Of a stretch of DNA of 64,000 bases, positions 1 through 64,000 are shown one piece after another; position 1 is the first letter of the stretch; every line of letters starts with the position of its first letter. The translations under genes and the position numbers were made by a program. Origin of the DNA: an uncultured Acidobacteriota bacterium (lineage in GTDB: Bacteria; Acidobacteriota; Thermoanaerobaculia; Gp7-AA8); the NCBI GenBank assembly GCA_963822445.1, contig CAWGHO010000001.1, positions 1,088,001-1,152,000 on the forward strand, written 5' to 3'. The notes under the pieces are model-generated. The model was not told where the DNA came from. It saw only the letters and a list, made by a program, of their open reading frames with translations, and made no database searches.

Positions 1-549
1 GCGAAGATCGACCATGGCCCAGCGATTCGTGCCGTCGCCGACGATCTGCAGCGGTTTGTTCTGCTCCGCGGCCGCGAACCAGGCGCCGAGAAGACTCTGC
101 CTGCCGCCGTACACGCAACCGGGCCGGATGACCGCGCCGCCGGTGCCGAGGACACGCTCTTCGTGCGCCGGACGCCACGCCACGATCGGCAGCGGATTCA
201 CGGGCGAGCCTTCGCTCGCCGAATCGGTGTTGCCGAGAACCCAGACGCCGGACGTGTAGACGAACGGGCGGTCGATGGCGGCGAAGGTCTCGACGGCCAC
301 GCGATCAGCTTCGCCGCGCTCGGTCGACGAAAACGCGGCATGCACGAACGCGTCGTAACTTTCGAGCTGCTCGCGAAGAGAAGGCAGCGACGACAGATCG
401 CCGCTGATCAGAACGACGCCGAGGTCGCGAAGGTTGCCGGTGTCGGATTCGGGGCGGACCAGCGCCGCGACTTCATGACCGTTGCGGCGAAGCGCGTTCG
501 CGACTTCGCCGCCGATGTAGCCGGTTGCGCCGGTGAGGAAGATGCGCAT
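1..549 (-). CDS. NAD-dependent epimerase/dehydratase family protein (3' end outside window)
   Basis: Manual translation from ATG at 549: MRIFLTGATGYIGGEVANAL..., a Rossmann GxxGxxG motif. Not in the ORF track because it runs off the edge. Confidence 0.85.
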   Translation of the reverse strand, partial: MRIFLTGATGYIGGEVANALRRNGHEVAALVRPESDTGNLRDLGVVLISGDLSSLPSLREQLESYDAFVHAAFSSTERGEADRVAVETFAAIDRPFVYTSGVWVLGNTDSASEGSPVNPLPIVAWRPAHEERVLGTGGAVIRPGCVYGGRQSLLGAWFAAAEQNKPLQIVGDGTNRWAMVDLR

Positions 550-572
550 GAAGGAGCGCTACTTCTTGGCCA

Positions 573-1991
573 TTACTTTTTGCCCTTGGACTCCATGGCC
601 CGTTTGAACGCCAGAGCCATCGCGCTCTCGCCCGCGGCCTCGTCGTTCCGCTCGTCCATGAACTTCGTGTACTCCTCACGCTCCACGGCGGCCTTCGCGG
701 CCTCGTGGCTCAGGGAGATGCGCTTGCGCTGCGGATCGACGCTCATGATGCGAACCATGAGCTTCTCGCCCGCCGGGTGAAGAGACGTCGGATCCTGTCC
801 CGGCGCCGCGGAGATCTCGGACACCGGAATGAGACCGGTCAGGCCCGGCTCGAGCTCGACGAAGATGCCCGGGGCCGCGCCATGGTCGACAGTTCCTTCG
901 ACCACTTTGCCGATCGAGTAGCGCTGCGTCGCGGTCTCCCACGGGTCGTTCGTCGCCACTGCGCGAAGCGAGAGCGAGAGGCGCTTCTTGGACGGATCGA
1001 CTTCGCGAACCCAGCCCTGCACCGGAGTGCCGATCGCGACTTCCGGATCACCGGCCTTGATGCCGTGCGGAAGCTGCGAGACGTGCACGAGACCGTCGAG
1101 GCCCGGCTCCACTTCGACGAAGTAGCCGAAGTCGGTCGAGCGGACGATCTTGCCGTTGAAAGCGGTGCCCGGCGTGTAACGCGCCGCGACATCGGACCAG
1201 GGATCCGGCTCCTGATCTTTCATCGACAGCGAGATGCGCTTGCCGTCGTTCTCGATCTTGATGACCTTGACGTTCACTTCCTGGCCGACCTGAACGATTT
1301 CCTTAGGGTCGGTCACGCGGCGGCGGCTCATCTCGGAGACGTGCAGCAGACCGTCGATGCCGCCGAGGTCGACGAACGCGCCGAACGGCGTGAGAGTCTT
1401 GACGCGGCCGGTCAGCTCGGCGCCCGGGACGATGCGTCCGCGAGTCTCCGCGGCGCGCTCGGCGGCGGCTTCCTTCAGCAGCGCGGCGCGTGAAACGACG
1501 ACGCGGCGTCCGTCATCACTGAGCTCGGTGACCCGGAACTCGATGGTCTGGCCGACAAAGGAATCGGGATCCTCGATCTTGCCGAGGGCGATCTGGGAAA
1601 GCGGGCAGAAGGCACGGAGGCCGGCAACGCTGACTTCGAAGCCGCCTTTGTTGCGGCCGGTGACTTTTCCTTCGACCGGGAGGCGAGCCTCGAACGCGCC
1701 GCGGAGCTGGTCGAGCGATGCCTTGCCCTTGATCAGCTTGCGCGAGACGCGGATCTCGCCGCCCGCCTTGACGACAGTCGCTTCGATCTGGTCGCCGATG
1801 TCGAGCCCTTCCAGCTCGGCGGCATCCATCACGGCCTCGGACGGTCCACCGTAGGAGATGTAAGCGTCTTCGCCGGAGATCGAAACGATCGTCCCGCGAA
1901 GGGCCTCACCCTGCTGTGGAGTCTTGAGGTCCAGATTCTCCATCGCCTCGGCAAAAGACGTAGCCTCGGCGCTTTCTCTCGACTGACTCAT
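573..1991 (-). CDS. 30S ribosomal protein S1-like multi-S1-domain RNA-binding protein
   Basis: Repeated S1 motifs (FGAFVDLGGIDGLLHVSE, FGYFVEVEPGLDGLVHVSQ, RISLS). Confidence 0.9.
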   Translation of the reverse strand: MSQSRESAEATSFAEAMENLDLKTPQQGEALRGTIVSISGEDAYISYGGPSEAVMDAAELEGLDIGDQIEATVVKAGGEIRVSRKLIKGKASLDQLRGAFEARLPVEGKVTGRNKGGFEVSVAGLRAFCPLSQIALGKIEDPDSFVGQTIEFRVTELSDDGRRVVVSRAALLKEAAAERAAETRGRIVPGAELTGRVKTLTPFGAFVDLGGIDGLLHVSEMSRRRVTDPKEIVQVGQEVNVKVIKIENDGKRISLSMKDQEPDPWSDVAARYTPGTAFNGKIVRSTDFGYFVEVEPGLDGLVHVSQLPHGIKAGDPEVAIGTPVQGWVREVDPSKKRLSLSLRAVATNDPWETATQRYSIGKVVEGTVDHGAAPGIFVELEPGLTGLIPVSEISAAPGQDPTSLHPAGEKLMVRIMSVDPQRKRISLSHEAAKAAVEREEYTKFMDERNDEAAGESAMALAFKRAMESKGKK

Positions 1992-2142
1992 GGGGTTGTT
2001 TGCTACCTTTCAGTGATTGGTTCTCGGTCCTGAGAACGGTTGGGACGCGAATGATACCCGAACTCCGAAGCGGCGTCACGACCGAGGGATGACGTGAACC
2101 GGGGCCGTCCGGAAAATATTTTGGCTGGGGCGGCGGGCGCGG

Positions 2143-3723
2143 CTACTCGACCATGAACGTCACGCGCCCGACGATGGGCTCGTTCGACGAATAAGGCTTC
2201 AGATTCTGGCCTTTATCGAGCGTTTGGATCCAGGCGACGATGTATTTGCCGCGGGCCTGCGCGCCGTCGAGGCTGATCTTTCCGGTGAAGTTCTGCCCGT
2301 CCTTGGAGGGATCGAAGTGGATGTTCAGCCGCTGGCCGCTCGGGCCGGTGACGAGTCCGCTGAGGGTTGCGCCGCCGCAGTTGTCGTCCTGAACCGTCGC
2401 CGTCACGTGGATCACCGCCGGCTGCCCGTTGGCGACGACAGTCGGCTCGAGGGCGAGCCCGGTGAGGACGGGCGCGAGGCTGTCGCACTTGTCCCCGGAG
2501 ACGGCCACCTGAATCGAGGAGACCATCTGGTTGTCGACGCGCACGGTGGTGGTGTTGTTGGCGTTGTCCTGCATCTGCACCTGCTCGAGCTGCCAGATGC
2601 CGCAGTCGACGCATTCGGGAACGTTGACGTTGCACTCCCACGCGCCGGTGCCGCCGACCTTGCAACCGAATCCGACGCGGGCCGACTTGGTCGGACTGAC
2701 AAACACGCCGCTGACGATCTTCACGCCGGCCTTGTCGTCCTCGGCCTGAACGAAGACGGTGTTCTTCTCCCCCGCCGCCATGGAGCGCTTGTCGACCCAG
2801 AGCTCCTTCAGCTCCGGTCCCTTCGAGTCGGAGCGCGCCGAGGTGACGCGGAAGGTCGCCGGGCCAGTCGGGAGGCCCTGGCCATAGGTGAGATTCACGC
2901 TGTTCGCGGCGTTGTCGGACATGGTCAGGTACTTGATGTGCCAGTTTCCTTCGGCACCATCTTTGGGAACGACGACTTTGGCGACGTAGCGATTCGTGTC
3001 CCCTTCGCGCTGCGCAGCAAAGCCATTCACCGTCGCGCCGGTGGGATTCGCGATCACTCCGGAGATCGTGCGAATGCCTGAGAGGTCGTCCTGGGCAACC
3101 ACTGCCAGCACGGTGGTCTCGCCGTCCTGCACCTGCTTGGGCATGAAGTCGAGGGTGAGCAGTTGCGGCGGACGGGTGTCGGATTCCGCATCCATCTCTT
3201 CGGCGAGTTTCACCTCTCTGCCGGAAGTCGAGGTCTGGCCCGATCCGCTTTGAGAGGCCTGCTGCTGTTGCTGCTGATTCGCGGACGGACGTGGCGCACG
3301 CGGTGCGGGCGGCGGTGCTGTGGCGGGCTTCTTCTCTTCGCCGATCCCGATCGCGCTGGCGACGCGCTGCAGGATCGACTGTTTCTCGGCAGGCTTCGGC
3401 GGAGCCGGGATCTGCACTCCCGGAGGCGGCGAGGAACGGAGCAGCTCCTGGTAGCGCTGATCGCGTGAGCTCTTGCTCGAGGTGCGCGTGGGCGCACTGG
3501 TCGCGTTCTCCGCGATCATGATCGTTCCGGTCTCGGGCGGAAGATCGTCCGCCGTCCGCGAAGTCACGTTCGCGCTCGTGGTGGTCGTCGCCGTCTCCGC
3601 GTTCCCCGGTGTTGCTTCGTTCGCGACCGTGGCTTCGAAGGTGCGCAGACGGAAGAAGATCGCCGCCACGAACGCGAGGCCGAGGATGACGAAGAACGAG
3701 GTGAGGAACGAGGGCCGTTTCAG
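2143..3723 (-). CDS. Membrane-anchored protein with Pro/Gln-rich linker and three Ig-like repeats
   Basis: N-terminal hydrophobic segment and three repeats of DxxxPxL...DDxxG...G(W/Y)xI...DxxxN. Probable CTG start overlapping the apaG stop. Confidence 0.65.
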   Translation of the reverse strand: MKRPSFLTSFFVILGLAFVAAIFFRLRTFEATVANEATPGNAETATTTTSANVTSRTADDLPPETGTIMIAENATSAPTRTSSKSSRDQRYQELLRSSPPPGVQIPAPPKPAEKQSILQRVASAIGIGEEKKPATAPPPAPRAPRPSANQQQQQQASQSGSGQTSTSGREVKLAEEMDAESDTRPPQLLTLDFMPKQVQDGETTVLAVVAQDDLSGIRTISGVIANPTGATVNGFAAQREGDTNRYVAKVVVPKDGAEGNWHIKYLTMSDNAANSVNLTYGQGLPTGPATFRVTSARSDSKGPELKELWVDKRSMAAGEKNTVFVQAEDDKAGVKIVSGVFVSPTKSARVGFGCKVGGTGAWECNVNVPECVDCGIWQLEQVQMQDNANNTTTVRVDNQMVSSIQVAVSGDKCDSLAPVLTGLALEPTVVANGQPAVIHVTATVQDDNCGGATLSGLVTGPSGQRLNIHFDPSKDGQNFTGKISLDGAQARGKYIVAWIQTLDKGQNLKPYSSNEPIVGRVTFMVE

Positions 3724-4103
3724 TTGACCACTCCCGGTGCGGCCAGAGTGAAGGGCGCGATCTGCGCCTCGAACGTGTCGCCCGAGCGCGTGCGCATCGT
3801 GTAGGTGCCGTGCATCATGCCGACGTCGGTCGTCAGCGGGCAGAAGCTGGTGTACTGGTACGACATCCCCGGATCGAGCACCGGGAAATCGCCGACGACG
3901 CCCGGACCCTGGACGGTCTCGACGTCGCCGTTGCCGTCGGTGATGATCCATTCACGGCTGACCAGTTGCGCGGTCTCGTTGCCCACATTCGATATACGAA
4001 CGTGGTAGGCGTAGTAGTACTCGGCGCTGCCGGGGTCGCTACGATCGGCAAGGTACTCGCTCTCGACCTGGATACGGATCCCGCGGGTAGTGGCATCGGA
4101 CAT
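3720..4103 (-). CDS. apaG: ApaG protein
   Basis: YxVRISN, QLVSRxWIITD, GPGVVG, YTSFCPL and GMMHGTY motifs. Confidence 0.93.
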   Translation of the reverse strand: MSDATTRGIRIQVESEYLADRSDPGSAEYYYAYHVRISNVGNETAQLVSREWIITDGNGDVETVQGPGVVGDFPVLDPGMSYQYTSFCPLTTDVGMMHGTYTMRTRSGDTFEAQIAPFTLAAPGVVN

Positions 4104-4107
4104 GGCG

Positions 4108-5478
4108 TTGTCAAAAATTATCACACTGATTTCCATCACTCTCGCCGCGTGCGCGCGGGCTGCGGTGCCCGTCACGCCGCCGGCGCCTGTTACTCCCCCA
4201 CCGCCGCCCGAGCTCTCGACGATCGTCGTGCCGATCCGCGCGAGCCTCGCGCCGCTGCTGCCCGAGCTCGAGGCGCGGGTCCCGAAAACGTTCAAGGACA
4301 AGCAGCGCGAGCGCGGGATCGACGTGCGCTACGAGGTCGCACGCGATCCGTTGAAGCTGAACATGGTCGGTGCCGGTCTGCATGCCACCACGACCGTGAA
4401 ATATGCGATCGAAGCCTGTCGCGGCCGCTTCCCGTGCGTTTCCTGCGGGTTCAGCGAGGCGCGGCGCGAAGCGAAAATCACCCTGCACACGAAGCTCGAT
4501 TGGGATCCGGCCTGGCGACTTCGCTCGACGACGAAGCCGCTGCCGGTGCATTACGCGAAGCCGTGCGCGGTGACGTGGTTCGACATCGACGTGACCCGCC
4601 GCTTCGTCGCGCCGGCCGTGAACGATCAACTGGCGATCGCCGCGCGGACGATCGATCGCAACACTCCCGCGCTGGCGTCGATCAAGCCTCAGGCGGAACA
4701 GATCTGGACGGCGCTGCAGACGCCGATGGAGATCGCCCCGCGGACCTGGCTGACGATCGAACCTTCGGAGGTCGCGCTGACTCCGATCAGCGGATCGGGA
4801 CCGAACGTGAACAGCTCCCTCTCGCTGCGCGCTCTCACGCGGGTGGTCGTCGGCGAGAAGCCGCAGGTCGCACGCAAACCACTGCCGGCGTTGAAAGTCG
4901 CCAGCGGCACGTCGACCGGCCTGCGCGTGCCGTTCAATCTCGAGCTGCCGTACGACGACGCCAGCCGGCTGGCGACGAAGGAGCTGGCCGGCAAGTCGTA
5001 CAAGGTCAACGGAAAGCCGCTGACGATCGAGTCGCTGAAACTGCTGCCGGCAACGAACGGCAAGGTGTTGATCGAGGCGGCGATCGATTACCGCGGCGGG
5101 AAGCTGCGCAACTACAAAGGCATGGTCTGGTTGGAGGGAACGCCGCGCTTCGATCCCGCGACGGCCAGCGTGATCGTGCCCGATCTCGACTACACGCTCG
5201 ACCCGAAACGCCGCGGCGTGATTACGCGCCTGCTCGAGCGCGCCGCGCACTCTTCGATCCGCGACCGCCTCCGCGAGAACGCCCGCTTCGACCTCGGCAC
5301 CCGCATCAACGAAATGCGAGCCGAGATCACCAAAGCGCTGACGCGCAAGCTCGGCCCGGGCGTGAACGTGCGCGGGCGCATCGATGCGATCCAGCCCGTC
5401 GCGGCGACGCCGCTGCCGAGCGTGCTGGTGGTACGGGTCATTGCGACGGGGATCGCGGAGGTAACGATTGAGCACTAG
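4108..5478 (+). CDS. DUF4403-like lipoprotein
   Basis: LAAC lipobox, Pro-rich linker and an SxIxVPI start of domain, about 455 aa. Family call is by resemblance and the start is uncertain. Confidence 0.6.
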   Translation: MSKIITLISITLAACARAAVPVTPPAPVTPPPPPELSTIVVPIRASLAPLLPELEARVPKTFKDKQRERGIDVRYEVARDPLKLNMVGAGLHATTTVKYAIEACRGRFPCVSCGFSEARREAKITLHTKLDWDPAWRLRSTTKPLPVHYAKPCAVTWFDIDVTRRFVAPAVNDQLAIAARTIDRNTPALASIKPQAEQIWTALQTPMEIAPRTWLTIEPSEVALTPISGSGPNVNSSLSLRALTRVVVGEKPQVARKPLPALKVASGTSTGLRVPFNLELPYDDASRLATKELAGKSYKVNGKPLTIESLKLLPATNGKVLIEAAIDYRGGKLRNYKGMVWLEGTPRFDPATASVIVPDLDYTLDPKRRGVITRLLERAAHSSIRDRLRENARFDLGTRINEMRAEITKALTRKLGPGVNVRGRIDAIQPVAATPLPSVLVVRVIATGIAEVTIEH

Positions 5479-5755
5479 AACGAACGTGACGATTACGACG
5501 GATGGCGGGTTCACCGGACGCGGAATCGGCAGCGCCGGCGCGGAGGTCGAGGACGACTTCGTCGCGCAACTCGACGTGGATTCGTGGCAGGAGAGCTACA
5601 CGGCGCCGGGCGCGGATCTGATCCGGTACGCGCTGGAGATCGGCGGGCGCCGCGTGACCTGGATGGAAGGGGCGAAGATCCCTGACGATCTGCGCGAGCT
5701 GTTCGAGCGGGTCTGGAACAAAAAGCCGGGCCGCCACGAGGGCGGCCCGGCCTGA
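5468..5755 (+). CDS. Emfourin (protealysin inhibitor)-like small protein
   Basis: 95 aa with ITxxGGFTG, gaDxxxYxL and PxxLxxL patterns. Adjacent to an M4 peptidase. Confidence 0.55.
   Translation: MSTRTNVTITTDGGFTGRGIGSAGAEVEDDFVAQLDVDSWQESYTAPGADLIRYALEIGGRRVTWMEGAKIPDDLRELFERVWNKKPGRHEGGPA
5720..5751 (-). terminator. Intrinsic terminator of the M4 peptidase gene
   Basis: GCCGGGCCGCC/GGCGGCCCGGC hairpin followed by a T-run on the minus strand. Confidence 0.7.
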
Positions 5756-5776
5756 AGTCAGATTACGGTTTGGCGG

Positions 5777-7925
5777 TTACGGCTTGGTGGTGCAGAGGGT
5801 GAAGCTGCCGCTGCCGCTGTACGCGTACACGCGCCAGCGATAGGTGCCGGACGTGCCGCTGTAGGTCACGTTCTCGATCGACGTGGCGCTCTCGCCTGCC
5901 GCGACGCTCGACCAGCTCGCGCCGTTCCACTTCTGCAGATAGAGATCGAAGTCCGGGCCGCTCGGTCCGGTGAGCTTGCCTGTGTGCGAGCCGCTCACGC
6001 TGGAGGTGTACTGCGCCGAGTACCAGTTCGCGCCGGTACCGGACAGCGATCCGGAAACGCTCGTGCAAGCTGCGGCGCCCGTGTACGTCGCGCGGAGCGT
6101 GACGCTGGAGTACGTCGAGTAGGCGTACAGGCTGATGTACCAGTCGCCCGCGACAGGATTCGTGACCGAGACGGTCTCATTGTTGCCGTTGAGATACGGG
6201 CGGTAGTCCCACACGGACGAAGTCGGCTGCGCGCCGCGCTTCACGTACATGTCCGCGTCGCCGCTGCCACCCGACATCACGATGTCGAGCTTCGTCTGTC
6301 CCGAAGGAACGGCGATCTTGTAGTGCTTCCAGGCGCCGGTGGAGGCGCCGATGCCGGTGACGGCAACGCCGTTGGTCAGCGTAGTCGTGCCCGTGCCGCC
6401 GCCACCCGGGGTTCCCGGAACGCCGACAGCGTCCCAGCCCTTGTGCACCGCGGCGGCCGCGGTGGCGCCGTAGAGGTCAGTCGCCGCCTGGGCGGTGGCG
6501 GTGCGCGCGGCCTGGAAGTTGGAGGAGGAGGTCATGTAGACCGTCAGCGCGCGATACCAGATCTTCGCGGCCATATCGATCGAGGTCATGGCCGTGGCGC
6601 TGAGCGCGGGAACGCTGACCGTGGTCTTGCCACGCGGGTGCGTTCCGCCGGTGACCATCAGCTTCCAGGCGAGGTTGGCGATGCCGGAGTTGAGGTGAAC
6701 GCCGCCGTAGTCACCGGTGCCGGTGTAGCGGGTCGGGTAGTAGTCGTAGGAGCTGCCGTCGGCGATGGGGTCGTTCATGTAACGGAGCGCGTCCCCGGCA
6801 GTGCCAGGCGTGGTGATGTCCTCGCCGACTTTCCAGGTGTCGCTGCTCACAGCGCCGTCTTTCCACGCTTCCACGGCGGCGGCCATGATGTCCGACGTTC
6901 CTTCGTTCAGCGCGCCCGACTCGTTCGAGTACGTGAGGTTGGCGCTGTAGGTGGTGACGGCGTGCGTGAGCTCGTGCGCACCGACGTCGAGCGCGTTGCC
7001 GAGCATGTAGAACTGCGATCCGTCGCCGTCGCCGTAAACGAGCTGGCTGCCGTTCCAGAAGGCGTTGTTGTAGTTCACCTGATGGTGAACCGTGGTCTTG
7101 ATCTGCGCGCCCGCGTTGTTGAACGAGTCGCGGTTGTGCACGTTCTTGTAGTAGTCGTACGAGGTGGCCGCGTGCGCATGCGCCGTGGAGATGGCGCTGT
7201 CGGTGGTCGAGCCGCCGGTCTCCGTCAGCACGAGCGTGCCCGGGAGCGAAGAGCTGTTGTTGCCGTTGTAGGTGGCCCGGTTGCGAGCGCGATGGATCTG
7301 CGCGTCGCGCAGCACGAGGTCGCCCGTGACCGCGTTCGCGTACACGATGTCGCGCTGCTCGCCCTGCTCGTCGATGTATTCGATCGTGCCGCGCCACGCC
7401 AGGTACGCCGAACCTTTCTCGGTGGCGACGTAGACCAGCGCTGCCCGCACGTCGTTCCAGCGGCCGCCGGCGATGCCGGCCTGCGAAGCGGCCTGCTCGA
7501 GCGCGGCCCAGCCGTTGATGGAGGGGTTCCGCGGCAGATCATGGTCCGGCGCGAAACGGCCGTTCGATCGCGTAGACCTTGCCGCTGCCGTCAGCGTGAA
7601 CGATGTACTCGGCGCCGTAGACCGGCAGTCCGCGCAGACGCTGCTGCAGGCGGACGTGGGTGTGGCCGAAGTTGTCCTTCGTCGACCCGATGGCCTCGAA
7701 GTCTTCGGTGCCCGCGCCTCCGAGAAGGGCGCGCTGCCCTCTCAGAAAGTCGGCGGCGGCGTTGCTGGTCGCACCAGGGCCGAGCTGCCCCAGCTCGCCC
7801 GTGACGAACGTCGGAACGCCCCTCGCGTCGGTGTCGGTGATCTTGATCTTGCTCTCGGAGGAGGGATTCTTGGCGAACGCCATCGTGGCGGTCAGAAGCA
7901 GTGAGACCCACAGTGTTTTTTTCAT
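5777..7925 (-). CDS. M4 (thermolysin-family) pre-pro-metallopeptidase with C-terminal PPC-type domains, one apparent indel near 7565
   Basis: Signal peptide MKKTLWVSLLL, FTP propeptide, NAFW, HELTH, GALNEG and GVHLNSG. Removing one base near 7565 joins the two ORFs. Confidence 0.9.
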
Positions 7926-8078
7926 GTCCGTCCTTTTTTTCTTTCGAAGGCCGGGCGGACCCAATGGCAACGCGCGCGCCACCACGTAAGTCATTGATTC
8001 TATTGAAGAGTGAATCGAAATGGATCAGTGAACGACCCGTTACGGAGCCAATTTGGGGTCAAAAACTGAGCAGGCGGG

Positions 8079-8295
8079 TCAGATGTTCACGGCCTGATCG
8101 CCATCGGGAGAAAAAACGTCTTCGATCCTCGATGCAAACAGTCTGGCGATGGCGAAAGCGAGCGGCAGGCTGGGGTCGTATTTGCCGGTCTCGATGGCGT
8201 TGATGGTCTGGCGGGAGACGTTCGAACCGGTCCGCAACCTCGGCCTGCGACCAGCGCTTCTCCGCCCTGAGCACGCGCAAGCGGTTGTTCATCAT
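8079..8295 (-). CDS. XRE-family HTH regulator (apparent 1-nt indel near 8223)
   Basis: MNNRLRVLRAEKRWSQAEVA / VSRQTINAIETGKYDPSLPLAFAIARLF. Confidence 0.85.
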
Positions 8296-8714
8296 TGCTC
8301 CCCCGCCACGGCGTAACGCCGCGCAACGATCCACTGCCCGGCCATCCAGGTGAGGATCATGATCAGCGACGGATCGTTGAAGTCGAGCTTCGGCGCGCCG
8401 AGCCGCTCGCAGAGGCGGTAAGTCATCATCACAACCATCCCGATCCCGAACGCGAACGCCAAGGCCTCGAGATGCACCCTGCGCAGCAGCTCGTCGGCCT
8501 GCCGGAGGAAGAGCACGTAACTGCACATGGTCAAAACCATCAGCGACGCGGTGATCGCCGTGAGCAGCCAGGCGACCGGCCTGGAGATGAACTTCCCGTC
8601 GATGAGCAGCGTCGACGCGGCAAACGCGGACATCGCCCCGATCATCCACGAGGCGAAAACGCGGTAGTTGTGGGAGTCCCGAGGGGTGAAGAGATTGGCG
8701 TAGGGCTCGGTCAT
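8292..8714 (-). CDS. Small four-TM membrane protein coupled to the XRE regulator
   Basis: Four hydrophobic segments, DELxRR motif and an ATGA overlap with the HTH gene. Confidence 0.75.
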   Translation of the reverse strand: MTEPYANLFTPRDSHNYRVFASWMIGAMSAFAASTLLIDGKFISRPVAWLLTAITASLMVLTMCSYVLFLRQADELLRRVHLEALAFAFGIGMVVMMTYRLCERLGAPKLDFNDPSLIMILTWMAGQWIVARRYAVAGEQ

Positions 8715-8722
8715 TACGGCCT

Positions 8723-8787
8723 CCTTATGTCAATGTTGCTTGACATAAGGTAGGGCGAATGTGGCGGATTGTCAAGTGTGCTTGACA
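8723..8787. promoter_or_regulatory. Two TGTCAA-N6-TTGACA operator palindromes
   Basis: CCTTATGTCAA-tgttgc-TTGACATAAGG (8723-8750) and TGTCAA-gtgtgc-TTGACA (8770-8787), upstream of the membrane protein/XRE operon. Confidence 0.7.
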
Positions 8788-8793
8788 TTCCGG

Positions 8794-8852
8794 TGTAGTG
8801 TGGGCCTCTGGCCTACCTTCAACCCAAGGGTAGGCCGGAGGCCCACACTACA
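8794..8852. repeat. GTAG-tagged REP-like palindrome, copy 1
   Basis: TGTAGTGTGGGCCTC...GAGGCCCACACTACA, with a near-identical copy at 12281. Confidence 0.8.
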
Positions 8853-8881
8853 CGGCCCCGCCGATGTGCCCAAAAAACGCG

Positions 8882-10792
8882 TCACTCGCCACCGGCCGTC
8901 CGAGAAACCTCTCCACCATCTCCCTCGCGGGCTCCTCGCTGCCGCGGCTCAGGATCAGTCTCGCGGAAGCGCTGGCCGACCTCGGAGTTCATCACGTCGG
9001 CGCCGAACGCGGTCACCAGGTCGAGGGCGATCACTTTCGCCCACATGTAGCCGTAGTAGCCGGCGGCGTAGCCCGAAGCGATGTGCTCGAAGGTTCCGGG
9101 GAACTGCGTGCCTTCGACGTAGCCCATCGGCGTGGCACCTTCCATCGAGCGCCACACATCGAGCGCGCGGCCCGGCTGTTCGCTGGAAAGAGCCATATCG
9201 AACGAGGCGTAGAGAAGTTGGCGGCCGTAATCGACGCCGGCGCCGAACTCGCTTCGCTGAACGCAAACGATCGACGAGCGACTGATCGATCTCCGGACAG
9301 GTCGCTGCAGTGCCTGCGCAGCAGGGAGAGGCTCTCCATCCGGCTCGCCCACTCCTCGTACATCTGCGACGGCGCCTCGACGAAATCGCGCTCGACGCTC
9401 GTGCCGGAGTGCCCGACGTAGTACGTGTCTCGACAGCACGCCGTGCAGCACGTGCCCGAACTCGTGCAGCAGCGTTTCCAGCTCGTCGTGGGTGAGCCCC
9501 TCGCGATCGAAGTTCGTCACCAGCGCGCTGATCGGCTTCCGTCCGGTACGGCGGCTCACTCCGCGCACCGGCCAGGCCGCGGCATGCTTGTACTTGCCGT
9601 CGCGCGGATAGAGATCGAGATAGATGCCGCCGACCAGATCGCCGCTCGAGGCATCCAGCACGTCGAGGTAGATCACATCCTCGTGCCACACCGGCACGGT
9701 CGCGCGCTCGAATCGCAGACCGTAGAGACGCTCGCTGATGTCGAGCATCCATTCGATCGTGGCCGGCGTGGGGAAGTACTTGCGAAGCTGTTCCTGGTCG
9801 ATGGCGTAGCGCCGTTCGCGCAATCGCTCTCGATAGAACGAGACGTCCCAGCGATCGATGCGCGCCTGCTCGACCGAAACGCCGGTCAGCTCGGCCTTGA
9901 GCTCGGCCAGGTGTCCGAGGTCGCGGATCTCGGCTTCGGTGACGACCTTGCGGACGTCGTCGAGGAAGCTCGTCACCTTCTCCGGAATCTCCACCATCCG
10001 CCGCTTGGTGACGTAGTGGGCGAAGCTGGGAACGCCGTAGAGATCGGCGATCTCCTTGCGCAGCGAGACGATCTCGTCGAGCACGGCCAGGTTCCGTTCG
10101 GTACCCCGCGACGTATTCGCCATCCAGTAGCGCTTCCGGGCCTGCTCGTCCTGCGCGTTCATCATGAAGGGGACGTAATCGGGATAGTCGAAGCCGACGA
10201 CCACGTCCCCCTCTTCATCGCGCGGCACGCGATCGAGCCACGACTGCGGCATGCCCCGGCACTCGTCGGGCGTGAAGACCAGACGGGTTTCGTTCTCGCG
10301 GATGTTCTTCGCGAACTCCTGCCCCAGCTCGGTCAGCCGCTCGGAGATCTGCTTGAAGCGATCGCGCTTCTCGACGGGAAGTGATACGCCGCTGTCCTCG
10401 AAGGCCTCGATGAGATGTTTGCGCAGCTCGCGCTCCGCGACGGACCGCGGCGCGACCGCGCTCACCCGCTCGTAGAAACGTTCGTTCTGAAAGACGCTGG
10501 TGATGAAGCTCGACTCCTGCACGAGCACGTCGTCGCAGGCGTCGCGGACCGCTTTGTCGGGATGGACGCTGTTGAGGAGCGAGATCGGCCCGAACGCGTC
10601 CTCCATCATCATGGCCGTGTCCTCCCAGGCGTCGAGGATGCGCGCGGCATCCGCCGATTCGAGCGGCACGGCCTCGATGCGGGCCAATGACTCTCGGGCC
10701 CGGCTCAGCGCACGCTCCGCGGACTCGGTCACGTCGCGGACATCGAGGATGGGAATGGTGGCGCGGCGGATCTCAGCGGCTTCAGCGGTCAT
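8882..10792 (-). CDS. M3 family oligopeptidase (several apparent indels in the 3' third)
   Basis: LDLYPRDGKYKHAA, HEFGH, DFVEAPSQMYEEW in a shifted frame, and GYAAGYYGYMWA. Confidence 0.88.
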   Translation of the reverse strand: MTAEAAEIRRATIPILDVRDVTESAERALSRARESLARIEAVPLESADAARILDAWEDTAMMMEDAFGPISLLNSVHPDKAVRDACDDVLVQESSFITSVFQNERFYERVSAVAPRSVAERELRKHLIEAFEDSGVSLPVEKRDRFKQISERLTELGQEFAKNIRENETRLVFTPDECRGMPQSWLDRVPRDEEGDVVVGFDYPDYVPFMMNAQDEQARKRYWMANTSRGTERNLAVLDEIVSLRKEIADLYGVPSFAHYVTKRRMVEIPEKVTSFLDDVRKVVTEAEIRDLGHLAELKAELTGVSVEQARIDRWDVSFYRERLRERRYAIDQEQLRKYFPTPATIEWMLDISERLYGLRFERATVPVWHEDVIYLDVLDASSGDLVGGIYLDLYPRDGKYKHAAAWPVRGVSRRTGRKPISALVTNFDREGLTHDELETLLHEFGHVLHGVLSRHVLRRALRHERRARFRRGAVADVRGVGEPDGEPLPAAQALQRPVRRSISRSSIVCVQRSEFGAGVDYGRQLLYASFDMALSSEQPGRALDVWRSMEGATPMGYVEGTQFPGTFEHIASGYAAGYYGYMWAKVIALDLVTAFGADVMNSEVGQRFRETDPEPRQRGAREGDGGEVSRTAGGE

Positions 10793-10850
10793 CAGGCGGG
10801 CGGGATTCTAAGTGCCGCAACTTTGCTCAGCAAATCACGTACACAGATGT

Positions 10851-11723
10851 ATGCGCCCTATCTCCCTGCTGCTCGTGCTCTGCCTGATCTCCGTCCCCGT
10901 TTTCGCCGCGAATCACGTCGAGCTTTTCACGGCCGGCAAGGCGGCGCTCAGCTCCGGCCAGGCCGAGAAAGCCGCGGGCCTCTTCGAGCAGGCCATCAAG
11001 CTTCAGCCGAGGAACGCCGAATATCACTACTACCTCGGCGGCGCATACGGCGAGATGGCCATGGCCGCAAGCCTCTTCGGCAAGGCCTCGCTCGCCAAAA
11101 AGGCGAAAGTCGCGCTGGACAAAGCGGTGGAGCTCGACCCCAACGCCATCGAGCCCCGTTTCGCCCTCATCGACTTCCATCTGATGGCCCCCGGGTTCAT
11201 GGGCGGCGATCCTGACAAAGCTCTCGCGCATGCGAACGAGATCAAGAAGCGCGACAACATCGACGGCCATCGCGCCTTCGCCCGGATTCACGCGCGGCAG
11301 AAGAAGACCGATCTGGCGCGCAAGGAGTTCGTCGACGCGGTGCGCGAGAATCCGAAGTCGGCGCGCGCGCACTACCTGCTGGCGACCTTCCTCTGGAGTG
11401 AGAAGAACTGGACCGGTGCCATGCAGGAGGTCGATGCGGCGCTGAAGCTCGACCCGAACTTCATGCCCGCCTGGTACCGCCTCGGCGCCGTGGCCGGGAA
11501 CTCCGGCCAGAACCTGGCGCGTGGTGAAGAAGCGCTGCGCAAATACCTCGCGTACACGCCGGTGCAGAACGAGCCGTCCCACGGCTGGGCGTGGTACTTC
11601 GTCGGACTGATTCAGGAGAAGCAGGGGAAGAAAGCGGAGGCGAAGGTGAGTCTGCAGAAAGCGCAGAAGATCCTGCCGAACGCGAAGGACATCAGCGACG
11701 CGCTCAAGCGCGTTTCCAGCTAA
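10851..11723 (+). CDS. Secreted tetratricopeptide repeat protein
   Basis: Signal peptide and TPR repeats (AIKLQPRNAEYHYYLG, ALKLDPNFMPAWYRLG). Confidence 0.85.
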   Translation: MRPISLLLVLCLISVPVFAANHVELFTAGKAALSSGQAEKAAGLFEQAIKLQPRNAEYHYYLGGAYGEMAMAASLFGKASLAKKAKVALDKAVELDPNAIEPRFALIDFHLMAPGFMGGDPDKALAHANEIKKRDNIDGHRAFARIHARQKKTDLARKEFVDAVRENPKSARAHYLLATFLWSEKNWTGAMQEVDAALKLDPNFMPAWYRLGAVAGNSGQNLARGEEALRKYLAYTPVQNEPSHGWAWYFVGLIQEKQGKKAEAKVSLQKAQKILPNAKDISDALKRVSS

Positions 11724-12187
11724 TTCGGCTTCTCCACATCGGCGAGCGGCGTGACCGATCCCGTGGCCGCGTCGAACTTCTGAGCCTCGGGCGACTCGGT
11801 CTGCGATTCCTCGATCATCTGCCTCGCCGTATCGACGAGGGCCTGGGCGACGGCGTTGATGTCGAACGGCTTCCGGATCACGCGGCGCACCAGCGAGTCA
11901 TCGAGTGAAGCCACGTCGCCGTTGGTGAGGGCCGTGGCGACGATGACGATCGGCCGGGGCACGATGCCGTTGATCTTCTGCACCAGCTCGTAGCCGCTGA
12001 GGCGCGGCATCATCAGATCGACGATGGCGATCTGATACTCCTTCTGCTCGAACTTCTCGAGCGCATCCACGCCGTCGCGCGCCGTATCGACCTCGAAGCC
12101 TTCACGCTGAGCGATCCGCGCGAGCAATTTGCGGATCGCTGCATCGTCATCGACGATGAGTAAGGTCGTCTTCTTCGGCCCTGCCAT
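11720..12187 (-). CDS. Single-domain response regulator
   Basis: LIVDDD, DLMMPRLSG and KPF receiver motifs. Confidence 0.9.
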   Translation of the reverse strand: MAGPKKTTLLIVDDDAAIRKLLARIAQREGFEVDTARDGVDALEKFEQKEYQIAIVDLMMPRLSGYELVQKINGIVPRPIVIVATALTNGDVASLDDSLVRRVIRKPFDINAVAQALVDTARQMIEESQTESPEAQKFDAATGSVTPLADVEKPN

Positions 12188-12235
12188 GCCAGGGGCAAAG
12201 AAGTGCAAGGAGTGTGCGCAGTATGACCGGGAAAT

Positions 12236-12251
12236 TGTGATTTAAGTCACG
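12236..12251. promoter_or_regulatory. CRP/FNR-family-like binding site
   Basis: TGTGA-tttaag-TCACG in an AT-richer patch about 50 nt upstream of the response regulator. Confidence 0.4.
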
Positions 12252-12280
12252 CACGGTCAGTCATTTACGGCAGGCTGGGC

Positions 12281-12340
12281 TGTAGTGTGGGCCTCCTGGC
12301 CTACCTCCCGCCCGGAGGTAGGCCGGAGGCCCACACTACA
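12281..12340. repeat. GTAG-tagged REP-like palindrome, copy 2
   Basis: Same arms as 8794-8852 with a different loop. Confidence 0.8.
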
Positions 12341-12347
12341 CGGCACA

Positions 12348-13823
12348 TCAATGCGCGAAGCTCTGCATCGACCAGGCGAAGTCGACCTTCGTGTTGGTCG
12401 CGAACCAGGTCTTGTCATCGGGATTGAGCTGGAAAGCGATCGCGTACGAGTTCGTCGTCCAGGCCGCGGCGCGATGACAGGTCATGCAGTTGGACTGCAC
12501 GCCGTAGCCGTCGCCGGTCTTGTTCATCCCCTTGAGGTGCTTGAGGTCCGTCTCGAGGTAGGGGTTGTAGCAAAGCCGCCCCTGCCCGGTCAGTGAGCCC
12601 GGAGGCGTGACCATGTAGTACGCCGTGCAGCCAGCGTACTGATTCCAGGGCTTGGGGATGGTCGAGGGCGGCGACATCGCCGTCGGAGGATCGGCCGCGA
12701 GCTGCGACGGATTCGGCTGCCACCAGAAGGTCTGCCAGGTCCAGTTGTCGATCTCGCGGCTGGACACGTGTGTCGCGACCAGCAGCGCGAAATCGCCGAC
12801 CTTCGGCATCGACTCGTTCGAGTTTCCGAGCTCGTCGGCGTACTGCGCGAGATCGTTGACCTCGTCCTGCGTGAGCTGGAACGCGTAAAACGCGGACTGG
12901 GCCGGCTGCGCACTCACCGGCATGACCACGTACGTTCCCGCCTTCATCGTGGTCTGCCCTGGATTGCCCTCGTTGCAGATCCGGTCGACGTCGTTCTTCG
13001 CCTTGCCGGTCGGATCGGCGAGCACGCACTGCTTCCAGGTGTCGTTCGACGGGTTCGTCGTGCTGGTGCTGGCGTTGGACGAGAGTCCGTTCCAGTACGG
13101 GACCATGGTCGGCTCGGTGCCGCTGATGATCCAAAAGACCGGCTTGGTCATGATCGACGTGTTGGGAAACGGCTTGATCGCGCGCTGGGCGACCGGTGTC
13201 GTCGCCGTCCAGCTGTTGTTCAGATCCGTCAGGGTCTGCTTGAGGTAATACGAGTTCGTCCAGACGTGATCCTTCATCTCCTGGGTGAAGCGATTGAAGG
13301 TCAGGAGCAGGCCGGCATTGCCTGTGACCGGCGCGGCTCTCGGCGGCTTCGGATCAGTGTTGCCCTTGAAAAACTGATTCGGCCGGTGCATGCGCCGCTG
13401 CGGATTGACGCGGCGATTCTGGGCCTTGGCCATGACCATGTCGGCGCCCTGCGCGGCATCGGCGGCCGGCGCGGCCCCCTCGTTGACTTTGTAAACGGTG
13501 GTCGAGTCGTACCAGGTCTCCCACACCGGCAGCGGCGTGCCGTTGTAGGACTGGCCGCTGTCAGCGTTCATGGCCGCCCAGAGATCCCAGGCATGATCGG
13601 CGATGGCCGCATCATTCGGCGGCGTGCTGTTGATCCAGCCGTCGATCGTGGCCAGCGGAACGTAGACGCTGGGATTGATGGCCGTGTAGCGGATCTCCTG
13701 CTGGGCAGCCGGCTGGGTGCTGGTGGCTGTGGCGGACGTCGAGGATGTCTCGGTGGTGGATTTGGTTTCGGACTGGCAGGCAACGAACAGGACGAGAGCG
13801 ATCAGGACAAGCGATCGGCGCAT
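12348..13823 (-). CDS. Lipoprotein with a C-terminal CxxCH heme-c motif
   Basis: LFVAC lipobox, Ser/Thr linker and SNCMTCH near the C-terminus. Confidence 0.7.
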   Translation of the reverse strand: MRRSLVLIALVLFVACQSETKSTTETSSTSATATSTQPAAQQEIRYTAINPSVYVPLATIDGWINSTPPNDAAIADHAWDLWAAMNADSGQSYNGTPLPVWETWYDSTTVYKVNEGAAPAADAAQGADMVMAKAQNRRVNPQRRMHRPNQFFKGNTDPKPPRAAPVTGNAGLLLTFNRFTQEMKDHVWTNSYYLKQTLTDLNNSWTATTPVAQRAIKPFPNTSIMTKPVFWIISGTEPTMVPYWNGLSSNASTSTTNPSNDTWKQCVLADPTGKAKNDVDRICNEGNPGQTTMKAGTYVVMPVSAQPAQSAFYAFQLTQDEVNDLAQYADELGNSNESMPKVGDFALLVATHVSSREIDNWTWQTFWWQPNPSQLAADPPTAMSPPSTIPKPWNQYAGCTAYYMVTPPGSLTGQGRLCYNPYLETDLKHLKGMNKTGDGYGVQSNCMTCHRAAAWTTNSYAIAFQLNPDDKTWFATNTKVDFAWSMQSFAH

Positions 13824-13869
13824 CAATACTTCCTCCCTGACGGAGGAGAGTTGCCAGCGGGATAAATCC

Positions 13870-14466
13870 CTACCGCGATCCTTCGAGAGACGCCGTGCCG
13901 CCCACCAGGATCGGGTACGGATTGACCGGCGTGCCCTTCCACCAGCGCTTCTCCGCCGTCAACACTTCGATGGCGAAGTGAAGGTGAGGAGTGCCGCGGG
14001 TGTTGCCGGTCGTCCCGACGTAGCCGATGACCGTTCCCTGGGTGACGAAAAGCCCTTCCGCGATTCCCTTCGCATAGCGATCGAGGTGGGCGTAGTAGTA
14101 AACGCGCTCCCGGTTCACGTCGAACTGGTAGATCGTCACGCCGCCCGCTTTGCTGTGGAAGAGCTTCTCGATCCTGCCGTCGACGGCCGCGATGACCGGC
14201 GTGCCTTTGGGGGCCATGATGTCGAGCGCGTTGTGCAGGCGGCCGCCGCCGCGCGGCTGGGTGAAGTTGTCGCGGATGCGATCCGCCGTCATGCCCCGAA
14301 CGGGGATCATGATGCCGCCCGACGGCGTCACCACCATCGACGACGGCACGCGCGCCAGGGCGGGCGACGCCGGCGCGGGTCGCGCGACGCTCTCGCCGCT
14401 GCTGAGAATCACGATGGCCACGCCGCCGAGAATCCAGCCGCCGATCAGTACTCCGAATGTACGCAC
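13870..14466 (-). CDS. M23 family metallopeptidase
   Basis: HNALD, YYAHL and PHLHF motifs with an N-terminal TM/signal. GTG start. Confidence 0.9.
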   Translation of the reverse strand: MRTFGVLIGGWILGGVAIVILSSGESVARPAPASPALARVPSSMVVTPSGGIMIPVRGMTADRIRDNFTQPRGGGRLHNALDIMAPKGTPVIAAVDGRIEKLFHSKAGGVTIYQFDVNRERVYYYAHLDRYAKGIAEGLFVTQGTVIGYVGTTGNTRGTPHLHFAIEVLTAEKRWWKGTPVNPYPILVGGTASLEGSR

Positions 14467-14487
14467 GAGACCGATAATGAACGTCCG

Positions 14488-15369
14488 GTGCCGGAACTTC
14501 CCGATATCACCCTTTATCTCGAGGCCCTCGAGGCCCGAATCGTGGGCAAAACGCTGGAAAAAGTCCGTCTGGCCAGCCCGTTTCTGCTCCGGACCGTGGA
14601 GCCAACTCCTGCAGACGTAGCGGGTAAGCGCGTAACCGAGCTCCGCCGTCTCGGCAAGCGCATCGCCATCGGCCTCGAAGGCGAGCTCTTCCTCATCATC
14701 CATCTGATGATTGCTGGCCGCCTGAAGTGGCTGCCCAAAGGCGCGAAGGTCCCCGGCAAGGTCGGTCTCGCCGCCTTCGACTTCGATGCGGGGACGCTCG
14801 TGCTGACCGAGGCGGGGTCGAAGCGGCGGGCTTCCCTGCATATCGTGAAGGGCGAAGAGGCGCTGGCCGATCACCACCGCGGCGGGATCGAGCCGCTTGA
14901 GATGACGTTCGACGAGTTCCGCGCCGCCCTCACCGCGGGACGCCACACCCTCAAACGCCAGCTCACCGACCCGCAGGTCTTCAGCGGAATCGGCAACGCC
15001 TACTCCGACGAGATCCTCCACCGCGCCCGCCTCTCGCCGGTGCAGATGACGACGAACCTCGACGACGAAGAACTGAAGCGCCTCTACGACGCGATCCGCG
15101 ACACGCTCCAGCTCTGGATCGCGCGCCTCCGCGCCGAGACCGGCACCGCCTTCCCCGAGAAAGTCACCGCCTTCCGCCCGGAGATGGCCGTCCACGGCAA
15201 ATACAACCAGCCCTGCCCCGACTGTGGCACCCCCGTCCAGCACATCGTCTACGCCGAAAACGAAACGAACTACTGCGCCCGCTGCCAGACAGGCGGAAAG
15301 CTCCTCGCCGACCGCGCGCTCTCGAGATTGTTGAGAGGGGATTGGCCGAAGTCGATTGATGAGCTCTGA
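14488..15369 (+). CDS. Fpg/Nei family DNA glycosylase
   Basis: GTG start, PELPD, HLMIAG, GIGNAYSDEIL and a CPDC...CARCQ zinc finger. Confidence 0.92.
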   Translation: MPELPDITLYLEALEARIVGKTLEKVRLASPFLLRTVEPTPADVAGKRVTELRRLGKRIAIGLEGELFLIIHLMIAGRLKWLPKGAKVPGKVGLAAFDFDAGTLVLTEAGSKRRASLHIVKGEEALADHHRGGIEPLEMTFDEFRAALTAGRHTLKRQLTDPQVFSGIGNAYSDEILHRARLSPVQMTTNLDDEELKRLYDAIRDTLQLWIARLRAETGTAFPEKVTAFRPEMAVHGKYNQPCPDCGTPVQHIVYAENETNYCARCQTGGKLLADRALSRLLRGDWPKSIDEL

Positions 15370-15372
15370 TTT

Positions 15373-15452
15373 GGTTACGAGGTTTCGAGGTTGCGGGGTT
15401 ACGAGGTGGCTCTTCTCCCTCGAAACCTCGCAACCCCGTAACCCCGCAACCC
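15373..15452. repeat. Octamer tandem-repeat hairpin (GGTTNCGR)n
   Basis: Four direct units, a short loop and four inverted units. Confidence 0.85.
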
Positions 15453-15497
15453 TTCTCTAACGTTTCCAAAACCCGCACGTCTATCCAGTTTGAACCC

Positions 15498-16145
15498 ATG
15501 CTTCAGGCGGCCATGACCGGCATTCTTCCAGTGACTGCGACCTCGCCAGTGGGAACCACGGAGGATCGCCGGCTCGCGAGCGCTTGTGCGGCGGGGGACA
15601 CAGGGATCTTTGAAGAGATTTACCAGCGGTTCGGCGAGCGGATGAAGAGCATCGCCTGGAATCACCTCGGCAACCGCAGCGATGCCGAGGATGCGGTCCA
15701 GGAGACGTTTCTGAAGATCCATCGGGCGGCGAAGACGTACTCGGGCGAGGCGTCGTTCTCCACGTGGGCATTCAGGATCCTCGTCAATACCTGCTACGAC
15801 GTTCTCAGGAAGCGGCGGCGGCGCATCGAAGAAGCGCCGATCGACGACACCCCCGAGACCGCCGAGCGGACCGCGCCCAACATCGACGAGGCCAAGCGGA
15901 TGACGCTTCGCAAGCTCCTCTCCGAGCTCACCGAACAGCGCCGTACCGTCTTCACCCTTTTCGAGATCGAAGGACTCAGTCACGCCGAGATCGCCGAGAT
16001 CCTCGGCATCAGCGAAGGGAATTCGAAGTGGATTCTCTTCGCAACCAAGAAGGAGCTCCAGGAGAAATGGTTACGGGGTCACGGGGTTACGGGGTCCCCT
16101 CCACCCCGCAACCCCGAAACCTCGCAACCCCGGAACCATCAATGA
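15498..16145 (+). CDS. ECF RNA polymerase sigma factor
   Basis: DAEDAVQETF, FSTWAFRI and LSHAEIAEILGIS. Confidence 0.92.
   Translation: MLQAAMTGILPVTATSPVGTTEDRRLASACAAGDTGIFEEIYQRFGERMKSIAWNHLGNRSDAEDAVQETFLKIHRAAKTYSGEASFSTWAFRILVNTCYDVLRKRRRRIEEAPIDDTPETAERTAPNIDEAKRMTLRKLLSELTEQRRTVFTLFEIEGLSHAEIAEILGISEGNSKWILFATKKELQEKWLRGHGVTGSPPPRNPETSQPRNHQ
16069..16137. repeat. Octamer tandem-repeat hairpin inside the sigma factor 3' end
   Basis: GGTTACGG-type units and inverted CCCCGCAA-type units, translated in frame. Confidence 0.8.
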
Positions 16146-16781
16146 TGAACATCACCTGCAATCAACTCGACGACCTGCTGTTCGACGGCTCTCCGCTGGC
16201 CATGGAGTCCGCGGCGCGGCATGCGCGCGACTGCGCGGCCTGCGCGGAGAAGCTGGCGGCGTGGAACGACATCTCGGACACCGCTCAGTCCATGCGCGAG
16301 AGCTGGCAGAACGACATGCTCTGGCCGCGCATCGAGCGCTCCCTTCGCGAAGAGCGGAAGAAAAGCGCACCCATGACCCGCCTCTGGCAATACGCCGCGG
16401 CCATCCTCATCACCATCGGCCTCGGCGGCACGATGTGGTACTCGCTGCGCGTCCAGAGCAGCGAGGCCGCATTCGACAAACGGATCCTGCAGACCTCCGC
16501 GCTCGACGACGTGGAGCGCGCCGAAAAGAGCCACGAGCTGGCCATCGCCCAGCTCGAGCAGCTCGCCGAATCGAAGATCGACCACGAGCGGCTCGCCGCT
16601 GATGGTCTCCTACAAAGAAAAGCTCATGCTCCTCGACGACGCGATCGCCGAGTGCCAGTCCAACATCGACAGAAATCGACAGAACGCGCATCTCCGGAAG
16701 CAGCTGCTGGCCATGTACTCGGCCAAGCAGCAGACCCTCGAGGACGTGCTGCGGGAGGACACCAATGTCTCGAATCAATAG
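16142..16781 (+). CDS. Putative zinc-finger anti-sigma factor (apparent indel near 16590)
   Basis: HxxxCxxC motif, one TM helix and an ATGA overlap with the sigma gene. The C-terminal part is in a shifted frame. Confidence 0.75.
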
Positions 16782-18222
16782 CGCGATTGCCGCGCTGGTC
16801 ATGCTCCTCATCGTCGCTCCCGTTTTCGCGGAGCCGCACGATGACGAGCGTTACGAGCTGAAGTTCGGCAAGAACCTTTCCTACCACGGCGGCACGGTCA
16901 CCATCGATCACCGCATCGGGTAGCCTGACCGTACGCACGCATGCTGCGAACACCGTCGACGTCCGGGCCATCATCCGCGCGTCCGATCCCGACATCGGCA
17001 AGCAGATCCGCATTCACGTCAGCGAGAGCGGGCCGGCCACGATCCGCACGGAATTTCCCCGCATCGTCAATTACCGGGGCAATCTCTCCTACTCGGTCGA
17101 CATGACCGTGACTCTGCCCGCGAACGCGCCGGTGCTAGCCAAGAATCAGTTCGGCAACATCGATGCGCGCGGCTTGCGCACGGCCAGCCAGATCGAGAAC
17201 AAGCAGGGCTCGATCAAAGTCGCCGACACCCGCGGCGCACAGACGGTGTCGAATCAGTTCGGCTCGATCGAAGTGACGGACAGCGCCGGCGATCTGACCG
17301 TGGCCAACAGCAACGGCTCGATCAAGGTGCAGAACGTCGACGGCGCTCTCACCGTCGCGAACCGCTTCGGTTCGATCACCGTTCCGACATCAAGCGCGCG
17401 GCGACCATCGCCAACTCGAACGGCGCTGTCGATGTGACCGACGTTGGCGGCACTCTCAAGGTCACCAACGCCTTCGGCAGCGTGAAGGTCTCGACCATCA
17501 CCGGCGCCGCGGACATCACCGTCAGCAACGCCCGGGTCGAAGTGTCGAACGTGAAGGGAGCGGCGACGATCCGCAATTCATTCGGAACCGTGGTCGCGCG
17601 CACGATCGGCGGGGCGCTGACCGTGGACGGCGACAACTCGCGCGTTGATGCGACGGACATCGGCGGCAACGCCACCATCGACACGGCCTTCGGCGCGGTC
17701 AACGTTCAAAACGTATCGGGACTGACGAAGATCGTGGCCGCGAACGGGAACATCAAAGTGTCGGATCTGAACGGCGCGCTCGACGCGCAGACGCGCTTCG
17801 GCTCGGTGAAGGCGGAGCGGGTCCGCGGCAACGCGACGGTGAAGGGCTCAAACGGCAGCATCACCCTCAACGAGATCAGCGGCGGCGTGAACGTGCGTAC
17901 GAGCTTCGGCTCGGCGTTCGTCGACGGCGTCGGCGGCGCGGTGGACATCCAGAACGAGAACGGCGCGGTCGGCGTGAGCGGCCTGCGCGGCAGCGGATGC
18001 CACCCGGTGTCGCTCCGGACGAGCTTCAGCTCGATCAAGATCGCCCTGCCGGAAAACGTGGGCTACAACGTCAGCGCCCGGACGTCGTTCGGCCGCATCA
18101 ACACCGATATCCCCGTCACCGCAACCGGCTCGGTCGGCGAGACGCTGTCCGGCACGATCGGCAAAGGGGGCTGCCGCCTCGACCTCATCAACTCGAACGG
18201 GAACATCACCATTACGCGCTGA
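16765..18222 (+). CDS. DUF4097-like beta-strand repeat protein (apparent indels near 16920 and 17385)
   Basis: Signal peptide and many NxFGxI / SNGxI repeats spread over several frames. Confidence 0.75.
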
Positions 18223-18230
18223 CGCGCTGA

Positions 18231-18312
18231 GTGATTAGTGGTTAGTCGTTAGTGATTAGTAGCCACGCGGAACCGGCTTCCTAATCACTAATCACTAACC
18301 ACTAATCACTAA
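18231..18312. repeat. Heptamer tandem-repeat hairpin (GTGRTTA-type)
   Basis: GTGATTA/GTGGTTA/GTCGTTA units and inverted CTAATCA/CTAACCA units between convergent genes. Confidence 0.85.
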
Positions 18313-18935
18313 AACGTCCTGCGATACGTAAAGATGAAGGCTCGCGGAACGCAGTTGCGGATGGGGGGCGAGAACTTCGCCCCCTTGATCTCGCGCTCGG
18401 CTAGAAACGCGAGCGATTCCTCGCCGGTCGTGTTCGAGACCACCTTCGTTTTCGTGACCACGCCCTTCGTGTTCACGCTCGCCTCAACCACGACCATCCC
18501 CGGCCGCGCGCGGTCGGAAAAGGCCAGGGTCGGTGTCTCGACGAAGGCGTAGTCCGAGTCGCAGCTGGTGTTCTTCTTCTTCGCTGTAGTTTTTGTCGAC
18601 GCCGTTCCGCTGCTCACGAATCGCGAGGCCACCCAGCCGACCTCGCCGCTGGCGAGCTTCACCTTCGTCCAGTTGTCATCGTCATCGGCCAGCACGTCCA
18701 GCGCCGTCCCTTTTTTCAACTGGGTGATGACCTCGGCGTCACCCGACGCGTCGCGGCGGACGTTGAGCGCCGAAGCGGTGACCCGCACCGTGCCGATCAC
18801 CTTTTCCACCTCGGTGATTTTGGGAGGTGGCGGCGGAGGCGCTGCCGGTGCGACGACGGGCGCAGGCGGCGCGGCGCATGCGCACAGCAGGAGCAGGGAG
18901 AGGGCAACCAGGACCCGAAGCACGAGCCCGATCAT
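18309..18935 (-). CDS. Lipoprotein with SH3b and TonB-C-like domains
   Basis: LNVRR...GWVASRFV (SH3b) followed by VVVEASVNTKGVV...AKFSP (TonB-C-like). Confidence 0.7.
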   Translation of the reverse strand: MIGLVLRVLVALSLLLLCACAAPPAPVVAPAAPPPPPPKITEVEKVIGTVRVTASALNVRRDASGDAEVITQLKKGTALDVLADDDDNWTKVKLASGEVGWVASRFVSSGTASTKTTAKKKNTSCDSDYAFVETPTLAFSDRARPGMVVVEASVNTKGVVTKTKVVSNTTGEESLAFLAEREIKGAKFSPPIRNCVPRAFIFTYRRTF

Positions 18936-19933
18936 ACCTTCCGGAAGACGTAAACGTCCTGCAGGGCGGCGATCGGAAAGAGCGTCGGCGGATCGGCGTC
19001 ATGGCCGCGCTCGAAGTAGCCGCGCAACTCGAACCCTTCGAACAGCGACTCCGCGAACGCGCGCGTGTGAAAGGTCGCGAACGCGTTCGAGCCGACAGCG
19101 CCGGTGGGCAGCTCGGAGTACTCGCCGGTCTGGCCGAAAATCCGCGCGTACACCGCGCCGTGCAGGGTGATCACGAGCACGCCACCGCGCTTGAGCACTC
19201 TGCGGATCTCCGCGATCCACGCGCGCTGATGCTCGATCGGGAGATGGGTGAAGACCGAGGCGAGTTGGACGAGGTCGAACTGGCCATCCTCGAGTGGTAA
19301 CGGCGGCAACAGATCGCAGACCGCCCACTCCCCCGGTAGGTTGGCTTTGCTCCACGCGATCAGTTCCGCGTTGATGTCGGCGCCGAACGTGCGGCGCTCC
19401 GGACTCGCGCAATGCCAGCCCATGAGCAGCCGTCCCGTCCCACAGCCGATGTCCAGGATCGACTGCATCTCCTTCGGCTCGACACCGCTCGCGCGCAGCA
19501 ACGACTCGAGCGTGTGCAGCCCCGCCACCATCGAGTCGAGATACGACCGCACGTCCCCCCCACCCTGCGTCGCCGCAACCAGTTCCGGCGTCGGCGTGGG
19601 CAAGGCGTCAATGCACGGCCAGATGTCCTTGCGCGAGCTTCCATCGAGCCGGAACACGGCCTCTTCGCCGCCGTCTGCATACACGACGCGCAGCTCGAAC
19701 GGCGGTTCAGCATGCGCGATCTCGACTTCGAACCGGCACTGACCCGCCCGGTGAAACGGCAGAAACGCCAGCTCGGGACAGGGTTTGTTGGTAGGCGTCT
19801 CGACGCCCTCGCCAATCCTGACCGCGACGATTTCGCGGCCGTCGATGGCCAGGGCAGCGCCGCGAAAGCGAAGCTTGCTCGACCTTTCGAAATGGTGATG
19901 GTGCGGCTCGTCGAGGAAGAACAGCGGTTTCAG
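18932..19933 (-). CDS. Class I SAM-dependent methyltransferase
   Basis: ILDIGCGTGR, SVFTHL and RVLKRGG. The frame stays open upstream to a CTG overlapping the DAHP synthase stop. Confidence 0.85.
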   Translation of the reverse strand: MKPLFFLDEPHHHHFERSSKLRFRGAALAIDGREIVAVRIGEGVETPTNKPCPELAFLPFHRAGQCRFEVEIAHAEPPFELRVVYADGGEEAVFRLDGSSRKDIWPCIDALPTPTPELVAATQGGGDVRSYLDSMVAGLHTLESLLRASGVEPKEMQSILDIGCGTGRLLMGWHCASPERRTFGADINAELIAWSKANLPGEWAVCDLLPPLPLEDGQFDLVQLASVFTHLPIEHQRAWIAEIRRVLKRGGVLVITLHGAVYARIFGQTGEYSELPTGAVGSNAFATFHTRAFAESLFEGFELRGYFERGHDADPPTLFPIAALQDVYVFRKV

Positions 19934-20943
19934 ATACTCCTCCCCACCGCCGGCACAATGATCTTGAGCTCATCCATCAAACGCGCGAACTGATCGGGGT
20001 ACAGCGACTGTGGCCCATCGCACACCGCCTTTTCCGGATCGTGATGCACTTCGATCAACAATCCGTCCCCACCCGCGGCCACAGTCGCGCGAGCGAGGGG
20101 CATTACTTTGTCGCGGCGTCCGGTGGCATGCGATGGATCGCCGACGATTGGCAGATGCGACAGTTTGTCGATCACCGGGATGGCCGAGATGTCGAAGGTA
20201 TTGCGCGTGTACGTCTCGAACGTGCGGATGCCGCGCTCGCACAGGATGATGTCGTAATTGCCGCCGGCCATGATGTATTCGGCGGCGAGCAGCCATTCCT
20301 GAATGGTGGCGGACATGCCCCGCTTCAACAGAATGGGCTTTCGCACCTGCCCCAGCGCCGAGAGCAGGTTGTAGTTCTGCATGTTGCGCGCGCCGACCTG
20401 GAGGATGTCCACGTATTCGAGCATCTTCTCGATCTGCGAGATCTCCATGACCTCGGACACAGTGGCCATTGAGAATTCATCGCCCGCCGCGCGCAGCAGC
20501 TTCAATCCTTCGATGCCCATTCCTTGAAACGCATACGGCGACGTGCGGGGCTTGTACGCGCCGCCGCGTAACACGCGCGCGCCGGATCGCGCGACGCGAC
20601 GCGCGGTCTCGAAGAGCTGCGTCTCGCTCTCGATCGTGCAGGGACCGGCCATGACCACGACGCGATCGCCGCCGATCTCCACACCGCGCGCTTTGACGAT
20701 GGTCTTGTCGCGCTTGAACGTGCGGCTGGTGAGCTTGTACGGCTCGCTGACCCGCACCACTTCCTGCACGCCTTCGAAGAGCTCGAACTCGCGCGGATCG
20801 AGGGTGTCGACGCGGCCCACTACGCCGAGGATGGTTTGATCGGCGCCGGTGGAGCGGTGGACGTCGAAGCCGCGCGAGCTCAGCTCGGCGACGACGTGCT
20901 CGATCGACGGATCGGGGGCATGTTTCTGCATGACGATGATCAT
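19930..20943 (-). CDS. aroF: DAHP synthase, type I-beta with N-terminal regulatory domain
   Basis: AGPC, GGAYKPRTSPY, GARNMQN, LKRG, CERGIRTFE and DPSH. Confidence 0.95.
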   Translation of the reverse strand: MIIVMQKHAPDPSIEHVVAELSSRGFDVHRSTGADQTILGVVGRVDTLDPREFELFEGVQEVVRVSEPYKLTSRTFKRDKTIVKARGVEIGGDRVVVMAGPCTIESETQLFETARRVARSGARVLRGGAYKPRTSPYAFQGMGIEGLKLLRAAGDEFSMATVSEVMEISQIEKMLEYVDILQVGARNMQNYNLLSALGQVRKPILLKRGMSATIQEWLLAAEYIMAGGNYDIILCERGIRTFETYTRNTFDISAIPVIDKLSHLPIVGDPSHATGRRDKVMPLARATVAAGGDGLLIEVHHDPEKAVCDGPQSLYPDQFARLMDELKIIVPAVGRSI

Positions 20944-21242
20944 TGAGACACTCCTGTAGATGCGGATTCGCGTTCGACACGACGCGATTCGTCGATGATT
21001 CGTTCGAAGAGACGGCGGATGGAAGGACCGTCGAGCGGGCCCGTACCCGCCGCTTCGACGTGCCGCAGCACTTCCTTTTCGCGCTCCGGTGCGTAAATCG
21101 GCAACGACAGCACGCCTTTGATCTCGCCGATCTCCACCGCGTACTTGGCGCGTTGATTGAGCAGTTTGACGAGGACGTCGTCGACGCGATCGATGGCCTC
21201 GCGCAGGCGGGTCAATTCGGCTTCGGCATCTGGCTTGTTCAT
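20940..21242 (-). CDS. AroQ-type chorismate mutase
   Basis: LREAIDRVDDVLVKLLNQR...K...PERE. Confidence 0.9.
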   Translation of the reverse strand: MNKPDAEAELTRLREAIDRVDDVLVKLLNQRAKYAVEIGEIKGVLSLPIYAPEREKEVLRHVEAAGTGPLDGPSIRRLFERIIDESRRVERESASTGVSQ

Positions 21243-21260
21243 AGGACCTCGGCGTGACAT

Positions 21261-21358
21261 TGGAGCGCCGGCGTCCCCGCCGGCTGTTGCGCCGGCGTCG
21301 CGCCGGCCCATGCAGGCGAGGACGCCTGCGGTCCAGCCGCCGGGACGGCGGCGCTCCA
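21261..21358. repeat. GC-rich REP-like palindrome (GGAGCGCCGGCGTCC family), copy 1
   Basis: Inverted arms, with a related copy at 51541-51644. Confidence 0.75.
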
Positions 21359-21383
21359 GGGTTCCGATTGACAATTCGGCATA

Positions 21384-21419
21384 AACAAAAAACCTCTTCC
21401 CCCGGCGGGAGAAGAGGTT
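21384..21419 (-). terminator. Attenuator terminator upstream of chorismate mutase
   Basis: mRNA AACCUCUUCUCCC-GCC-GGGGGAAGAGGUU-UUUUGUUU. Confidence 0.88.
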
Positions 21420-21480
21420 CGAGTTTGCCGTTGCCGTTTCGAGCGCCCCTTCTCGCGTCGGGGCGGACGTTTGCCCCACG

Positions 21481-21534
21481 CTAGCTGTCGTAGCCGTAAT
21501 AAAACGAGGCGTATCGAGTGGCGCTGTGGGTCAT
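21481..21534 (-). CDS. Tyr/Phe-rich attenuator leader peptide MTHSATRYASFYYGYDS
   Basis: 17 codons with 4 Tyr and 1 Phe, followed by antiterminator and terminator segments. Confidence 0.85.
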   Translation of the reverse strand: MTHSATRYASFYYGYDS

Positions 21535-21541
21535 GGAGCGG

Positions 21542-22314
21542 TCAGGGTACGGGCGCCACCGCCGGACTGTCAAGAATCGACCGCACGACGTCCGCCGCCC
21601 GCTCCGCCCCTCCCTCGGCAACCGCGCGAACGATCGCGCTGCCGACGACGATGGCGTCGCAATGATCGCGAAGCAGCGCGTAATGCTCGGGTTTGGAGAT
21701 CCCGAAACCGACGGCGATGGGATGTTTCAACTTGCCGCGGACCTCGTCGAGCCGCTCGATCAACGCCGGATCGAGATCGTTGCGCGTGCCAGTGACGCCG
21801 GTGGTCGAGACGTAGTAAACGAATCCGTCGCTGGCCTTGTCGATGGCCTTGATGCGGGCGTCGGTCGACGTCGGCGCGAGCAGAAACACGGTGCCCAACC
21901 CATGGGCACGCATCGCCGTCCGCACCTCAGAGGAAGCCTCCGGCGGCAGGTCCGTCAACAGCAGTGAGTCGATTCCCGCCGCAGCCGCTTCCGATGCAAA
22001 CCGCTCCGGGCCGTACCGCAGGATCGGGTTGAGATAGGAAAAAGCGATCAGCGGAATGTCGCTTTCCTCCCGAATCTCGCGTGCGATCGCAAACACGTCC
22101 GGCGTGGTTGTGCCATTCTTCAGCGCGCGTTGCGCGGCGGCCTGAATCACCGGACCATCGGCGATCGGATCGGAAAACGGGACGCCGAGCTCGATGGCGT
22201 TCGCGCCGGCGCGCTCGAGCGCACGCACGATGCCGACGGTGTCGCCATCGCCGCAGGTCACGTACGCGATCAACCGGCAGCGATCGCGTTTTCTGAACAG
22301 ACGATCGACGCGAT

Positions 22315-22318
<4 letters not shown>
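21542..22318 (-). CDS. trpA: Tryptophan synthase alpha chain
   Basis: [22 protein letters not shown] and VGFGIS. Confidence 0.96.
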
Positions 22319-23489
<1,171 letters not shown>

Positions 23490-23493
<4 letters not shown>

Positions 23494-24086
23494 GCGGCCC
23501 GCACCCTTTCCAACAGCGCGCGCACTTTGTCGGGATCCTTCCTGCCCGGCGCGGATTCGACACCGGAAGCGACGTCGATCGCGTACGGCCGCGCAACGCT
23601 GATGGCTACGCCGGCGTTCTCCGCGGTGATCCCGCCGGCGAGGAAGAATGGTTTCTCGCGGACGTACGCCACGAGCTCCCAGTTGAAACGTCTCCCAGTG
23701 CCGCCGGCCAGCCGGTCATCGAGCGTGTCGAACAGCAGATACGCCGCGCGCGTCTTCACCTCGGGCACCTCTTCGCCGACGCGAATGGTCTTGATCACCG
23801 AAACGCCGAGCTGCGTCATGTAGTCATCCGACTCCGATCCATGAAGCTGCACCAGATCGAGCCCGACCTCGGCGATCGCCCGCTGCACCATGTCCAGCGG
23901 CTGATCGCGAAAGACGCCGACGATCTTCGGCCGCGGATTTCCGAGGGCGGCCACGATCTCGCGGGCGCGGTCGTTCGTCACGCAGCGAGGTGACTCGGGC
24001 ACGAAAATGAGGCCCAGATAATCAGCGGACGAGCAGAGGATGGCGTCTTCGGGATTCGTGATTCCACACAATTTGATTTTCGTCAT
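23490..24086 (-). CDS. trpF: Phosphoribosylanthranilate isomerase
   Basis: KLCGIT, QLHGSE, GGTG, LAGG and DVASGVE. Confidence 0.95.
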
Positions 24087-24862
24087 GACTTCACCAGTTC
24101 CCGCACTGCGGCGGCGCGATCATTCTGTCGCAGGAGCGACTCCCCGACGAGAAACGCATTGAATCGCGCCGCGCGCAGGCGATCAACATCGGCGCGCGTG
24201 CGGATGCCGCTTTCGGCGACCCGGATCGCTTCTGTAGGCATGAGCGTACTCAGACGTTCGGACGTTCCGAGATCGACGTGAAAGTCGCGGAGATCGCGAT
24301 TGTTGACGCCGATGACCCGCGCGCCGGCTTCGAGGGCGCTGGCGAGCTCCGCCTCGTCGTGCACTTCGACGAGCGCATCGCAGCCGTAGGCCTCGAGCAG
24401 GAGGATGAATTCGAGCATGCGCCGGCTGTCGAGCAGCGACGCGAGCAGAAGAATCGCGTCCGCACCCGCGGCGATGCCGCGCATGATCTGCGAAGGCTCG
24501 ACGACGAAATCCTTCATCACCGCCGGCAGTCCGCTCGCCGCTTTTGCGCGGGCAATCCACTCGATGTTTCCCTGGAAGAAGTCGGGCTCGGTGACGATGG
24601 AGATTGCCGCGGCGCCGCCGCGCGCGTAATCCGCGGCGATGGACTCGACGTCGGGATTCGGAGCGATCGGACCGGCCGACGGCGACGCGGCTTTGATCTC
24701 GGCGATGACGTTGATTCCGGCGCGAGCGAGCGCCTGCCGGAACGCGAAGGGGCTTCGCTGTGCGGCACGATCCATCGCCGCGCGGCGCGTGTCCTCGACT
24801 TCCATCGGCTCGTTGCGAAGGCGTTCGCGCGTGCGCGCGACGATGTCGTCGAGAACGGTCAC
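24083..24862 (-). CDS. trpC: Indole-3-glycerol phosphate synthase
   Basis: IAEIKAASPSAG, KDF, GVNNRDL and AESGI. Confidence 0.95.
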   Translation of the reverse strand: MTVLDDIVARTRERLRNEPMEVEDTRRAAMDRAAQRSPFAFRQALARAGINVIAEIKAASPSAGPIAPNPDVESIAADYARGGAAAISIVTEPDFFQGNIEWIARAKAASGLPAVMKDFVVEPSQIMRGIAAGADAILLLASLLDSRRMLEFILLLEAYGCDALVEVHDEAELASALEAGARVIGVNNRDLRDFHVDLGTSERLSTLMPTEAIRVAESGIRTRADVDRLRAARFNAFLVGESLLRQNDRAAAVRELVKS

Positions 24863-25884
24863 GAGGCGCCTCCCAGCTCATTGGTCGCATCGACGAGCTG
24901 CTGCAACTTCTCGCGCGCCGCACCGCTCGCGATCGCATCCCGCGCCATGGTTACTCCTTCGCGAATCGAAGTCGCGAGCCCGGCGACATACAAAGCCGCG
25001 CCGGCGTTGGCGATGACCACATCGCCTCGCGCACCGCTCTCGCCGGCGAGGACTTTGCGGGCGATCTCGGCATTCGCCTTCGCATCGCCGCCGCTCAACT
25101 CCTCGATCGCATGCGTCCGCAATCCGATCTCTTCGGGCGTGACGTCGTACGAGCGCACCTGACCGTCGCGCACTTCGCACACGTGGGTCGGCGCGGAGAC
25201 GGAGATCTCGTCGAGGCCGTCGCGGCTGTGCACGACCATCGCGTGATCTGCGCCGAGAGCCGCAAGCACGTGCGCAACGGTTTCGACGAGCCGGTCCGCG
25301 TACACGCCGAGGACCTGTCGCCGCGCGAACGCGGGATTGGTGAGCGGGCCGAGGACATTGAAGATCGTGCGCAGGCCGAGCTCGCGACGAACCGCGGCCA
25401 CCGCGCTCATTGCCGGATGAAGTTTCGGCGCGAAGAGAAAAGCGATGCCGACCCGGCGAAGGACTGCCGACATCCGTGAGGCATCGAGATCGATGTGCAC
25501 GCCCAGCGCGCTGAGCACGTCCGCGCTGCCGCAGGCCGAGGAGACGGCACGATTGCCGTGTTTGGCGACGTTCGCGCCCGCAGCCGCGGCGACGAGTGCG
25601 GCAACGGTGGAAATGTTGAACGTGCCGCGACCATCGCCGCCTGTGCCGCAGGTGTCGACGAGGTTGTCCCGATCGACATCCAGAGGCGTGACCCGCGCGC
25701 GCATGGCCAGGGCCGCGCCTGTAATCTCATCCGCGGTCTCCCCTTTCATTCGCAGCGCCACGAGCAGCGCGGACTTTTGAACATCGCTCGCTTTTCCATC
25801 CATGACGTACGCGAAGACTTCATGCATCTCGTCGCGGCCGAGATGGTGGCCGTCGACGGCGCGTTTGATGGCCTGCTCGATCAT
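24859..25884 (-). CDS. trpD: Anthranilate phosphoribosyltransferase
   Basis: DTCGTGGDG, NIST, AKHGNR and RTIFNVLGPLTNP. Confidence 0.96.
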   Translation of the reverse strand: MIEQAIKRAVDGHHLGRDEMHEVFAYVMDGKASDVQKSALLVALRMKGETADEITGAALAMRARVTPLDVDRDNLVDTCGTGGDGRGTFNISTVAALVAAAAGANVAKHGNRAVSSACGSADVLSALGVHIDLDASRMSAVLRRVGIAFLFAPKLHPAMSAVAAVRRELGLRTIFNVLGPLTNPAFARRQVLGVYADRLVETVAHVLAALGADHAMVVHSRDGLDEISVSAPTHVCEVRDGQVRSYDVTPEEIGLRTHAIEELSGGDAKANAEIARKVLAGESGARGDVVIANAGAALYVAGLATSIREGVTMARDAIASGAAREKLQQLVDATNELGGAS

Positions 25885-26468
25885 CGAAGGCCTCCCAGAA
25901 AATTGAGAATCAATTGATCGCCGCCGGACGTGCCGTAGGACTCGGGATGGAACTGGATTCCGAACACAGGCCGGCGCCTGTGCGAAATCGCCATGATCGT
26001 CCCATCCTCGGTCTCCGCGTCGACAGACAGATCGTCCGAAAGCGTCTCGCGCGCGACAACGAGGGAGTGATACCGCGCGGTGTGCATCGGCGCCGGACAT
26101 CCGGTGAACAACCGCTCGCCGCCGTGGCGCACTTCGCTGACCTTCCCATGCACCGGCACCTCGCCGCGCATGACCCGAGCCCCGAACGCCTCGGCAATGG
26201 CCTGATGTCCGAGGCAGACGCCGAGGAGAGGGATCGCGTCGTTGATGCGAATCAGATCGATGCAGCGGCCGGCGCGTGACGGCGTGCCGGGACCGGGCGA
26301 GATGACCAGCGCGCGAGGCTTTTCGGCGATGAGCGCGGCGGGATCAAACGCGTCGTTGCGCACGACGCGGACACGCTCGCCGGAAAGGCGCTCGATCTGC
26401 TGAACCAGGTTGTAGGTGAAGGAGTCGTAATTGTCTACGACTGTGATTGGCGAGTTACTCGAGCCAAA
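25881..26468 (-). CDS. trpG: Anthranilate synthase component II (glutamine amidotransferase), no in-frame canonical start
   Basis: ITVVDNYDSFTYNL, SPGPG, GVCLGHQ, RYHSL and QFHPES. No ATG/GTG/TTG lies upstream of the DNYDS motif before an in-frame TGA. Confidence 0.9.
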   Translation of the reverse strand, partial: FGSSNSPITVVDNYDSFTYNLVQQIERLSGERVRVVRNDAFDPAALIAEKPRALVISPGPGTPSRAGRCIDLIRINDAIPLLGVCLGHQAIAEAFGARVMRGEVPVHGKVSEVRHGGERLFTGCPAPMHTARYHSLVVARETLSDDLSVDAETEDGTIMAISHRRRPVFGIQFHPESYGTSGGDQLILNFLGGLR

Positions 26469-26523
26469 GCGACGAGCCGGCGACGTGACTCATCGGCTCG
26501 TTTGTCTCCTGTGGGTTCGACAT
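26455..26523 (-). CDS. Upstream ORF MSNPQETNEPMSHVAGSSLWLE (candidate frame-0 part of trpG)
   Basis: ATG 9 nt after a TAGACT -10-like box. A single Trp codon in CTT-TGG-C context, and TAA three codons later. Confidence 0.55.
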   Translation of the reverse strand: MSNPQETNEPMSHVAGSSLWLE

Positions 26524-26548
26524 GGGACGGGAAGTCTAGCACGGGGCC

Positions 26549-27883
26549 TCATGCCTTTTTCATAGGCACCAGTTCCCCCGGCTCGTCGTCCTGCATCCGC
26601 AACCGGAGCTTCGACGATTCCAGCGGCGTTGCTTCGAGCTGGTCGAGGTTGCCGAGGTCCTTGCCGCTGCCGGCCATGCGCTGGAGCTCTTCCCCTTTCG
26701 GCCAGAGGCGGGTGTCGATCGAACGGATGGTCTCGTTGTACTTCTCGACCGTCTTGCCCAGCCGGCCGCCGACCTCGGAGATGAGGTCCATGATCCTCAC
26801 GAAGCGGTTGAACAGCTCCACCGCCGCGTCGTGCATCTTCTTGGCGTTCTCCTCGGTCTTCTCCGCCTTCCAGCTCGCGGCAACCGCGCGCAGCAGCGGG
26901 AGGAGAACCGTCGGTGACGCGAGGAAGATCTTCCGCTCTGCCGCGTACTCGTGCAGCGTGAGATCGGTGGACAGCGCGGCGGCCAGGAAATGCTCGCCGG
27001 GGATGAACATCACCGCGAAATCGAGCGTCTCGCCGACGCTCGCCTGATATTCGCGTTTCGCCAGTGCGTCGACATGGCGGCGGATGTTCTTCGCGTGCTG
27101 TTCGAGAAACGCCCGTTTGCGCGCTTCGTCGGGCTCGTTGCAGGCCGCGATGTACTCGGTGAGCGGCGCTTTCGCGTCGACAGCGATCACGCGCTTGTTC
27201 GGGAGATTGATCACGACGTCGGGGCGGATGCGGCGGCCTTCATCGGTCATGAAAGTCTGCTGCGCATCGAAGTCGTGGCAGTACTCGCTCATGCCCGCGA
27301 GCTCGATGCAGCGCTTGAGCGACATCTCGCCCCAGGAGCCCTGGACCGTCGGAGACTGCAGGGCATTGGCGAGGCGCGCCGCTTCGCGTTGCGCGGATTC
27401 CTGCGTGACGAGCAGAGAGCGAAGCTGCTCCTGCAGGCCTCCATAACTCTCCTTGCGCGCATGCTCGCTCTTCGTCACCTCGGCGCGGTACGTCTCGAGC
27501 ATCTCCCTGACCGGCACGAGCACGCCGTCGAGCGTGCCGCCGACCTGGGTCTTGTTCGACTGCACCAGCGACTCGCTGACGTCCTTGAACGCTTTCTGCG
27601 CGAGCACGGCAAAGCTCTCTTCGAGCTGCTTGTGATTGGCGAGGAGCTTCGCCGCTTCCTCGGCGCGCGTTTCGGCTACGGCGCGTTCCTGCTGGGCCTC
27701 TTCAACCCGGCGCTGCATCTCGGCCCGGGCGGCGTCGCTTTTCTCTCGCTCGGCGTGCTCGAGATCGCGCTCGGCAAGGGCCCGCTGCGCTTCGGCGCTC
27801 TTCCTCGCGCTCCCGACCACCCATCCCACGATCGCACCAATCATCAGGGCGATCACGCTCGAAAACAGCACCGTGATTGTCAT
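26549..27883 (-). CDS. rmuC: DNA recombination protein RmuC
   Basis: N-terminal TM and coiled coil, GSWGEMSL, RPDVVINLP, VDAKAP, MFIPGE and ASPTVL. Confidence 0.92.
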   Translation of the reverse strand: MTITVLFSSVIALMIGAIVGWVVGSARKSAEAQRALAERDLEHAEREKSDAARAEMQRRVEEAQQERAVAETRAEEAAKLLANHKQLEESFAVLAQKAFKDVSESLVQSNKTQVGGTLDGVLVPVREMLETYRAEVTKSEHARKESYGGLQEQLRSLLVTQESAQREAARLANALQSPTVQGSWGEMSLKRCIELAGMSEYCHDFDAQQTFMTDEGRRIRPDVVINLPNKRVIAVDAKAPLTEYIAACNEPDEARKRAFLEQHAKNIRRHVDALAKREYQASVGETLDFAVMFIPGEHFLAAALSTDLTLHEYAAERKIFLASPTVLLPLLRAVAASWKAEKTEENAKKMHDAAVELFNRFVRIMDLISEVGGRLGKTVEKYNETIRSIDTRLWPKGEELQRMAGSGKDLGNLDQLEATPLESSKLRLRMQDDEPGELVPMKKA

Positions 27884-29019
27884 GAAGAAGATGATAACCC
27901 GCGCATGATCGCGACCACGCGCTCGACCTCCTCCGCGTCGTTGTAGAAGTGGGGCGAGAACCGCAGCATCCCCTCGCGGGGCGCGCAAACTACCCCTTCT
28001 TCCTCGAGGCGGCGGTGGTACCACAGAAGCGACTTCTCTACATCTGGTGGAGTCACGCCGACGATCGGCGAGGCGATGGGCTTCGGCGACCCGACCCGCC
28101 AGCCGATGGATTCGGCCCCCTCGGCCAACCGACGGGCAACAGCCAGAGCGTTTTCGGCAATGACGTCGATGCCGATCTCGAGGAGGAGGTCGACGGCCGC
28201 CCGCAAACCGTAGATCCCGTTGGTGTTCAACGATCCGGCCTCGAACCGGCGCGAGCTCGGAAGCAGGTCGGTCGGCGCGCCAATGAACTTCTGCTGCCGG
28301 TCGATGTTCATCCAGCCGTTTTCGAGGACCTCGAGCTCCTCGCGGCGTTCCTCCGCCACGTAGAAAATCGCGCACCCTTCCGGGCCACACATCCACTTGT
28401 GGCCGTCGGCCGCGAGGAAGTCGATGTTCGCCGCGCGGACGTCGATCGGCAGCACGCCCACGCCCTGAATGGCGTCGACACAGAAGCGGACGTTGCGCCG
28501 TGCGCAAAGCTCGCCGATCGCGATCACGTCAGCGACGAAGCCGTTGTGGAACGCGACGGAGGACACCGTGACGAGACGGGTGCGGTCGTCAATCAGCGGC
28601 TCGATGTCTTCCACGGTCGGTGTTGCGGCGACGCGGCACTCGACACCGCGGCGCGCGAGCACTTTCCAGGGCGTCCAGTTCGAGGGGAACTCGATGGCGG
28701 TGGTGATGACGTTGTCGCCGTCGCGCCAGCGCAGACCTTCCGCGACGAAGGACAGGCCTTCGGAGGTGTTCTTGAGGATGGCGATCTCGCCCGGCTTCGC
28801 GCCGATGAGACGCGCCAGGGACTCGCGAAGGTGGTCGTACTCCGCGTACCAGTCGCGCCAGTGCAGCGCGCCGTAATCGCGCTGATCGCGCGCGTGACGC
28901 TCCATCGCTTCGTAAGCGCGTGTGGAGAGCGGGCCGACGGCGGCGTGATTGAAGTAGATGAGATTTCCCGTGACCGGGAAGAGATCTTTAAAAGCGGCGG
29001 AGGTCATCGAGGTAGGCAT
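27880..29019 (-). CDS. Class V PLP-dependent aminotransferase
   Basis: YFNHAAVGP, VDAIQ, DGHKWMCGP and RFSPHFYN. Confidence 0.9.
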   Translation of the reverse strand: MPTSMTSAAFKDLFPVTGNLIYFNHAAVGPLSTRAYEAMERHARDQRDYGALHWRDWYAEYDHLRESLARLIGAKPGEIAILKNTSEGLSFVAEGLRWRDGDNVITTAIEFPSNWTPWKVLARRGVECRVAATPTVEDIEPLIDDRTRLVTVSSVAFHNGFVADVIAIGELCARRNVRFCVDAIQGVGVLPIDVRAANIDFLAADGHKWMCGPEGCAIFYVAEERREELEVLENGWMNIDRQQKFIGAPTDLLPSSRRFEAGSLNTNGIYGLRAAVDLLLEIGIDVIAENALAVARRLAEGAESIGWRVGSPKPIASPIVGVTPPDVEKSLLWYHRRLEEEGVVCAPREGMLRFSPHFYNDAEEVERVVAIMRGLSSSS

Positions 29020-30142
29020 CGTAGCTGCGCCGCATCTCGGTCATGGTGTCGCCGCCGAATTTCTCGCGCATCGCACCGGCCAGGACGATGGCCAGCATGG
29101 CTTCGCAGACGACGCCGCACGCCGGAACGGCGGTGACGTCGCTGCGCTCCCACTGCGAGCGATGTGCTTCCCGCGTCTCGATGTCGACGCTCGGAAGTCC
29201 GCGACGCAGAGTGGAAATCGGCTTCATGAACGCGCGAACGACGATGTCCTGCCCGTTGGTGACGCCGCCTTCGAGGCCGCCCGCACGATTGGTCTCGCGG
29301 TAGTACCGCCGCGTGTCATCGAAGTAGATCGCGTCATGAACTTCCGATCCGAGTCTGCGCGCGGCCGCGACCCCGTCGCCGACCGCAACGGCCTTGACCG
29401 CGTGAATGGAGAGGATGGCCTGGCCGATGCGGCCATCGAGCTTTTCGTTCCACTGAACATAGGAGCCGAGTCCGACGGGTACGCCGCGCGCGGCGATGAC
29501 GATCGTGCCGCCGAGGGTCTCGCCGGCTTCTTTGGCGCGGTCGACGGCGGCGATCATGTCCGCCTCGCTGTTGACCGCGCGCAACGGTGAGTCATCATCG
29601 ACGTCGAGGTCGTCCCAGGTCGGTGAGTACTCCGGATCGCCCGCGTCACCGACGGACACGACGCCGGAGCGGATCTCGATTCCGAACGCGCGCAGCAACT
29701 CCTTCGCGATCGCCCCCGCCGCCACCCGCCCCGCGGTCTCGCGGGCCGACGCGCGCTCGAGGATGTCGCGCAGATCGCGGCGGCCGTACTTCATCCCCCC
29801 CGCGAGATCGACATGCCCCGGCCGCGGTGCGTGGACGCGACGCTTGTGGGTCTCGGCTTCGTCGAGGTCCCACGGGTCCATCGCTTTCTGCCAGTTTTCA
29901 TGATCTTTATTGCGGATGACGATGGCGATGGGAGCGCCGATGGTCTCCCCGCCTCGGACCCCGCCGACGATTTCGGCTTCGTCGGATTCGATCTTCATGC
30001 GGCCGCCGCGGCCGTAGCCGTGCTGGCGCCTTCGCAGGTCGTCGTTGATCCTGGTTCTGTCGAGTCTCAGGCCCGCGGGGATGTTCTGCACGAGGATCGT
30101 GAGTTGGGGGCCGTGGGATTCGCCGGCTGTTGTGAAGTGCAT
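28988..30142 (-). CDS. aroC: Chorismate synthase
   Basis: TAGESHG, PRPGH, ERASARET, MKPISTL and RSD. Confidence 0.96.
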   Translation of the reverse strand: MHFTTAGESHGPQLTILVQNIPAGLRLDRTRINDDLRRRQHGYGRGGRMKIESDEAEIVGGVRGGETIGAPIAIVIRNKDHENWQKAMDPWDLDEAETHKRRVHAPRPGHVDLAGGMKYGRRDLRDILERASARETAGRVAAGAIAKELLRAFGIEIRSGVVSVGDAGDPEYSPTWDDLDVDDDSPLRAVNSEADMIAAVDRAKEAGETLGGTIVIAARGVPVGLGSYVQWNEKLDGRIGQAILSIHAVKAVAVGDGVAAARRLGSEVHDAIYFDDTRRYYRETNRAGGLEGGVTNGQDIVVRAFMKPISTLRRGLPSVDIETREAHRSQWERSDVTAVPACGVVCEAMLAIVLAGAMREKFGGDTMTEMRRSYDAYLDDLRRF

Positions 30143-30181
30143 TGGTTCGCTCGCTCACCCTCAACTCTATCCCGCCGAAAG

Positions 30182-30588
30182 TTTATCCCGCGCGAAGACG
30201 CGGGATCTCTCCGTGCACCGACGCAACTACTCCAACAAGCGCAGAGGATCCAGCCGCGACGAAAGATCCAACCAGTTCGGATTCATGGTTTGAATCAGCG
30301 CGACTCGTCGCGACCGATGCCACTTCTTGATTTCTTTCTCGCGCTTCGCGGCCGCGGTCATCGACCGCGCCACTTCGAAGTACACGAGCCGATCGAAGTG
30401 ATAGCGCGCTGTGAATCCGTTTGGATACGCGCCGGTCTTATGCTGCTCGAAGCGTTCGCGGAGATTCGTTGTGATGCCGCAATACAGCGTGTGGCTGACG
30501 TTCGAGACGATATAGACGAACGCGTGTCGCACGTGGCTACGTTCGTCGCGGTGTAACCGGGAGATCCCGCGTCTTCGCGCGGGATAAA
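30182..30588. mobile_element. Putative GIY-YIG element bounded by perfect 28-bp inverted repeats
   Basis: TTTATCCCGCGCGAAGACGCGGGATCTC at 30182-30209 and its reverse complement at 30561-30588. Confidence 0.7.
30227..30532 (-). CDS. GIY-YIG nuclease family protein
   Basis: VYIV...LYCGIT...R...H...FT...LVYFE...AxxREKEIKKW...NPNW. GTG start, 101 aa. Confidence 0.9.
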   Translation of the reverse strand: MRHAFVYIVSNVSHTLYCGITTNLRERFEQHKTGAYPNGFTARYHFDRLVYFEVARSMTAAAKREKEIKKWHRSRRVALIQTMNPNWLDLSSRLDPLRLLE

Positions 30589-31358
30589 GTGACGAAAACG
30601 AGAGCAAGCCCCGCGACCACCAGTAGCACAGAGATCACCTGCGCCACCGTAAACGACCCGAAAAACCGGTCATCCTTCGCCCGCACGATCTCGACGAGAA
30701 ACCTCTCGATCCCCAGCAAGATCATGAACAGCGCCCACGACAGCCCCCGCGGATGCGGCCGGCGGTTCAAAACCATGAGAACCGCGAACATGAGCAAAGC
30801 CGCGAAGGCCTCATACAACTGCGTCGGGTGCACCTTCAGCACCTGATACCCAGGGATCGAAGGATCGACGAAGACCCCGAACTCCCGCAGGGAATCGGCG
30901 GTCGTCGGCGGCGCACCTTTCGGAAAGGCCACGCCGACCCAGGCATCCGTCGGGCGGCCGTAATCGTCGCCGACCAGGAAGCAGCCGATGCGGCCGAGGG
31001 CGTAGCCGAGGGAGAGGGCGGGGGCGGCGGCGTCGGCGGCTTTGAGGTAATCGACGCGGGCGCGGAGGACCACGAACGACGCGGCCAGGAATCCGCCGAT
31101 CAGGCCTCCGTACCAGACCAGCCCGGCGCGGTCGAAGAGCAGGCGCCAGTCCTTGAAAAGAATCGCGTAGTAGATCTTCGCGCCGATGATCCCGCCCAGC
31201 GCGCCGGCGACGACGATCGACGAGGCCAGTTCCTCATCGATGCCTTGGCGCCGGAACTCCCGCGCCAGCACCCAGCCTCCGATCACGAAGGCGAGGAACA
31301 TCATCAACCCGAAGGTCGTGATCTCGAAGTTACCGACTTTTATTAGGGTTGGCCACAT
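30537..31358 (-). CDS. lgt: Prolipoprotein diacylglyceryl transferase
   Basis: GLVWYGG, LGRIGCF, HPTQLYE and RFxVE. Confidence 0.93.
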   Translation of the reverse strand: MWPTLIKVGNFEITTFGLMMFLAFVIGGWVLAREFRRQGIDEELASSIVVAGALGGIIGAKIYYAILFKDWRLLFDRAGLVWYGGLIGGFLAASFVVLRARVDYLKAADAAAPALSLGYALGRIGCFLVGDDYGRPTDAWVGVAFPKGAPPTTADSLREFGVFVDPSIPGYQVLKVHPTQLYEAFAALLMFAVLMVLNRRPHPRGLSWALFMILLGIERFLVEIVRAKDDRFFGSFTVAQVISVLLVVAGLALVFVTLSRAKTRDLPVTPRRT

Positions 31359-31370
31359 GCGGCGCGGAGC

Positions 31371-32504
31371 TTATACCGCGGCCTTCTCCAGGCTGGCCTT
31401 CTGATCGGAGATGAAGCGGAACACATCCACCTTCCCGGCCTGATCGAGATGCTGGGAGACCTCGAACAGTTGCACGGACAGCAGTGTGTTCAGCCCTTCA
31501 TCCAGCACGGCCTTCCGCCGCTCGAACGGCAGCTCGGAGATGTTGGCGATGAGCATGTTCTCGTCGAAGCGGCCGTACTGATCGAAGAACACGCCCGCCC
31601 ACAGCTCGTCCGTCTCCGCGTTCTGGAGGATGGTCATGAAGATGTCCCGGGCCTGGTCCTCGCCCACCTGCTTCTCCAGCGATTCGAAGAGGCGGCCGAA
31701 CATGTCGTTGTACGTGGAGATGACTTTGAGCAGCTCCGGCGAGTCCTCGACGTCGAGGAACACCGGGCGGAAGATCTTCTCCTCTTCCTTCACCACCTCG
31801 ATGAGCCGCGCGCTGAGGAGCTGAAAAAGGATGCGCGCCACCTCGAACTGGGTGAGCTCCGAGCGGCCGGTCAGCTCGCGCACATTCAGCTTTCCGTCGA
31901 TGTTCTTGTAAACCGCGATCTCCCCGTCATTCAGGTCCAGGCCCGCGAAATCGGGCACGCTGCCGTGGACCTTCGCGAAGACGATGTCGAGGTTCGGGAT
32001 CTTCTCGAGGATGTGCGCCGACTCGTCGAGGCGGCGGATGCCTTCCATGATCACGCTGGAGGTGTTGATCTGGAGGACGATCCTCTCCTGGGCCAGCTCC
32101 TCGTTCGAGTTGTAGAACGCGAACTCGCCGGCCTTCCAGCCGAAGAGCGAGTAGATGATCTCCAGGACCTGGTTCTTGACGCCCCACCAGAGGTCTTTCG
32201 GGGAGATGGCGCCCATCTGCACGAGCAGCTTGCCGTGGCGGACCTGCGGGGTGACGCGGCGCTTCGACTCCTCGTACTGCTCGCGCGTGATCTTGCCGTT
32301 GCGCAGCAGGAACTGGCCGAGGGAGTGCTCGGGGGAGTTCGAGCTGGCGAAGACGATCTCCCCTTCCTTCCAGTGGATCGTCCGCTCGAGCTCCCCGTTC
32401 TGCAGCTGGAGCTTGCCCGTCTCACGGATCATGGCCATGAAACTCAAGACGTCGGGCAACTGAATCTTCTTCAGATCCCCCTGAAGGATGGCTTTATCAG
32501 GCAT
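31371..32504 (-). CDS. DUF4388 domain-containing protein
   Basis: LQGDL...LPDVL...TGKL...GEIVFA...LGQFL...WKAGEFAF...MEGIRRLDE. Confidence 0.8.
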   Translation of the reverse strand: MPDKAILQGDLKKIQLPDVLSFMAMIRETGKLQLQNGELERTIHWKEGEIVFASSNSPEHSLGQFLLRNGKITREQYEESKRRVTPQVRHGKLLVQMGAISPKDLWWGVKNQVLEIIYSLFGWKAGEFAFYNSNEELAQERIVLQINTSSVIMEGIRRLDESAHILEKIPNLDIVFAKVHGSVPDFAGLDLNDGEIAVYKNIDGKLNVRELTGRSELTQFEVARILFQLLSARLIEVVKEEEKIFRPVFLDVEDSPELLKVISTYNDMFGRLFESLEKQVGEDQARDIFMTILQNAETDELWAGVFFDQYGRFDENMLIANISELPFERRKAVLDEGLNTLLSVQLFEVSQHLDQAGKVDVFRFISDQKASLEKAAV

Positions 32505-32567
32505 TTCGGACCAGTCGGTCACAACAATGCCATCGGAACCGGGTCGGGGCAAGAAGGATTTCTTGGG

Positions 32568-32603
32568 GGTTACGGGGTTGCGGGGTTACGAGGTTGCGGG
32601 GTT
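32568..32603. repeat. Single arm of the octamer tandem repeat
   Basis: GGTTACGG GGTTGCGG GGTTACGA GGTTGCGG. It contains the cysteine desulfurase stop codon. Confidence 0.75.
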
Positions 32604-33710
32604 CATTCGGCAGCGCGGCACCACTTCCGCCAGCAGTTCGAGCGCTCGACCGATCTCCGCTTCCGTCGTCATTCGCGAGAGTGAGAATCGGACGGTCGCG
32701 CGGGCTTCGTCCGGGGTCAGGCCCATGGCGATGAGCACCGGACTGGGTTCGACGCGCCCTGACGAACACGCCGAGCCGGTCGAGACGGCGACGCCGGCGA
32801 GGTCGAGGCCGATGACGATGCCTTCACCGTCGGCATCGGGGAAAGTCACGTTGCTCGTGTTCGGGACGCGGCGGGCGTCGCGGCCGTTGATCGTGCCCGG
32901 CACCTGCGACTCGAACCGGTCGCGCAAAGCGGCAACCCGCGAACGCGGCTCGGGATCGGCGGCCAGCGTCGCGGCGACTCCGAATGCTGCCGCGAGGGGC
33001 ACGTTCTCCGTGCCCGCGCGGCGCCGGCGCTCCTGCGCACCGCCCAGCAGATGCGACGACAGCGGGAGGCCTTTGCGGACGTACAACGCCCCGATGCCTT
33101 TCGGCGCATGCATCTTGTGCGCTGAAAGCGACAACGTGTCACAGTGGATCGACGCGACATCGACGTCGATCTTCCCCGCAGCCTGTACGGCATCGACATG
33201 AAAGTGAATGCCACGGCTGCGACAGGCGGCGCCGATCTCCTGGACCGGCTGCACGACGCCGGTCTCGTTGTTGGCCATCATCACCGCGACCAGCGCCGTG
33301 TTCTCGCGCAACGCCGCGATGACGTCCGACGCCGCGACGTCGCCGCGCCGTGAAGGCAGGATGCGCGTGACCTCGCAGCCTCGCTTCTCCAGCTCGCGAA
33401 CAGGCTCAGCAACAGAGGGATGCTCGATGGCCGTTGTCACGATGTGGAAACCATGACCCGCGGTGGACGCTCCAAAAATGGATGCGTTGTTAGACTCGGT
33501 TCCGCCGCTTGTGAACACGATCTCCCGTGCGGTCGCGCCGATCAGACGCGCGACCGCCTCGCGAGCGTCTTCAATGAGGCGGCGGGCAGTCTGGCCTTCT
33601 TTATGAATCGAGGACGCATTCCCAAAGACGTCGCGCAGAGACTCTTCCAGAACGAGGAGAACCTCCGGGTGGATCGGCGTCGTGGCGTTGTTGTCGAGAT
33701 AAATCCGCAT
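32586..33710 (-). CDS. Cysteine desulfurase (IscS/NifS group I)
   Basis: YLDNNATT, SGGTES, ANNETG, SAHKM, RAGTEN and STGSACSS. Confidence 0.93.
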   Translation of the reverse strand: MRIYLDNNATTPIHPEVLLVLEESLRDVFGNASSIHKEGQTARRLIEDAREAVARLIGATAREIVFTSGGTESNNASIFGASTAGHGFHIVTTAIEHPSVAEPVRELEKRGCEVTRILPSRRGDVAASDVIAALRENTALVAVMMANNETGVVQPVQEIGAACRSRGIHFHVDAVQAAGKIDVDVASIHCDTLSLSAHKMHAPKGIGALYVRKGLPLSSHLLGGAQERRRRAGTENVPLAAAFGVAATLAADPEPRSRVAALRDRFESQVPGTINGRDARRVPNTSNVTFPDADGEGIVIGLDLAGVAVSTGSACSSGRVEPSPVLIAMGLTPDEARATVRFSLSRMTTEAEIGRALELLAEVVPRCRMNPATS

Positions 33711-33724
33711 CGGTCAGGACACTC

Positions 33725-36352
33725 ATGAAGCGCATCGCGTTGGCTGTCGCAATGACGCTCGCGTACGCGGCGACCATTCTCGGTCAGAACCCGCCCGCCG
33801 CGCGCGATCCGAAACAGGACGAGGCAAAGAGCGAGACGCTGCGCAAGCTTTCCCGCCGCGAGCGCAAGGCCCGCATCAGCAAACTGGAGATCCGCTTCCA
33901 GGACTTTCTCACCGACGTCGAGCCGATCGCCCCTTCGTCGGAGATCGACGCTTTCCTGGCGCTGGAGAGCGACGCCCAGCGCGACTCGTTCGTCGACGAC
34001 TTCTGGCGCCGCCGCGAAGCATTGCAGGGCGTCCCGAACCAGTCGTTCCGCGACGTGTACTACCAGCGGCTCGACATCGCCAAGGAGCAGTTCAAGCGGA
34101 TCAATACCGACCGGGCGAAGATGTTTCTCATTCACGGCCCGCCGGCGAACGTCCTCAGGACCGACTGCCAGCGCCTCCTCCAGCCCTCGGAGATCTGGAC
34201 GTATCCGGAGATCAAGGGCCTGGGCACGAGCGTGAAGCTGCTCTTCTACAAGCCTCGCAATGAAGCGGAGTACAAGCTCTGGAATCCGCTCGGCGGATCG
34301 ATGGCCCTCAACGATCTGGTCACCCAGGAAGTGGCCGGGATGGGCGGCGCGGGCGATGCCGCATCGCGACGCACTTCGATTGGCTCGGGCAGTCCGTACA
34401 ACTACGTCAGCCGCATCCAGCTCGAATGCATCGCCGGCGCCGAGATTTTGAAGGCCCTCACCCAGATGGTGCAGGGGCGCGTCGATCTCCTGAAGGTGTT
34501 CGAGCCAACGCGCGGCGAAACCACTGACACCGCGCGCCTGCTGCGGTCCGCGGTCATCACCAATCCCGACGCGCCGAAGCTCACCGCCGACTTCAGCGTC
34601 CGCTTTCCCGCCAAGGACGGCAGCCGGACCGACGTGCAGATGATGCTGCTCGTGCCGCGCTCCGAGCTCTCGCCGGCCGAAGTGAACGGCACGGAGATCT
34701 ACACGATCGACGTCGCCGGCGAGGTGTTGAAGGAAGGGAAGCTCTGGGAGAAGTACCGCTACCGCTTCGACTTCCCCACGGACATGAAAGGCGATCATCT
34801 CCCGATCGTGATCGACCGCCTGCTGCGGCCGAACAGCTACACCTCGCGCATCAAGGTCGTCGACGCGAACGGCGGCGCGGAAGTCATCGTCGAGCGCGAG
34901 CTGGAAGTGCCGGAGATCTTCGTTCCGGAGTCCGCGGAAGCAATCGCGGAGACGAAAGCCACGGAGGCCAAACCCGTTGAGCCGGTGGCTCAACCGATCG
35001 AAGTACCGGTTCGATCCGCGAGCTTGCGCCTCATTCCGCCGCCGGAAGGCATCGTCAGCGGGATCAAGGCCTTCGAGACGCTCATCGAAGGCGACGAGAT
35101 CAAAGGCGTGGAGTTCTGGCTCGACGGCCGGAAGATCGCCGTCCGCCGCTCCGCCCCTTTCGCCGTCGACCTCGACCTCGGCGAAGTCCCGCAGATGCGC
35201 CGCATCCGCGCGGTCGGCATCGACGCGGCCGGTAAGGCCATCGCCGGCGACGACATCCGCGTCAACACCGGCACGGAGCCGTTTCGCGTACGCATCACTT
35301 CCCCTCGCATCGCGCCGCATGTCGTCGGACCGACGCGCGTGGAAATGGATGTGAGCGTTCCGGACAGCGAGGAGCTGGCGTCGCTCGAGCTGTACTGGAA
35401 CGAGCGACGGGTCGCCACGATGTACGACGCGCCGTTCGTGCAGACCATCGACATTCCTTCGACCGACGGCGTCGGCTATCTGCGGGCCGTGGCCACGCTC
35501 AAAGGCGACACGCTGCCGCCGATCGAAGACGTGGTCATGATCAACACGCCCGCGTACATGGAGGAGCTCGACGTCCATCTCATCGAGCTCCCGACCACGG
35601 TCCTCGTCGGCGGCAAGCCCACCAGCCATCTCACCGAAAAGGACTTCAAGGTCCTCGAGGACGGCAAGCCGGTGACGATCGCGAAGTTCGAGTACGTGAA
35701 GAACCTTCCCCTGTCGATCGGCATGGCCGTGGACACGTCGGGCTCGATGCAGTTCCGGATGGAAGAAGCGCAGAAAGCCGGCGCGACGTTCTTCCAGAAG
35801 GTGCTGAAGAAAGGCGACAAGGCCTTCCTCCTCGCGTTCGACGAAAAGCCGGAGATGGTGCAGCGCTGGTCGAGCAAGCTCGCCGACATGCACGCCGGCC
35901 TGGCGAAGCTGCGCTCGCAGGAAACCACCGCGCTGTACGACGCGATCGTGGAGTCGCTCTACAACTTCCAGAGCGTGCGCGGGCAGAAGGCGCTGGTCCT
36001 GATCTCGGACGGCAAGGACACCGCGTCGAAGTACACCTTCGATCAGGCCCTCGAATACGCGCGCCGGGCCGCGGTGCCGATTTACGCGATCGGCGTCGCC
36101 ATCCGCAGCAACGACCTCGATGTGCGGCAGAAGCTGTCGAAGCTGTGCTCCGAAACGGGCGGAACGGTCTACCACATCGAGCGCGCCGCGGATCTCGATC
36201 GGATCTACGACGACATCCAGACCGAGCTCCGCTCCCAATACATCCTCGGCTTCTATCCAACCATCGACGAGAAGAGCAGGAACAAGTGGCGCGAGGTGGA
36301 CGTGAAGGTGTCGGAAGGCAAGGCCAGGACGCTCAGGGGTTACTACCCATGA
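33725..36352 (+). CDS. Secreted GWxTD-like + Ig-like + VWA domain protein, paralog 1
   Basis: Signal peptide, FWRRR...TDRAKMFLIHGPP and a MIDAS DTSGS motif. Confidence 0.8.
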   Translation: MKRIALAVAMTLAYAATILGQNPPAARDPKQDEAKSETLRKLSRRERKARISKLEIRFQDFLTDVEPIAPSSEIDAFLALESDAQRDSFVDDFWRRREALQGVPNQSFRDVYYQRLDIAKEQFKRINTDRAKMFLIHGPPANVLRTDCQRLLQPSEIWTYPEIKGLGTSVKLLFYKPRNEAEYKLWNPLGGSMALNDLVTQEVAGMGGAGDAASRRTSIGSGSPYNYVSRIQLECIAGAEILKALTQMVQGRVDLLKVFEPTRGETTDTARLLRSAVITNPDAPKLTADFSVRFPAKDGSRTDVQMMLLVPRSELSPAEVNGTEIYTIDVAGEVLKEGKLWEKYRYRFDFPTDMKGDHLPIVIDRLLRPNSYTSRIKVVDANGGAEVIVERELEVPEIFVPESAEAIAETKATEAKPVEPVAQPIEVPVRSASLRLIPPPEGIVSGIKAFETLIEGDEIKGVEFWLDGRKIAVRRSAPFAVDLDLGEVPQMRRIRAVGIDAAGKAIAGDDIRVNTGTEPFRVRITSPRIAPHVVGPTRVEMDVSVPDSEELASLELYWNERRVATMYDAPFVQTIDIPSTDGVGYLRAVATLKGDTLPPIEDVVMINTPAYMEELDVHLIELPTTVLVGGKPTSHLTEKDFKVLEDGKPVTIAKFEYVKNLPLSIGMAVDTSGSMQFRMEEAQKAGATFFQKVLKKGDKAFLLAFDEKPEMVQRWSSKLADMHAGLAKLRSQETTALYDAIVESLYNFQSVRGQKALVLISDGKDTASKYTFDQALEYARRAAVPIYAIGVAIRSNDLDVRQKLSKLCSETGGTVYHIERAADLDRIYDDIQTELRSQYILGFYPTIDEKSRNKWREVDVKVSEGKARTLRGYYP

Positions 36353-38853
36353 AACGCGCGCTTCTTTTCGCACTCGCGCTTCTCACCGCCGCCCCCCTCC
36401 TCGCCGACGAGCCGAAGCCGCTCTCGCGCCGCGAGCGGAAAGACAAGGTCGCCGAGCTCAAGGACGCGTATCGCCAGTTCCTGATCGAGGTCGAGCCGAT
36501 CATCACCACCGCCGAGCGCGATACCTTCCTCCGCCTCGACACCGACCCCCAGCGCGAGACGTTCATCTCCGATTTCTGGCGCCGCCGCGACATCGCCGCC
36601 GGCACGACCAACGATTCCTACCGCAAGGAGTACTACGTCCGCCTCGAGGTCGTGAAAAACGACTTCGGCCAGATCTCGTCGGACCGCGGGAAGATGTATC
36701 TCGTCCACGGCGAGCCGGCGCAGATCGTCACCGTCACCAATTGCACGAACGTTCTCCAACCCGTTCAGGTCTGGGGATATCCCTATCTGCAGGGCTTCGG
36801 CCGCGACGTGCTGATCCTCTTCTACATCCCGCGGAATCAGCGCGATTACAAGTTGTGGCGGCCGATCCACGGCACCGGCATCGACGAGCTTCGTTCCGGC
36901 GATCTGATGCGCCGGAGTGCCGACGGTGATGGGGTGTCGTCGCAGGCGATTCTGCGGGACTGCCGCGACGGCGAGTTCATCCTCGCCGCGTTGAACCAGA
37001 TGAGTCAGAACGAGAGCAAGATTCTGCGGATCTTCGAGCCGCCGCCGATGAACGAGGAGGACGTCGATCGCATCCTCCGCTCGGTCGTGCTGACCGATCC
37101 GAAAGCGCCGAAGCTCACCGCGCAGGCAACGGTGGTGTATCCCTCCGGCGACGGAACCAAAACGGATGCGCAGATCCAGATCATCGTTCCCCGCGCACAA
37201 CTGAAGACGACCACCGCCGGCACCTCCTCGGTCTACACGATCGACGTCGTCGGCGAAGTGCTCCGCGACGAGAAGATGTGGGAGCGCTATCGCTATCGCT
37301 TCGATTTCCCCGGCGATATTCAGGACGAGAACCTGCCCATCGTCATCGATCGCATGCTCCGCCCGGCGACGTACAAGTCGCGGGTGAAGCTCACCGATCC
37401 GGTGACCGGCGCGCAGATCGTCCTGGAGAACGATCTCGTCGTTCCGGAAGTGGCGAAGGCCCAGACCGCCGAAGGCACGACGCTGAAGACCATCGCCGAG
37501 GATCTGCAGTCGACGCGGGCCACGCTGAAGATCATGCCCATCAACGAGGGGGTCGTCAGCGGCCTGCAGACCATCAACACGATGATCAGCGGCAGCGGCA
37601 TCAAGGCCGTCGAGTTCTGGCTCGATGGAAAGAAAGTCGCCACACGACGCGCGCCGCCGTACACGCTCGATCTCGACTTCGGCACAGTTCCGAGAGCACG
37701 CCGCATCCGCGTCGTCGCGCTCGACGCGCATGATCAGCTCATCACCGGCGACGAAGTCGTGGTCAACACCGGGAACGATCCGTTCCGCGTCCGCATCGTC
37801 TCGCCGCGTGTTGCGCCGAAACTCAGCGGACCGACCCGCGTCGAGGTGGAAGTCCGCGTTCCGGACGGCAAGCAGCTCGGAGCGGTCGAGCTGTACTGGA
37901 ACGAGCAGCGCGTGGCCACGATGTACGACCCGCCATTCGTGCAGACCGTGCACATTCCGTCGAAGGATGGCGTCGGCTACCTCCGCGCCGTGGCGATGCT
38001 GAAGGAAGAAGGCGTCGATCCGAGCGAGGACGTGGTCCTGGTCAATGCGCCCGACTACATGGAGACAGTGAACGTCCATCTGGTCGAGCTGCCGACGACG
38101 GTGCTGCGCGACGGCAAGCCGGTGCAGGGTCTGACCGAAACGGCCTTCAAGGTGCTCGACGAAGGGCAGCCGGTGAAGATCTCGAAGTTCGAGCATGTGA
38201 AAGACCTTTCGCTCTCCATCGGCATGGCCGTCGACACCTCGGGCTCGATGGAAGACAAGATGGCCGAAGCCCGGAACGCCGGCGCGGCGTTCTTCCAGAA
38301 TGTGTTGCGGAAGACGGACAAGGCGTTCGTGGTCGCGTTCGATTCACAGCCGCACCTGGTGCAGAAGTGGTCGAACGACATGTCGCAGATCCACTCCGGT
38401 CTGGCCAAGCTTCGCCCCGAGCAATCGACGGCTCTGTTCGACGCGATCGTCTACTCGCTCTACAACTTCCAGGGCGTGAAGGGGCAGAAAGCGCTGGTGC
38501 TTCTGACGGACGGCCGCGACACCGCCTCGAAATTCACCTTCCAGCAGGCCCTCGAGTACGCGCAGCGCGCCGCGGTGCCGATTTACGCGATCGCTCTCGG
38601 CATCCGCACGGCGGATCTCGATGCGCGCTCGAAGCTCAACAAGATCACCGCGGAGACCGGCGGCTCGGTGTACTACATCGAGACCGCCGACCAGTTGCAG
38701 AAGATCTACGACGACATCCAGAACGAGCTCCGCTCGCAGTACGTGCTGGGTTTCTACCCCGCGCCGGAAGTGAAAGCGGGCAGCAACTGGCGGCAGGTGA
38801 CGGTGCAGGTGGCCGAGGGGAAGGCGAAGACGATTCGGGGGTACTTCCCCTAA
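36349..38853 (+). CDS. Secreted GWxTD-like + Ig-like + VWA domain protein, paralog 2
   Basis: Collinear with paralog 1, with SDRGKMYLVHGEP, DTSGS and an ATGA overlap. Confidence 0.8.
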   Translation: MKRALLFALALLTAAPLLADEPKPLSRRERKDKVAELKDAYRQFLIEVEPIITTAERDTFLRLDTDPQRETFISDFWRRRDIAAGTTNDSYRKEYYVRLEVVKNDFGQISSDRGKMYLVHGEPAQIVTVTNCTNVLQPVQVWGYPYLQGFGRDVLILFYIPRNQRDYKLWRPIHGTGIDELRSGDLMRRSADGDGVSSQAILRDCRDGEFILAALNQMSQNESKILRIFEPPPMNEEDVDRILRSVVLTDPKAPKLTAQATVVYPSGDGTKTDAQIQIIVPRAQLKTTTAGTSSVYTIDVVGEVLRDEKMWERYRYRFDFPGDIQDENLPIVIDRMLRPATYKSRVKLTDPVTGAQIVLENDLVVPEVAKAQTAEGTTLKTIAEDLQSTRATLKIMPINEGVVSGLQTINTMISGSGIKAVEFWLDGKKVATRRAPPYTLDLDFGTVPRARRIRVVALDAHDQLITGDEVVVNTGNDPFRVRIVSPRVAPKLSGPTRVEVEVRVPDGKQLGAVELYWNEQRVATMYDPPFVQTVHIPSKDGVGYLRAVAMLKEEGVDPSEDVVLVNAPDYMETVNVHLVELPTTVLRDGKPVQGLTETAFKVLDEGQPVKISKFEHVKDLSLSIGMAVDTSGSMEDKMAEARNAGAAFFQNVLRKTDKAFVVAFDSQPHLVQKWSNDMSQIHSGLAKLRPEQSTALFDAIVYSLYNFQGVKGQKALVLLTDGRDTASKFTFQQALEYAQRAAVPIYAIALGIRTADLDARSKLNKITAETGGSVYYIETADQLQKIYDDIQNELRSQYVLGFYPAPEVKAGSNWRQVTVQVAEGKAKTIRGYFP

Positions 38854-39788
38854 CTCGCACCTGCTTTTCGTTCCTGAGCCGCTTTTTCCCGTTCCGCGGC
38901 CCGCTCCTCGCGACGCCGGTTCGCATCTTCCTTCAGACGCAGAGCAATGGCACGGCCGGTATCGGTCGTGGCCAATCCGCCTTCCGCCGTCTCGCGCAGG
39001 CCGCGCGGCAGTGATCGTCCGATGCGCACCATCGCTTCGACGATTTCGTCCATCGGAATGACTGACTCCACGCCCGCCAGCGCGAGCTGAGCGGCGGTAA
39101 GTCCGTGCACGGCGAACAGCGCATTGCGTTTGACGCACGGCACTTCGACGAGGCCGCCGACCGGGTCGCAGACCAGGCCGAGGGTGTTCTTGAGGGCCAT
39201 GGCCGCGGCGTGGATCGCTTGTTTCGTGTTGCCGCCCATCATGTAGGCGACGCCTGCGGCGCCCATCGCCGAGGCGACGCCGACTTCGTTCTGGCAGCCG
39301 CCCGCGGCGCCGGAGATGTTCGCGGAGAGGGCAATGATCGATCCGACTCCACCGGCGACGACGAGTGCGCGAACGGTCTTTTCCGGATCGACGTGGCGCT
39401 CTTCCTCGAGCGCGAGCAGCATCCCGGGAACGACTCCGCCCGCCCCCGCCGTCGGCGCGGCTACGATGACGCCCATGCGGGAGTTCTCTCCCATCACCGC
39501 CAGCGCGTAAATCTCGGCTTTCACGGTGAGCGGATCGAGAAAAACCCGCCCTTCGACCAGAGCCTGATGCAGGAGCCGCGCTTCATTGCCGACCAGCCGC
39601 CCCATCGACTCGCCGCCGCTCTGCGTTCCGCGCTCCACACAGTCGCGCATGACCGCCCGGCGTTTGCGGAGCGCCTCCACGATCTGCTCGCCAGGAATCG
39701 CATGCTCCTGCTCGTCGGCCTCGAGGAAGACGTCGGCGAGGTCACGGTCAGCGGCGAGTTGTTCGAGTTGTTTGAAGGATTCGATCAT
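38850..39788 (-). CDS. sdaAA: L-serine dehydratase, Fe-S dependent, alpha subunit
   Basis: AAPTAG, GGCQNEVG and GLVCDPVGGLVEVPCVKRN. Confidence 0.93.
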   Translation of the reverse strand: MIESFKQLEQLAADRDLADVFLEADEQEHAIPGEQIVEALRKRRAVMRDCVERGTQSGGESMGRLVGNEARLLHQALVEGRVFLDPLTVKAEIYALAVMGENSRMGVIVAAPTAGAGGVVPGMLLALEEERHVDPEKTVRALVVAGGVGSIIALSANISGAAGGCQNEVGVASAMGAAGVAYMMGGNTKQAIHAAAMALKNTLGLVCDPVGGLVEVPCVKRNALFAVHGLTAAQLALAGVESVIPMDEIVEAMVRIGRSLPRGLRETAEGGLATTDTGRAIALRLKEDANRRREERAAEREKAAQERKAGAS

Positions 39789-39798
39789 CGGTTTCTCA

Positions 39799-39911
39799 AG
39801 TTTATCCCGCGCGAAGACGCGGGATCTCTACGTGCACGAACGAGCGCCGTGCAACAGGCTATTTCGTCGCGGTATGACCGGGAGATCCCGCGTCTGCGCG
39901 CGGGATAAACT
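39799..39911. mobile_element. Non-autonomous, internally deleted copy of the GIY-YIG element
   Basis: Same 28-bp inverted repeats (one mismatch on the right) and shared subterminal sequence, with no ORF. Confidence 0.7.
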
Positions 39912-39919
39912 GGAGAACC

Positions 39920-40603
39920 TCACGGAATCCGATCCAGATACCGCGCGTCCGCCACATCCTCCATCGAGCAGACCCGCTTCAGCGCGGCGTCGGAGATCGG
40001 GGAGTCGACGTCGATCTGCATGAAGGCGTCCTTGCCCCGCTGTTTGCGCGAGCAGTAAAGCGAGGCGATGTTGATGCCTTCCTCGGCGATGATCTTCGTG
40101 ACCTCGGAGATCATCCCCGGGCGGTCGCGGTAGAACAGCAGCAGCGTCGGCGAATCGCCTTTGAAACGGGTCTGGAAGCCGTTGATCTTGAAGACCTCGA
40201 TCACTCCGCCGCCGATCGACGAGCCCATGATCTCCGCCTCGCGGTTCGGGCCTTTGATCTCGATGCGCACCGTGTTCGGGTGCACTTCGCCGAGGTCCTC
40301 GTCGGAAAAGGTGATGTTGACGTCCATCTGCTCGGCGATGCGGATCGCCTCGGGGATCCGGGGGTCGTCGACATTCAGGCCGATCGAGCCGCCGACCAGG
40401 GCGAAGTCCGATCCATGGCCGCGATAGGTCGCGGCGAGCGGCGGATGGAGGAAAAAGTGAACGTCCACCGGGTCTTCGTTGAGGATCTCCCGGGCCACCC
40501 GGCCCAGGCGCGCGGTCCCCGCGGTATGGGAGCTCGACGGTCCCACCATCACCGGTCCCATGACGTCCAGAATGCTCACTTTTCGATCGTGTCGAACGGC
40601 CAT
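39920..40603 (-). CDS. sdaAB: L-serine dehydratase beta subunit with ACT domain
   Basis: GPVMVGPSSSHTAG, HPNT, SIGGG and DRPGMI. Confidence 0.93.
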   Translation of the reverse strand: MAVRHDRKVSILDVMGPVMVGPSSSHTAGTARLGRVAREILNEDPVDVHFFLHPPLAATYRGHGSDFALVGGSIGLNVDDPRIPEAIRIAEQMDVNITFSDEDLGEVHPNTVRIEIKGPNREAEIMGSSIGGGVIEVFKINGFQTRFKGDSPTLLLFYRDRPGMISEVTKIIAEEGINIASLYCSRKQRGKDAFMQIDVDSPISDAALKRVCSMEDVADARYLDRIP

Positions 40604-40668
40604 TTGCGCAGTCTAATCCCCGTCCCTTTACACGTACTGCAACAAGCTTCTACACTCCCAGCCCGTCC

Positions 40669-41040
40669 ATGTCCCCACGGCCGCTCATCCTCGTCGTCGA
40701 TGACGATGTTCCGATTCTGGTGCTCATGCGCAATCTTTTGCGCGAGTTCGGATTCGACGCGCTGACCGCCGGCAGCGGTCCGGAGGCCATCGAGCAGGCC
40801 CGTGCGCACAATCCGAGCCTGATCCTGCTCGACCGCAACATGCCCGGCATGAGCGGCGACGAAGTCCTCAAGGAACTGCGCTCGGATGGCGGGTCGGGCG
40901 TGCCCGTGCTCATCCTCAGCGGCGAGCCGATCGAGCCGGATGAGGTCAAGCGCATCGGCGCGACCGCGGCGGTGCTCAAGCCCTTCGACGTGCCCGCCCT
41001 CGTGCAGACGATCCGCTCGTACACCGCACCGTCGTCCTGA
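40669..41040 (+). CDS. Single-domain response regulator
   Basis: LVVDDD, DRNMPGMSG and KPF. Confidence 0.9.
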   Translation: MSPRPLILVVDDDVPILVLMRNLLREFGFDALTAGSGPEAIEQARAHNPSLILLDRNMPGMSGDEVLKELRSDGGSGVPVLILSGEPIEPDEVKRIGATAAVLKPFDVPALVQTIRSYTAPSS

Positions 41041-41069
41041 CACCAGTTTTGCTACAGTCCCGCCTCGCC

Positions 41070-42434
41070 ATGATTCACACCGACGCGCGCTCTCTCTCCG
41101 ACGCCTCCATCGACGATCTCGCCTACACGGCGGTCTTCAGCAGCAACGCCGAAGCGAAGGCCGAGGCTCGAAAGCAGATCCATCTTCGGGCGCGGCAGGC
41201 CGGCGCCGTCTCTTCCTCGATCTACCCGCTCTACCAGGCCCTCGGCCGCAACGAGATCGCCCAGAAATTCACGGTTCCCGCGTTCAACATCCGCGCGCTG
41301 ACTTACGACGTCGCCCGCGCCCTCTTCCGCGCGGCCATGCGCCACAAAGTCGGGCCGTTCATCTTCGAGATCGCCCGTTCCGAGATCGGCTACACCGAGC
41401 AGCGCCCCGGCGAGTACGCGGCGTGCGTTCTCGCGGCCGCGCTGGCCGAGGGATACAAAGGACCGGTCTTCATCCAGGGAGATCACTTCCAGGCCAGCGC
41501 GAAGAAGTGGGCCACCGAAGATGGGAAAAAGTCGGAGGTCAAGGCCCTCGAGTCGCTGATCGACGAGGCCATCGCCGCGGAGTTCTACAACATCGACATC
41601 GACACCTCGACGCTGGTCGATCTCGACTTCCCCACGCGCGACGAACAGCAGCGCGAGAACTACACCTACACCGCGCACTTCACGAAGTACATCCGCGAAC
41701 GGCAGCCGAAAGGCATCCACATTTCCATCGGCGGCGAGATCGGCGAAGTCGGCAAGTACAACACCCAGCCGGACGAGGTCCGCGCGTACATCGACGGCGT
41801 GAAGCGCGCCCTCGGCGGCGACCCGGGCATGGCCAAGATCTCCGTGCAGACCGGGACGTCGCACGGCGGCGTTCCGATGGCCGATGGCTCGATTGCCGAG
41901 GCAAAGATCGATTTCGCGGTGCTGCGCGAGACCACGAGAATCTGCCGCACCGAGTACGCCATCGCCGGCTCAGTGCAGCATGGCGCGTCGACCTTGCCCG
42001 AGGAAGTGTTCAACCGCTTCCCGGAGAACGACGCGGTGGAGATCCATCTCGCGACCGGGTTCCAGAACATGATCCTCGACGCGGAGACGCTCCCCGCGGA
42101 GATGAAGCAGGAGATCCGCGAGTTCTGCTTCGCCAACTGCGCCGACGAGCGCAAAGAGGGTGAGACCGACGAGCAGTTCGTCTACAAGACCCGCAAAAAG
42201 GCGATCGGCCCGTTCAAACAGCGGATGTGGGAACTGCCCGATTCAGCGAAGCAGCCGATCATCGACGCCATCGAGAAGAAGTTCGAGTTCCTGATGGACA
42301 AGCTCGGCGTCTACGACACGCGGAACCTGATCACGAAGTACGTGCCGGTCACGAGCACTGAGCTTCCCGAGTACGCGGCCGCGTCTGCAGAGCTGACGGC
42401 GGCTGCGCTCGTCGATCCGAATGAAGGGGAGTAG
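41070..42434 (+). CDS. Class II fructose-bisphosphate aldolase family protein
   Basis: VPAFN, QGDH, GEIGEVG, GTSHGG and QHGAS. Confidence 0.88.
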   Translation: MIHTDARSLSDASIDDLAYTAVFSSNAEAKAEARKQIHLRARQAGAVSSSIYPLYQALGRNEIAQKFTVPAFNIRALTYDVARALFRAAMRHKVGPFIFEIARSEIGYTEQRPGEYAACVLAAALAEGYKGPVFIQGDHFQASAKKWATEDGKKSEVKALESLIDEAIAAEFYNIDIDTSTLVDLDFPTRDEQQRENYTYTAHFTKYIRERQPKGIHISIGGEIGEVGKYNTQPDEVRAYIDGVKRALGGDPGMAKISVQTGTSHGGVPMADGSIAEAKIDFAVLRETTRICRTEYAIAGSVQHGASTLPEEVFNRFPENDAVEIHLATGFQNMILDAETLPAEMKQEIREFCFANCADERKEGETDEQFVYKTRKKAIGPFKQRMWELPDSAKQPIIDAIEKKFEFLMDKLGVYDTRNLITKYVPVTSTELPEYAAASAELTAAALVDPNEGE

Positions 42435-43329
42435 CGGCCACGGTATTGCGGCGGCGCTCGATCTCCACCCGATTCCGTCCGTTCGCTTTGGCGCGGTAGA
42501 GAGCCTGATCGGCGGCGCGGTACAGATCGTCCGCGTTCCCGACGTTGAAGTGCGGAACGCTGGCGAGGCCGATGCTGACCGTGACCTGGTGCTCCTGCGC
42601 GCCCATCGGAATCAGCGCGGTCGCGATCGTGGCGCGCAGCTTCTCGGCGAACTGCAACCCTTCGAATAAGGCCGTCTCCGGGAGCAGCACGGCGAACTCC
42701 TCGCCGCCGACGCGCGCGGCGTAATCAGTCTGGCGCGAGTGGGCAGCGATGAGCTCCGCGACGCCGCGCAGGATGGCGTCGCCGGCGTCGTGGCCGAAGT
42801 TGTCGTTCACGGCCTTGAAGTGATCGACGTCGATGACCGCCAGCGAAAGCGGCCGGTCGTAGCGGCGGGCATGGGCGAGCGCGGCCGGAAGATGCTCGTC
42901 GAAGGCGCGCCGGTTCCGGAGCGAAGTCAGCGCGTCGGTCATCGACAGCTCCTGAAGCTGCTTCTGCAAGGCCACGATGCGAGCGCCGGCGCGGATCCGC
43001 GCTTCGAGCTCGTCGAGCTTGAAGGGCTTGGTCACGTAGTCATCGGCTCCGCGCGCGAATCCGTCGAGCTTCGATTCATCGCGGTCGTCGCCGGTGAGAA
43101 CGATCAGGTACGAGTGCGGTTTGGCGGACCGGAGCTCGGCGCAGAGGTCGAGGCCGTCGCCGTCCGGAAGATGGCGATCGAGCAGCGCAATGTCCCAGTC
43201 TTCGATTTCGCGCGCGGCGGCCAGCGTCGTGGCCGGCCGCACGAGGTAGCCGGACCGCTCGAGACGACGGGAGAGCATGAGGACGACCGTGCGGTCATCC
43301 TCGACGAGGAGGATCTTTGTTGGGCTCAA
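42349..43329 (-). CDS. Receiver-GGDEF diguanylate cyclase
   Basis: REC domain, DVDHFKAVND, RQTD I-site and GGEEF. Confidence 0.92.
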   Translation of the reverse strand: MSPTKILLVEDDRTVVLMLSRRLERSGYLVRPATTLAAAREIEDWDIALLDRHLPDGDGLDLCAELRSAKPHSYLIVLTGDDRDESKLDGFARGADDYVTKPFKLDELEARIRAGARIVALQKQLQELSMTDALTSLRNRRAFDEHLPAALAHARRYDRPLSLAVIDVDHFKAVNDNFGHDAGDAILRGVAELIAAHSRQTDYAARVGGEEFAVLLPETALFEGLQFAEKLRATIATALIPMGAQEHQVTVSIGLASVPHFNVGNADDLYRAADQALYRAKANGRNRVEIERRRNTVAATPLHSDRRAQPPSALQTRPRTREAQCS

Positions 43330-43508
43330 GTGCTACAAATAACAATGCTTACCGTCCTGAATTCCGGATGTTCTGTCGGCGAAGGAGGGCAGAATCGGCG
43401 GCGAAAACGAGCCCAGCCGCAGACGTTTGAATTTGCTAGGTAGGCATCCGCCTCTCTGCGATAATCGCCGCTCCCAAAACCGCCCCTTCCCACGCCAGGA
43501 GATTCCTA

Positions 43509-46500
43509 ATGCACCGTTCCGCGTCGATTTTGCGCACGCTTGCGCTGTTTGCCGTTCTCGCCGTTGCCTCCGTCGCACAGGCGGTCTCGACCACCATGGT
43601 GATCAGTCAGTTTCAGGTCGCGGGAGGTACGGCCGCGGACGAGTTCGTCGAGCTGCACAACGTCAGCGGCAGCCCGATCGATCTGAACGGCTACCGGGTC
43701 GTCTACCGCTCGGCGGCCGGCGTCAGCGATGTCGCGGTGATCAACTGGACGACGACCACAACCGTCCCCGCCGGTGGCTACTACCTGATCGTGCACGCCA
43801 CCGGGTACGACAACGGCGTGACGGTTCCGGGCGACATCACGTTCCCCGGCGGCGGTACGGGCACGTTTGCGGCGGCCGGAGGCGGCTTTGCCTTGCGGCA
43901 GGGAGCTGCCAACACCGGCACCATCATCGATTCGGTCGGGTACGGCACGGCCACCAACGCGTTCGTGGAGTCGACCGTTGAGCCGGCGCCGGCGGCGAAC
44001 CAGAGCGCCGCGCGGCTGAATAGCGGCTGCACGGATACCGACAACAATGCGAATGATTTCGCGGTCCTCAATCCGGCCGTGCCGCGCAACTCCGGCACGA
44101 CGGCGTTCCTCTGCGCGCCGCCGCTTCCCAGCCTGACGATCGACAACGTCGGCGTCACAGAAGGGAACGCCGGCACGGTCGCGGCGATATTCACCGTGCA
44201 ACTGAGCGCGCCGGCCGGTCCCGGCGGTGTGACGTTCGACATCGCCACCGCGGACGGCACGGCCACCATCGCTGACAACGACTACGTCACCAAGTCGCTG
44301 ACTGGAGAGACGATCGCCGCTGGCAACAACAGCTACTCATTCACGGTCGACGTGAACGGCGACGTCGCCATCGAGAACACCGAGACCTTCTTCGTGAACG
44401 TCACCAACGTCGTCGGCGCGACCGTCGGCGACGGCCAGGGCCAGGGCACGATCACCAACGACGACTCGCCCACCCTCTCCATCGACGACGTCTCCCTGAA
44501 CGAGACCGATGCCGGCACGACCACCTTCACCTTCACGGTCTCGCTCTCGCAGGCGGCCGGCGCGGGCGGGGTCACGTTCGACGTCGCCACCGCGGACGGC
44601 ACGGCCACGGCCGGCACCGACTACGTCGAGATCACCACCACTCCGATGACCATCACCGTGGGCAACACGTCCGCGGTCGTCAACGTCACGGTCAACGGCG
44701 ACACGACCTTCGAGCCGGGCGAGACGTTCCTGGTCAACATCACCAACGTCACCGGCGCGACGGTCAACGACGGCCAGGGCCAGGGAACGATCGTCAACGA
44801 CGACATCAGCGTTTCCATCAACAGCGTTTCGAAAGCCGAAGGAAACGCCGGTACGACGATCTACAACTTCGTCGTCACCTTCAGCGAAGCACCTGGAGCC
44901 CGGACCGTCACCTTCGACATCGCCACCGCCGACGTGACCGCCACCGCGGGCACAGACTATGTCGCCAACGCCGCGACCGGAGTCAGCCTCACCGGCGCCA
45001 CCACCACCTACGCCTTCGACGTCACTGCCAACGGCGACGGCACATTCGAGCCGACGGAGACGTTCGCCGTAAACGTCACCAACATCACCGGCGGCAGCGC
45101 CCCTGACGGCACCACCAGCACCAGCGGCACCGGCACGATCACCAACGACGACGCCGCGCCCACCTTCGCCATCGACGACGTGAAGGTCATCGAGGGCAAC
45201 GCCGGCACGAGCCTGATGACCTTCACGGTCACGCTCGCCAGCGCATCGACCAACCCCTCGTCGGTCGACTACCTCACCTCCGACATCAGCGCGACCGTGG
45301 CCGACAGCGACTACGTCACCGCGAGCGGCACGCTCAACTTCGCCGCGGGAGACGTCTCCGAAACGTTCACCGTCACGATCAACGGCGACACCAACATCGA
45401 GGGCGACGAGGACTTCCTGGTCACGCTCTCGAACCCGGTCGGCGCCACGATCGCGGACAGCACGGGCCTCGGCGTGATCGGCATCGACGACGCGTTCAGC
45501 ATCGCTGCCGTCAATACGCCTTTCACCCAGAACTTCGATGTCCTCTCGGCCGATGACACGGCCGGCGTCCGCGCCGCCACCACGCCCGCCGCCTGGACGT
45601 TCGACGAGAACGGCACCGGCGTGAACGTGACCTACCGCCCGAGCGACGGCTCTTCCAACACCGGCAATGCCGGCGACACCTACAGCCTCGGCAGCACCGG
45701 CTCGTCCGACCGCGCATTCGGCGCGCTCGCCAGCAACGCCGTGCAGGCCACCCTCGGCGGCTACTTCCGCAACGACACCGGCGAAACCATCACCACCCTC
45801 TCCATCGCCTACACCGGCGAGCAGTGGCGTCTCGGCACCGCCGACGCGATCGCCGACCGCCTCGACTTCGCGTACAGCACCGACGCAACGACGCTCGACA
45901 GCGGGACGTGGACCGAGGTCAATTCGCTCGACTTCACCAGCCCCACCGCGACGCCCGCGGGTCCGCTCGATGGCAACGCCGTCGCCAATCGCACCCCCGT
46001 CGGTTACACGATCGCCGGCCTGTCGCTCGCCCCGGGCGCGACGATCTGGCTGCGCTGGGTCGATCCGAACATCAGCGGCAACGACGACTCCCTCGGCATC
46101 GACGACTTCTCGATCATCGCCAACATCGCCGGCGGCGTGCTGACCATCGACGACGTCACCCTCGTCGAAGGCGACGGCGTGGGCACCGTCAACTTCGTCT
46201 TCACGGTCTCCCTCACCCAGCCCGCGGGTCCCGGCGGCGTCAGCTTCGACATCACCACCGCCGACAACACCGCCACGGCGGGATCGGATTACGTCACCAA
46301 CACCCTGACCGGCCAGGTCATCCCCGAGGGACAGAGCACCTACCAGTTCACGGTCGTGGTGAACAGCGATGACACGGAGGAGCCCAGCGAGACCTTCTTC
46401 GTCAACGTCACCAACGTCGGAGGGGCGACGCTCAGCGACGGCCAGGGCATCGGCACGATCGCCAGCGACGACTTCACCTTCACCCGCATTCACACGATCC

Positions 46501-49500
46501 AGGGCAGCGGCCTGCAGTCGCCGCTCAACGGCTCCACCGTCACCGTCGAAGGCATCGTCACCGGCATCAAGTCCGGCGGCAGCGGCGGCTTCTTCGTGCA
46601 GGAACAGGTCGCCGACTACGACGTCGACCCGCTCACTTCCGAAGGCATCTTCGTCTTCACCGGCGGCTCGAATCCGCCGTCCGTCGTGATCGGCAACCTC
46701 GTCGCCGTCACCGGCACGGTCAGCGAGTTCCCCTCCTCGGCGAACCCGCACACGGTCACCGAGCTCGCGGGCACGGTCTCCGTCGACCTGCTTTCCGGCG
46801 TGCAGCAACCGCTTCCCGCCGCGGTCGTGCTCACGACTGCCGACGGCGCGCCGAGCAGCAATCTTTCGCAGTACGAGGCCTACGAAGGCATGCGCGTCTC
46901 CGCGACACTCACCGTCGTCGCGCCGACCGACGGCTCCATCGACGAGAACGACGCCACCTCGAGCAGCAACGGCGTCTTCTACGGCGTGATCGCCGGCAAC
47001 CCGCGGCCGTTCCGCGAGCCGGGCATCGAGCAGACCTACACCATTCCGCCGGAGGCCGCCTGCGCGGCCTGCATCGACCGCTTCGACGAGAACCCGGAGA
47101 AGATCCGCGTCGACAGCGACAACCAGCCCGGCGCCACGCAGCTCAACGTCGTCGCCGGCCAGACCGTCTCGAACCTGGTCGGACCGCTGGACTACGGGTT
47201 CTTCGAATACACGCTGCTGCCCGAGGCCGAGACGGTGCCGATCGTCTCCGGCGACAGCACCGCCGACCCGGTTCCGACGCCGCTCCTGACCGAGCTGACG
47301 GTTGCCGGCTTCAACCTGTTCCACTTCTTCGACAACGCCGATGATCCGGACGTCAGCGACGTCGTCCTGACCGTGACCGCGTACAACAACCGGTTGAACA
47401 AGGCCTCGCTGGCCATCCGCAACATCCTTCAGACGCCGGACGTGATCGGCGTGATCGAAGTCGACAACGTCAACACGCTGCAGGCACTGGCCACCAAGAT
47501 CAACACCGACACTGCCGGCGTCACGAACTACTTCGCCTACCTCGAGGAAGGAAACGACGTCGGCGGCATCGATGTCGGCTTCCTCGTCGATCTGAACCGC
47601 GTGACCGTGCAGGCTGTCACCCAGATCGGCAAGGACACGACCTGGATCAATCCGCACACCGGCCTGCAGGATTCGTCGGAGCTGAACGACCGGCCGTCGC
47701 TGGTCCTGGAAGCTTCCATCGTCCGCCCCGACCTCACGCAGTACGAGTTCGTGGTCATCGTGAACCACCTCCGCTCGCTCATCGGCATCGAAGAGGACAG
47801 TTCCGGCGGCCGCCGCGTCCGCGCGAAACGCGCCGCGCAGGCCGAGTTCCTGGCCAGCTACGTTCAGGGCCGTCAGGTCGCCGATCCGACCGAGCGGATC
47901 ATCCTCGTCGGCGACTTCAACGCCTTCGAAGTGAACGACGGCTTCGTCGACGTCATGGGCACGATCAAGGGATCGCCCGCTCCCGCGACCGAGGTCGTCG
48001 AGCCGACCGACGATCTGGTGAACCCCAATCTGACCAACCTCATCGAGACGTTGCCTGCCGATCAGCGCTACACCTACGTTTTCGACGGCAACGCTCAGGC
48101 AATCGATCACGCGCTCGTGAACGCGGCCATGCTGCCTTCGGTCTCGCAGTTCGTCGTCGCGCACCTCGACGCCGACTTCCCGGTCATCTTCTACGGCGAT
48201 TCCGCCCGTCCGGAGCGGCTCGCCGATCACGACGCGACGGTTTCGTACTTCGACCTCACCCCGCTGCCGCAGATCTCCATCGGCGATACCTCGGTGACGG
48301 AAGGCCAGTCGGGCACGACCGTGATGACTTTCACCGTCACGCTCAGCGACCCGGCGGCCACGACGGTGACCGTCGACTACACCACCGCGAACGGTACGGC
48401 CACGGCCGGCTCCGATTACACCGCGGAGAGCGGCACGGTGACGTTCGTGCCCGGCGACCAGTCCGAGACCATCACCATCGACGTGAGCGGCGACCTGCTG
48501 CTCGAGACCGACGAGACTCTCACCGTCACGCTGAGCAACGCATCCGTCACGGCGATGATCAACGACGGCACGGCCACGGGCACGATCCTCAACGATGACG
48601 TCCCGTCGGGCATCTCCATCGCGGACAACTCCGTCGCTGAAGGCAACTCCGGCACGACCCCGTTGACGTTCACCGTCACGCTGGCCAACCCGGTTCCGCA
48701 GACGGTGACGGTCGACTACACGACGTCGAACGGCACGGCCACGGCCGGCTCGGATTACGTCGCCGAGAGCGGCACGATCACCTTCCTGGCGAACGATCAG
48801 TCCGAGACCATCACCATCGACGTGAACGGCGACCTGCTCCTCGAGAGCGACGAGACGTTCACCATCACGTTGAGCAACCCCTCCCCCACGGCCACGCTCA
48901 CCGACGGATCGGCCACCGGAACCATCACCAATGACGACGTGGCCTCGGGCATCGTCATCGGCGACGTCTCCCAGGCCGAAGGCAATGCCGGCACGACCGC
49001 GATGACGTTCACCGTCACCCTGGCCAACCCGGTTCCGGAGCCGGTGGTCCTCAACTACACGACCTCCAACGGAACGGCCATCGCCGGAACGGACTACGTT
49101 GCGGAAAGCGGCACCATCACCTTCGTCGCGAACGACCAGTCCGAGACGATCACTATCGACATCAACGGCGACACCGATTTCGAAGCCGATGAGACCTTCA
49201 CGGTGACGCTGAGCAATGCGCCGCCGACCACGGTCATCAACGACGGCACGGCCACCGGCACGATCCTCAACGATGACGTGCCCTCGGGCATGTTCATCAG
49301 CGACTCCTCGGCCACGGAGACCAATGCCGGAACGACGACGATGACCTTCACCGTTTCGCTGGCAAACCCGGTCGGCTCGACGGTGACCGTGGACTACACG
49401 ACGTCGGACGGAACGGCCACCGCCGGTTCGGATTACGTCGCCCAGAGCGGCACGCTGACGTTCGTGGCCGGCGACCAGTCGGAGCAGATCGTGATCACCG

Positions 49501-50081
49501 TCAACGGCGACGTGATGTTCGAGGCCGACGAGACGTTCACCGTCACGCTCTCCAACGCCACGGCGACGACCACGATCAGCGACGCGACCGCAACCGGCAC
49601 GATCATCAACGACGACGGAGCCGTTGCCGATCTCACGCTGACCATGTCCAGCTCTCCGGCCAATCCCGCACCAGGCACCAACGTGACCTACACGCTGGTG
49701 GTGACGAACAACGGCCCGCAGCCGGCGACGGGCGTGGTCGTGACGGACGACCTGCCGGACGGCATGGCCTTCGTCTCCGCCAACACCACCCAGGGCACGT
49801 GCACGGGCACGGATCCCGTGCAGTGCAACGTCGGAATCCTCGGCGTCGGCCAGTCAGCGACGATCACGATCGTGGCGCAGCTCCCCTCCAACCCGGGCGG
49901 CGCTTACGTCAACACAGCCACCGCGGACGCCAACGAGAACGACACCACCGCGGCCGCCGCGACCGTAACGATCACCTTCCCCTCACACGGCGAGGCGCAC
50001 ATCCCGACGCTGTCGGAGTGGATGCTGATCATGCTGGCGCTGATGCTCGCCGCGCTGGCAGCCGCGAAGTTGAAGATGTAG
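43509..50081 (+). CDS. Large surface protein: lamin-tail domain, Calx-beta repeats, OB-fold + EEP nuclease, DUF11, IPTL-CTERM
   Basis: DEFVELHN, repeated TADGTATAGxDY/ETFxVxL, IHTIQG, GDFN, IDH, DHD and C-terminal IPTLSEW-TM-basic tail. Confidence 0.88.
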   Translation: MHRSASILRTLALFAVLAVASVAQAVSTTMVISQFQVAGGTAADEFVELHNVSGSPIDLNGYRVVYRSAAGVSDVAVINWTTTTTVPAGGYYLIVHATGYDNGVTVPGDITFPGGGTGTFAAAGGGFALRQGAANTGTIIDSVGYGTATNAFVESTVEPAPAANQSAARLNSGCTDTDNNANDFAVLNPAVPRNSGTTAFLCAPPLPSLTIDNVGVTEGNAGTVAAIFTVQLSAPAGPGGVTFDIATADGTATIADNDYVTKSLTGETIAAGNNSYSFTVDVNGDVAIENTETFFVNVTNVVGATVGDGQGQGTITNDDSPTLSIDDVSLNETDAGTTTFTFTVSLSQAAGAGGVTFDVATADGTATAGTDYVEITTTPMTITVGNTSAVVNVTVNGDTTFEPGETFLVNITNVTGATVNDGQGQGTIVNDDISVSINSVSKAEGNAGTTIYNFVVTFSEAPGARTVTFDIATADVTATAGTDYVANAATGVSLTGATTTYAFDVTANGDGTFEPTETFAVNVTNITGGSAPDGTTSTSGTGTITNDDAAPTFAIDDVKVIEGNAGTSLMTFTVTLASASTNPSSVDYLTSDISATVADSDYVTASGTLNFAAGDVSETFTVTINGDTNIEGDEDFLVTLSNPVGATIADSTGLGVIGIDDAFSIAAVNTPFTQNFDVLSADDTAGVRAATTPAAWTFDENGTGVNVTYRPSDGSSNTGNAGDTYSLGSTGSSDRAFGALASNAVQATLGGYFRNDTGETITTLSIAYTGEQWRLGTADAIADRLDFAYSTDATTLDSGTWTEVNSLDFTSPTATPAGPLDGNAVANRTPVGYTIAGLSLAPGATIWLRWVDPNISGNDDSLGIDDFSIIANIAGGVLTIDDVTLVEGDGVGTVNFVFTVSLTQPAGPGGVSFDITTADNTATAGSDYVTNTLTGQVIPEGQSTYQFTVVVNSDDTEEPSETFFVNVTNVGGATLSDGQGIGTIASDDFTFTRIHTIQGSGLQSPLNGSTVTVEGIVTGIKSGGSGGFFVQEQVADYDVDPLTSEGIFVFTGGSNPPSVVIGNLVAVTGTVSEFPSSANPHTVTELAGTVSVDLLSGVQQPLPAAVVLTTADGAPSSNLSQYEAYEGMRVSATLTVVAPTDGSIDENDATSSSNGVFYGVIAGNPRPFREPGIEQTYTIPPEAACAACIDRFDENPEKIRVDSDNQPGATQLNVVAGQTVSNLVGPLDYGFFEYTLLPEAETVPIVSGDSTADPVPTPLLTELTVAGFNLFHFFDNADDPDVSDVVLTVTAYNNRLNKASLAIRNILQTPDVIGVIEVDNVNTLQALATKINTDTAGVTNYFAYLEEGNDVGGIDVGFLVDLNRVTVQAVTQIGKDTTWINPHTGLQDSSELNDRPSLVLEASIVRPDLTQYEFVVIVNHLRSLIGIEEDSSGGRRVRAKRAAQAEFLASYVQGRQVADPTERIILVGDFNAFEVNDGFVDVMGTIKGSPAPATEVVEPTDDLVNPNLTNLIETLPADQRYTYVFDGNAQAIDHALVNAAMLPSVSQFVVAHLDADFPVIFYGDSARPERLADHDATVSYFDLTPLPQISIGDTSVTEGQSGTTVMTFTVTLSDPAATTVTVDYTTANGTATAGSDYTAESGTVTFVPGDQSETITIDVSGDLLLETDETLTVTLSNASVTAMINDGTATGTILNDDVPSGISIADNSVAEGNSGTTPLTFTVTLANPVPQTVTVDYTTSNGTATAGSDYVAESGTITFLANDQSETITIDVNGDLLLESDETFTITLSNPSPTATLTDGSATGTITNDDVASGIVIGDVSQAEGNAGTTAMTFTVTLANPVPEPVVLNYTTSNGTAIAGTDYVAESGTITFVANDQSETITIDINGDTDFEADETFTVTLSNAPPTTVINDGTATGTILNDDVPSGMFISDSSATETNAGTTTMTFTVSLANPVGSTVTVDYTTSDGTATAGSDYVAQSGTLTFVAGDQSEQIVITVNGDVMFEADETFTVTLSNATATTTISDATATGTIINDDGAVADLTLTMSSSPANPAPGTNVTYTLVVTNNGPQPATGVVVTDDLPDGMAFVSANTTQGTCTGTDPVQCNVGILGVGQSATITIVAQLPSNPGGAYVNTATADANENDTTAAAATVTITFPSHGEAHIPTLSEWMLIMLALMLAALAAAKLKM

Positions 50082-50085
50082 AACT

Positions 50086-50161
50086 GGTTGTCGGGTTGTC
50101 AGGTAGTCGGGTTGTCGGGTTTTCACCTGACAACCTGACAACCCTGACAACCCGGCAACCC
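50086..50161. repeat. Octamer tandem-repeat hairpin (GGTTGTCR)n
   Basis: Four direct and four inverted units between convergent genes. Confidence 0.85.
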
Positions 50162-51526
50162 CTACTCCGGCCGCACGATCCCCAGCGCGGTCATCTTCTC
50201 GTGCAGGTAGGTCCGCTGGATGTCCAGCAGTTGCGCGGCCTTGCTCACGTTCCAGTTCGTGCGGCGCAGCACGGCCTCGATGTACTCCTTCTCGCACTGC
50301 GCCTTGAAATCGCGCAGGGCCATCACCGAGGCGGTGTCCGAGACGCGGACGATGCCGTGCTCGGCGAGTCCCTGGCCGGTGATGATGGCCGTCGGAAGCT
50401 GCTCGACGGTCAGCGGATCGATCCCGAATACCGATAACCGTTCGGCCAGATTGCGCAGCTCGCGCACGTTGCCCGGCCATTCGTACGCGCTCAGCGCGTC
50501 GTAAACCTCGCGCTCGACCGACAGCGGCACGCGCTGGTTCTTCGCGCAGAACTGCTGCAGGAACGTGGTGAAGAGCAGCGGTACATCCTCGCGGCGCTCG
50601 CGCAGCGGCGGAACGTCGATCGGTACCGGGGACAGACGGAAGAAGAGGTCGTCGCGAAACTTCCCTTCCTTCGCGAGCGATTGGAGATCGCGATGCGTCG
50701 CCGCAATCACGCGCACGTTGACCGCGCGATCCTGCGTCTCGCCGATCCGCCGCGACCGCCCATCCTCGAGCACGCGCAGCAATCGCGATTGAAGAGCCGG
50801 TTCCATGTCGCCGATCTCGTCGAGAAACAGCGTCCCGCCGTCGGCCTCCTCGAACAAGCCGCGCTTGGCCGTTTTCGCATCGGTGAACGCGCCGCGGGCA
50901 TGGCCGAACAGCTCATCCTCGATCAGATGCGAGGGAATGGCCGCGCAATTGAGCTTGATGAACGGCTTCGACGATCGCCGCGACAATCGATGCAGCGCGT
51001 TGGCGACGAGCTCTTTCCCCGTCCCGCTCTCCCCCCGAATCAGCACGCGCGCCTCGGTCGGCGCGACTTTCTCGATCGCCGCGCGCAAGGCCTGCATCGA
51101 CTCGGCATTGCCAACCAGCTGCTGATCGCGCGACCGCAGCTCGCCCACCTGCCGCCGCAGTGCCGAAGCTTCGAGGCAGTTGCGAACGGACTTCATCAGC
51201 CTCTCGCGGCTGAAGGGCTTGTCGATGAAGTCGTGGACGCCGAGGCGGATCGCTTCGACGGTCTCGGCCATCGAGGCCTCGCCGGAGATCACGATCGCCG
51301 GCGGCATGGCGTCGCCCATCACCCGCACCAGGTCGATGCCGCTCATGCCCGGCAACCGGACGTCGACCATGGCCATGTCCGGCTGCACCTGCCGCGCGTC
51401 GCGCAGATACGCGAGCGCATCCTCGGCCGCACGAAATCCGACGACGCCGTAGCCTTCCTCGCGGAGGCGGAGCGTCGTGTTCGCGGCGATCTTTTCGTCG
51501 TCTTCGACCAGGAGGATCAGCTGCAC
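50162..51526 (-). CDS. NtrC/NtrX-type sigma-54 response regulator
   Basis: REC, GESGTGKE, GAFTDA, LFLDEIGD, WPGNVREL and a Fis-type HTH. Confidence 0.93.
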   Translation of the reverse strand: MQLILLVEDDEKIAANTTLRLREEGYGVVGFRAAEDALAYLRDARQVQPDMAMVDVRLPGMSGIDLVRVMGDAMPPAIVISGEASMAETVEAIRLGVHDFIDKPFSRERLMKSVRNCLEASALRRQVGELRSRDQQLVGNAESMQALRAAIEKVAPTEARVLIRGESGTGKELVANALHRLSRRSSKPFIKLNCAAIPSHLIEDELFGHARGAFTDAKTAKRGLFEEADGGTLFLDEIGDMEPALQSRLLRVLEDGRSRRIGETQDRAVNVRVIAATHRDLQSLAKEGKFRDDLFFRLSPVPIDVPPLRERREDVPLLFTTFLQQFCAKNQRVPLSVEREVYDALSAYEWPGNVRELRNLAERLSVFGIDPLTVEQLPTAIITGQGLAEHGIVRVSDTASVMALRDFKAQCEKEYIEAVLRRTNWNVSKAAQLLDIQRTYLHEKMTALGIVRPE

Positions 51527-51540
51527 GGCGTATCTCCGAA

Positions 51541-51644
51541 GGCCGGCGGGGACGCCGGCGCAACAGCCGGCGGGACGCCGGCGCTCCGAAAGGCGCTGGA
51601 GCGCCGGCGTCCTCGCCGGCTGGTCCGCCGGCGTCCCGCCGGCC
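51541..51644. repeat. GC-rich REP-like palindrome, copy 2
   Basis: GGCGGGACGCCGGCGCTCC / GGAGCGCCGGCGTCC arms, as at 21261. Confidence 0.75.
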
Positions 51645-52688
51645 TCAGCATGCGCTGTCTCCAAACACCAGCCGGAACGCCGTCCCGTTTTCCGTGCTCT
51701 CGACGAGCACCAGATCGCCGCCGTGATCGAGCATCACTTTGCGGGAGATCGACAATCCAAGTCCCATTCCCTCTCCGATCTTGCGCGTGGTCACGTACGG
51801 ATCGAACACGCGGCCGCGCAGCGATCGCGGAATGCCGCCGCCGTCATCGAGCACTTCCAGCGTGACCCGCGCGCCGCGCACGATCGCGAATGCGACGCGA
51901 CGCGCACCGGCCTTCGCGCTGTTCGTGCAGAGATTCACCAGCACCTGGCGAATCATGTCCCGATCGGCGCAGACGACGCCGTCGCTTCCGCCGTCGTAAA
52001 GCTCGACACCGGGCCACGCGCCGGCGAACGTCGCGCAGAACTCCTCGACCAGCTGGCCGAGGGACTCGCGGCGCAGAACCGGTTTCGCGAGACCGGCAAA
52101 CGACGAGAACTCCCGCGTGAACCGCGCCAGCCGCTCCAACTCCTCGGACACACTCTCCTGCGCGTGCATCAACTCCTCACCGCCGACGCCGCTACGGGCG
52201 AGATCGGCGAAGCGATCGAGCTCGAGGCGCGCCGCGGTCAGCGGCCCCTTGATCTCGTGCGCGTGTCGCCGCGCGCTTTCCTGCAGTGCGCTCACGCGAT
52301 CGAGATACTCGCGGCGCGCGCGTTCCTGCGAGCGGCGATAACGGACCCAGACGATCGCGCCGGCCAGCACCCCGGTCACCGCGAAGACGGCGATCAGCGC
52401 GAGCTCGAAGCGCTGCAGCATGGCCTCACGATTCATCCGGATCACTTCGATGCGATGGAGCAGGGTCTGCGTCGATTCGAAACGGCGGCGATACTCGTCG
52501 GCGCGCTCCGGATCGAGACGGCGAAGCTTCTTCTGATCCTCCATTGACTGCGTCAGCGCGTCGCGCACTTCCGGGCGCAGGGCCACGTCGAGCCAGACGC
52601 TGGAGATCTGATGCAGCACCAGCCAGAACATCGCCGTCATCGCGGCGATCGTCACCAGGAGAAGCAGCGCCGAACGGCCGCGTGTCAC
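51645..52688 (-). CDS. Sensor histidine kinase
   Basis: Two TM helices, AHEIKGPL H-box and N/G1/F/G2 boxes. Confidence 0.9.
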   Translation of the reverse strand: MTRGRSALLLLVTIAAMTAMFWLVLHQISSVWLDVALRPEVRDALTQSMEDQKKLRRLDPERADEYRRRFESTQTLLHRIEVIRMNREAMLQRFELALIAVFAVTGVLAGAIVWVRYRRSQERARREYLDRVSALQESARRHAHEIKGPLTAARLELDRFADLARSGVGGEELMHAQESVSEELERLARFTREFSSFAGLAKPVLRRESLGQLVEEFCATFAGAWPGVELYDGGSDGVVCADRDMIRQVLVNLCTNSAKAGARRVAFAIVRGARVTLEVLDDGGGIPRSLRGRVFDPYVTTRKIGEGMGLGLSISRKVMLDHGGDLVLVESTENGTAFRLVFGDSAC

Positions 52689-53257
52689 CTGGCTTCCACC
52701 CTCACGTCCCAGCGCCAGCGGATGATCGGCTTCGCGCTGAGCGTCGTCCCGATCAACACGTCGACCAGCCCCTCTCCGGACGGCCGCGCCGCGCCGCCGC
52801 CCTTGGCAATCCATTGCCGAGCATCCTCCTCCTCGGACGCCGAGAACGGCAGGACGCTGAGATCGACCTGCAGCGGCATGGTTGCCGCGGCATTGGCGAA
52901 GATGCGCACCGGCACACGCCACCATTTCTCCAGCGCGTCGATCGACGTCAGCTTCTGGCGATCCTCGCGGCGGTCGAACTCGACCTTCCGCACGTGCCAG
53001 ACCTCGTCCCAGAGGTCATAGCGGATCTCGATGCGCGCGCCGGTGATGCGCTCGCGCTGCCGCGCGGCGACGACGAAGGTCGTGGTGAGCCCGGTGGCGA
53101 GCTGCTTTCTGACGGTCGGTGACTTCAAGACAGACACGGGCAGTGTCGCGGCCACAACGCCGCCAGCCTGCACGGAAAACGAGGGCGGTTGCTGGGCGCG
53201 CACGGCAAGCACCGCCAGAAAGAGAAACGAGGCGACGAGGACGCCCCGGCTCACCAT
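52685..53257 (-). CDS. Secreted protein, DUF4390-like
   Basis: Signal peptide and IRYDLWDEVW motif, directly upstream of an NtrY/NtrX-like pair. Family call is tentative. Confidence 0.55.
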   Translation of the reverse strand: MVSRGVLVASFLFLAVLAVRAQQPPSFSVQAGGVVAATLPVSVLKSPTVRKQLATGLTTTFVVAARQRERITGARIEIRYDLWDEVWHVRKVEFDRREDRQKLTSIDALEKWWRVPVRIFANAAATMPLQVDLSVLPFSASEEEDARQWIAKGGGAARPSGEGLVDVLIGTTLSAKPIIRWRWDVRVEAR

Positions 53258-54528
53258 GCGTAACCCACTCCGAGGCGGACGTTCCCCCAGGAGCTCTGCC
53301 GCAGCCAGCTGATCGACGTCCGCAAGGACTGATCGCTCTCGCTGAGGATCTGGTAATCCTCCCGATACTCCTGGCGGCCGCGCACGCGCAGCTCCAGCTC
53401 GATGCGCGAGTCCCCTCCCTGCGCGCGCCGCTCCGGAGTCCACAGGCTCCGCGAAATGGTCGCCTGTCCGCCGGCGAACGCCGCGCTGCGCGTTTCATCG
53501 AGGAGGAAATCGTCCTTCGTACGCTGGTCGAATTGCGCGACGCCGACTTCCAGCCCTCCCGATACCGAGGTGCGGTCGGAGAGCTCGAAATACTGGACGG
53601 CCGTGGCCTGAATGCCGAAGGTCGTCCTGTGAATCGGGTTGACGTCGACCGCCACTCCGCCTGCGCCGTCCGCCCTGAGCACCACCGAGATGTCGTCGCG
53701 CCAGGAGACCACCGGCGCGATCGACAGCAGCGTCCCGTTCGTCGGGAAAAAGGGATGGTTGGTCGTGTTGTACGACCAGGTTGCGCGCGCCATGCGCTGC
53801 GTCCGGTTCTCATCCACCCGCCTGCCCGAGAAGGTGTAGTCGTACTCGGTCACGTTTTCGTCGTACTCGGCGGTGACGGTCTGATTGAGGGACAAGGGCA
53901 TGCCCACGACGACCTGCGGGCTGATGCTGTCGCCGTTCGCGTTGTGTTTGATGTTCACCGTCGCGAAGCCGCGCGTTCCGAAGAGGTCGTACTGCGTGTA
54001 CCCGACAGCGAACGCCGAGTAGCCGGACGTGAACTCGGTGGACTCGCGACCGATGAGCGCGACATGCAGCGCGCCGCGGCGGCCGACGAACCAGCGGTAA
54101 CCGAGGGCCACGGCGGTGTCGTCGGAGCCGAGCTGGGTGGAGGTCGTGTAGACGCGGACGTGGTCCTCGCCGCTGTAGATCGGGACGAATTCCAGCCGGA
54201 AGAAGAACGACCGCGTCTCGATGATGTTGATGATCAGCAGATAGCGGCCGCGCTCACTCCCCCGCTCCAGGGCAAAGTCTGCGGCCAGGAGGAACGGCAG
54301 CCGGGCGAGGCGGGTCGAGGCGTCGCGCAGGTCCGACTCCGAATACTCGCCCCCTTCGCGCAACCGCGATTCCGCGATCACGACTTCCGGCGAGACCCGC
54401 TTGTGATTGCGTACTTCGATGCGCTCGATGAAGAAACGCGGCGAACCGGTGGTGTCCTGGGCGAGGCTTCCCGGCGCGGCGATGACCGCCGCGGCGAGGA
54501 CGATGCTGGTGAGAAGAGCTCGGATCAA
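53251..54528 (-). CDS. POTRA + beta-barrel (Omp85/BamA-TamA-like) outer membrane protein
   Basis: IERIEVRNHKRV...LARLPF POTRA, GxxxTQYDLFG, TTNHPFFPTNG and a C-terminal LGVGYAW beta-signal. Confidence 0.7.
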   Translation of the reverse strand: MIRALLTSIVLAAAVIAAPGSLAQDTTGSPRFFIERIEVRNHKRVSPEVVIAESRLREGGEYSESDLRDASTRLARLPFLLAADFALERGSERGRYLLIINIIETRSFFFRLEFVPIYSGEDHVRVYTTSTQLGSDDTAVALGYRWFVGRRGALHVALIGRESTEFTSGYSAFAVGYTQYDLFGTRGFATVNIKHNANGDSISPQVVVGMPLSLNQTVTAEYDENVTEYDYTFSGRRVDENRTQRMARATWSYNTTNHPFFPTNGTLLSIAPVVSWRDDISVVLRADGAGGVAVDVNPIHRTTFGIQATAVQYFELSDRTSVSGGLEVGVAQFDQRTKDDFLLDETRSAAFAGGQATISRSLWTPERRAQGGDSRIELELRVRGRQEYREDYQILSESDQSLRTSISWLRQSSWGNVRLGVGYAW

Positions 54529-54545
54529 TGTGGGGCCCCCTTGTT

Positions 54546-54622
54546 GGTAGGCGGTACGCGGCAGGCGGTAGGCGGGAAATCCTCGTTCCCCCGCCTACCG
54601 CCCACTGCCTACCGCCTACTGC
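54546..54622. repeat. Heptamer tandem-repeat hairpin (GGTAGGC)n
   Basis: Four direct units and four inverted CGCCTAC-type units. Confidence 0.82.
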
Positions 54623-54774
54623 TCCAAGGGCGAGGTCAATGCCACGAATTCAAGCCGGCCGCCGGCCCGCGGTTTCGATGCAACCGGTTCCAACTACGGG
54701 ACTTGGGACGCGCGGCCGCAACCCGCGCGTTTCGGGGAGTGTATGGGAAACCTGACGTGAGTGTAGGGAGAAGC

Positions 54775-54804
54775 AGTCGTTCGTCGTTAGTGGTTAGTCG
54801 CTAG
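54775..54804. repeat. Left arm of the AGTSGTT heptamer array
   Basis: AGTCGTT CGTCGTT AGTGGTT AGTCGCT. Confidence 0.7.
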
Positions 54805-54830
54805 CCAGGGTGTCAACGACCGTGTGATCG

Positions 54831-55838
54831 GTGGCGATATCATCATCGATCGTGCGGACGGCACGGATCAGAGTGCTCATCTTTGTCGCAAGCCTTGCAG
54901 CTGCGCCGCAGTTGGTGGCGTACCAGGCAGGTGTGACACTTTTCGAGGTCAAGGATCCGGTCTCCGACCGACTGGCTCCTGCTCTCGCTGTTTACCCGAC
55001 CAGCGACGAAGCTGCCGAGACTGCGTTCGGTGAGTATCGAGTCGCTGCGCGCCTGCAAGCCGCGGCCGTGACAGGCAAGTTCCCTCTGATCGTTCTCTCG
55101 CACGGCCATGGAGGCTCTCGATTTGCGCACCATGCACTTGCCGTGGCTCTGGCGCGTGCCGGCTTTATCGTCGCCGCCGGTGACCACTTGGGCGACAACG
55201 TGCACGAAGCAGCCGAGCAACTGAGTGCATCCGTACTGATCAGCCGGCCCCGGCAGATATCGGCGTTGATCGATGCTGTATTGAGTCACCGCATTCTGGC
55301 ATCGCGCGTCGATCAGTCGCGGATTGGCGTGATCGGGTTTTCTGCTGGCGGGTTCACCGCCCTCGCACTGGTCGGTGCTGTTCCGAAACTTGGTCTCTGG
55401 AAGGAGTACTGCCGGGAGCCGAAACACGGCGCTGCCCTTTGCCCGCCTCCGGGGGACATCGACCACGTTGACGCGGGAACGTCGCTTCAGGACAAGAGGG
55501 TTCGTGCGGCATATCTTCTGGCGCCGTTCGCGATTGTTTTCGATCGTGATGGACTGAAGGCTGTGACCGCGCCGGTCCGAATCGTCGCCGGTGCGCGAGA
55601 TCCGCTACTGACGGCTGCAGACAATGCTTGGCTGTTGCACAAGCACCTGCCGCGAAGGTCGAGACCGTGGATCGTCGATCAGGCCGCGCACTTCACATTC
55701 CTTTCGCCGTGCAGTGCGTCCCTGAGAGCGATCGTGCCGAATATCTGTGAGGACGCTGCTGGCGTCGATCGGGAAGCCATCCACAAGCGCATCCATTCTG
55801 ATGCTGTGCAGTTCTTTCGGCGACACGTACGTCACTAA
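54831..55838 (+). CDS. Secreted alpha/beta hydrolase (dienelactone hydrolase-like)
   Basis: LSHGHGG, GFSAGG nucleophile elbow and AAHFTF. More A/T-ending codons than neighbouring genes. Confidence 0.85.
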   Translation: MAISSSIVRTARIRVLIFVASLAAAPQLVAYQAGVTLFEVKDPVSDRLAPALAVYPTSDEAAETAFGEYRVAARLQAAAVTGKFPLIVLSHGHGGSRFAHHALAVALARAGFIVAAGDHLGDNVHEAAEQLSASVLISRPRQISALIDAVLSHRILASRVDQSRIGVIGFSAGGFTALALVGAVPKLGLWKEYCREPKHGAALCPPPGDIDHVDAGTSLQDKRVRAAYLLAPFAIVFDRDGLKAVTAPVRIVAGARDPLLTAADNAWLLHKHLPRRSRPWIVDQAAHFTFLSPCSASLRAIVPNICEDAAGVDREAIHKRIHSDAVQFFRRHVRH

Positions 55839-55857
55839 CGACTAACCACTAACCACT
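55834..55857. repeat. Right (inverted) arm of the AGTSGTT heptamer array
   Basis: ACTAACG ACTAACC ACTAACC ACT. Confidence 0.7.
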
Positions 55858-56203
55858 GGTCATCAAAGACGAGCGCGAAGTTCTTCACCACCCCGCGCGA
55901 CGGGATGCGAACGGTGACGAACGCCTCCTCGTCATCGCGGCTCACCGTCTCGGCTTCGACGTTCTCACCCTCACCGAGCTCCTGCTGCATGGCCTCCAGC
56001 TCTGCGTCGGAAAGCGACTCCGGGTTCTCGAGGTACTCCCGCGCCGGCTCCCACCGTTTGGCCATGACCGCGCGGGTGAATTGCTCGGCTACGGCATCGG
56101 GCGGGGAGACGAGGGTCTCGCGGTCGTCGAGCTTTTCCACGGCCACGAACGACACGCCGGCGAGAAGCGCGAACATCACCAGACCGCTCAGCAGCTCTCT
56201 CAC
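55835..56203 (-). CDS. Hypothetical membrane-anchored protein
   Basis: GTGA overlap with the upstream gene and an N-terminal TM. Confidence 0.6.
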   Translation of the reverse strand: MRELLSGLVMFALLAGVSFVAVEKLDDRETLVSPPDAVAEQFTRAVMAKRWEPAREYLENPESLSDAELEAMQQELGEGENVEAETVSRDDEEAFVTVRIPSRGVVKNFALVFDDQWLVVSR

Positions 56204-56709
56204 GTCTTCATCAGCTCCATGGCCCGCACGGCATCCTGTTTCGTCGCCGGCTCGGCGCCGGGCGTGAGGATGAGCGAGGTCTCGTGATCGCGCTCGAGCA
56301 CGGCCATGCGCGCGTCCTTCCATTTGTCGCGATCGAGACCGTCGAGGCGCAGGAGATGCTCGAGATCGAGCTCGTTGAGTTGTTCCTTGCGCAGCTCGTT
56401 CCTGTCTTCGACGCCTTCGCGGAGGACTACGCGCGGTCGGCCGTTCACGACGTGCAGGAATCGCGGCGAGTGGAACGACAGCAGCTTGACCACCGCATCG
56501 CAGAAGAAAATCGAAGACGCCGCCGCCCCGAACTTCGCCACCGAAACCTCGGCCCAGATGCAGTCGTCGATCAGATCGCCGACGATCAGCGAGACCACAA
56601 AGTCGAACGGCGTGGCCTGGCTGATCACGCGCTTGCCGCTGGCGCGCGTCGTCACGGCCAGGTAGATGTAGGCGGCCAGCGCCCGGACAGCAATGCGCCA
56701 GAGATCCAT
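56200..56709 (-). CDS. DUF421 (YetF) domain protein
   Basis: GKRxISQ...FDFVV...GRPRVVLREG...LRLDG...VLE. Confidence 0.85.
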   Translation of the reverse strand: MDLWRIAVRALAAYIYLAVTTRASGKRVISQATPFDFVVSLIVGDLIDDCIWAEVSVAKFGAAASSIFFCDAVVKLLSFHSPRFLHVVNGRPRVVLREGVEDRNELRKEQLNELDLEHLLRLDGLDRDKWKDARMAVLERDHETSLILTPGAEPATKQDAVRAMELMKT

Positions 56710-57269
56710 CAGGTCGCGTGCCCCAGCGCCTGCGGCGTGTCGGTTCGCTTCTCTTCCGGTGAGATCTTCGAGGCTTCGTCGCCGTGCAGATCGCGCTTCT
56801 GCAGCGGCTCGGCCCAGTCCTGCCTGATCACGCTGACGATGCCGTCGACTTCCATCACCGCCCGCCTGACCTCGCGCATGTCCGAGATGCCCTGGAGGCG
56901 GAGGGAGGCCATTACTTCCTCTTCGTTCATCAGCTCTTTGCGCATCCCGTCGCGCACGAATTCACCGTCGCGCACGACCTCGCTGGGCGTTCCTTCGAAG
57001 AGCTTGTTCAGGCCGTGATTGAGATAGGAGAGCCAGGCGGTGACGTACTTCGCGGCCGCGACGACGACGATGGCGACGAAGCCCTGCGCGAGCGTGACGT
57101 CGCCGTAAATGATCTCGTCGACGACCTCACCGAGCATCAACGCCACGAGCAGGTCGAAGGCTGTGAAATTGCCAACGGTCCGCTTGCCGAGGATGCGGAT
57201 GATGACCAGCATCGCGACATACACCAGCAGACCGCGGGCGGCGGTCATCCCCAGTTCTTGCCAGTCCAT
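56709..57269 (-). CDS. DUF421 (YetF) domain protein
   Basis: GKRTVG...FDLLV...EGTPSEVVRDG...LRLQG...EVDGxVSV. Confidence 0.88.
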   Translation of the reverse strand: MDWQELGMTAARGLLVYVAMLVIIRILGKRTVGNFTAFDLLVALMLGEVVDEIIYGDVTLAQGFVAIVVVAAAKYVTAWLSYLNHGLNKLFEGTPSEVVRDGEFVRDGMRKELMNEEEVMASLRLQGISDMREVRRAVMEVDGIVSVIRQDWAEPLQKRDLHGDEASKISPEEKRTDTPQALGHAT

Positions 57270-57300
57270 GGGAGGGCGGTGGAGCAAGCGGCGGTCCACC

Positions 57301-57388
57301 GTTACGGGGTTGCGGCGTTACGGGGTTACGAGGGGGAACCGGCAGCATTTAATACCCCCGAAACCTCGTAACCCCGCAACCCCGAAAC
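57301..57388. repeat. Octamer tandem-repeat hairpin (GGTTNCGR)n
   Basis: Same family as 15373, located between divergent genes. Confidence 0.82.
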
Positions 57389-57393
57389 TTCCA

Positions 57394-57409
57394 CGGCACG
57401 CCCCCTGCA
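57394..57409 (+). promoter_or_regulatory. Putative sigma-54 -24/-12 promoter
   Basis: CGGCACGCCCCCTGCA (GG-N10-GC), 13 nt before the ATG at 57423. Confidence 0.45.
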
Positions 57410-57422
57410 CAGTCCGCCAGTC

Positions 57423-57578
57423 ATGGGCAATTTACTTTGGATCATCATCATCATCCTCATCATCCTGTGGCTCGGTGGCGTGTCGATGTCGGTCGGCGGA
57501 AATCTCATCCACATCCTGATTGTGGTTGCGTTGATCCTGCTGATCTACCGGTTGGCGACGGGCCGCAAAGTTCTCTGA
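57423..57578 (+). CDS. lmo0937-family small membrane protein (51 aa)
   Basis: MGNLLWIIIIILIILWLGG...GNLIHILIVVALILLIYRLATGRK. Below the ORF-track cutoff. Confidence 0.85.
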   Translation: MGNLLWIIIIILIILWLGGVSMSVGGNLIHILIVVALILLIYRLATGRKVL

Positions 57579-57584
57579 CGCGCG

Positions 57585-59528
57585 TCAGCGCGACCAGACG
57601 AACCAGCGCTGCGGCAGCCGGATGGTCTCTCCCCCCGCGTCGGTGATCTCCACCTCGACGTCGGTAGCCCCTTCCCGATCGCGGGGGATGTCCACCGTGA
57701 ACCCGGCACGGGTCGAGTCATGCCACGGATAGAGCGCGCCGACGTCGGGGCGTGAGAAGAGCTGCGCCTCGTAGCTCCGCGCGCGATTGTTGACGAACAC
57801 GCGCACCCGCCTGATGCCCATCGGCGAGACCGCCCATCCCTTCACCCGCACCGATCCCCGCACTTCCGAGTCCGCTTGCGGTTCATCGAGCCATCCGATC
57901 GGGCGCGACGCGGGCTGCGGACCGAACGACGGCTTCTCCGCGTCACTGCCTAAAACGAAAACGAAATCGCCTTCGATGCCGCGATCGAAACGCGCCACGA
58001 AGCGGAGCTTGCCCGCCTCCATCGAACGATTCAGAAAGTGGCGGATGGCCGCCGTCTCTTCGCCGAGCGTGTCGCCATGCACGACGAGCGTCGTCACGCC
58101 GATCTTCGCCAGTTGATCGAGGATCGCCAGATCCACCGGCCGCTGCTCGAACGCGCGCACCAGGTCGCCGTGCATCCCCACGTCGGAGACGCCATTGGTC
58201 ATGCGCCGGTGGTGAATCGTCGCGCGCAGGTAGTACTCGTACTCGCTGCCGCTATGCCGGATGGGCAGCTCGAGAATCGCGCCCTTGTCCTTCGACTGCG
58301 CGAGCCAGCGGTACACGGGCGGCTCGTCGTCATCGGCGAGGTGAAACTGCAACGGCGCGGAACGCAACTCCAGAAGCAGCAACGCGGTCAGGATCGCGCC
58401 GGCCACGTGGCGATGACGGACGATCTTCATCGCCCCGATTCCCGCCAGGAGGGCGATGCCGACGTAGGCGATCATCGCCCACCGCGCCGGCGCGCGAATG
58501 CCGCTGAACAGCGGCACGTGATCGAAGAGCAGCCGGTGAAAGAGGCCGTTGAGGCCGAGGGATCCGAAGTATCCGAGGAGGATCCAACTCGCTGCCGCGA
58601 TGAGGACCAGCCGGCGGATGGCCTTGTCCGCGCCGACCGGCCCGATCAGGCCGACCAGCGCGAGCAGCACACCGCCGACACCCGGAAACAGCCATCGCTC
58701 GCGGTCGGTCATCCCTCCGTTCAAGACCTTCGACGTGACCCAGTCCTTCGCCACGGCTGAATGGCGCTTCGCCTCGTCGAAGTCCCCCCTGAACCCGTAG
58801 CGCTCACGCACTTCGCGATACGGCAGGAGAAACGGAATCAGAAGCAGCGTGGCGATGACCGTCGAGGCGGCGAGGAGCAGCAACGCGCGCGGACGGCGGA
58901 TGAGGAAGATCAGCGCCGCAACAGCGATCGCCAGCGACCCGAACGCCATCCAGTGCAGGTTCGTAATCCCGTTCATGAAAAACGCGATACCGAACAGCGC
59001 CGCGCGTTGCCAGGTCGGCGTCCGCGCGAAGGCGATCAATGCGGCGATCATCAGCGGCAGCCAGCCCGCCCATGAATGCTGCGTCTGCATCAGATGCGTG
59101 AAGCGCCACGGCACGAACGCCAGAAAAACACCGCTCGCGATTCCAGCCCACCAGGAGCCGGTCACCACGCGTGTGAGAACGAACGCGCCGTAACCGGTGA
59201 ATGCGAATCCGAGGAGGAGAAGGATGTTGTGCATGAGCAGAGGGCTCGCGCCGGCCAGGCGAAAGGGAAAGCCGAACAGGGCGATACCGTACTGGTGCTC
59301 GGTGAACGCGAGCGAAGGTCCGTCGGGATGGAGCGCGTTCGCGCGGAAAAGGCTCGCGCCGCGATGGGTCGTCGCGTGCCACGCCCAGTCGTACACCCAC
59401 GTGTTCACGTAGGGCTCGCTGGGATGGGCGATGGCGCGCGTGATGAGCCGGGGCAGCGGCCAGAGCATCACCGCCGACAGAGCGACGAACAGCGCCGCGG
59501 CGGCCAGGTGAGGGCCGGATTTTTTCAC
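57585..59528 (-). CDS. Polytopic membrane protein, YfhO/GT-C-like, with C-terminal Ig-like domain
   Basis: Many TM helices, RAPARW, LELP and NGVS. C-terminal GWLDEP...GWA...GF. Confidence 0.6.
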   Translation of the reverse strand: MKKSGPHLAAAALFVALSAVMLWPLPRLITRAIAHPSEPYVNTWVYDWAWHATTHRGASLFRANALHPDGPSLAFTEHQYGIALFGFPFRLAGASPLLMHNILLLLGFAFTGYGAFVLTRVVTGSWWAGIASGVFLAFVPWRFTHLMQTQHSWAGWLPLMIAALIAFARTPTWQRAALFGIAFFMNGITNLHWMAFGSLAIAVAALIFLIRRPRALLLLAASTVIATLLLIPFLLPYREVRERYGFRGDFDEAKRHSAVAKDWVTSKVLNGGMTDRERWLFPGVGGVLLALVGLIGPVGADKAIRRLVLIAAASWILLGYFGSLGLNGLFHRLLFDHVPLFSGIRAPARWAMIAYVGIALLAGIGAMKIVRHRHVAGAILTALLLLELRSAPLQFHLADDDEPPVYRWLAQSKDKGAILELPIRHSGSEYEYYLRATIHHRRMTNGVSDVGMHGDLVRAFEQRPVDLAILDQLAKIGVTTLVVHGDTLGEETAAIRHFLNRSMEAGKLRFVARFDRGIEGDFVFVLGSDAEKPSFGPQPASRPIGWLDEPQADSEVRGSVRVKGWAVSPMGIRRVRVFVNNRARSYEAQLFSRPDVGALYPWHDSTRAGFTVDIPRDREGATDVEVEITDAGGETIRLPQRWFVWSR

Positions 59529-60313
59529 GGCTTCCTGAATGCGCGCACGATCGCGCCGAACCGTGCGGCGTCTACCGGCGCGTCGACGTTTCCATCGCGC
59601 TTGGCGGCCGTTCCGACGATCGCCGCGTCGGCCGCGCCGAACTGCGAGGCGTTGTCCGCATCGACCCCGCTGCCGGCGATGAGCGGCGTGTCGTCGAGCA
59701 GCTCGCGCAACATCGTCAGACGCGACGGATCGGCAGCGCTGCCCGTGGCCGCGCCGGTCACGATGAGCGCATCGGCCAGCCCGCGCAGGCGGAGATCTTT
59801 CGGCGAAACCTCCCCCATCGGCGTGGCGTGCTTGACGAGGTAGTCGGCGAAGATGAACACGTCCGGCGCGATGGCGGCGCGCTTCCGCAAAGTGCCGTAC
59901 GCGTCCCCTTCGATGATGCCCTGATCGGTGACGGCCGCACCGGTGTGGACGTTGACCCGGATGAACGCCGCCCCCGTGGCCGCGGCGATGGCGAGCGCCG
60001 ACAGCGCGTCGTTGCGAAGGACATTCACCCCGATCGCCAGCTTCGTCTCCCGCACAACCTCGGCGATCACCCGCGCCATCGCCGCCACGGTTTCCGCTTC
60101 GACCCGGCCCTTCGTGAAGGGCTTGTCCCCGAAATTCTCGAGAACGATCCCGCTGGCGTTCCCTGCGCTGAGCGCCCGCGCGTCGTCGAGGGCCGCGTCG
60201 ATGACGTCATTCATCGACACGAACCCGGGGCTGCCCGGGAGGGGGCGGAGGTGGACCATGCCGAAGACCGCGCGGTGGCCGAAGCGGTCTGCGAACAACG
60301 CACGAGTGAGCAT
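59525..60313 (-). CDS. BtpA/SgcQ family protein
   Basis: GMVHLRPLPGSP, ENFGDKPF, GVNVLRND and GSGV. Confidence 0.92.
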   Translation of the reverse strand: MLTRALFADRFGHRAVFGMVHLRPLPGSPGFVSMNDVIDAALDDARALSAGNASGIVLENFGDKPFTKGRVEAETVAAMARVIAEVVRETKLAIGVNVLRNDALSALAIAAATGAAFIRVNVHTGAAVTDQGIIEGDAYGTLRKRAAIAPDVFIFADYLVKHATPMGEVSPKDLRLRGLADALIVTGAATGSAADPSRLTMLRELLDDTPLIAGSGVDADNASQFGAADAAIVGTAAKRDGNVDAPVDAARFGAIVRAFRKP

Positions 60314-60342
60314 CAATGCCCAAAGTTATACTCCACGCCGCC

Positions 60343-61752
60343 ATGTCCGACCTCCGCCTCTTCAACACCCTGTCGCGCGAGAAGGAGACCTTCATTCCCC
60401 TCCGCCCCGGCGAGGTGCGGATGTATTCGTGCGGTCCGACGGTCTACAACGACCCTCACATCGGCAATCTGCGCACGTTCCTCTGGAGCGATCTGCTGCG
60501 CCGCTACCTCGAGTATCGCGGGCTGAAGGTCACCCACGTCATGAACATCACCGACGTCGAGGACAAGATCATCCGCAACGCCAACGCGGCGGGCACGGAC
60601 ATCCGCACCTACGTCGCGCCGTACATCGACTCCTTCCACGCCTCGCTGAAGAAGCTGCGCGTCCGGCCGGCCCACAGCTACCCGCACGCGACGGAATACA
60701 TCCCGCAGATGGTCGAACTGGTGAAAACGCTCACCGCCCGCGGCCATACCTATGTGGCCGAGGGGTCGACGTACTTCAAAGTTTCCACGCTGCCGGGATA
60801 CGGAAAGCTGGCCCGCATCGAGATCGACACGACCAGCGAGTACAGCCGCATCGAGTCAGACGAATACGAGAAAGAATCCGCGCGCGACTTCGTGCTCTGG
60901 AAGTCGAAGAAGGACAACGAGCCGGGCTGGCCGACGGAGATCGGCGATGGCCGCCCGGGATGGCACCTCGAGTGCTCGGCCATGTCCATGGACCTCCTCG
61001 GCGAAACATTCGACATCCACACCGGCGCGGTCGACCTGATCTTCCCGCACCACGAGAACGAGATCGCCCAGAGCGAAGGCGCGACCGGCAAACCGTTCGT
61101 CAAGTTCTGGGTGCACGGCGAGCACCTCAACATCGACGCGCAGAAGATGTCGAAGTCCCTGGGCAACATCTACACGATCCGCGAGATCGAGGAGATGGGC
61201 TACGACCCGCTGGCGCTGCGTTACGCGCTGATGTCCGTGCCGTATCGCACGAAGCTGAACTTCACGAATCAGTCCCTCGACGACGCGAAAAACGCCGTCG
61301 CGCGCATCGAGTCCTTCCTCCTCCGCCTCGGCGACGTCGCGCACTCCGGTCCGAAAGACGCCGCGCACGCGAACGAGGAAGGCGACGCGCTGATCGGCAG
61401 ATTCCTCGGCGAGTTTCAGGAAGCCATGGACGACGATCTGAACACCGCCGGCGCCCTCGGCGCGCTCTTTACCTTGATCCGCGACGTGAACACCGCCATC
61501 GACGCGGGACGGCTGACGTCCGGCGACGCCGAAGGCATCCGCTCGGCGCTGATGAAGGTCGATCCGGTCCTGGACATTTTCCCGAGCATGGAACAGAGCA
61601 TCGACGCCGACATCGAGCGATTGATCGATGCCCGCAACGCCGCGCGGAAATCGCGCAACTTCGCGGAATCCGATCGCCTTCGCGACGAGCTGATCGCAAA
61701 GGGCATCCTGCTCGAGGACACGCCGTCCGGCACGCGGTGGCGCCGCGCATGA
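60343..61752 (+). CDS. cysS: Cysteine--tRNA ligase
   Basis: CGPTVY, HIGN, GRPGWHLEC, FPHHENE and KMSKS. Confidence 0.97.
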   Translation: MSDLRLFNTLSREKETFIPLRPGEVRMYSCGPTVYNDPHIGNLRTFLWSDLLRRYLEYRGLKVTHVMNITDVEDKIIRNANAAGTDIRTYVAPYIDSFHASLKKLRVRPAHSYPHATEYIPQMVELVKTLTARGHTYVAEGSTYFKVSTLPGYGKLARIEIDTTSEYSRIESDEYEKESARDFVLWKSKKDNEPGWPTEIGDGRPGWHLECSAMSMDLLGETFDIHTGAVDLIFPHHENEIAQSEGATGKPFVKFWVHGEHLNIDAQKMSKSLGNIYTIREIEEMGYDPLALRYALMSVPYRTKLNFTNQSLDDAKNAVARIESFLLRLGDVAHSGPKDAAHANEEGDALIGRFLGEFQEAMDDDLNTAGALGALFTLIRDVNTAIDAGRLTSGDAEGIRSALMKVDPVLDIFPSMEQSIDADIERLIDARNAARKSRNFAESDRLRDELIAKGILLEDTPSGTRWRRA

Positions 61753-62336
61753 TCGGCTACCTCTCCGGCCAGATCCGCCAGCTCGACGCCACGCGCGCGC
61801 TCGTCGTCGCGGCCGGCGTCGGCTACGAAGTGCACATCTCCCTGCAGACCTACTACCGCCTCGAAGGAAAGCGCGATGCGGAGCTGGACATCTACACGCA
61901 CGTCCGCGAAGACACGCTCTCGCTCTACGGCTTCGCATCGACGGATGAAAAGTACGCGTTCGAAAAGCTGATCTCCATCTCCGGCATTGGGCCGACGCTC
62001 GCGCAGAAAATCCTGTCGGGCATCGACGCCGCGGATCTCGCCGATGCCGTTGCCCGCGCGGACGCTCGTAAGCTGTCGTCGATCCCCGGCGTCGGCAAGA
62101 AGACCGCCGAGCGCATCTGCCTCGAGTTGCGCGACAAGCTCACCGCGCCGGTGACGGCAACACCGGCCGCGCCGACGCGTCTCTCCGTCGACGACGACGT
62201 GCAGTCCGCCTTGGTCAACCTCGGCTACCGGCCGAAGGACGCGGAAATCGCGCTGGAGAAAGCGCGGCAGGAACTGGGTGGTGAGGCGGAATTCTCGGCC
62301 CTACTGAAACGGGCGCTTCGGCATCTAACGAAGTAG
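61749..62336 (+). CDS. ruvA: Holliday junction branch migration protein RuvA
   Basis: MIGYLSG, GVGYEV, VREDxxxLYGF, PGVGKKTAERI and ALVNLGY. Confidence 0.95.
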   Translation: MIGYLSGQIRQLDATRALVVAAGVGYEVHISLQTYYRLEGKRDAELDIYTHVREDTLSLYGFASTDEKYAFEKLISISGIGPTLAQKILSGIDAADLADAVARADARKLSSIPGVGKKTAERICLELRDKLTAPVTATPAAPTRLSVDDDVQSALVNLGYRPKDAEIALEKARQELGGEAEFSALLKRALRHLTK

Positions 62337-62777
62337 CTACTCGCCGATATCTTCATTCCAGAGCTGCGGATGCTCGCGGATGAACGTGGTCATCAACTCC
62401 ACGCACTCGGCGTTGTCGACGACTTCCACGCTCACGCCGCGCGATCGCAACAATTCCTCTTCCCCCATGAACGTGCGGTTCTCGCCGACGATCACCCGCG
62501 GGATCCCGTAAAGCAGAATCGCGCCGCTGCACATCGAGCATGGAGAGAGCGTCGTGTAGATCACGCTCTCGCGATACACCTTCGCAGGATGGCGCCCGGC
62601 ATTTTCCAGCGCGTCCATCTCGCCGTGCAGCGTGGCGCTTCCTTTCTGCACGCGGCGGTTGTGGCCGCGGCCGATGATCTTTCCGTCATGGACGATCACC
62701 GACCCGATGGGAATCCCTCCCTCATCGCGGCCACGGCGCGCCTCTTCGATAGCGGCTTGCAGAAAAGGATCGGCCAT
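62337..62777 (-). CDS. Zinc-dependent nucleoside/cytosine deaminase
   Basis: HGE...SPCSMC and WNEDIGE, resembling fungal-type cytosine deaminase. Confidence 0.9.
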   Translation of the reverse strand: MADPFLQAAIEEARRGRDEGGIPIGSVIVHDGKIIGRGHNRRVQKGSATLHGEMDALENAGRHPAKVYRESVIYTTLSPCSMCSGAILLYGIPRVIVGENRTFMGEEELLRSRGVSVEVVDNAECVELMTTFIREHPQLWNEDIGE

Positions 62778-62782
62778 CCTCG

Positions 62783-63178
62783 TCAGCGCTTCTTCCGCAG
62801 CGCGTCCACGCTCCAGATCCCTGGTCCCACCGCGGCGATGTACAGGAAGAGGAAGCAGTACAGGACTGCCGTCTCGCCCTCGTTCACGGTCGGCCAGAAG
62901 TCTCTCGGCGCGTGCGCTTTGAAGTAGGCGACGGCCATCTGGCCGCTGGCGATGAAGGCCGCGAGACTTCCGAAGAGGCCGATGGCGATCAGGATGCCGG
63001 CCACGATCTCGATCCATCCCGCGGCCACCATCAGCGGCGGAAGTCCGCCGCCGCCACCACCGCCCTTCCCCGGCCAGCCGAAGATTTTCTGCGTTCCGTG
63101 CAGGGCCCACATCAAGCCGGAGACGATGCGAAGGATGGCGAAGATCTGCGAGGAGAAGCGTCCCAGAAAGCGTTCCAT
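62783..63178 (-). CDS. DoxX family membrane protein
   Basis: LRIVSG...HGTQK...E...MAVAY...GPGxWSVD. Confidence 0.9.
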   Translation of the reverse strand: MERFLGRFSSQIFAILRIVSGLMWALHGTQKIFGWPGKGGGGGGGLPPLMVAAGWIEIVAGILIAIGLFGSLAAFIASGQMAVAYFKAHAPRDFWPTVNEGETAVLYCFLFLYIAAVGPGIWSVDALRKKR

Positions 63179-63249
63179 GGCTGACCTCGCATACAAGTTC
63201 CGGTCCCGGCTGAAAGATGGTGCAGGGATTGAAATGCCGAATAACAAAG

Positions 63250-64000
63250 ATGCGCTCCGCTCGACTCATTCTTGTCTTCGCGCTCCTGGCGACGGTCACC
63301 ACGGCCCAGGCCGCGGACCGCACGACCACGTCTTTGCTGGCGAAGACCTGGCCCGCCGCCCCGTTCGCCGACCTGGCTGAGCTCGGCGCGGGTCTGGGCA
63401 TCGTCTTCTCCCCCGACCTCAGCGTCCCCAACAACTGCCGCTTCTACGAGACCCTCGGCTTTGCCTGTTTCGACAGCGCCGACTGGCTCGACGTCCTCAG
63501 CCGCATCCACGAGCACAACACCACCAACCCCGGCCGCCGCATCCGCACGCTCGTCCTCGAGACCCACGGCACCAACGGCCATGGGCTGAAACTGCAGAAA
63601 GGCAAGGACCCGAAAGACGATCGCTCGTACATCTCCGTCGGCGCGCTCCAGGAGATGCTCGAGCCGGTCGGCGTGCGCTACATCGTCATCAGCGCGTGCA
63701 ACTCAGGACGGCTGCTGCGTCCCGAGATCTATCGCCGCCTCAATCGCGATCCCGGCGACAAGCTGTTCCTCCCGGCCACACGGGGCATCATCGACGCGAC
63801 GGAAGACTTCAACCCCAAGCGCACGCACGTGCAGATCATTACGCCCCAGACCAGCCACATCGAGACGACGCTGGTCGGTGCGCTTCGCGAGCTCGCTCCG
63901 GCGACGCGCGACATGCTCACCGACGCTGCAAAGACGCGCGATCTGACCCTGCCGAAACAGTTCGCGATCTCGGAGATGCTCATCCAGATGCTGCTCCGCG
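63250..64000 (+). CDS. Secreted protein with a caspase/CHAT-like His-Cys dyad (3' end outside window)
   Basis: Manual translation MRSARLILVFALLA..., with LVLETHG and IVISACNSG. Confidence 0.6.
   Translation, partial: MRSARLILVFALLATVTTAQAADRTTTSLLAKTWPAAPFADLAELGAGLGIVFSPDLSVPNNCRFYETLGFACFDSADWLDVLSRIHEHNTTNPGRRIRTLVLETHGTNGHGLKLQKGKDPKDDRSYISVGALQEMLEPVGVRYIVISACNSGRLLRPEIYRRLNRDPGDKLFLPATRGIIDATEDFNPKRTHVQIITPQTSHIETTLVGALRELAPATRDMLTDAAKTRDLTLPKQFAISEMLIQMLLR

What the first reader, a model, noticed from the sequence alone, without database searches (positions are those of the whole stretch)
25881..26540. Candidate tryptophan-sensing +1 ribosomal frameshift (CUU-UGG) gating the whole trp operon
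Seen: the trpG frame (...GSSNSPITVVDNYDSFTYNL) has no ATG/GTG/TTG upstream of the conserved N-terminal motif, and it is closed by an in-frame TGA. A 22-codon ORF (26523-26455) starts 9 nt after a TAGACT -10-like box and reads ...TCG CTT TGG CTC GAG TAA. Shifting +1 at CTT-TGG (26469-26464, giving TTT GGC) enters the trpG frame exactly. trpG-D-C-F-B-A are all linked by ATGA/GTGA overlaps, and no terminator lies between the uORF and trpG. Known: prfB uses a CUU-U +1 slip when the A-site codon is slow, and hungry codons promote frameshifting. Inference: scarce Trp-tRNA stalls the ribosome at the only UGG, tRNA-Leu slips from CUU to UUU, TrpG is made, and coupling carries translation down the operon. 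This would act in place of classical trpL attenuation. Caveats: there is no prfB-type SD just upstream of CTT, and indel errors exist at 7.5-17.4 kb, though I saw none elsewhere beyond 18 kb.
Basis: partly seen in the sequence, partly recalled or inferred. Interest (0 to 1): 0.9.

Follow-up and report, generated by a model that had tools for sequence, protein, structure and literature searches.

The report
Trp-codon +1 frameshift gates trp operon
In this soil bacterium and over a hundred relatives, the first tryptophan-synthesis gene has no start codon and can be read only if ribosomes slip one base forward at a Leu-Trp codon pair in a tiny upstream gene. This would be the first natural case of a starved-codon frameshift used as an amino-acid sensor.

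Summary
A 22-codon leaderless ORF (26523-26455, minus strand) ends ...CTT TGG CTC GAG TAA. trpG lies in its +1 frame with no ATG/GTG/TTG start.

- **Same layout elsewhere:** it occurs in 34 of 116 trpG loci examined in the family (class Thermoanaerobaculia, 12 genera, at least 3 independent origins). It also occurs in 72 metagenome contigs. All are in the +1 frame, although the linker varies from 0 to 6 codons.
- **Other relatives:** 57 loci keep the same leader and the invariant CTT TGG. There the +1 frame runs into a short ORF with 1-3 further Trp codons. In 54 this ORF ends about 40 nt before an SD-sequestered trpG start. In 3 it ends in an ATGA overlap with that start.
- **Upstream hairpin:** long leaders carry a hairpin that abuts the E-site codon. 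Published in vitro work shows such a hairpin stimulates +1 shifting at CUU-U, including with a hungry sense codon.
- **Host capacity:** the genome's own prfB uses CTT TGA C.

Best reading: scarce Trp-tRNA empties the A site, tRNA-Leu slips from CUU to UUU, and TrpG plus the overlapping trpDCFBA genes are made. The frameshift requirement is strongly supported by comparison. Dependence on tryptophan is inferred. I found no published precedent.

The parts
26533..26541 (-). Extended -10 promoter box (TG-C-TAGACT), 9 nt upstream of the leader ATG. It implies a leaderless or near-leaderless mRNA.
   Evidence: Sequence. A TAnnnT box lies 6-12 nt before the leader ATG in 89 of 91 leaders, mostly preceded by TG (TGnTAnnnT). 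The other 2 start with GTG. The strict two-hexamer sigma-70 scan found nothing, so this rests on conservation. The transcription start is not mapped.
26455..26523 (-). Leader ORF, frame a: 22 codons plus TAA, MSNPQETNEPMSHVAGSSLWLE*, with a single Trp codon.
   Evidence: Homologous leaders ending ...(S/C/R)-L-W-L... occur in 91 of 116 loci.
26472..26501 (-). 5' hairpin: 8-bp stem (26501-26494 pairs with 26479-26472) and a 14-nt loop. The 3' arm ends on the first base of the E-site codon TCG.
   Evidence: Folds. In the alignment of 73 long leaders, 79.1% of cells are paired against 35-52% for slid partners. One pair switches C-G (32) to U-A (25). 0 of 500 shuffles reach the covariation score.
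26490..26492 (-). TGA that closes the trpG (+1) frame upstream of the shift site.
26463..26469 (-). Proposed shift heptamer CTT TGG C. P-site CUU slips to UUU, A-site UGG is left unread, and the next codon is GGC.
   Evidence: CTTTGG is present in all 91 leaders, which were defined by it. CTT is only 18 of 212 Leu codons in trpGDCFBA plus rmuC. The genome's own prfB has CTT TGA C. One tRNA-Leu(GAG) and one tRNA-Trp(CCA) are present.
25881..26468 (-). trpG (anthranilate synthase component II) read in the +1 frame from TTT GGC. Predicted product: MSNPQETNEPMSHVAGSSL-GSSNSPITVVDNYDSF...
   Evidence: The catalytic Cys motif (G[VI]CLG) and HPES are intact. In fused lineages, third-codon-position changes dominate (8347 against 3368 and 2900).
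24859..25884 (-). trpD. Its ATG overlaps the trpG stop (ATGA).
   Evidence: TIGR01245, 422 bits.
24083..24862 (-). trpC, GTGA overlap with trpD.
23490..24086 (-). trpF, ATGA overlap with trpC.
22315..23493 (-). trpB, GTGA overlap with trpF.
   Evidence: TIGR00263, 600 bits.
21542..22318 (-). trpA, ATGA overlap with trpB.
   Evidence: TIGR00262, 248 bits.
26549..28507 (-). Upstream gene with an RmuC domain. Its stop lies 7 nt before the promoter's TG. It is context only, not part of the device.

Best explanation
This is a programmed +1 ribosomal frameshift, with a tryptophan codon as the sensor, that gates translation of the trp operon.

**Proposed mechanism**
1. Transcription from an extended -10 promoter gives an mRNA that starts at or within a few bases of the leader AUG.
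2. Ribosomes translate 18 codons and arrive with tRNA-Leu on CUU in the P site and UGG in the A site.
3. If charged tRNA-Trp is plentiful, UGG is read and the ribosome stops two codons later. TrpG is not made.
4. If charged tRNA-Trp is scarce, the A site stays empty. tRNA-Leu re-pairs one base forward on UUU, Gly-tRNA reads GGC, and the ribosome continues into trpG, which has no start codon of its own.
5. trpD, C, F, B and A follow by stop-start overlaps.
6. The hairpin whose 3' arm abuts the E-site codon probably helps the forward slip, in the place of the SD element of prfB.

**Shown here:** the sequence anatomy, conservation of the +1 relationship, several independent origins, the hairpin, and the host's own CUU-U frameshifting in prfB.

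**Inferred:** that the slip happens on the ribosome at CUU, its efficiency, its dependence on Trp-tRNA, and coupling down the operon.
For: 1. **No start codon.** trpG has no canonical start and no SD, and its frame is the +1 frame of a conserved leader ORF.
2. **Fused layout is always in the +1 frame.**
   - 34 of 116 loci (12 genera) are fused, and all 34 are in the +1 frame. Site-to-DNYDSF distances are 22, 25, 31, 34, 37 and 40 nt.
   - In the 57 non-fused leaders the same phase is unconstrained: 20, 27 and 10.
   - 33 of the 34 have no ATG/GTG/TTG in that frame before codon +9 of the domain.
3. **Pattern scans.** With the leader signature, 33 of 33 genome hits and 72 of 72 metagenome hits are in frame, across seven linker classes and 58 distinct junctions. 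Without the signature, 3 of 13 are in frame.
4. **Independent origins.** On a TrpG tree the fused state needs 12 changes by parsimony, and at least 3 are forced by well-supported branches.
5. **The +1 frame is also read in non-fused relatives.**
   - 109 of 118 downstream TGG triplets lie in it, and 56 of 57 +1 peptides carry 1-3 Trp near their end.
   - 36 of the 57 have no start codon before the first Trp codon.
   - 3 of the 57 end in an ATGA overlap with the trpG start.
   - In 52 of 54, the trpG SD is predicted to pair with a segment within reach of a ribosome stalled at those Trp codons.
6. **Selection on the fused genes.**
   - Gly-Ser after the site is kept with all four synonymous Ser codons: TCG 19, TCC 8, TCT 4, TCA 3.
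   - trpG in fused lineages is under purifying selection.
7. **Host machinery.** The genome's prfB has ...GGAGC TAT CTT TGA C. tRNA-Leu(GAG) and a single tRNA-Trp are present, and no tRNA has an unusual anticodon loop.
8. **Published 70S experiments.** An upstream hairpin next to the E site stimulates +1 shifting at CUUUGA. It also does so when the A-site codon is a Cys codon made hungry by lowering cysteine (PMC6321510, sections 2.1, 2.7 and 3.1 read).
9. **Assembly check.** An independent contig matches the site exactly.
Against: - There is no experiment, no RNA data and no proteomics. All genomes are uncultured MAGs.
- Dependence on tryptophan is not shown. UGG could act simply as a constitutively slow codon, since there is a single tRNA-Trp gene.
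- The window has no SD-like stimulator within a few bases of CTT.
- The hairpin is absent from 11 of 91 leaders. All 11 are fused types with only 6-8 codons before CTT, so it cannot be essential.
- The fold of the window's own leader is not exceptional (z = -1.52).
- Hairpin covariation rests mainly on one pair and may reflect few evolutionary events.
- The tree is a quick search on 187 columns of one short protein.
- Relatives are not independent samples.
- The strict promoter scan found no two-hexamer sigma-70 site.
- The assembly may carry indels elsewhere.
Confidence: 0.72

Rival explanations
1. The +1 frameshift is real but runs at a set ratio and does not respond to tryptophan. UGG is just a slow codon that, with CUU-U and the hairpin, gives a fixed low yield of TrpG. 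Regulation, if any, lies elsewhere, for example in feedback inhibition of TrpE.
For: - The genome has a single tRNA-Trp gene.
- No second sensor remains in the fused type.
- trpE lies in another operon with no such leader.
Against: - The A-site codon is the operon's own end-product codon in all 91 leaders.
- Non-fused relatives add 1-3 more Trp codons in the +1 ORF, placed next to an SD-sequestering pairing. That is the hallmark of Trp sensing.
- A fixed-ratio shift gives no obvious benefit over an ordinary weak start codon.
Confidence: 0.14
2. There is no frameshift. trpG is initiated independently at a non-canonical codon (ATC 26447 or nearby), perhaps by ribosomes that have just terminated on the leader ORF.
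For: - ATC sits exactly where relatives have their second codon, after ATG/GTG/TTG.
- The leader stop lies 7 nt upstream of ATC in the window.
- ATC is listed as a rare start in table 11.
Against: - Independent initiation gives no reason for the leader and trpG to keep one fixed phase. Yet 34 of 34, 33 of 33 and 72 of 72 are in phase, while non-fused leaders are not.
- The codon at that position is CTC in 5 and GTC in 1 of the 34 fused loci. Neither is a start codon in table 11.
- There is no SD.
- The position of the leader stop varies from 1 to 12 codons after TGG.
- Gly-Ser upstream of that codon is conserved with synonymous changes.
Confidence: 0.06
3. The frame change is made before or outside normal decoding. 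Candidates are transcriptional slippage on the T run, RNA editing, or a dedicated four-base-reading tRNA.
For: A run of three T lies at the site.
Against: - From general knowledge, efficient polymerase slippage needs much longer homopolymer runs than three T. This is recalled, not tested.
- Aragorn found 54 tRNAs, all with ordinary three-base anticodons.
- The DNA contig agrees with the assembly.
Confidence: 0.03
4. It is an artefact or a dead gene: an assembly indel in the window, or trpG is a decaying pseudogene.
For: - Genome completeness is 94.7% although it is in only 3 contigs.
- There is a probable split peptidase gene at about 7.5 kb.
Against: - An independent contig is identical across the site.
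- The same layout occurs in 33 other genomes, many in hundreds of contigs, and in 72 metagenome contigs.
- trpG is intact, with catalytic motifs and a purifying-selection pattern.
Confidence: 0.01

Closest known systems
prfB (release factor 2) autoregulatory +1 frameshift, CUU UGA C
   Same: - The first four bases of the slip site (CUU U) are the same, and a C follows the A-site codon.
- A short frame-0 ORF is followed by the functional protein in the +1 frame.
- A slow A site is the sensor.
- The device sits at the very start of the gene.
- This genome's own prfB uses it. The consensus CTT_TGA_C comes from 413 sequences (PMC3711429, passage).
   Different: - The A-site codon is a sense codon (UGG), not a stop. 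The sensed molecule would be charged tRNA-Trp, not a release factor.
- There is no SD element a few bases upstream. A hairpin abutting the E site is there instead.
- The product is not the sensed factor itself but an enzyme of the pathway that supplies it.
Yeast Ty1 / ABP140 +1 frameshift, CUU AGG C
   Same: - A heptamer with CUU in the P site, a slowly decoded sense codon in the A site, and GGC as the first +1 codon.
- The heptamer alone is efficient in yeast, 40% or more (PMC5009743, passages).
   Different: - It is eukaryotic.
- Slowness comes from a constitutively rare tRNA-Arg, not from amino-acid supply.
- It gives a set ratio of products and is not a metabolic sensor.
Classical trp leader (trpL) transcription attenuation, and ribosome-stalling translational attenuation
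   Same: - A short leader peptide carries Trp codons upstream of trp genes.
- The position of the ribosome reports the supply of charged tRNA-Trp.
- Non-fused relatives have an SD-sequestering pairing next to Trp codons.
   Different: - In the window there is one Trp codon and no terminator.
- There are no alternative hairpins between the leader and the gene, and the gene has no start codon of its own.
- In relatives the sensing Trp codons lie in a frame that has no start and must be entered by the +1 shift.
Synthetic upstream hairpin plus hungry codon at CUUUGA or CUUUGU in an E. coli 70S system (Huang, Cho and Chang 2018, PMC6321510)
   Same: - The slip site is CUU U.
- A stable hairpin next to the E site stimulates the +1 shift.
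- A U-starting sense codon made hungry by amino-acid limitation triggers it (sections 2.1, 2.7 and 3.1 read).
   Different: - That is an engineered reporter tested in vitro with a Cys codon.
- Here the arrangement is natural, conserved and attached to the matching biosynthetic operon.
pheL +1 frameshifting at CCC UGA in E. coli (Gurvich et al. 2011)
   Same: It is a frameshift inside an amino-acid-operon leader peptide gene.
   Different: - The authors and the 2016 review describe it as apparently incidental (PMC5009743, passage; the 2011 paper was seen only as a search listing and title).
- It occurs at the stop codon, not at the sensed amino acid's codon.
- It does not lead into the structural gene.
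Antizyme +1 frameshift
   Same: The frameshift acts as both sensor and effector of a metabolite feedback loop (PMC5009743, passages).
   Different: - It is eukaryotic.
- It senses polyamines through the nascent peptide and a stop codon.
- The logic is opposite: high metabolite level increases shifting.

Membership tests
prfB-type programmed +1 frameshift | Slippery P-site codon CUU followed by U | tested here: met
   CTT T is at 26469-26466 and in all 91 leaders.
prfB-type programmed +1 frameshift | In-frame UGA stop as the A-site codon | tested here: not met
   The A-site codon is TGG. The frame-0 stop comes two codons later.
prfB-type programmed +1 frameshift | Internal Shine-Dalgarno-like stimulator a few bases 5' of CUU | tested here: not met
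   The bases before CTT are GGCTCGTCG. The only AGGAG lies about 37 nt upstream. A hairpin abuts the E site instead.
prfB-type programmed +1 frameshift | Short frame-0 ORF with the functional protein in the +1 frame and no start of its own, conserved across relatives | tested here: met
Hungry-codon (aminoacyl-tRNA-limited) frameshifting | Shift rate rises when the A-site codon's charged tRNA is scarce | not testable with these tools
   This needs a reporter or profiling under Trp limitation. Only the codon identity and its context support it.
Classical trpL transcription attenuator | Tandem Trp codons in the leader plus terminator and antiterminator hairpins before the first gene | tested here: not met
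   There is one Trp codon, no terminator-like site, no Rfam leader match, and no spacer between the leader and trpG.
Translational attenuation by SD sequestration (in relatives only) | The SD of the gene pairs with a segment that a ribosome stalled in the leader would cover | tested here: inconclusive
   It is predicted in 52 of 54 non-fused leaders by single-sequence folding, and in a consensus for 18 genomes of one genus with almost no covariation. It does not apply to the window.
TrpG/PabA glutamine amidotransferase (TIGR00566) | Score above the curated cut-off, with the catalytic Cys and His-x-Glu motifs | tested here: met
   184.6 bits against a cut-off of 121.05. GVCLGHQ and HPES are present.
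Leaderless mRNA | Transcript 5' end at or next to the start codon | not testable with these tools
   The -10 box lies 6-12 nt before the start in 89 of 91 leaders. The transcription start is not mapped.

The most novel reading that the evidence does not exclude
A whole family of soil Acidobacteriota (class Thermoanaerobaculia) controls tryptophan synthesis with a natural hungry-codon +1 frameshift. Starvation for Trp-tRNA at CUU-UGG, helped by an E-site-abutting hairpin, moves ribosomes into a frame that has no start codon. That frame has evolved three outputs:
- a relay into a second set of Trp codons that unmasks the trpG ribosome-binding site;
- a stop-start overlap with trpG;
- repeatedly and independently, direct fusion to trpG, as in this window.

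This would be the first natural use of amino-acid-limited frameshifting as a regulatory sensor, and a fourth logic for trp control beside repressors, attenuators and TRAP or T-box systems.
Probability: 0.62. Interest if true: 0.93.

Novelty: new variant of a known kind. Interest (0 to 1): 0.9.

Why it matters
- **A missing natural example.** Frameshifting at hungry codons has been studied in the laboratory for decades. The 2016 review of recoding states that no natural example is known in which it makes a useful trans-frame protein under starvation (PMC5009743, passage). My six answered literature searches found none since.
- **What this locus offers.** The candidate has over a hundred natural sequence variants and three evolutionary architectures. 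Non-fused relatives provide an internal control.
- **A short element.** About 70 nt from the leader AUG to the shift site would be enough to move into a reporter in a tractable host.
- **Consequences if confirmed.**
  - It would add a new principle to amino-acid operon control.
  - It would give the prfB mechanism a sense-codon counterpart.
  - It would supply a natural case of a 5' hairpin stimulator.
  - It would flag a class of genes that gene callers mis-start or call broken in MAGs.

Tried and rejected
- **Known RNA families.** The Rfam scan of 25500-27000 at E up to 10 gave only chance-level hits and no trp leader.
- **Promoter and terminator scan.** It found nothing. The promoter call therefore rests on conservation only.
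- **Expression data.** No RNA holder was listed among the public runs, so expression could not be examined.
- **Same leader on trpE.** It lies elsewhere and overlaps an upstream gene by ATGA, with no leader.
- **Same architecture elsewhere in G000.** I scanned for an extended -10, an ATG, a short ORF holding CTT followed by any U-starting codon, and a long +1 ORF. That gave 3 hits: the trpG leader itself and two unconvincing ones (+1 open for 106 and 27 codons). There is no evidence of Phe, Tyr, Cys or Ser versions.
- **Spread outside the family.**
  - The 5 pattern hits in other phyla lack the leader. 4 are out of frame and the fifth has its own start.
  - More distant genera of the family and the 5 outgroups lack CTTTGG. 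In the distant genera inspected, trpE sits directly upstream of trpG or trpG has its own start.
- **3' stimulator.** The window's fold shows a small hairpin starting inside the site. I did not test it on an alignment, and such a position would be inside the ribosome. I set it aside.
- **Tree.** The careful tree search did not finish within the time limit. I used the quick tree and did not rerun it.

**Rows dropped or not examined**
- L001 duplicates L002.
- L026 (G019) has a truncated N-terminus.
- G041 is cut at a contig end and was not fetched.
- 11 family genomes had no TrpG match at E 1e-50.
- 12 of the 92 metagenome hits were not listed.
- In the hairpin alignment, identical sequences, leaders shorter than 15 codons and the two GTG-start leaders were left out.

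**Unpublished genomes.** The counts include L010 (G002, non-fused), L057 (G086, fused) and L112 (G138, no leader). Without them the classes are 33 fused, 56 non-fused and 24 without a leader, of 113. No conclusion depends on them.

**Supplements.** Supplements of papers were not consulted.
Full report
**What is in the window**

All features are on the minus strand.
- An RmuC-domain gene ends at 26549.
- Seven bases later comes TG-C-TAGACT (26541-26533). After a 9-nt spacer comes an ATG at 26523.
- This ATG opens a 22-codon ORF, MSNPQETNEPMSHVAGSSLWLE*, with CTT at 26469-26467, TGG at 26466-26464 and TAA at 26457-26455.
- The trpG frame is the +1 frame of this ORF. It is closed by TGA 26492-26490 and reads VTSPARRFGSSNSPITVVDNYDSF...
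- It has no ATG, GTG or TTG until GTG 26363, well inside the conserved domain.
- The protein is a clear TrpG (TIGR00566, 184.6 bits against a cut-off of 121.05). The closest profiles place their second position on Ile15, which is ATC 26447.
- trpD, C, F, B and A follow with four-base stop-start overlaps. Their identities were confirmed.
- No terminator-like site lies in 25800-26800.

**Is it an assembly error?**

The genome (6.0 Mb, 3 contigs, 94.7% complete) may carry indels. An M4 peptidase looks split near 7.5 kb. At this site, however, the evidence is against an error.
- A separately assembled public contig of 329 nt matches 26255-26583 without any difference or gap.
- A relative's contig crosses 26431-26543 with 7 substitutions and no gap.
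- The best holder may be the source sample, so this is an independent assembly rather than an independent sample.
- The decisive evidence is comparative, described next.

**Relatives**

I took trpG with 420 nt upstream from 111 genomes of the family, G000 included, plus 5 outgroups. That is 116 loci. Titles in the genome-contig scan name these genomes as Thermoanaerobaculia or Acidobacteria MAGs.

Ninety-one loci carry a homologous leader: a TAnnnT box (mostly TGnTAnnnT) 6-12 nt before an ATG (GTG in two), and a short ORF ending ...(S/C/R)-Leu-Trp-Leu with invariant CTT TGG. They fall into three classes.

- **Fused class (34 loci, 12 genera), like the window.**
  - trpG follows in the +1 frame, beginning Phe-Gly-Ser.
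  - The codon where relatives have their start is CCA, CCC, CCG, CCT, GCG, GCC, GCT, CGC, TCC, TCG, TCA or CAA.
  - In 33 of 34 there is no canonical start in that frame before codon +9 after the D of DNYDSF.
- **Non-fused class (57 loci).**
  - Frame 0 stops 1-4 codons after TGG.
  - The +1 frame stays open for 15-73 codons (median 20).
  - In 54 of these it ends about 25-57 nt, mostly 36-46 nt, before an ordinary SD and ATG/GTG/TTG start of trpG. One outlier is at 156 nt.
- **Coupled subclass (3 of the 57).** The +1 ORF ends in an ATGA overlap with the trpG start.

Of the other 25 loci, those inspected have trpE directly upstream of trpG, or have a start but no leader.

**The frame test**

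- In the fused class the distance from the site to the DNYDSF motif is 22, 25, 31, 34, 37 or 40 nt. It is always the same phase (34 of 34).
- In the non-fused class the same phase is spread 20, 27 and 10.
- Exact-pattern scans for the 9-base core followed within 13-31 nt by the DNYDS coding motif gave 38 hits in 185,579 species genomes and 92 in metagenomes, of which 80 were listed.
- Hits that also carry the leader signature are all in the +1 phase: 33 of 33 and 72 of 72. They cover seven linker lengths and 58 distinct junction sequences.
- The signature was scored in frame 0, independently of the gap.
- Hits without the signature come from other phyla or unrelated genes, and 3 of 13 are in phase, as chance predicts.

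A start codon used independently of the leader would not impose this phase.

**Independent origins**

- On a TrpG tree, fused and non-fused loci are interleaved.
- Parsimony needs 12 changes of the fused state. Well-supported branches force at least 3.
- Examples are a fused and a non-fused genome of one genus as sisters (SH-aLRT 98), and a fused genome nested among non-fused ones in the window's genus (95).
- This is a quick tree on 187 columns, so the exact number of events is uncertain.
- Each fusion joined trpG to the +1 frame and never to frame 0. That makes sense only if the +1 frame was already being translated from the CTT TGG site.

**The +1 frame is read in non-fused relatives too**

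- Between the site and the trpG start, 109 of 118 TGG triplets lie in the +1 frame.
- 56 of 57 +1 peptides carry 1-3 Trp codons near their end, for example ...RWRPWRWCL* or ...SPRWCSA*.
- In 36 of 57 no start codon precedes the first of these Trp codons.
- Single-sequence folds predict that the trpG SD pairs with an upstream segment in 52 of 54 loci. That segment lies either just 5' of these Trp codons or across the +1 stop codon.
- A consensus fold for 18 genomes of one genus shows the same, with almost no covariation.
- The likely logic is a relay. A starved ribosome shifts at the first Trp codon, then stalls at the next ones and unmasks the trpG ribosome-binding site. This part is inference.

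**Coding signals in the fused class**

- The two codons after the shift are always GGC TCN, with all four Ser codons used (19, 8, 4, 3).
- The codon at the Ile position is ATC 25, ATT 2, CTC 5, CTG 1 and GTC 1. It is therefore not a conserved alternative start.
- CTT is a minor Leu codon here, 18 of 212 in the neighbouring genes, yet it is invariant at the site.
- trpG in fused lineages keeps its catalytic motifs. Most of its changes are at third codon positions (8347 against 3368 and 2900).

**An upstream hairpin**

- Long leaders (15 or more codons before CTT) fold into a hairpin whose 3' arm ends 2-3 nt before CTT.
- In the window, 26501-26494 pairs with 26479-26472. This ends on the first base of the E-site codon.
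- On 73 distinct leaders, 79.1% of cells pair, against 35-52% when partners are slid by 1-3 columns.
- One pair alternates C-G (32) and U-A (25). No shuffle of 500 reaches the covariation score.
- This explains the conserved 'E-N-E' of the peptide as an RNA constraint.
- Huang, Cho and Chang (PMC6321510; abstract and sections 2.1, 2.7 and 3.1 read) showed in an E. coli 70S system that a stable hairpin next to the E site stimulates +1 shifting at CUUUGA, at about 60% of the SD effect. It also does so when the A-site codon is UGU made hungry by lowering cysteine.
- The hairpin is not universal. 11 fused leaders have only 6-8 codons before CTT and no room for it.

**Host capacity**

- The genome's prfB reads ...GGAGC TAT CTT TGA C..., with the main frame at +1. 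Slipping of tRNA-Leu on CUU-U is therefore already in use in this organism.
- Aragorn finds one tRNA-Leu(GAG), one tRNA-Leu(UAG) and one tRNA-Trp(CCA). No tRNA has an unusual anticodon.

**Mechanism and its limits**

The best reading is a prfB/Ty1-like P-site slip (CUU to UUU) when UGG stays unread, followed by GGC, the same +1 codon as in Ty1's CUU AGG C (PMC5009743, passage). The predicted junction is ...SSL-GSSNSP...

- *Shown:* the anatomy and its conservation.
- *Not shown:* that the shift is ribosomal, how efficient it is, or that it responds to Trp.
- A set-ratio shift remains possible (I give it about 0.14).
- Independent non-canonical initiation (0.06), RNA-level changes or a special tRNA (0.03) and artefact (0.01) are disfavoured by the phase data, the tRNA set and the independent contig.

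**Comparison with the literature**

- The 2016 recoding review says of hungry-codon frameshifting that it could make trans-frame proteins for starvation conditions, but 'no examples are known'. It treats the pheL leader shift as apparently incidental (PMC5009743, passages).
- The GeneTack survey lists the prfB motif but holds no occurrence of 'tryptophan', 'trpG' or 'anthranilate' (PMC3711429, term search).
- Six answered full-text searches on frameshifting with trp operon, leader peptide, hungry codon, tryptophan starvation, the site's letters, Acidobacteria or trpG found no description of this system.
- Subscription-only papers are not covered by that library.

**Verdict**

The device works like prfB but fails two of its defining features (stop codon, SD). 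It is therefore a new variant: a sense-codon, amino-acid-linked +1 frameshift gate.

Noticed in passing
window 5777-7994 (minus strand): A thermolysin-like M4 peptidase looks split. ORF 7539-7994 holds only the FTP propeptide motif. ORF 5777-7450 starts at profile position 19 of the catalytic domain. This is a probable indel, either an assembly error or a real pseudogene.
   Followed up: partly
L061 (G083), L065 (G130), L088 (G117): Three relatives form a 'coupled' intermediate. The +1 ORF entered at CTT TGG ends in an ATGA overlap with the trpG start codon. In L061 it contains no further Trp codon.
   Followed up: partly
L015 (G020, same genus): One genome of the window's genus has lost the whole leader. 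trpG begins with TTG about 60 nt after the upstream gene's stop, 8 nt behind a TGTTAACACT box, so trpG itself may be leaderless there.
   Followed up: no
G000 C3:1082700-1082900 (outside the window): The genome's prfB has the canonical CTT TGA C site, with GGAG four bases upstream of CTT. Just upstream of the gene lies a striking run of repeated GCAGAATG/CATTCTGC-like units forming an inverted repeat.
   Followed up: no
G000 C1:1579361-1580740 (outside the window): trpE is not in the trp operon. Its ATG overlaps the stop (ATGA) of an upstream gene that I took for a shikimate dehydrogenase (aroE) from its translation alone. No family search was run on it. trpE would therefore not be under the frameshift gate.
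   Followed up: partly
window 26441-26468 (minus strand): The minimum-energy fold of the window's leader shows a second small hairpin (UUGGC...GCCAA) that starts inside the shift site. By eye, similar pairings seem possible in some other fused loci. I did not test this on an alignment.
   Followed up: no
L041 (G064): One relative has no CTTTGG leader but keeps a TGG TGA TGG-like remnant and a different upstream region before an ordinary ATG start. It may be a decayed form of the relay leader.
   Followed up: no

Follow-up and report, generated by a model that had tools for sequence, protein, structure and literature searches.

A putative acidobacterial Ssn/SRM locus: a GIY-YIG nuclease gene within hairpin repeats and a gene-less repeat doublet

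A GIY-YIG nuclease gene enclosed by inverted hairpin repeats, together with a second pair of these repeats that encloses no gene, was found in a 64-kb stretch of Thermoanaerobaculia (Acidobacteriota) DNA, which was analysed as a whole and is referred to here as the window. Judged by its sequence, the locus is very probably (we estimate about 85%) a member of the Ssn/SRM system, its 101-aa protein being an Ssn-family (cd10448) single-domain GIY-YIG endonuclease. This system was described by Chenal et al. in 2025 (PMC11893778). Its single-domain GIY-YIG enzymes, among them SsnA of Neisseria meningitidis, bind single-stranded DNA (ssDNA) at an oriented hairpin repeat and cut just upstream of it; strand-specific cleavage of ssDNA, with no activity on double-stranded DNA or RNA, characterizes the family. 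An earlier, sequence-only reading of the window had inferred mobilization by a GIY-YIG enzyme in place of a recognized transposase. The enzyme is no unrecognized novelty, since the Ssn family of hairpin-directed ssDNA endonucleases is already published; the window locus adds an acidobacterial member to a known kind. The RefSeq set of PMC11893778 did not include this uncultured acidobacterial lineage, and its Supplementary Data 4 gives no homolog for Thermoanaerobaculum aquaticum. Literature searches on GIY-YIG with transposon, MITE, REP or RAYT returned nothing relevant beyond PMC11893778, and searches on SsnA, cd10448 and "Ssn-related motif" returned that paper alone.

RESULTS

The nuclease gene and its product

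The gene lies between two housekeeping genes of the same orientation. The features of this part of the window are as follows.

28988..30142, minus strand: aroC (chorismate synthase); start 39 nt beyond the downstream repeat
30182..30209, plus strand: downstream arm, an SRM-like hairpin repeat in inverted orientation to the upstream one; model match 30171-30220
30227..30532, minus strand: ssn-like gene; 101 aa, GTG start, lone GIY-YIG domain
30561..30588, minus strand: upstream arm at the nuclease gene, an SRM-like hairpin repeat; covariance-model match 30549-30599
30537..31358, minus strand: lgt; Pfam LGT over residues 3-255 of 273

The ssn-like gene runs from a GTG start codon at 30532 to a stop codon at 30227-30229, and it is the only copy in the 64 kb. 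GIY-YIG (PF01541; E = 3.2e-14) is the sole Pfam domain of the protein, whose size and domain content agree with those of Ssn enzymes (single-domain GIY-YIG, roughly 90 to 110 aa). No NCBIfam family scored above its cut-off, and a PDB sequence-profile search gave only UPF0213 proteins as solved relatives (1zg2; E = 5.3e-9) and no Ssn structure. When the protein was used as a tblastn query (7.3 Gb), a 94-aa open reading frame (ORF) in N. gonorrhoeae records was recovered with E values of 5e-11 and 2e-10. Seven exact matches to the NTS consensus within 1.66 kb surround this ORF, which, being flanked by canonical NTS, is taken to be the SsnA ortholog. Pairwise, the two proteins share 38% identity (E = 4e-21), so that the window protein passes the homology threshold of PMC11893778 (E < 1e-10), with the gonococcal ORF standing in for the N. 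meningitidis protein itself. The residues Y6, Y17 and E64, whose mutation abolishes cleavage by SsnA (PMC11893778, Fig. 3 legend), line up with Y7, Y17 and E65 of the window protein; among 70 homologs, E65 is invariant, and Y7 and Y17 each reach a conservation of 90% or more.

Hairpin repeats with and without the gene

The sequence-only reading had described perfect 28-bp inverted repeats around the gene, each containing a hairpin, and both observations held. There are four copies of the 28-mer in the window, at 30182-30209 (+), 30561-30588 (-), 39801-39828 (+) and 39882-39909 (-), with no mismatch in the first three copies and a single one, in the loop, in the fourth; it was absent from all 100 shuffles. 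Every arm forms an 8-bp stem with a 6-nt loop and, folded as DNA, reaches -9.7 kcal/mol (z of -2.2 to -2.7). The inverted repeats are slightly longer than the 28 bp first read, extending over 33 nt around the gene and 36 nt in the short copy (94% in both cases). On the strand of the gene, the upstream repeat has forward orientation, and its TTT-hairpin end points outward; the lgt ORF continues through it and ends 4 nt before the ssn start codon. The hairpin model found only these four hairpins in the 64 kb, and Rfam at gathering threshold gave no match anywhere in the window.

The second pair of repeats lies 9 kb from the gene copy and encloses no gene.

38850..39788, minus strand: sdaAA (serine dehydratase alpha chain), the downstream neighbour of the doublet
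39790..39920, no strand assigned: gene-less SRM doublet (REPIN/NIME-like); arms 39801-39828 (+) and 39882-39909 (-), spacer 39829-39881
39920..40603, minus strand: sdaAB (serine dehydratase beta chain plus ACT domain), the upstream neighbour of the doublet

This doublet of 131 bp, with a spacer of 53 bp, occupies the entire sdaAB-sdaAA intergenic space, and its single strand folds to -52.3 kcal/mol (z of -11). Compared with the long copy, 49 of 53 aligned bases match at the upstream end, up to 2 nt before the start codon, and 41 of 44 match at the downstream end, from 3 nt past the stop. Both matches have the orientation of the long copy. The short copy thus represents the long one without its ORF, its spacer retaining both untranslated ends that flank the gene. 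Thus, the recurrence of the repeats without the gene, the subterminal sequence kept on both sides, and the shared orientation of the two copies between genes that all lie on the minus strand were each read correctly from the sequence alone.

Conservation of the hairpin in related loci

A comparison set of 74 related loci (965,887 bases) was drawn from genomes other than that of the window, the best identity being 75%. The alignment comprised 49 hairpin ends, those of the window included, with 30 related loci supplying the rest. Compensatory changes were seen at six of the eight stem pairs, and the outer five pairs were never unpaired; stem covariation amounted to 0.309, compared to 0.117 after shuffling, a level matched in none of 500 shuffles. 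The base directly 3′ of the palindrome (column 37) is C in all 49 ends, and a C at this place is the most critical base for binding by Ssn enzymes (PMC11893778). The trinucleotide preceding the palindrome is TTT in the clade of the window and GTC in others, and 30 of the 49 ends carry tandem G.A mismatches. The published degenerate SRM motif matched none of the four window arms, in which TTT rather than GTC precedes the palindrome, and had no match within 300 bp of the gene in the 74 loci; with two 5′ positions relaxed, it matched three of the four arms.

The hairpin model gave 118 matches in the 74 loci. Of these, 85 lie no more than 300 bp from the gene, an enrichment that is partly by construction because the model was trained on gene-flanking ends. 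After removal of the 45 training sequences, 40 of the 73 new matches still fell in the near-gene zone, which makes up about 7% of the sequence. An outward-facing repeat pair surrounds the gene in 27 of the 74 loci, and 15 gene-less doublets (-> <-) of 86 to 184 bp were counted in the set. The sequence-only reading had proposed that the phylogeny of the nuclease be compared with the repeats. On the Ssn tree, the hairpin class requires 17 changes, compared to 21.9 after shuffling, with 1 of 1,000 shuffles as low, although this test is inflated by labels common to related sequences. In genome DASUSL01, the doublet of locus L069 shares its hairpin class with L007, where the other paralog of this genome lies.

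A resident gene and newly inserted doublets

Among the relatives that have both lgt and aroC, the nuclease gene lies between these genes in 13 of 17, and its divergence tracks that of AroC (Mantel r = 0.63, a value reached in none of 5,000 permutations). Therefore, the gene looks like a long-term, vertically inherited resident, similar to a RAYT gene and unlike a hopping insertion sequence (IS), with a hairpin that coevolves with it. Syntenic orthologs lacking the repeats, which the sequence-only reading had named as counter-evidence, were found only with regard to synteny; the repeats are kept, with covarying stems. The gene is not confined to this site. The lgt-aroC junction is empty in L009, where the gene and its repeats are found about 5 kb away, and they also occupy other sites in L003, L016/L019 and L002. 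Near-identical full-length copies within one genome were not seen: the window has a single copy, and the L002 and L029 copies, which belong to one genome, share 79% DNA identity. Some syntenic copies are decayed, as in L029, which has an in-frame stop and a frameshift. In L004 and at the gonococcal locus, the gene is situated between doublets and not inside one; therefore, gene and repeat pair do not form a fixed unit.

Empty junctions in relatives, which had been suggested as a check, were found for the doublet as well. The sdaAB-sdaAA junction is without an insert in three of six relatives (L006, L012 and L015), where the two genes meet in an ATGA stop/start overlap, and a doublet inserted in frame within a class-V aminotransferase gene of L004 is absent from seven orthologs. 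Presence and absence at orthologous sites were hence seen for doublets, and for the gene unit in the empty lgt-aroC junction of L009. These comparisons show that gene-less pairs were inserted at new sites while these species diverged. The sdaAB-sdaAA junction also holds unrelated palindromic repeats: L014 and L039 have octamer-repeat hairpins there, and L008 has repeats of a different SRM class. In agreement with the sequence-only reading, no consistent pattern of target-site duplication was detected at the sda junction, at 14 doublets, or at the intragenic insertion. TGA/ATGA could represent a duplication at the sda junction; selection for stop and start codons could equally preserve these letters.

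Comparison with known repeat systems

The window resembles Ssn/SRM loci in its protein, which consists of a lone GIY-YIG domain of about 100 aa and has equal catalytic residues, in the essential C after the palindrome, in the oriented hairpin repeats on both sides of the gene, and in the -> <- doublets elsewhere. It differs from published SRM in the TTT that replaces GTC before the palindrome, which goes along with the failure of the degenerate motif, and in the position of its gene inside a doublet, whereas the gonococcal and L004 genes lie between doublets. Repeat density in the 64 kb is also low compared to the high copy number in Neisseria.

Of the other systems, REPIN/RAYT provides the best analogy, as the sequence-only reading had suggested for REP/RAYT: a single-copy, vertically inherited gene has its own flanking hairpins, and non-autonomous inverted-hairpin doublets are scattered between genes (Bertels and Rainey 2011, PMC3116915; Nunvar et al. 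2010, PMC2817692). However, the REPIN/RAYT enzyme is an HUH (Y1) tyrosine transposase, while the window enzyme has GIY-YIG only and no HUH domain, and neither a covalent intermediate nor strand transfer is known for the GIY-YIG system. For IS200/IS605, the Ssn authors themselves drew the comparison that subterminal hairpins are recognized in ssDNA, as by Ssn (PMC11893778). The ends of IS200/IS605 are not mutual inverted repeats, and both cuts fall on one strand; the window arms, in contrast, are inverted, so that each strand carries one forward site.

The 131-bp doublet further resembles dRS3/NIME in being a short unit between inverted hairpin repeats. Neisserial intergenic mosaic elements (NIMEs) are short units bounded by inverted copies of a hairpin repeat. 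Sequence and host differ, and the window spacer derives from untranslated sequence at either end of the nuclease gene; the neisserial dRS3 repeats are described in PMC11893778.

DISCUSSION

By analogy with the Neisseria and Wolbachia enzymes, the window nuclease would recognize its cognate oriented hairpin repeat solely in ssDNA and would nick the repeat-bearing strand some nucleotides before the hairpin, on its 5′ side. Two hairpins facing outward (-> <-) make up the basic repeat unit; one such pair in the window encloses the nuclease gene in the lgt-ssn-aroC string, and the second is empty inside. Neisseria SsnA cleaves 3 nt before the 28-nt NTS oligonucleotide (PMC11893778), and the predicted nick in the window would fall close to the outer limit of the conserved repeat, CAG/AAG before TTT. 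The resident nuclease may act on the gene-less pairs as well. Nicking might then either drive the spread of doublets or serve the host, for instance by trimming incoming or exposed ssDNA, as reported for Neisseria transformation.

For the first of these outcomes, the odds are less than even: Ssn proteins may mobilize non-autonomous elements of a new prokaryotic class, that is, outward hairpin doublets nicked in ssDNA at the 5′ boundary on each strand, with the gene itself a RAYT-like resident. If Ssn enzymes mobilize doublets, one would expect the enzyme and its hairpin to coevolve, orthologous sites to be occupied in some species and empty in others, a doublet to lie in frame inside a gene, and the repeat boundary to coincide with the extrapolated cut site, and the Thermoanaerobaculia data fit.

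It is somewhat doubtful that the doublets are instead moved or copied by other means (another recombinase, replication slippage or palindrome recombination) and that Ssn only binds and cuts them in the service of the host, for example to limit ssDNA recombination. The sole biological role demonstrated for the family is the modulation of transformation (PMC11893778), which speaks for such a service. In addition, the unrelated palindromes in L014, L039 and L008 indicate that junctions such as sdaAB-sdaAA accumulate palindromes whatever the enzyme. Against this stand the hairpin class, which follows the nuclease lineage, and the DASUSL01 doublet sharing its class with the paralog. Moreover, no transposase was noticed beside the doublets, their surroundings having been viewed unsystematically.

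That the gene and its inverted repeats form an autonomous IS-like transposon, with the GIY-YIG protein as transposase and the short copy as its MITE, appears unlikely. Terminal inverted repeats, an ORF-less derivative keeping both end-specific tails, the unit at other sites in several relatives, and the insertion polymorphism of doublets would all suit a transposon, as would a nick that, extrapolated from SsnA, should lie about 1 nt outside the conserved CAG boundary. However, the synteny of the gene and its correlation with AroC, the single copy in 64 kb, and the lack of a consistent target-site duplication argue against it, and the 79% identity of the L002 and L029 copies speaks against a recent burst. 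The gene can also lie outside doublets, each unit, its arms being inverted, offers only one cuttable site per strand, and the family is not known to have strand-transfer activity (PMC11893778). Hence, of the autonomous/non-autonomous pair put forward by the sequence-only reading, gene-carrying and gene-less versions of one unit stand, while the word autonomous became doubtful.

Two further explanations were rejected as very improbable. A free-standing homing endonuclease targeting the lgt-aroC junction could account for the occupation of the same site in many species, and GIY-YIG homing endonucleases exist, but the protein is a single domain of 101 aa without a DNA-binding extension, scores 16.7 bits against a TIGR01453 cut-off of 56, has repeats that are also found without the gene, and diverges along with its host. 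Similarly, the hairpins are intergenic and have stable stems, as would terminators or mRNA-stabilizing palindromes unrelated to the nuclease, but the stem lacks a subsequent T-run on both strands, its flanks show orientation and conservation, including the C past the stem that never varies, the hairpins concentrate strongly at the nuclease gene, and no Rfam family matches.

Returning to Ssn-driven doublets, the Ssn authors had themselves pointed out that the NTS-ssnA-NTS layout is IS-like and has a parallel in REP/RAYT, and they raised the idea of NTS-ssnA-NTS as a domesticated mobile element (PMC11893778). The family having been described only in 2025, the acidobacterial clade offers comparative evidence on this idea, with a nuclease gene that is old and syntenic, a hairpin that coevolves with it, and doublets that were newly inserted, once in a coding region. 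Entire classes of cognate repeats, both TTT-flanked ones and those with a G.A-mismatched stem, escape the published search motif; therefore, the spread of the system is probably underestimated. Enzyme-site pairs were proposed as ssDNA tools by the Ssn authors (PMC11893778), and the natural pairs are probably more diverse than those listed in that study.

Results

The 28-mer repeat occurs four times in the 64 kb and nowhere else in it (0 in 100 shuffles), and a covariance model run on the window with filters off gave E < 0.1 at these four sites only.

Repeat arms and nuclease ORF in the window
30182-30209, plus strand: 28-mer repeat arm, 0 mismatches
GTG at 30532 to stop at 30227-30229, minus strand: ssn-like nuclease ORF, 101 aa, between the first repeat pair
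30561-30588, minus strand: 28-mer repeat arm, 0 mismatches
39801-39828, plus strand: 28-mer repeat arm, 0 mismatches
39882-39909, minus strand: 28-mer repeat arm, 1 mismatch, in the loop

Each arm contains a hairpin (stem, 8 bp; loop, 6 nt) and, folded as single-stranded DNA, reaches -9.7 kcal/mol (z of -2.2 to -2.7). The nuclease ORF has a single Pfam match, to the GIY-YIG catalytic domain (E 3.2e-14). The sequence-only reading had described a perfect 28-bp pair with its own hairpins around this gene and the same repeats without a gene near 39799-39911, and both descriptions hold. The second pair encloses 53 bp. This short copy aligns with both ends of the long copy in the same orientation: upstream, 49 of 53 aligned bases agree, up to 2 nt before the start codon, and downstream, 41 of 44 agree, beginning 3 nt after the stop. 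The short copy is an ORF-less version of the long-copy unit and, as first described, keeps both subterminal ends. The neighbors of the two copies (lgt and aroC, sdaAB and sdaAA) are indeed co-oriented, all on the minus strand. The 3′ portion of the lgt ORF (30537-30607) runs through the upstream repeat and terminates 4 nt ahead of the nuclease start codon, which makes the nuclease gene look like part of an lgt-ssn-aroC gene string. The final ~17 lgt codons are repeat encoded in the window, and lgt of the related locus L001 likewise appears to extend into the repeat.

Single-domain GIY-YIG proteins (cd10448) constitute the Ssn family described by Chenal et al. 2025 (PMC11893778), in which SsnA of N. 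meningitidis has 94 aa. According to that paper, these enzymes bind an oriented hairpin repeat (NTS in Neisseria, SRM generally) only as single-stranded DNA and cut it a few nucleotides upstream, and SRMs lie near 71% of Ssn homologs and on both sides in 42%. A tblastn search of the window protein against a plasmid collection returned two N. gonorrhoeae records (E 5e-11 and 2e-10). The gonococcal ORF, also of 94 aa, shares 38% identity with the window protein (E 4e-21), and the published NTS consensus is matched exactly 7 times within 1.66 kb around it. Y7, Y17, and E65 of the window protein align with SsnA residues whose mutation abolished cleavage (PMC11893778) and are conserved in 70 close homologs. 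Judged by sequence, the window protein belongs to the Ssn family. An NCBIfam search found no model for the protein, and by sequence its closest relatives of solved structure are UPF0213 proteins. NZ_CP119140.1 (L075) and NZ_CP119142.1, labeled as N. gonorrhoeae plasmids, are nearly unannotated and, at ~2.17 Mb, chromosome sized; they look mislabeled.

A protein search yielded 188 homologs, the named ones from Thermoanaerobaculia or Acidobacteriota MAGs, and a genome scan yielded 74 loci, none of them from the genome of the window itself (best identity, 75%). Inverted repeats bracket the gene in most of them, far above the shuffled background. From the 21- to 22-nt class we aligned 49 hairpin ends, of which the window supplied 4 and 30 loci supplied 45; hairpins longer than this were excluded because MAFFT aligns them unreliably. 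In this alignment, the A...T closing pair of the stem is invariant, the outer five stem pairs contain no unpaired cell, and compensatory changes occur at six of eight stem pairs. Tandem G.A/A.G mismatches at the two inner pairs, around a GNA loop closed by C-G, are present in 30 of the 49 ends. The C directly after the palindrome is invariant, and the base at this position is reported to be the most critical for Ssn binding (PMC11893778). The trinucleotide before the palindrome, which is reported to govern cleavage (PMC11893778), is TTT in the clade of the window and GTC in more distant clades. Conservation stops at CAG/AAG, three bases before TTT; the flanks beyond are often T rich and are not conserved.

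The published degenerate SRM motif matched none of the four window arms, and none of the 74 loci had a match to it within 300 bp of the nuclease gene, so these are variant repeats that the published screen would miss. Searching the 965,887 bases of the loci with a model built from our alignment gave 118 sites, of which 85 lay no more than 300 bp from the gene. Without the sequences used for training (45), there were 73 new sites, and 40 of these were still in the ~7% of sequence around the gene. In 27 of the 74 loci, the gene is enclosed by an outward-facing pair. The loci also hold 15 gene-less -> <- doublets, which are 86 to 184 bp long and in seven cases lie more than 700 bp away from the gene. 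When hairpin classes were mapped onto a tree of 33 proteins, which was weakly resolved, 17 changes were needed, compared to 21.9 with shuffled labels (1 of 1,000 shuffles was as low), a signal to which relatedness alone contributes. Short sequences that look like degraded repeat ends (GGGATGAACTG, GAGATAAACTG, GGGATAGAG) lie at 1200-1322 of L003, between lgt and aroC, and at 30143-30181 of the window, just before aroC; they may be remnants of older copies.

The sequence-only reading had proposed an autonomous/nonautonomous pair like RAYT/REP. The REP/RAYT-like layout stood, but the autonomy of the gene did not. Of the 17 loci with both lgt and aroC, 13 have the nuclease gene between the two, three of them with one neighbor inverted. 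The gene precedes lgt in L003, lies between DUF4388 and aroC in L004, follows aroC in L019, and is ~5 kb away in L009, where lgt and aroC overlap in ATGA with no insert. Such synteny had been named as evidence against the proposal if the repeats were missing, yet they bracket most copies. Ssn and AroC pairwise distances from 18 genomes correlate (r of 0.63, reached by 0 of 5,000 permutations), with Ssn divergence about twice that of AroC (mean, 0.39 versus 0.19). The window has one copy of the gene. One other genome has two: a pseudogene at the syntenic site (L029) and a copy elsewhere (L002) with only 79% DNA identity to it. The pattern fits a long-standing gene that is passed on mostly by vertical descent and is relocated now and then, not an active multicopy insertion sequence. 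Homologs broken by in-frame stops or truncation were seen in L029 (10001-10301, syntenic between lgt and aroC), L054, L064, and L068.

Unlike the gene, the doublets show clear gain at new sites. Six related loci cover the sdaAB-sdaAA junction: L006, L012, and L015 have no insert there, sdaAB and sdaAA overlapping in ATGA; L008 carries a doublet of a different hairpin class; and L014 and L039 carry unrelated octamer-repeat palindromes. Empty junctions, which the sequence-only reading had suggested looking for in relatives, therefore exist for both window copies, that of lgt-aroC being in L009. In L004 (6947-7048), a ~90-bp doublet lies in frame within a class V aminotransferase gene and adds ~27 residues absent from 7 orthologs. 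Its hairpin class is unlike that flanking the L004 nuclease gene, and this difference suggests a second ssn paralog in that genome. As in the first reading, no target site duplication was definable at the doublets. For the TGA/ATGA that flanks the doublet of the window, both such a duplication and retention by selection for stop/start codons are possible.

The octamer-repeat hairpins that fill the junction in L014 and L039 are like intergenic palindromes of the window (15366-15451, 16062-16137, 32564-32622, and 57301-57393), whose arms consist of degenerate 8-nt tandem units (GGTTNCGN facing CNCGNAACC). They are a second, unrelated palindromic repeat family in the lineage, and Rfam gave no match for them. 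Hairpins of short tandem units, TAGTGAT-like and GGTAGGCG-like, lie at 18230-18310, 54547-54619, and 55832-55857, one arm type recurring at 55832. Large VWA/Big_7 domain proteins are encoded by two paralogous genes in tandem (33725-36352 and 36145-38853), which are 69 to 75% identical in DNA at a 2,501- to 2,573-bp offset. A long gene region (44170-49620) has ~339-bp tandem repeats, with copies 60 to 79% identical, as is typical of a repetitive surface or adhesin-like protein.

Discussion

By analogy with Neisseria, the Ssn protein would bind the forward hairpin strand in single-stranded DNA and nick just 5′ of the hairpin. An oligonucleotide series placed the Neisseria cut 3 nt before the 28-nt NTS oligonucleotide (PMC11893778); transferred here, the cut would fall ~7 nt before the palindrome, ~1 base outside the conserved CAG. 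Since the arms face outward, each strand of the unit would carry one nick site, at its 5′ boundary. Gonococcal doublets have the same -> <- arrangement, and in both the gonococcal locus and L004 the gene lies between doublets, not within one. The comparisons establish family membership, conserved catalytic residues, a coevolving oriented hairpin, gene residency, and doublet insertion polymorphism. Nicks at the 5′ boundaries might lead to copying of the unit; a purely host-side role in the handling of single-stranded DNA, such as has been shown for transformation in Neisseria (PMC11893778), fits equally well.

This kind of system is already known: Chenal et al. likened NTS-ssnA-NTS to an insertion sequence, proposed domestication, and also drew a comparison with REP/BIME and their transposases (PMC11893778). 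The added value of the Acidobacteriota loci is modest and consists of a divergent class of repeats that the published motif does not find and of comparative evidence bearing on the mobility question of SRM repeats.
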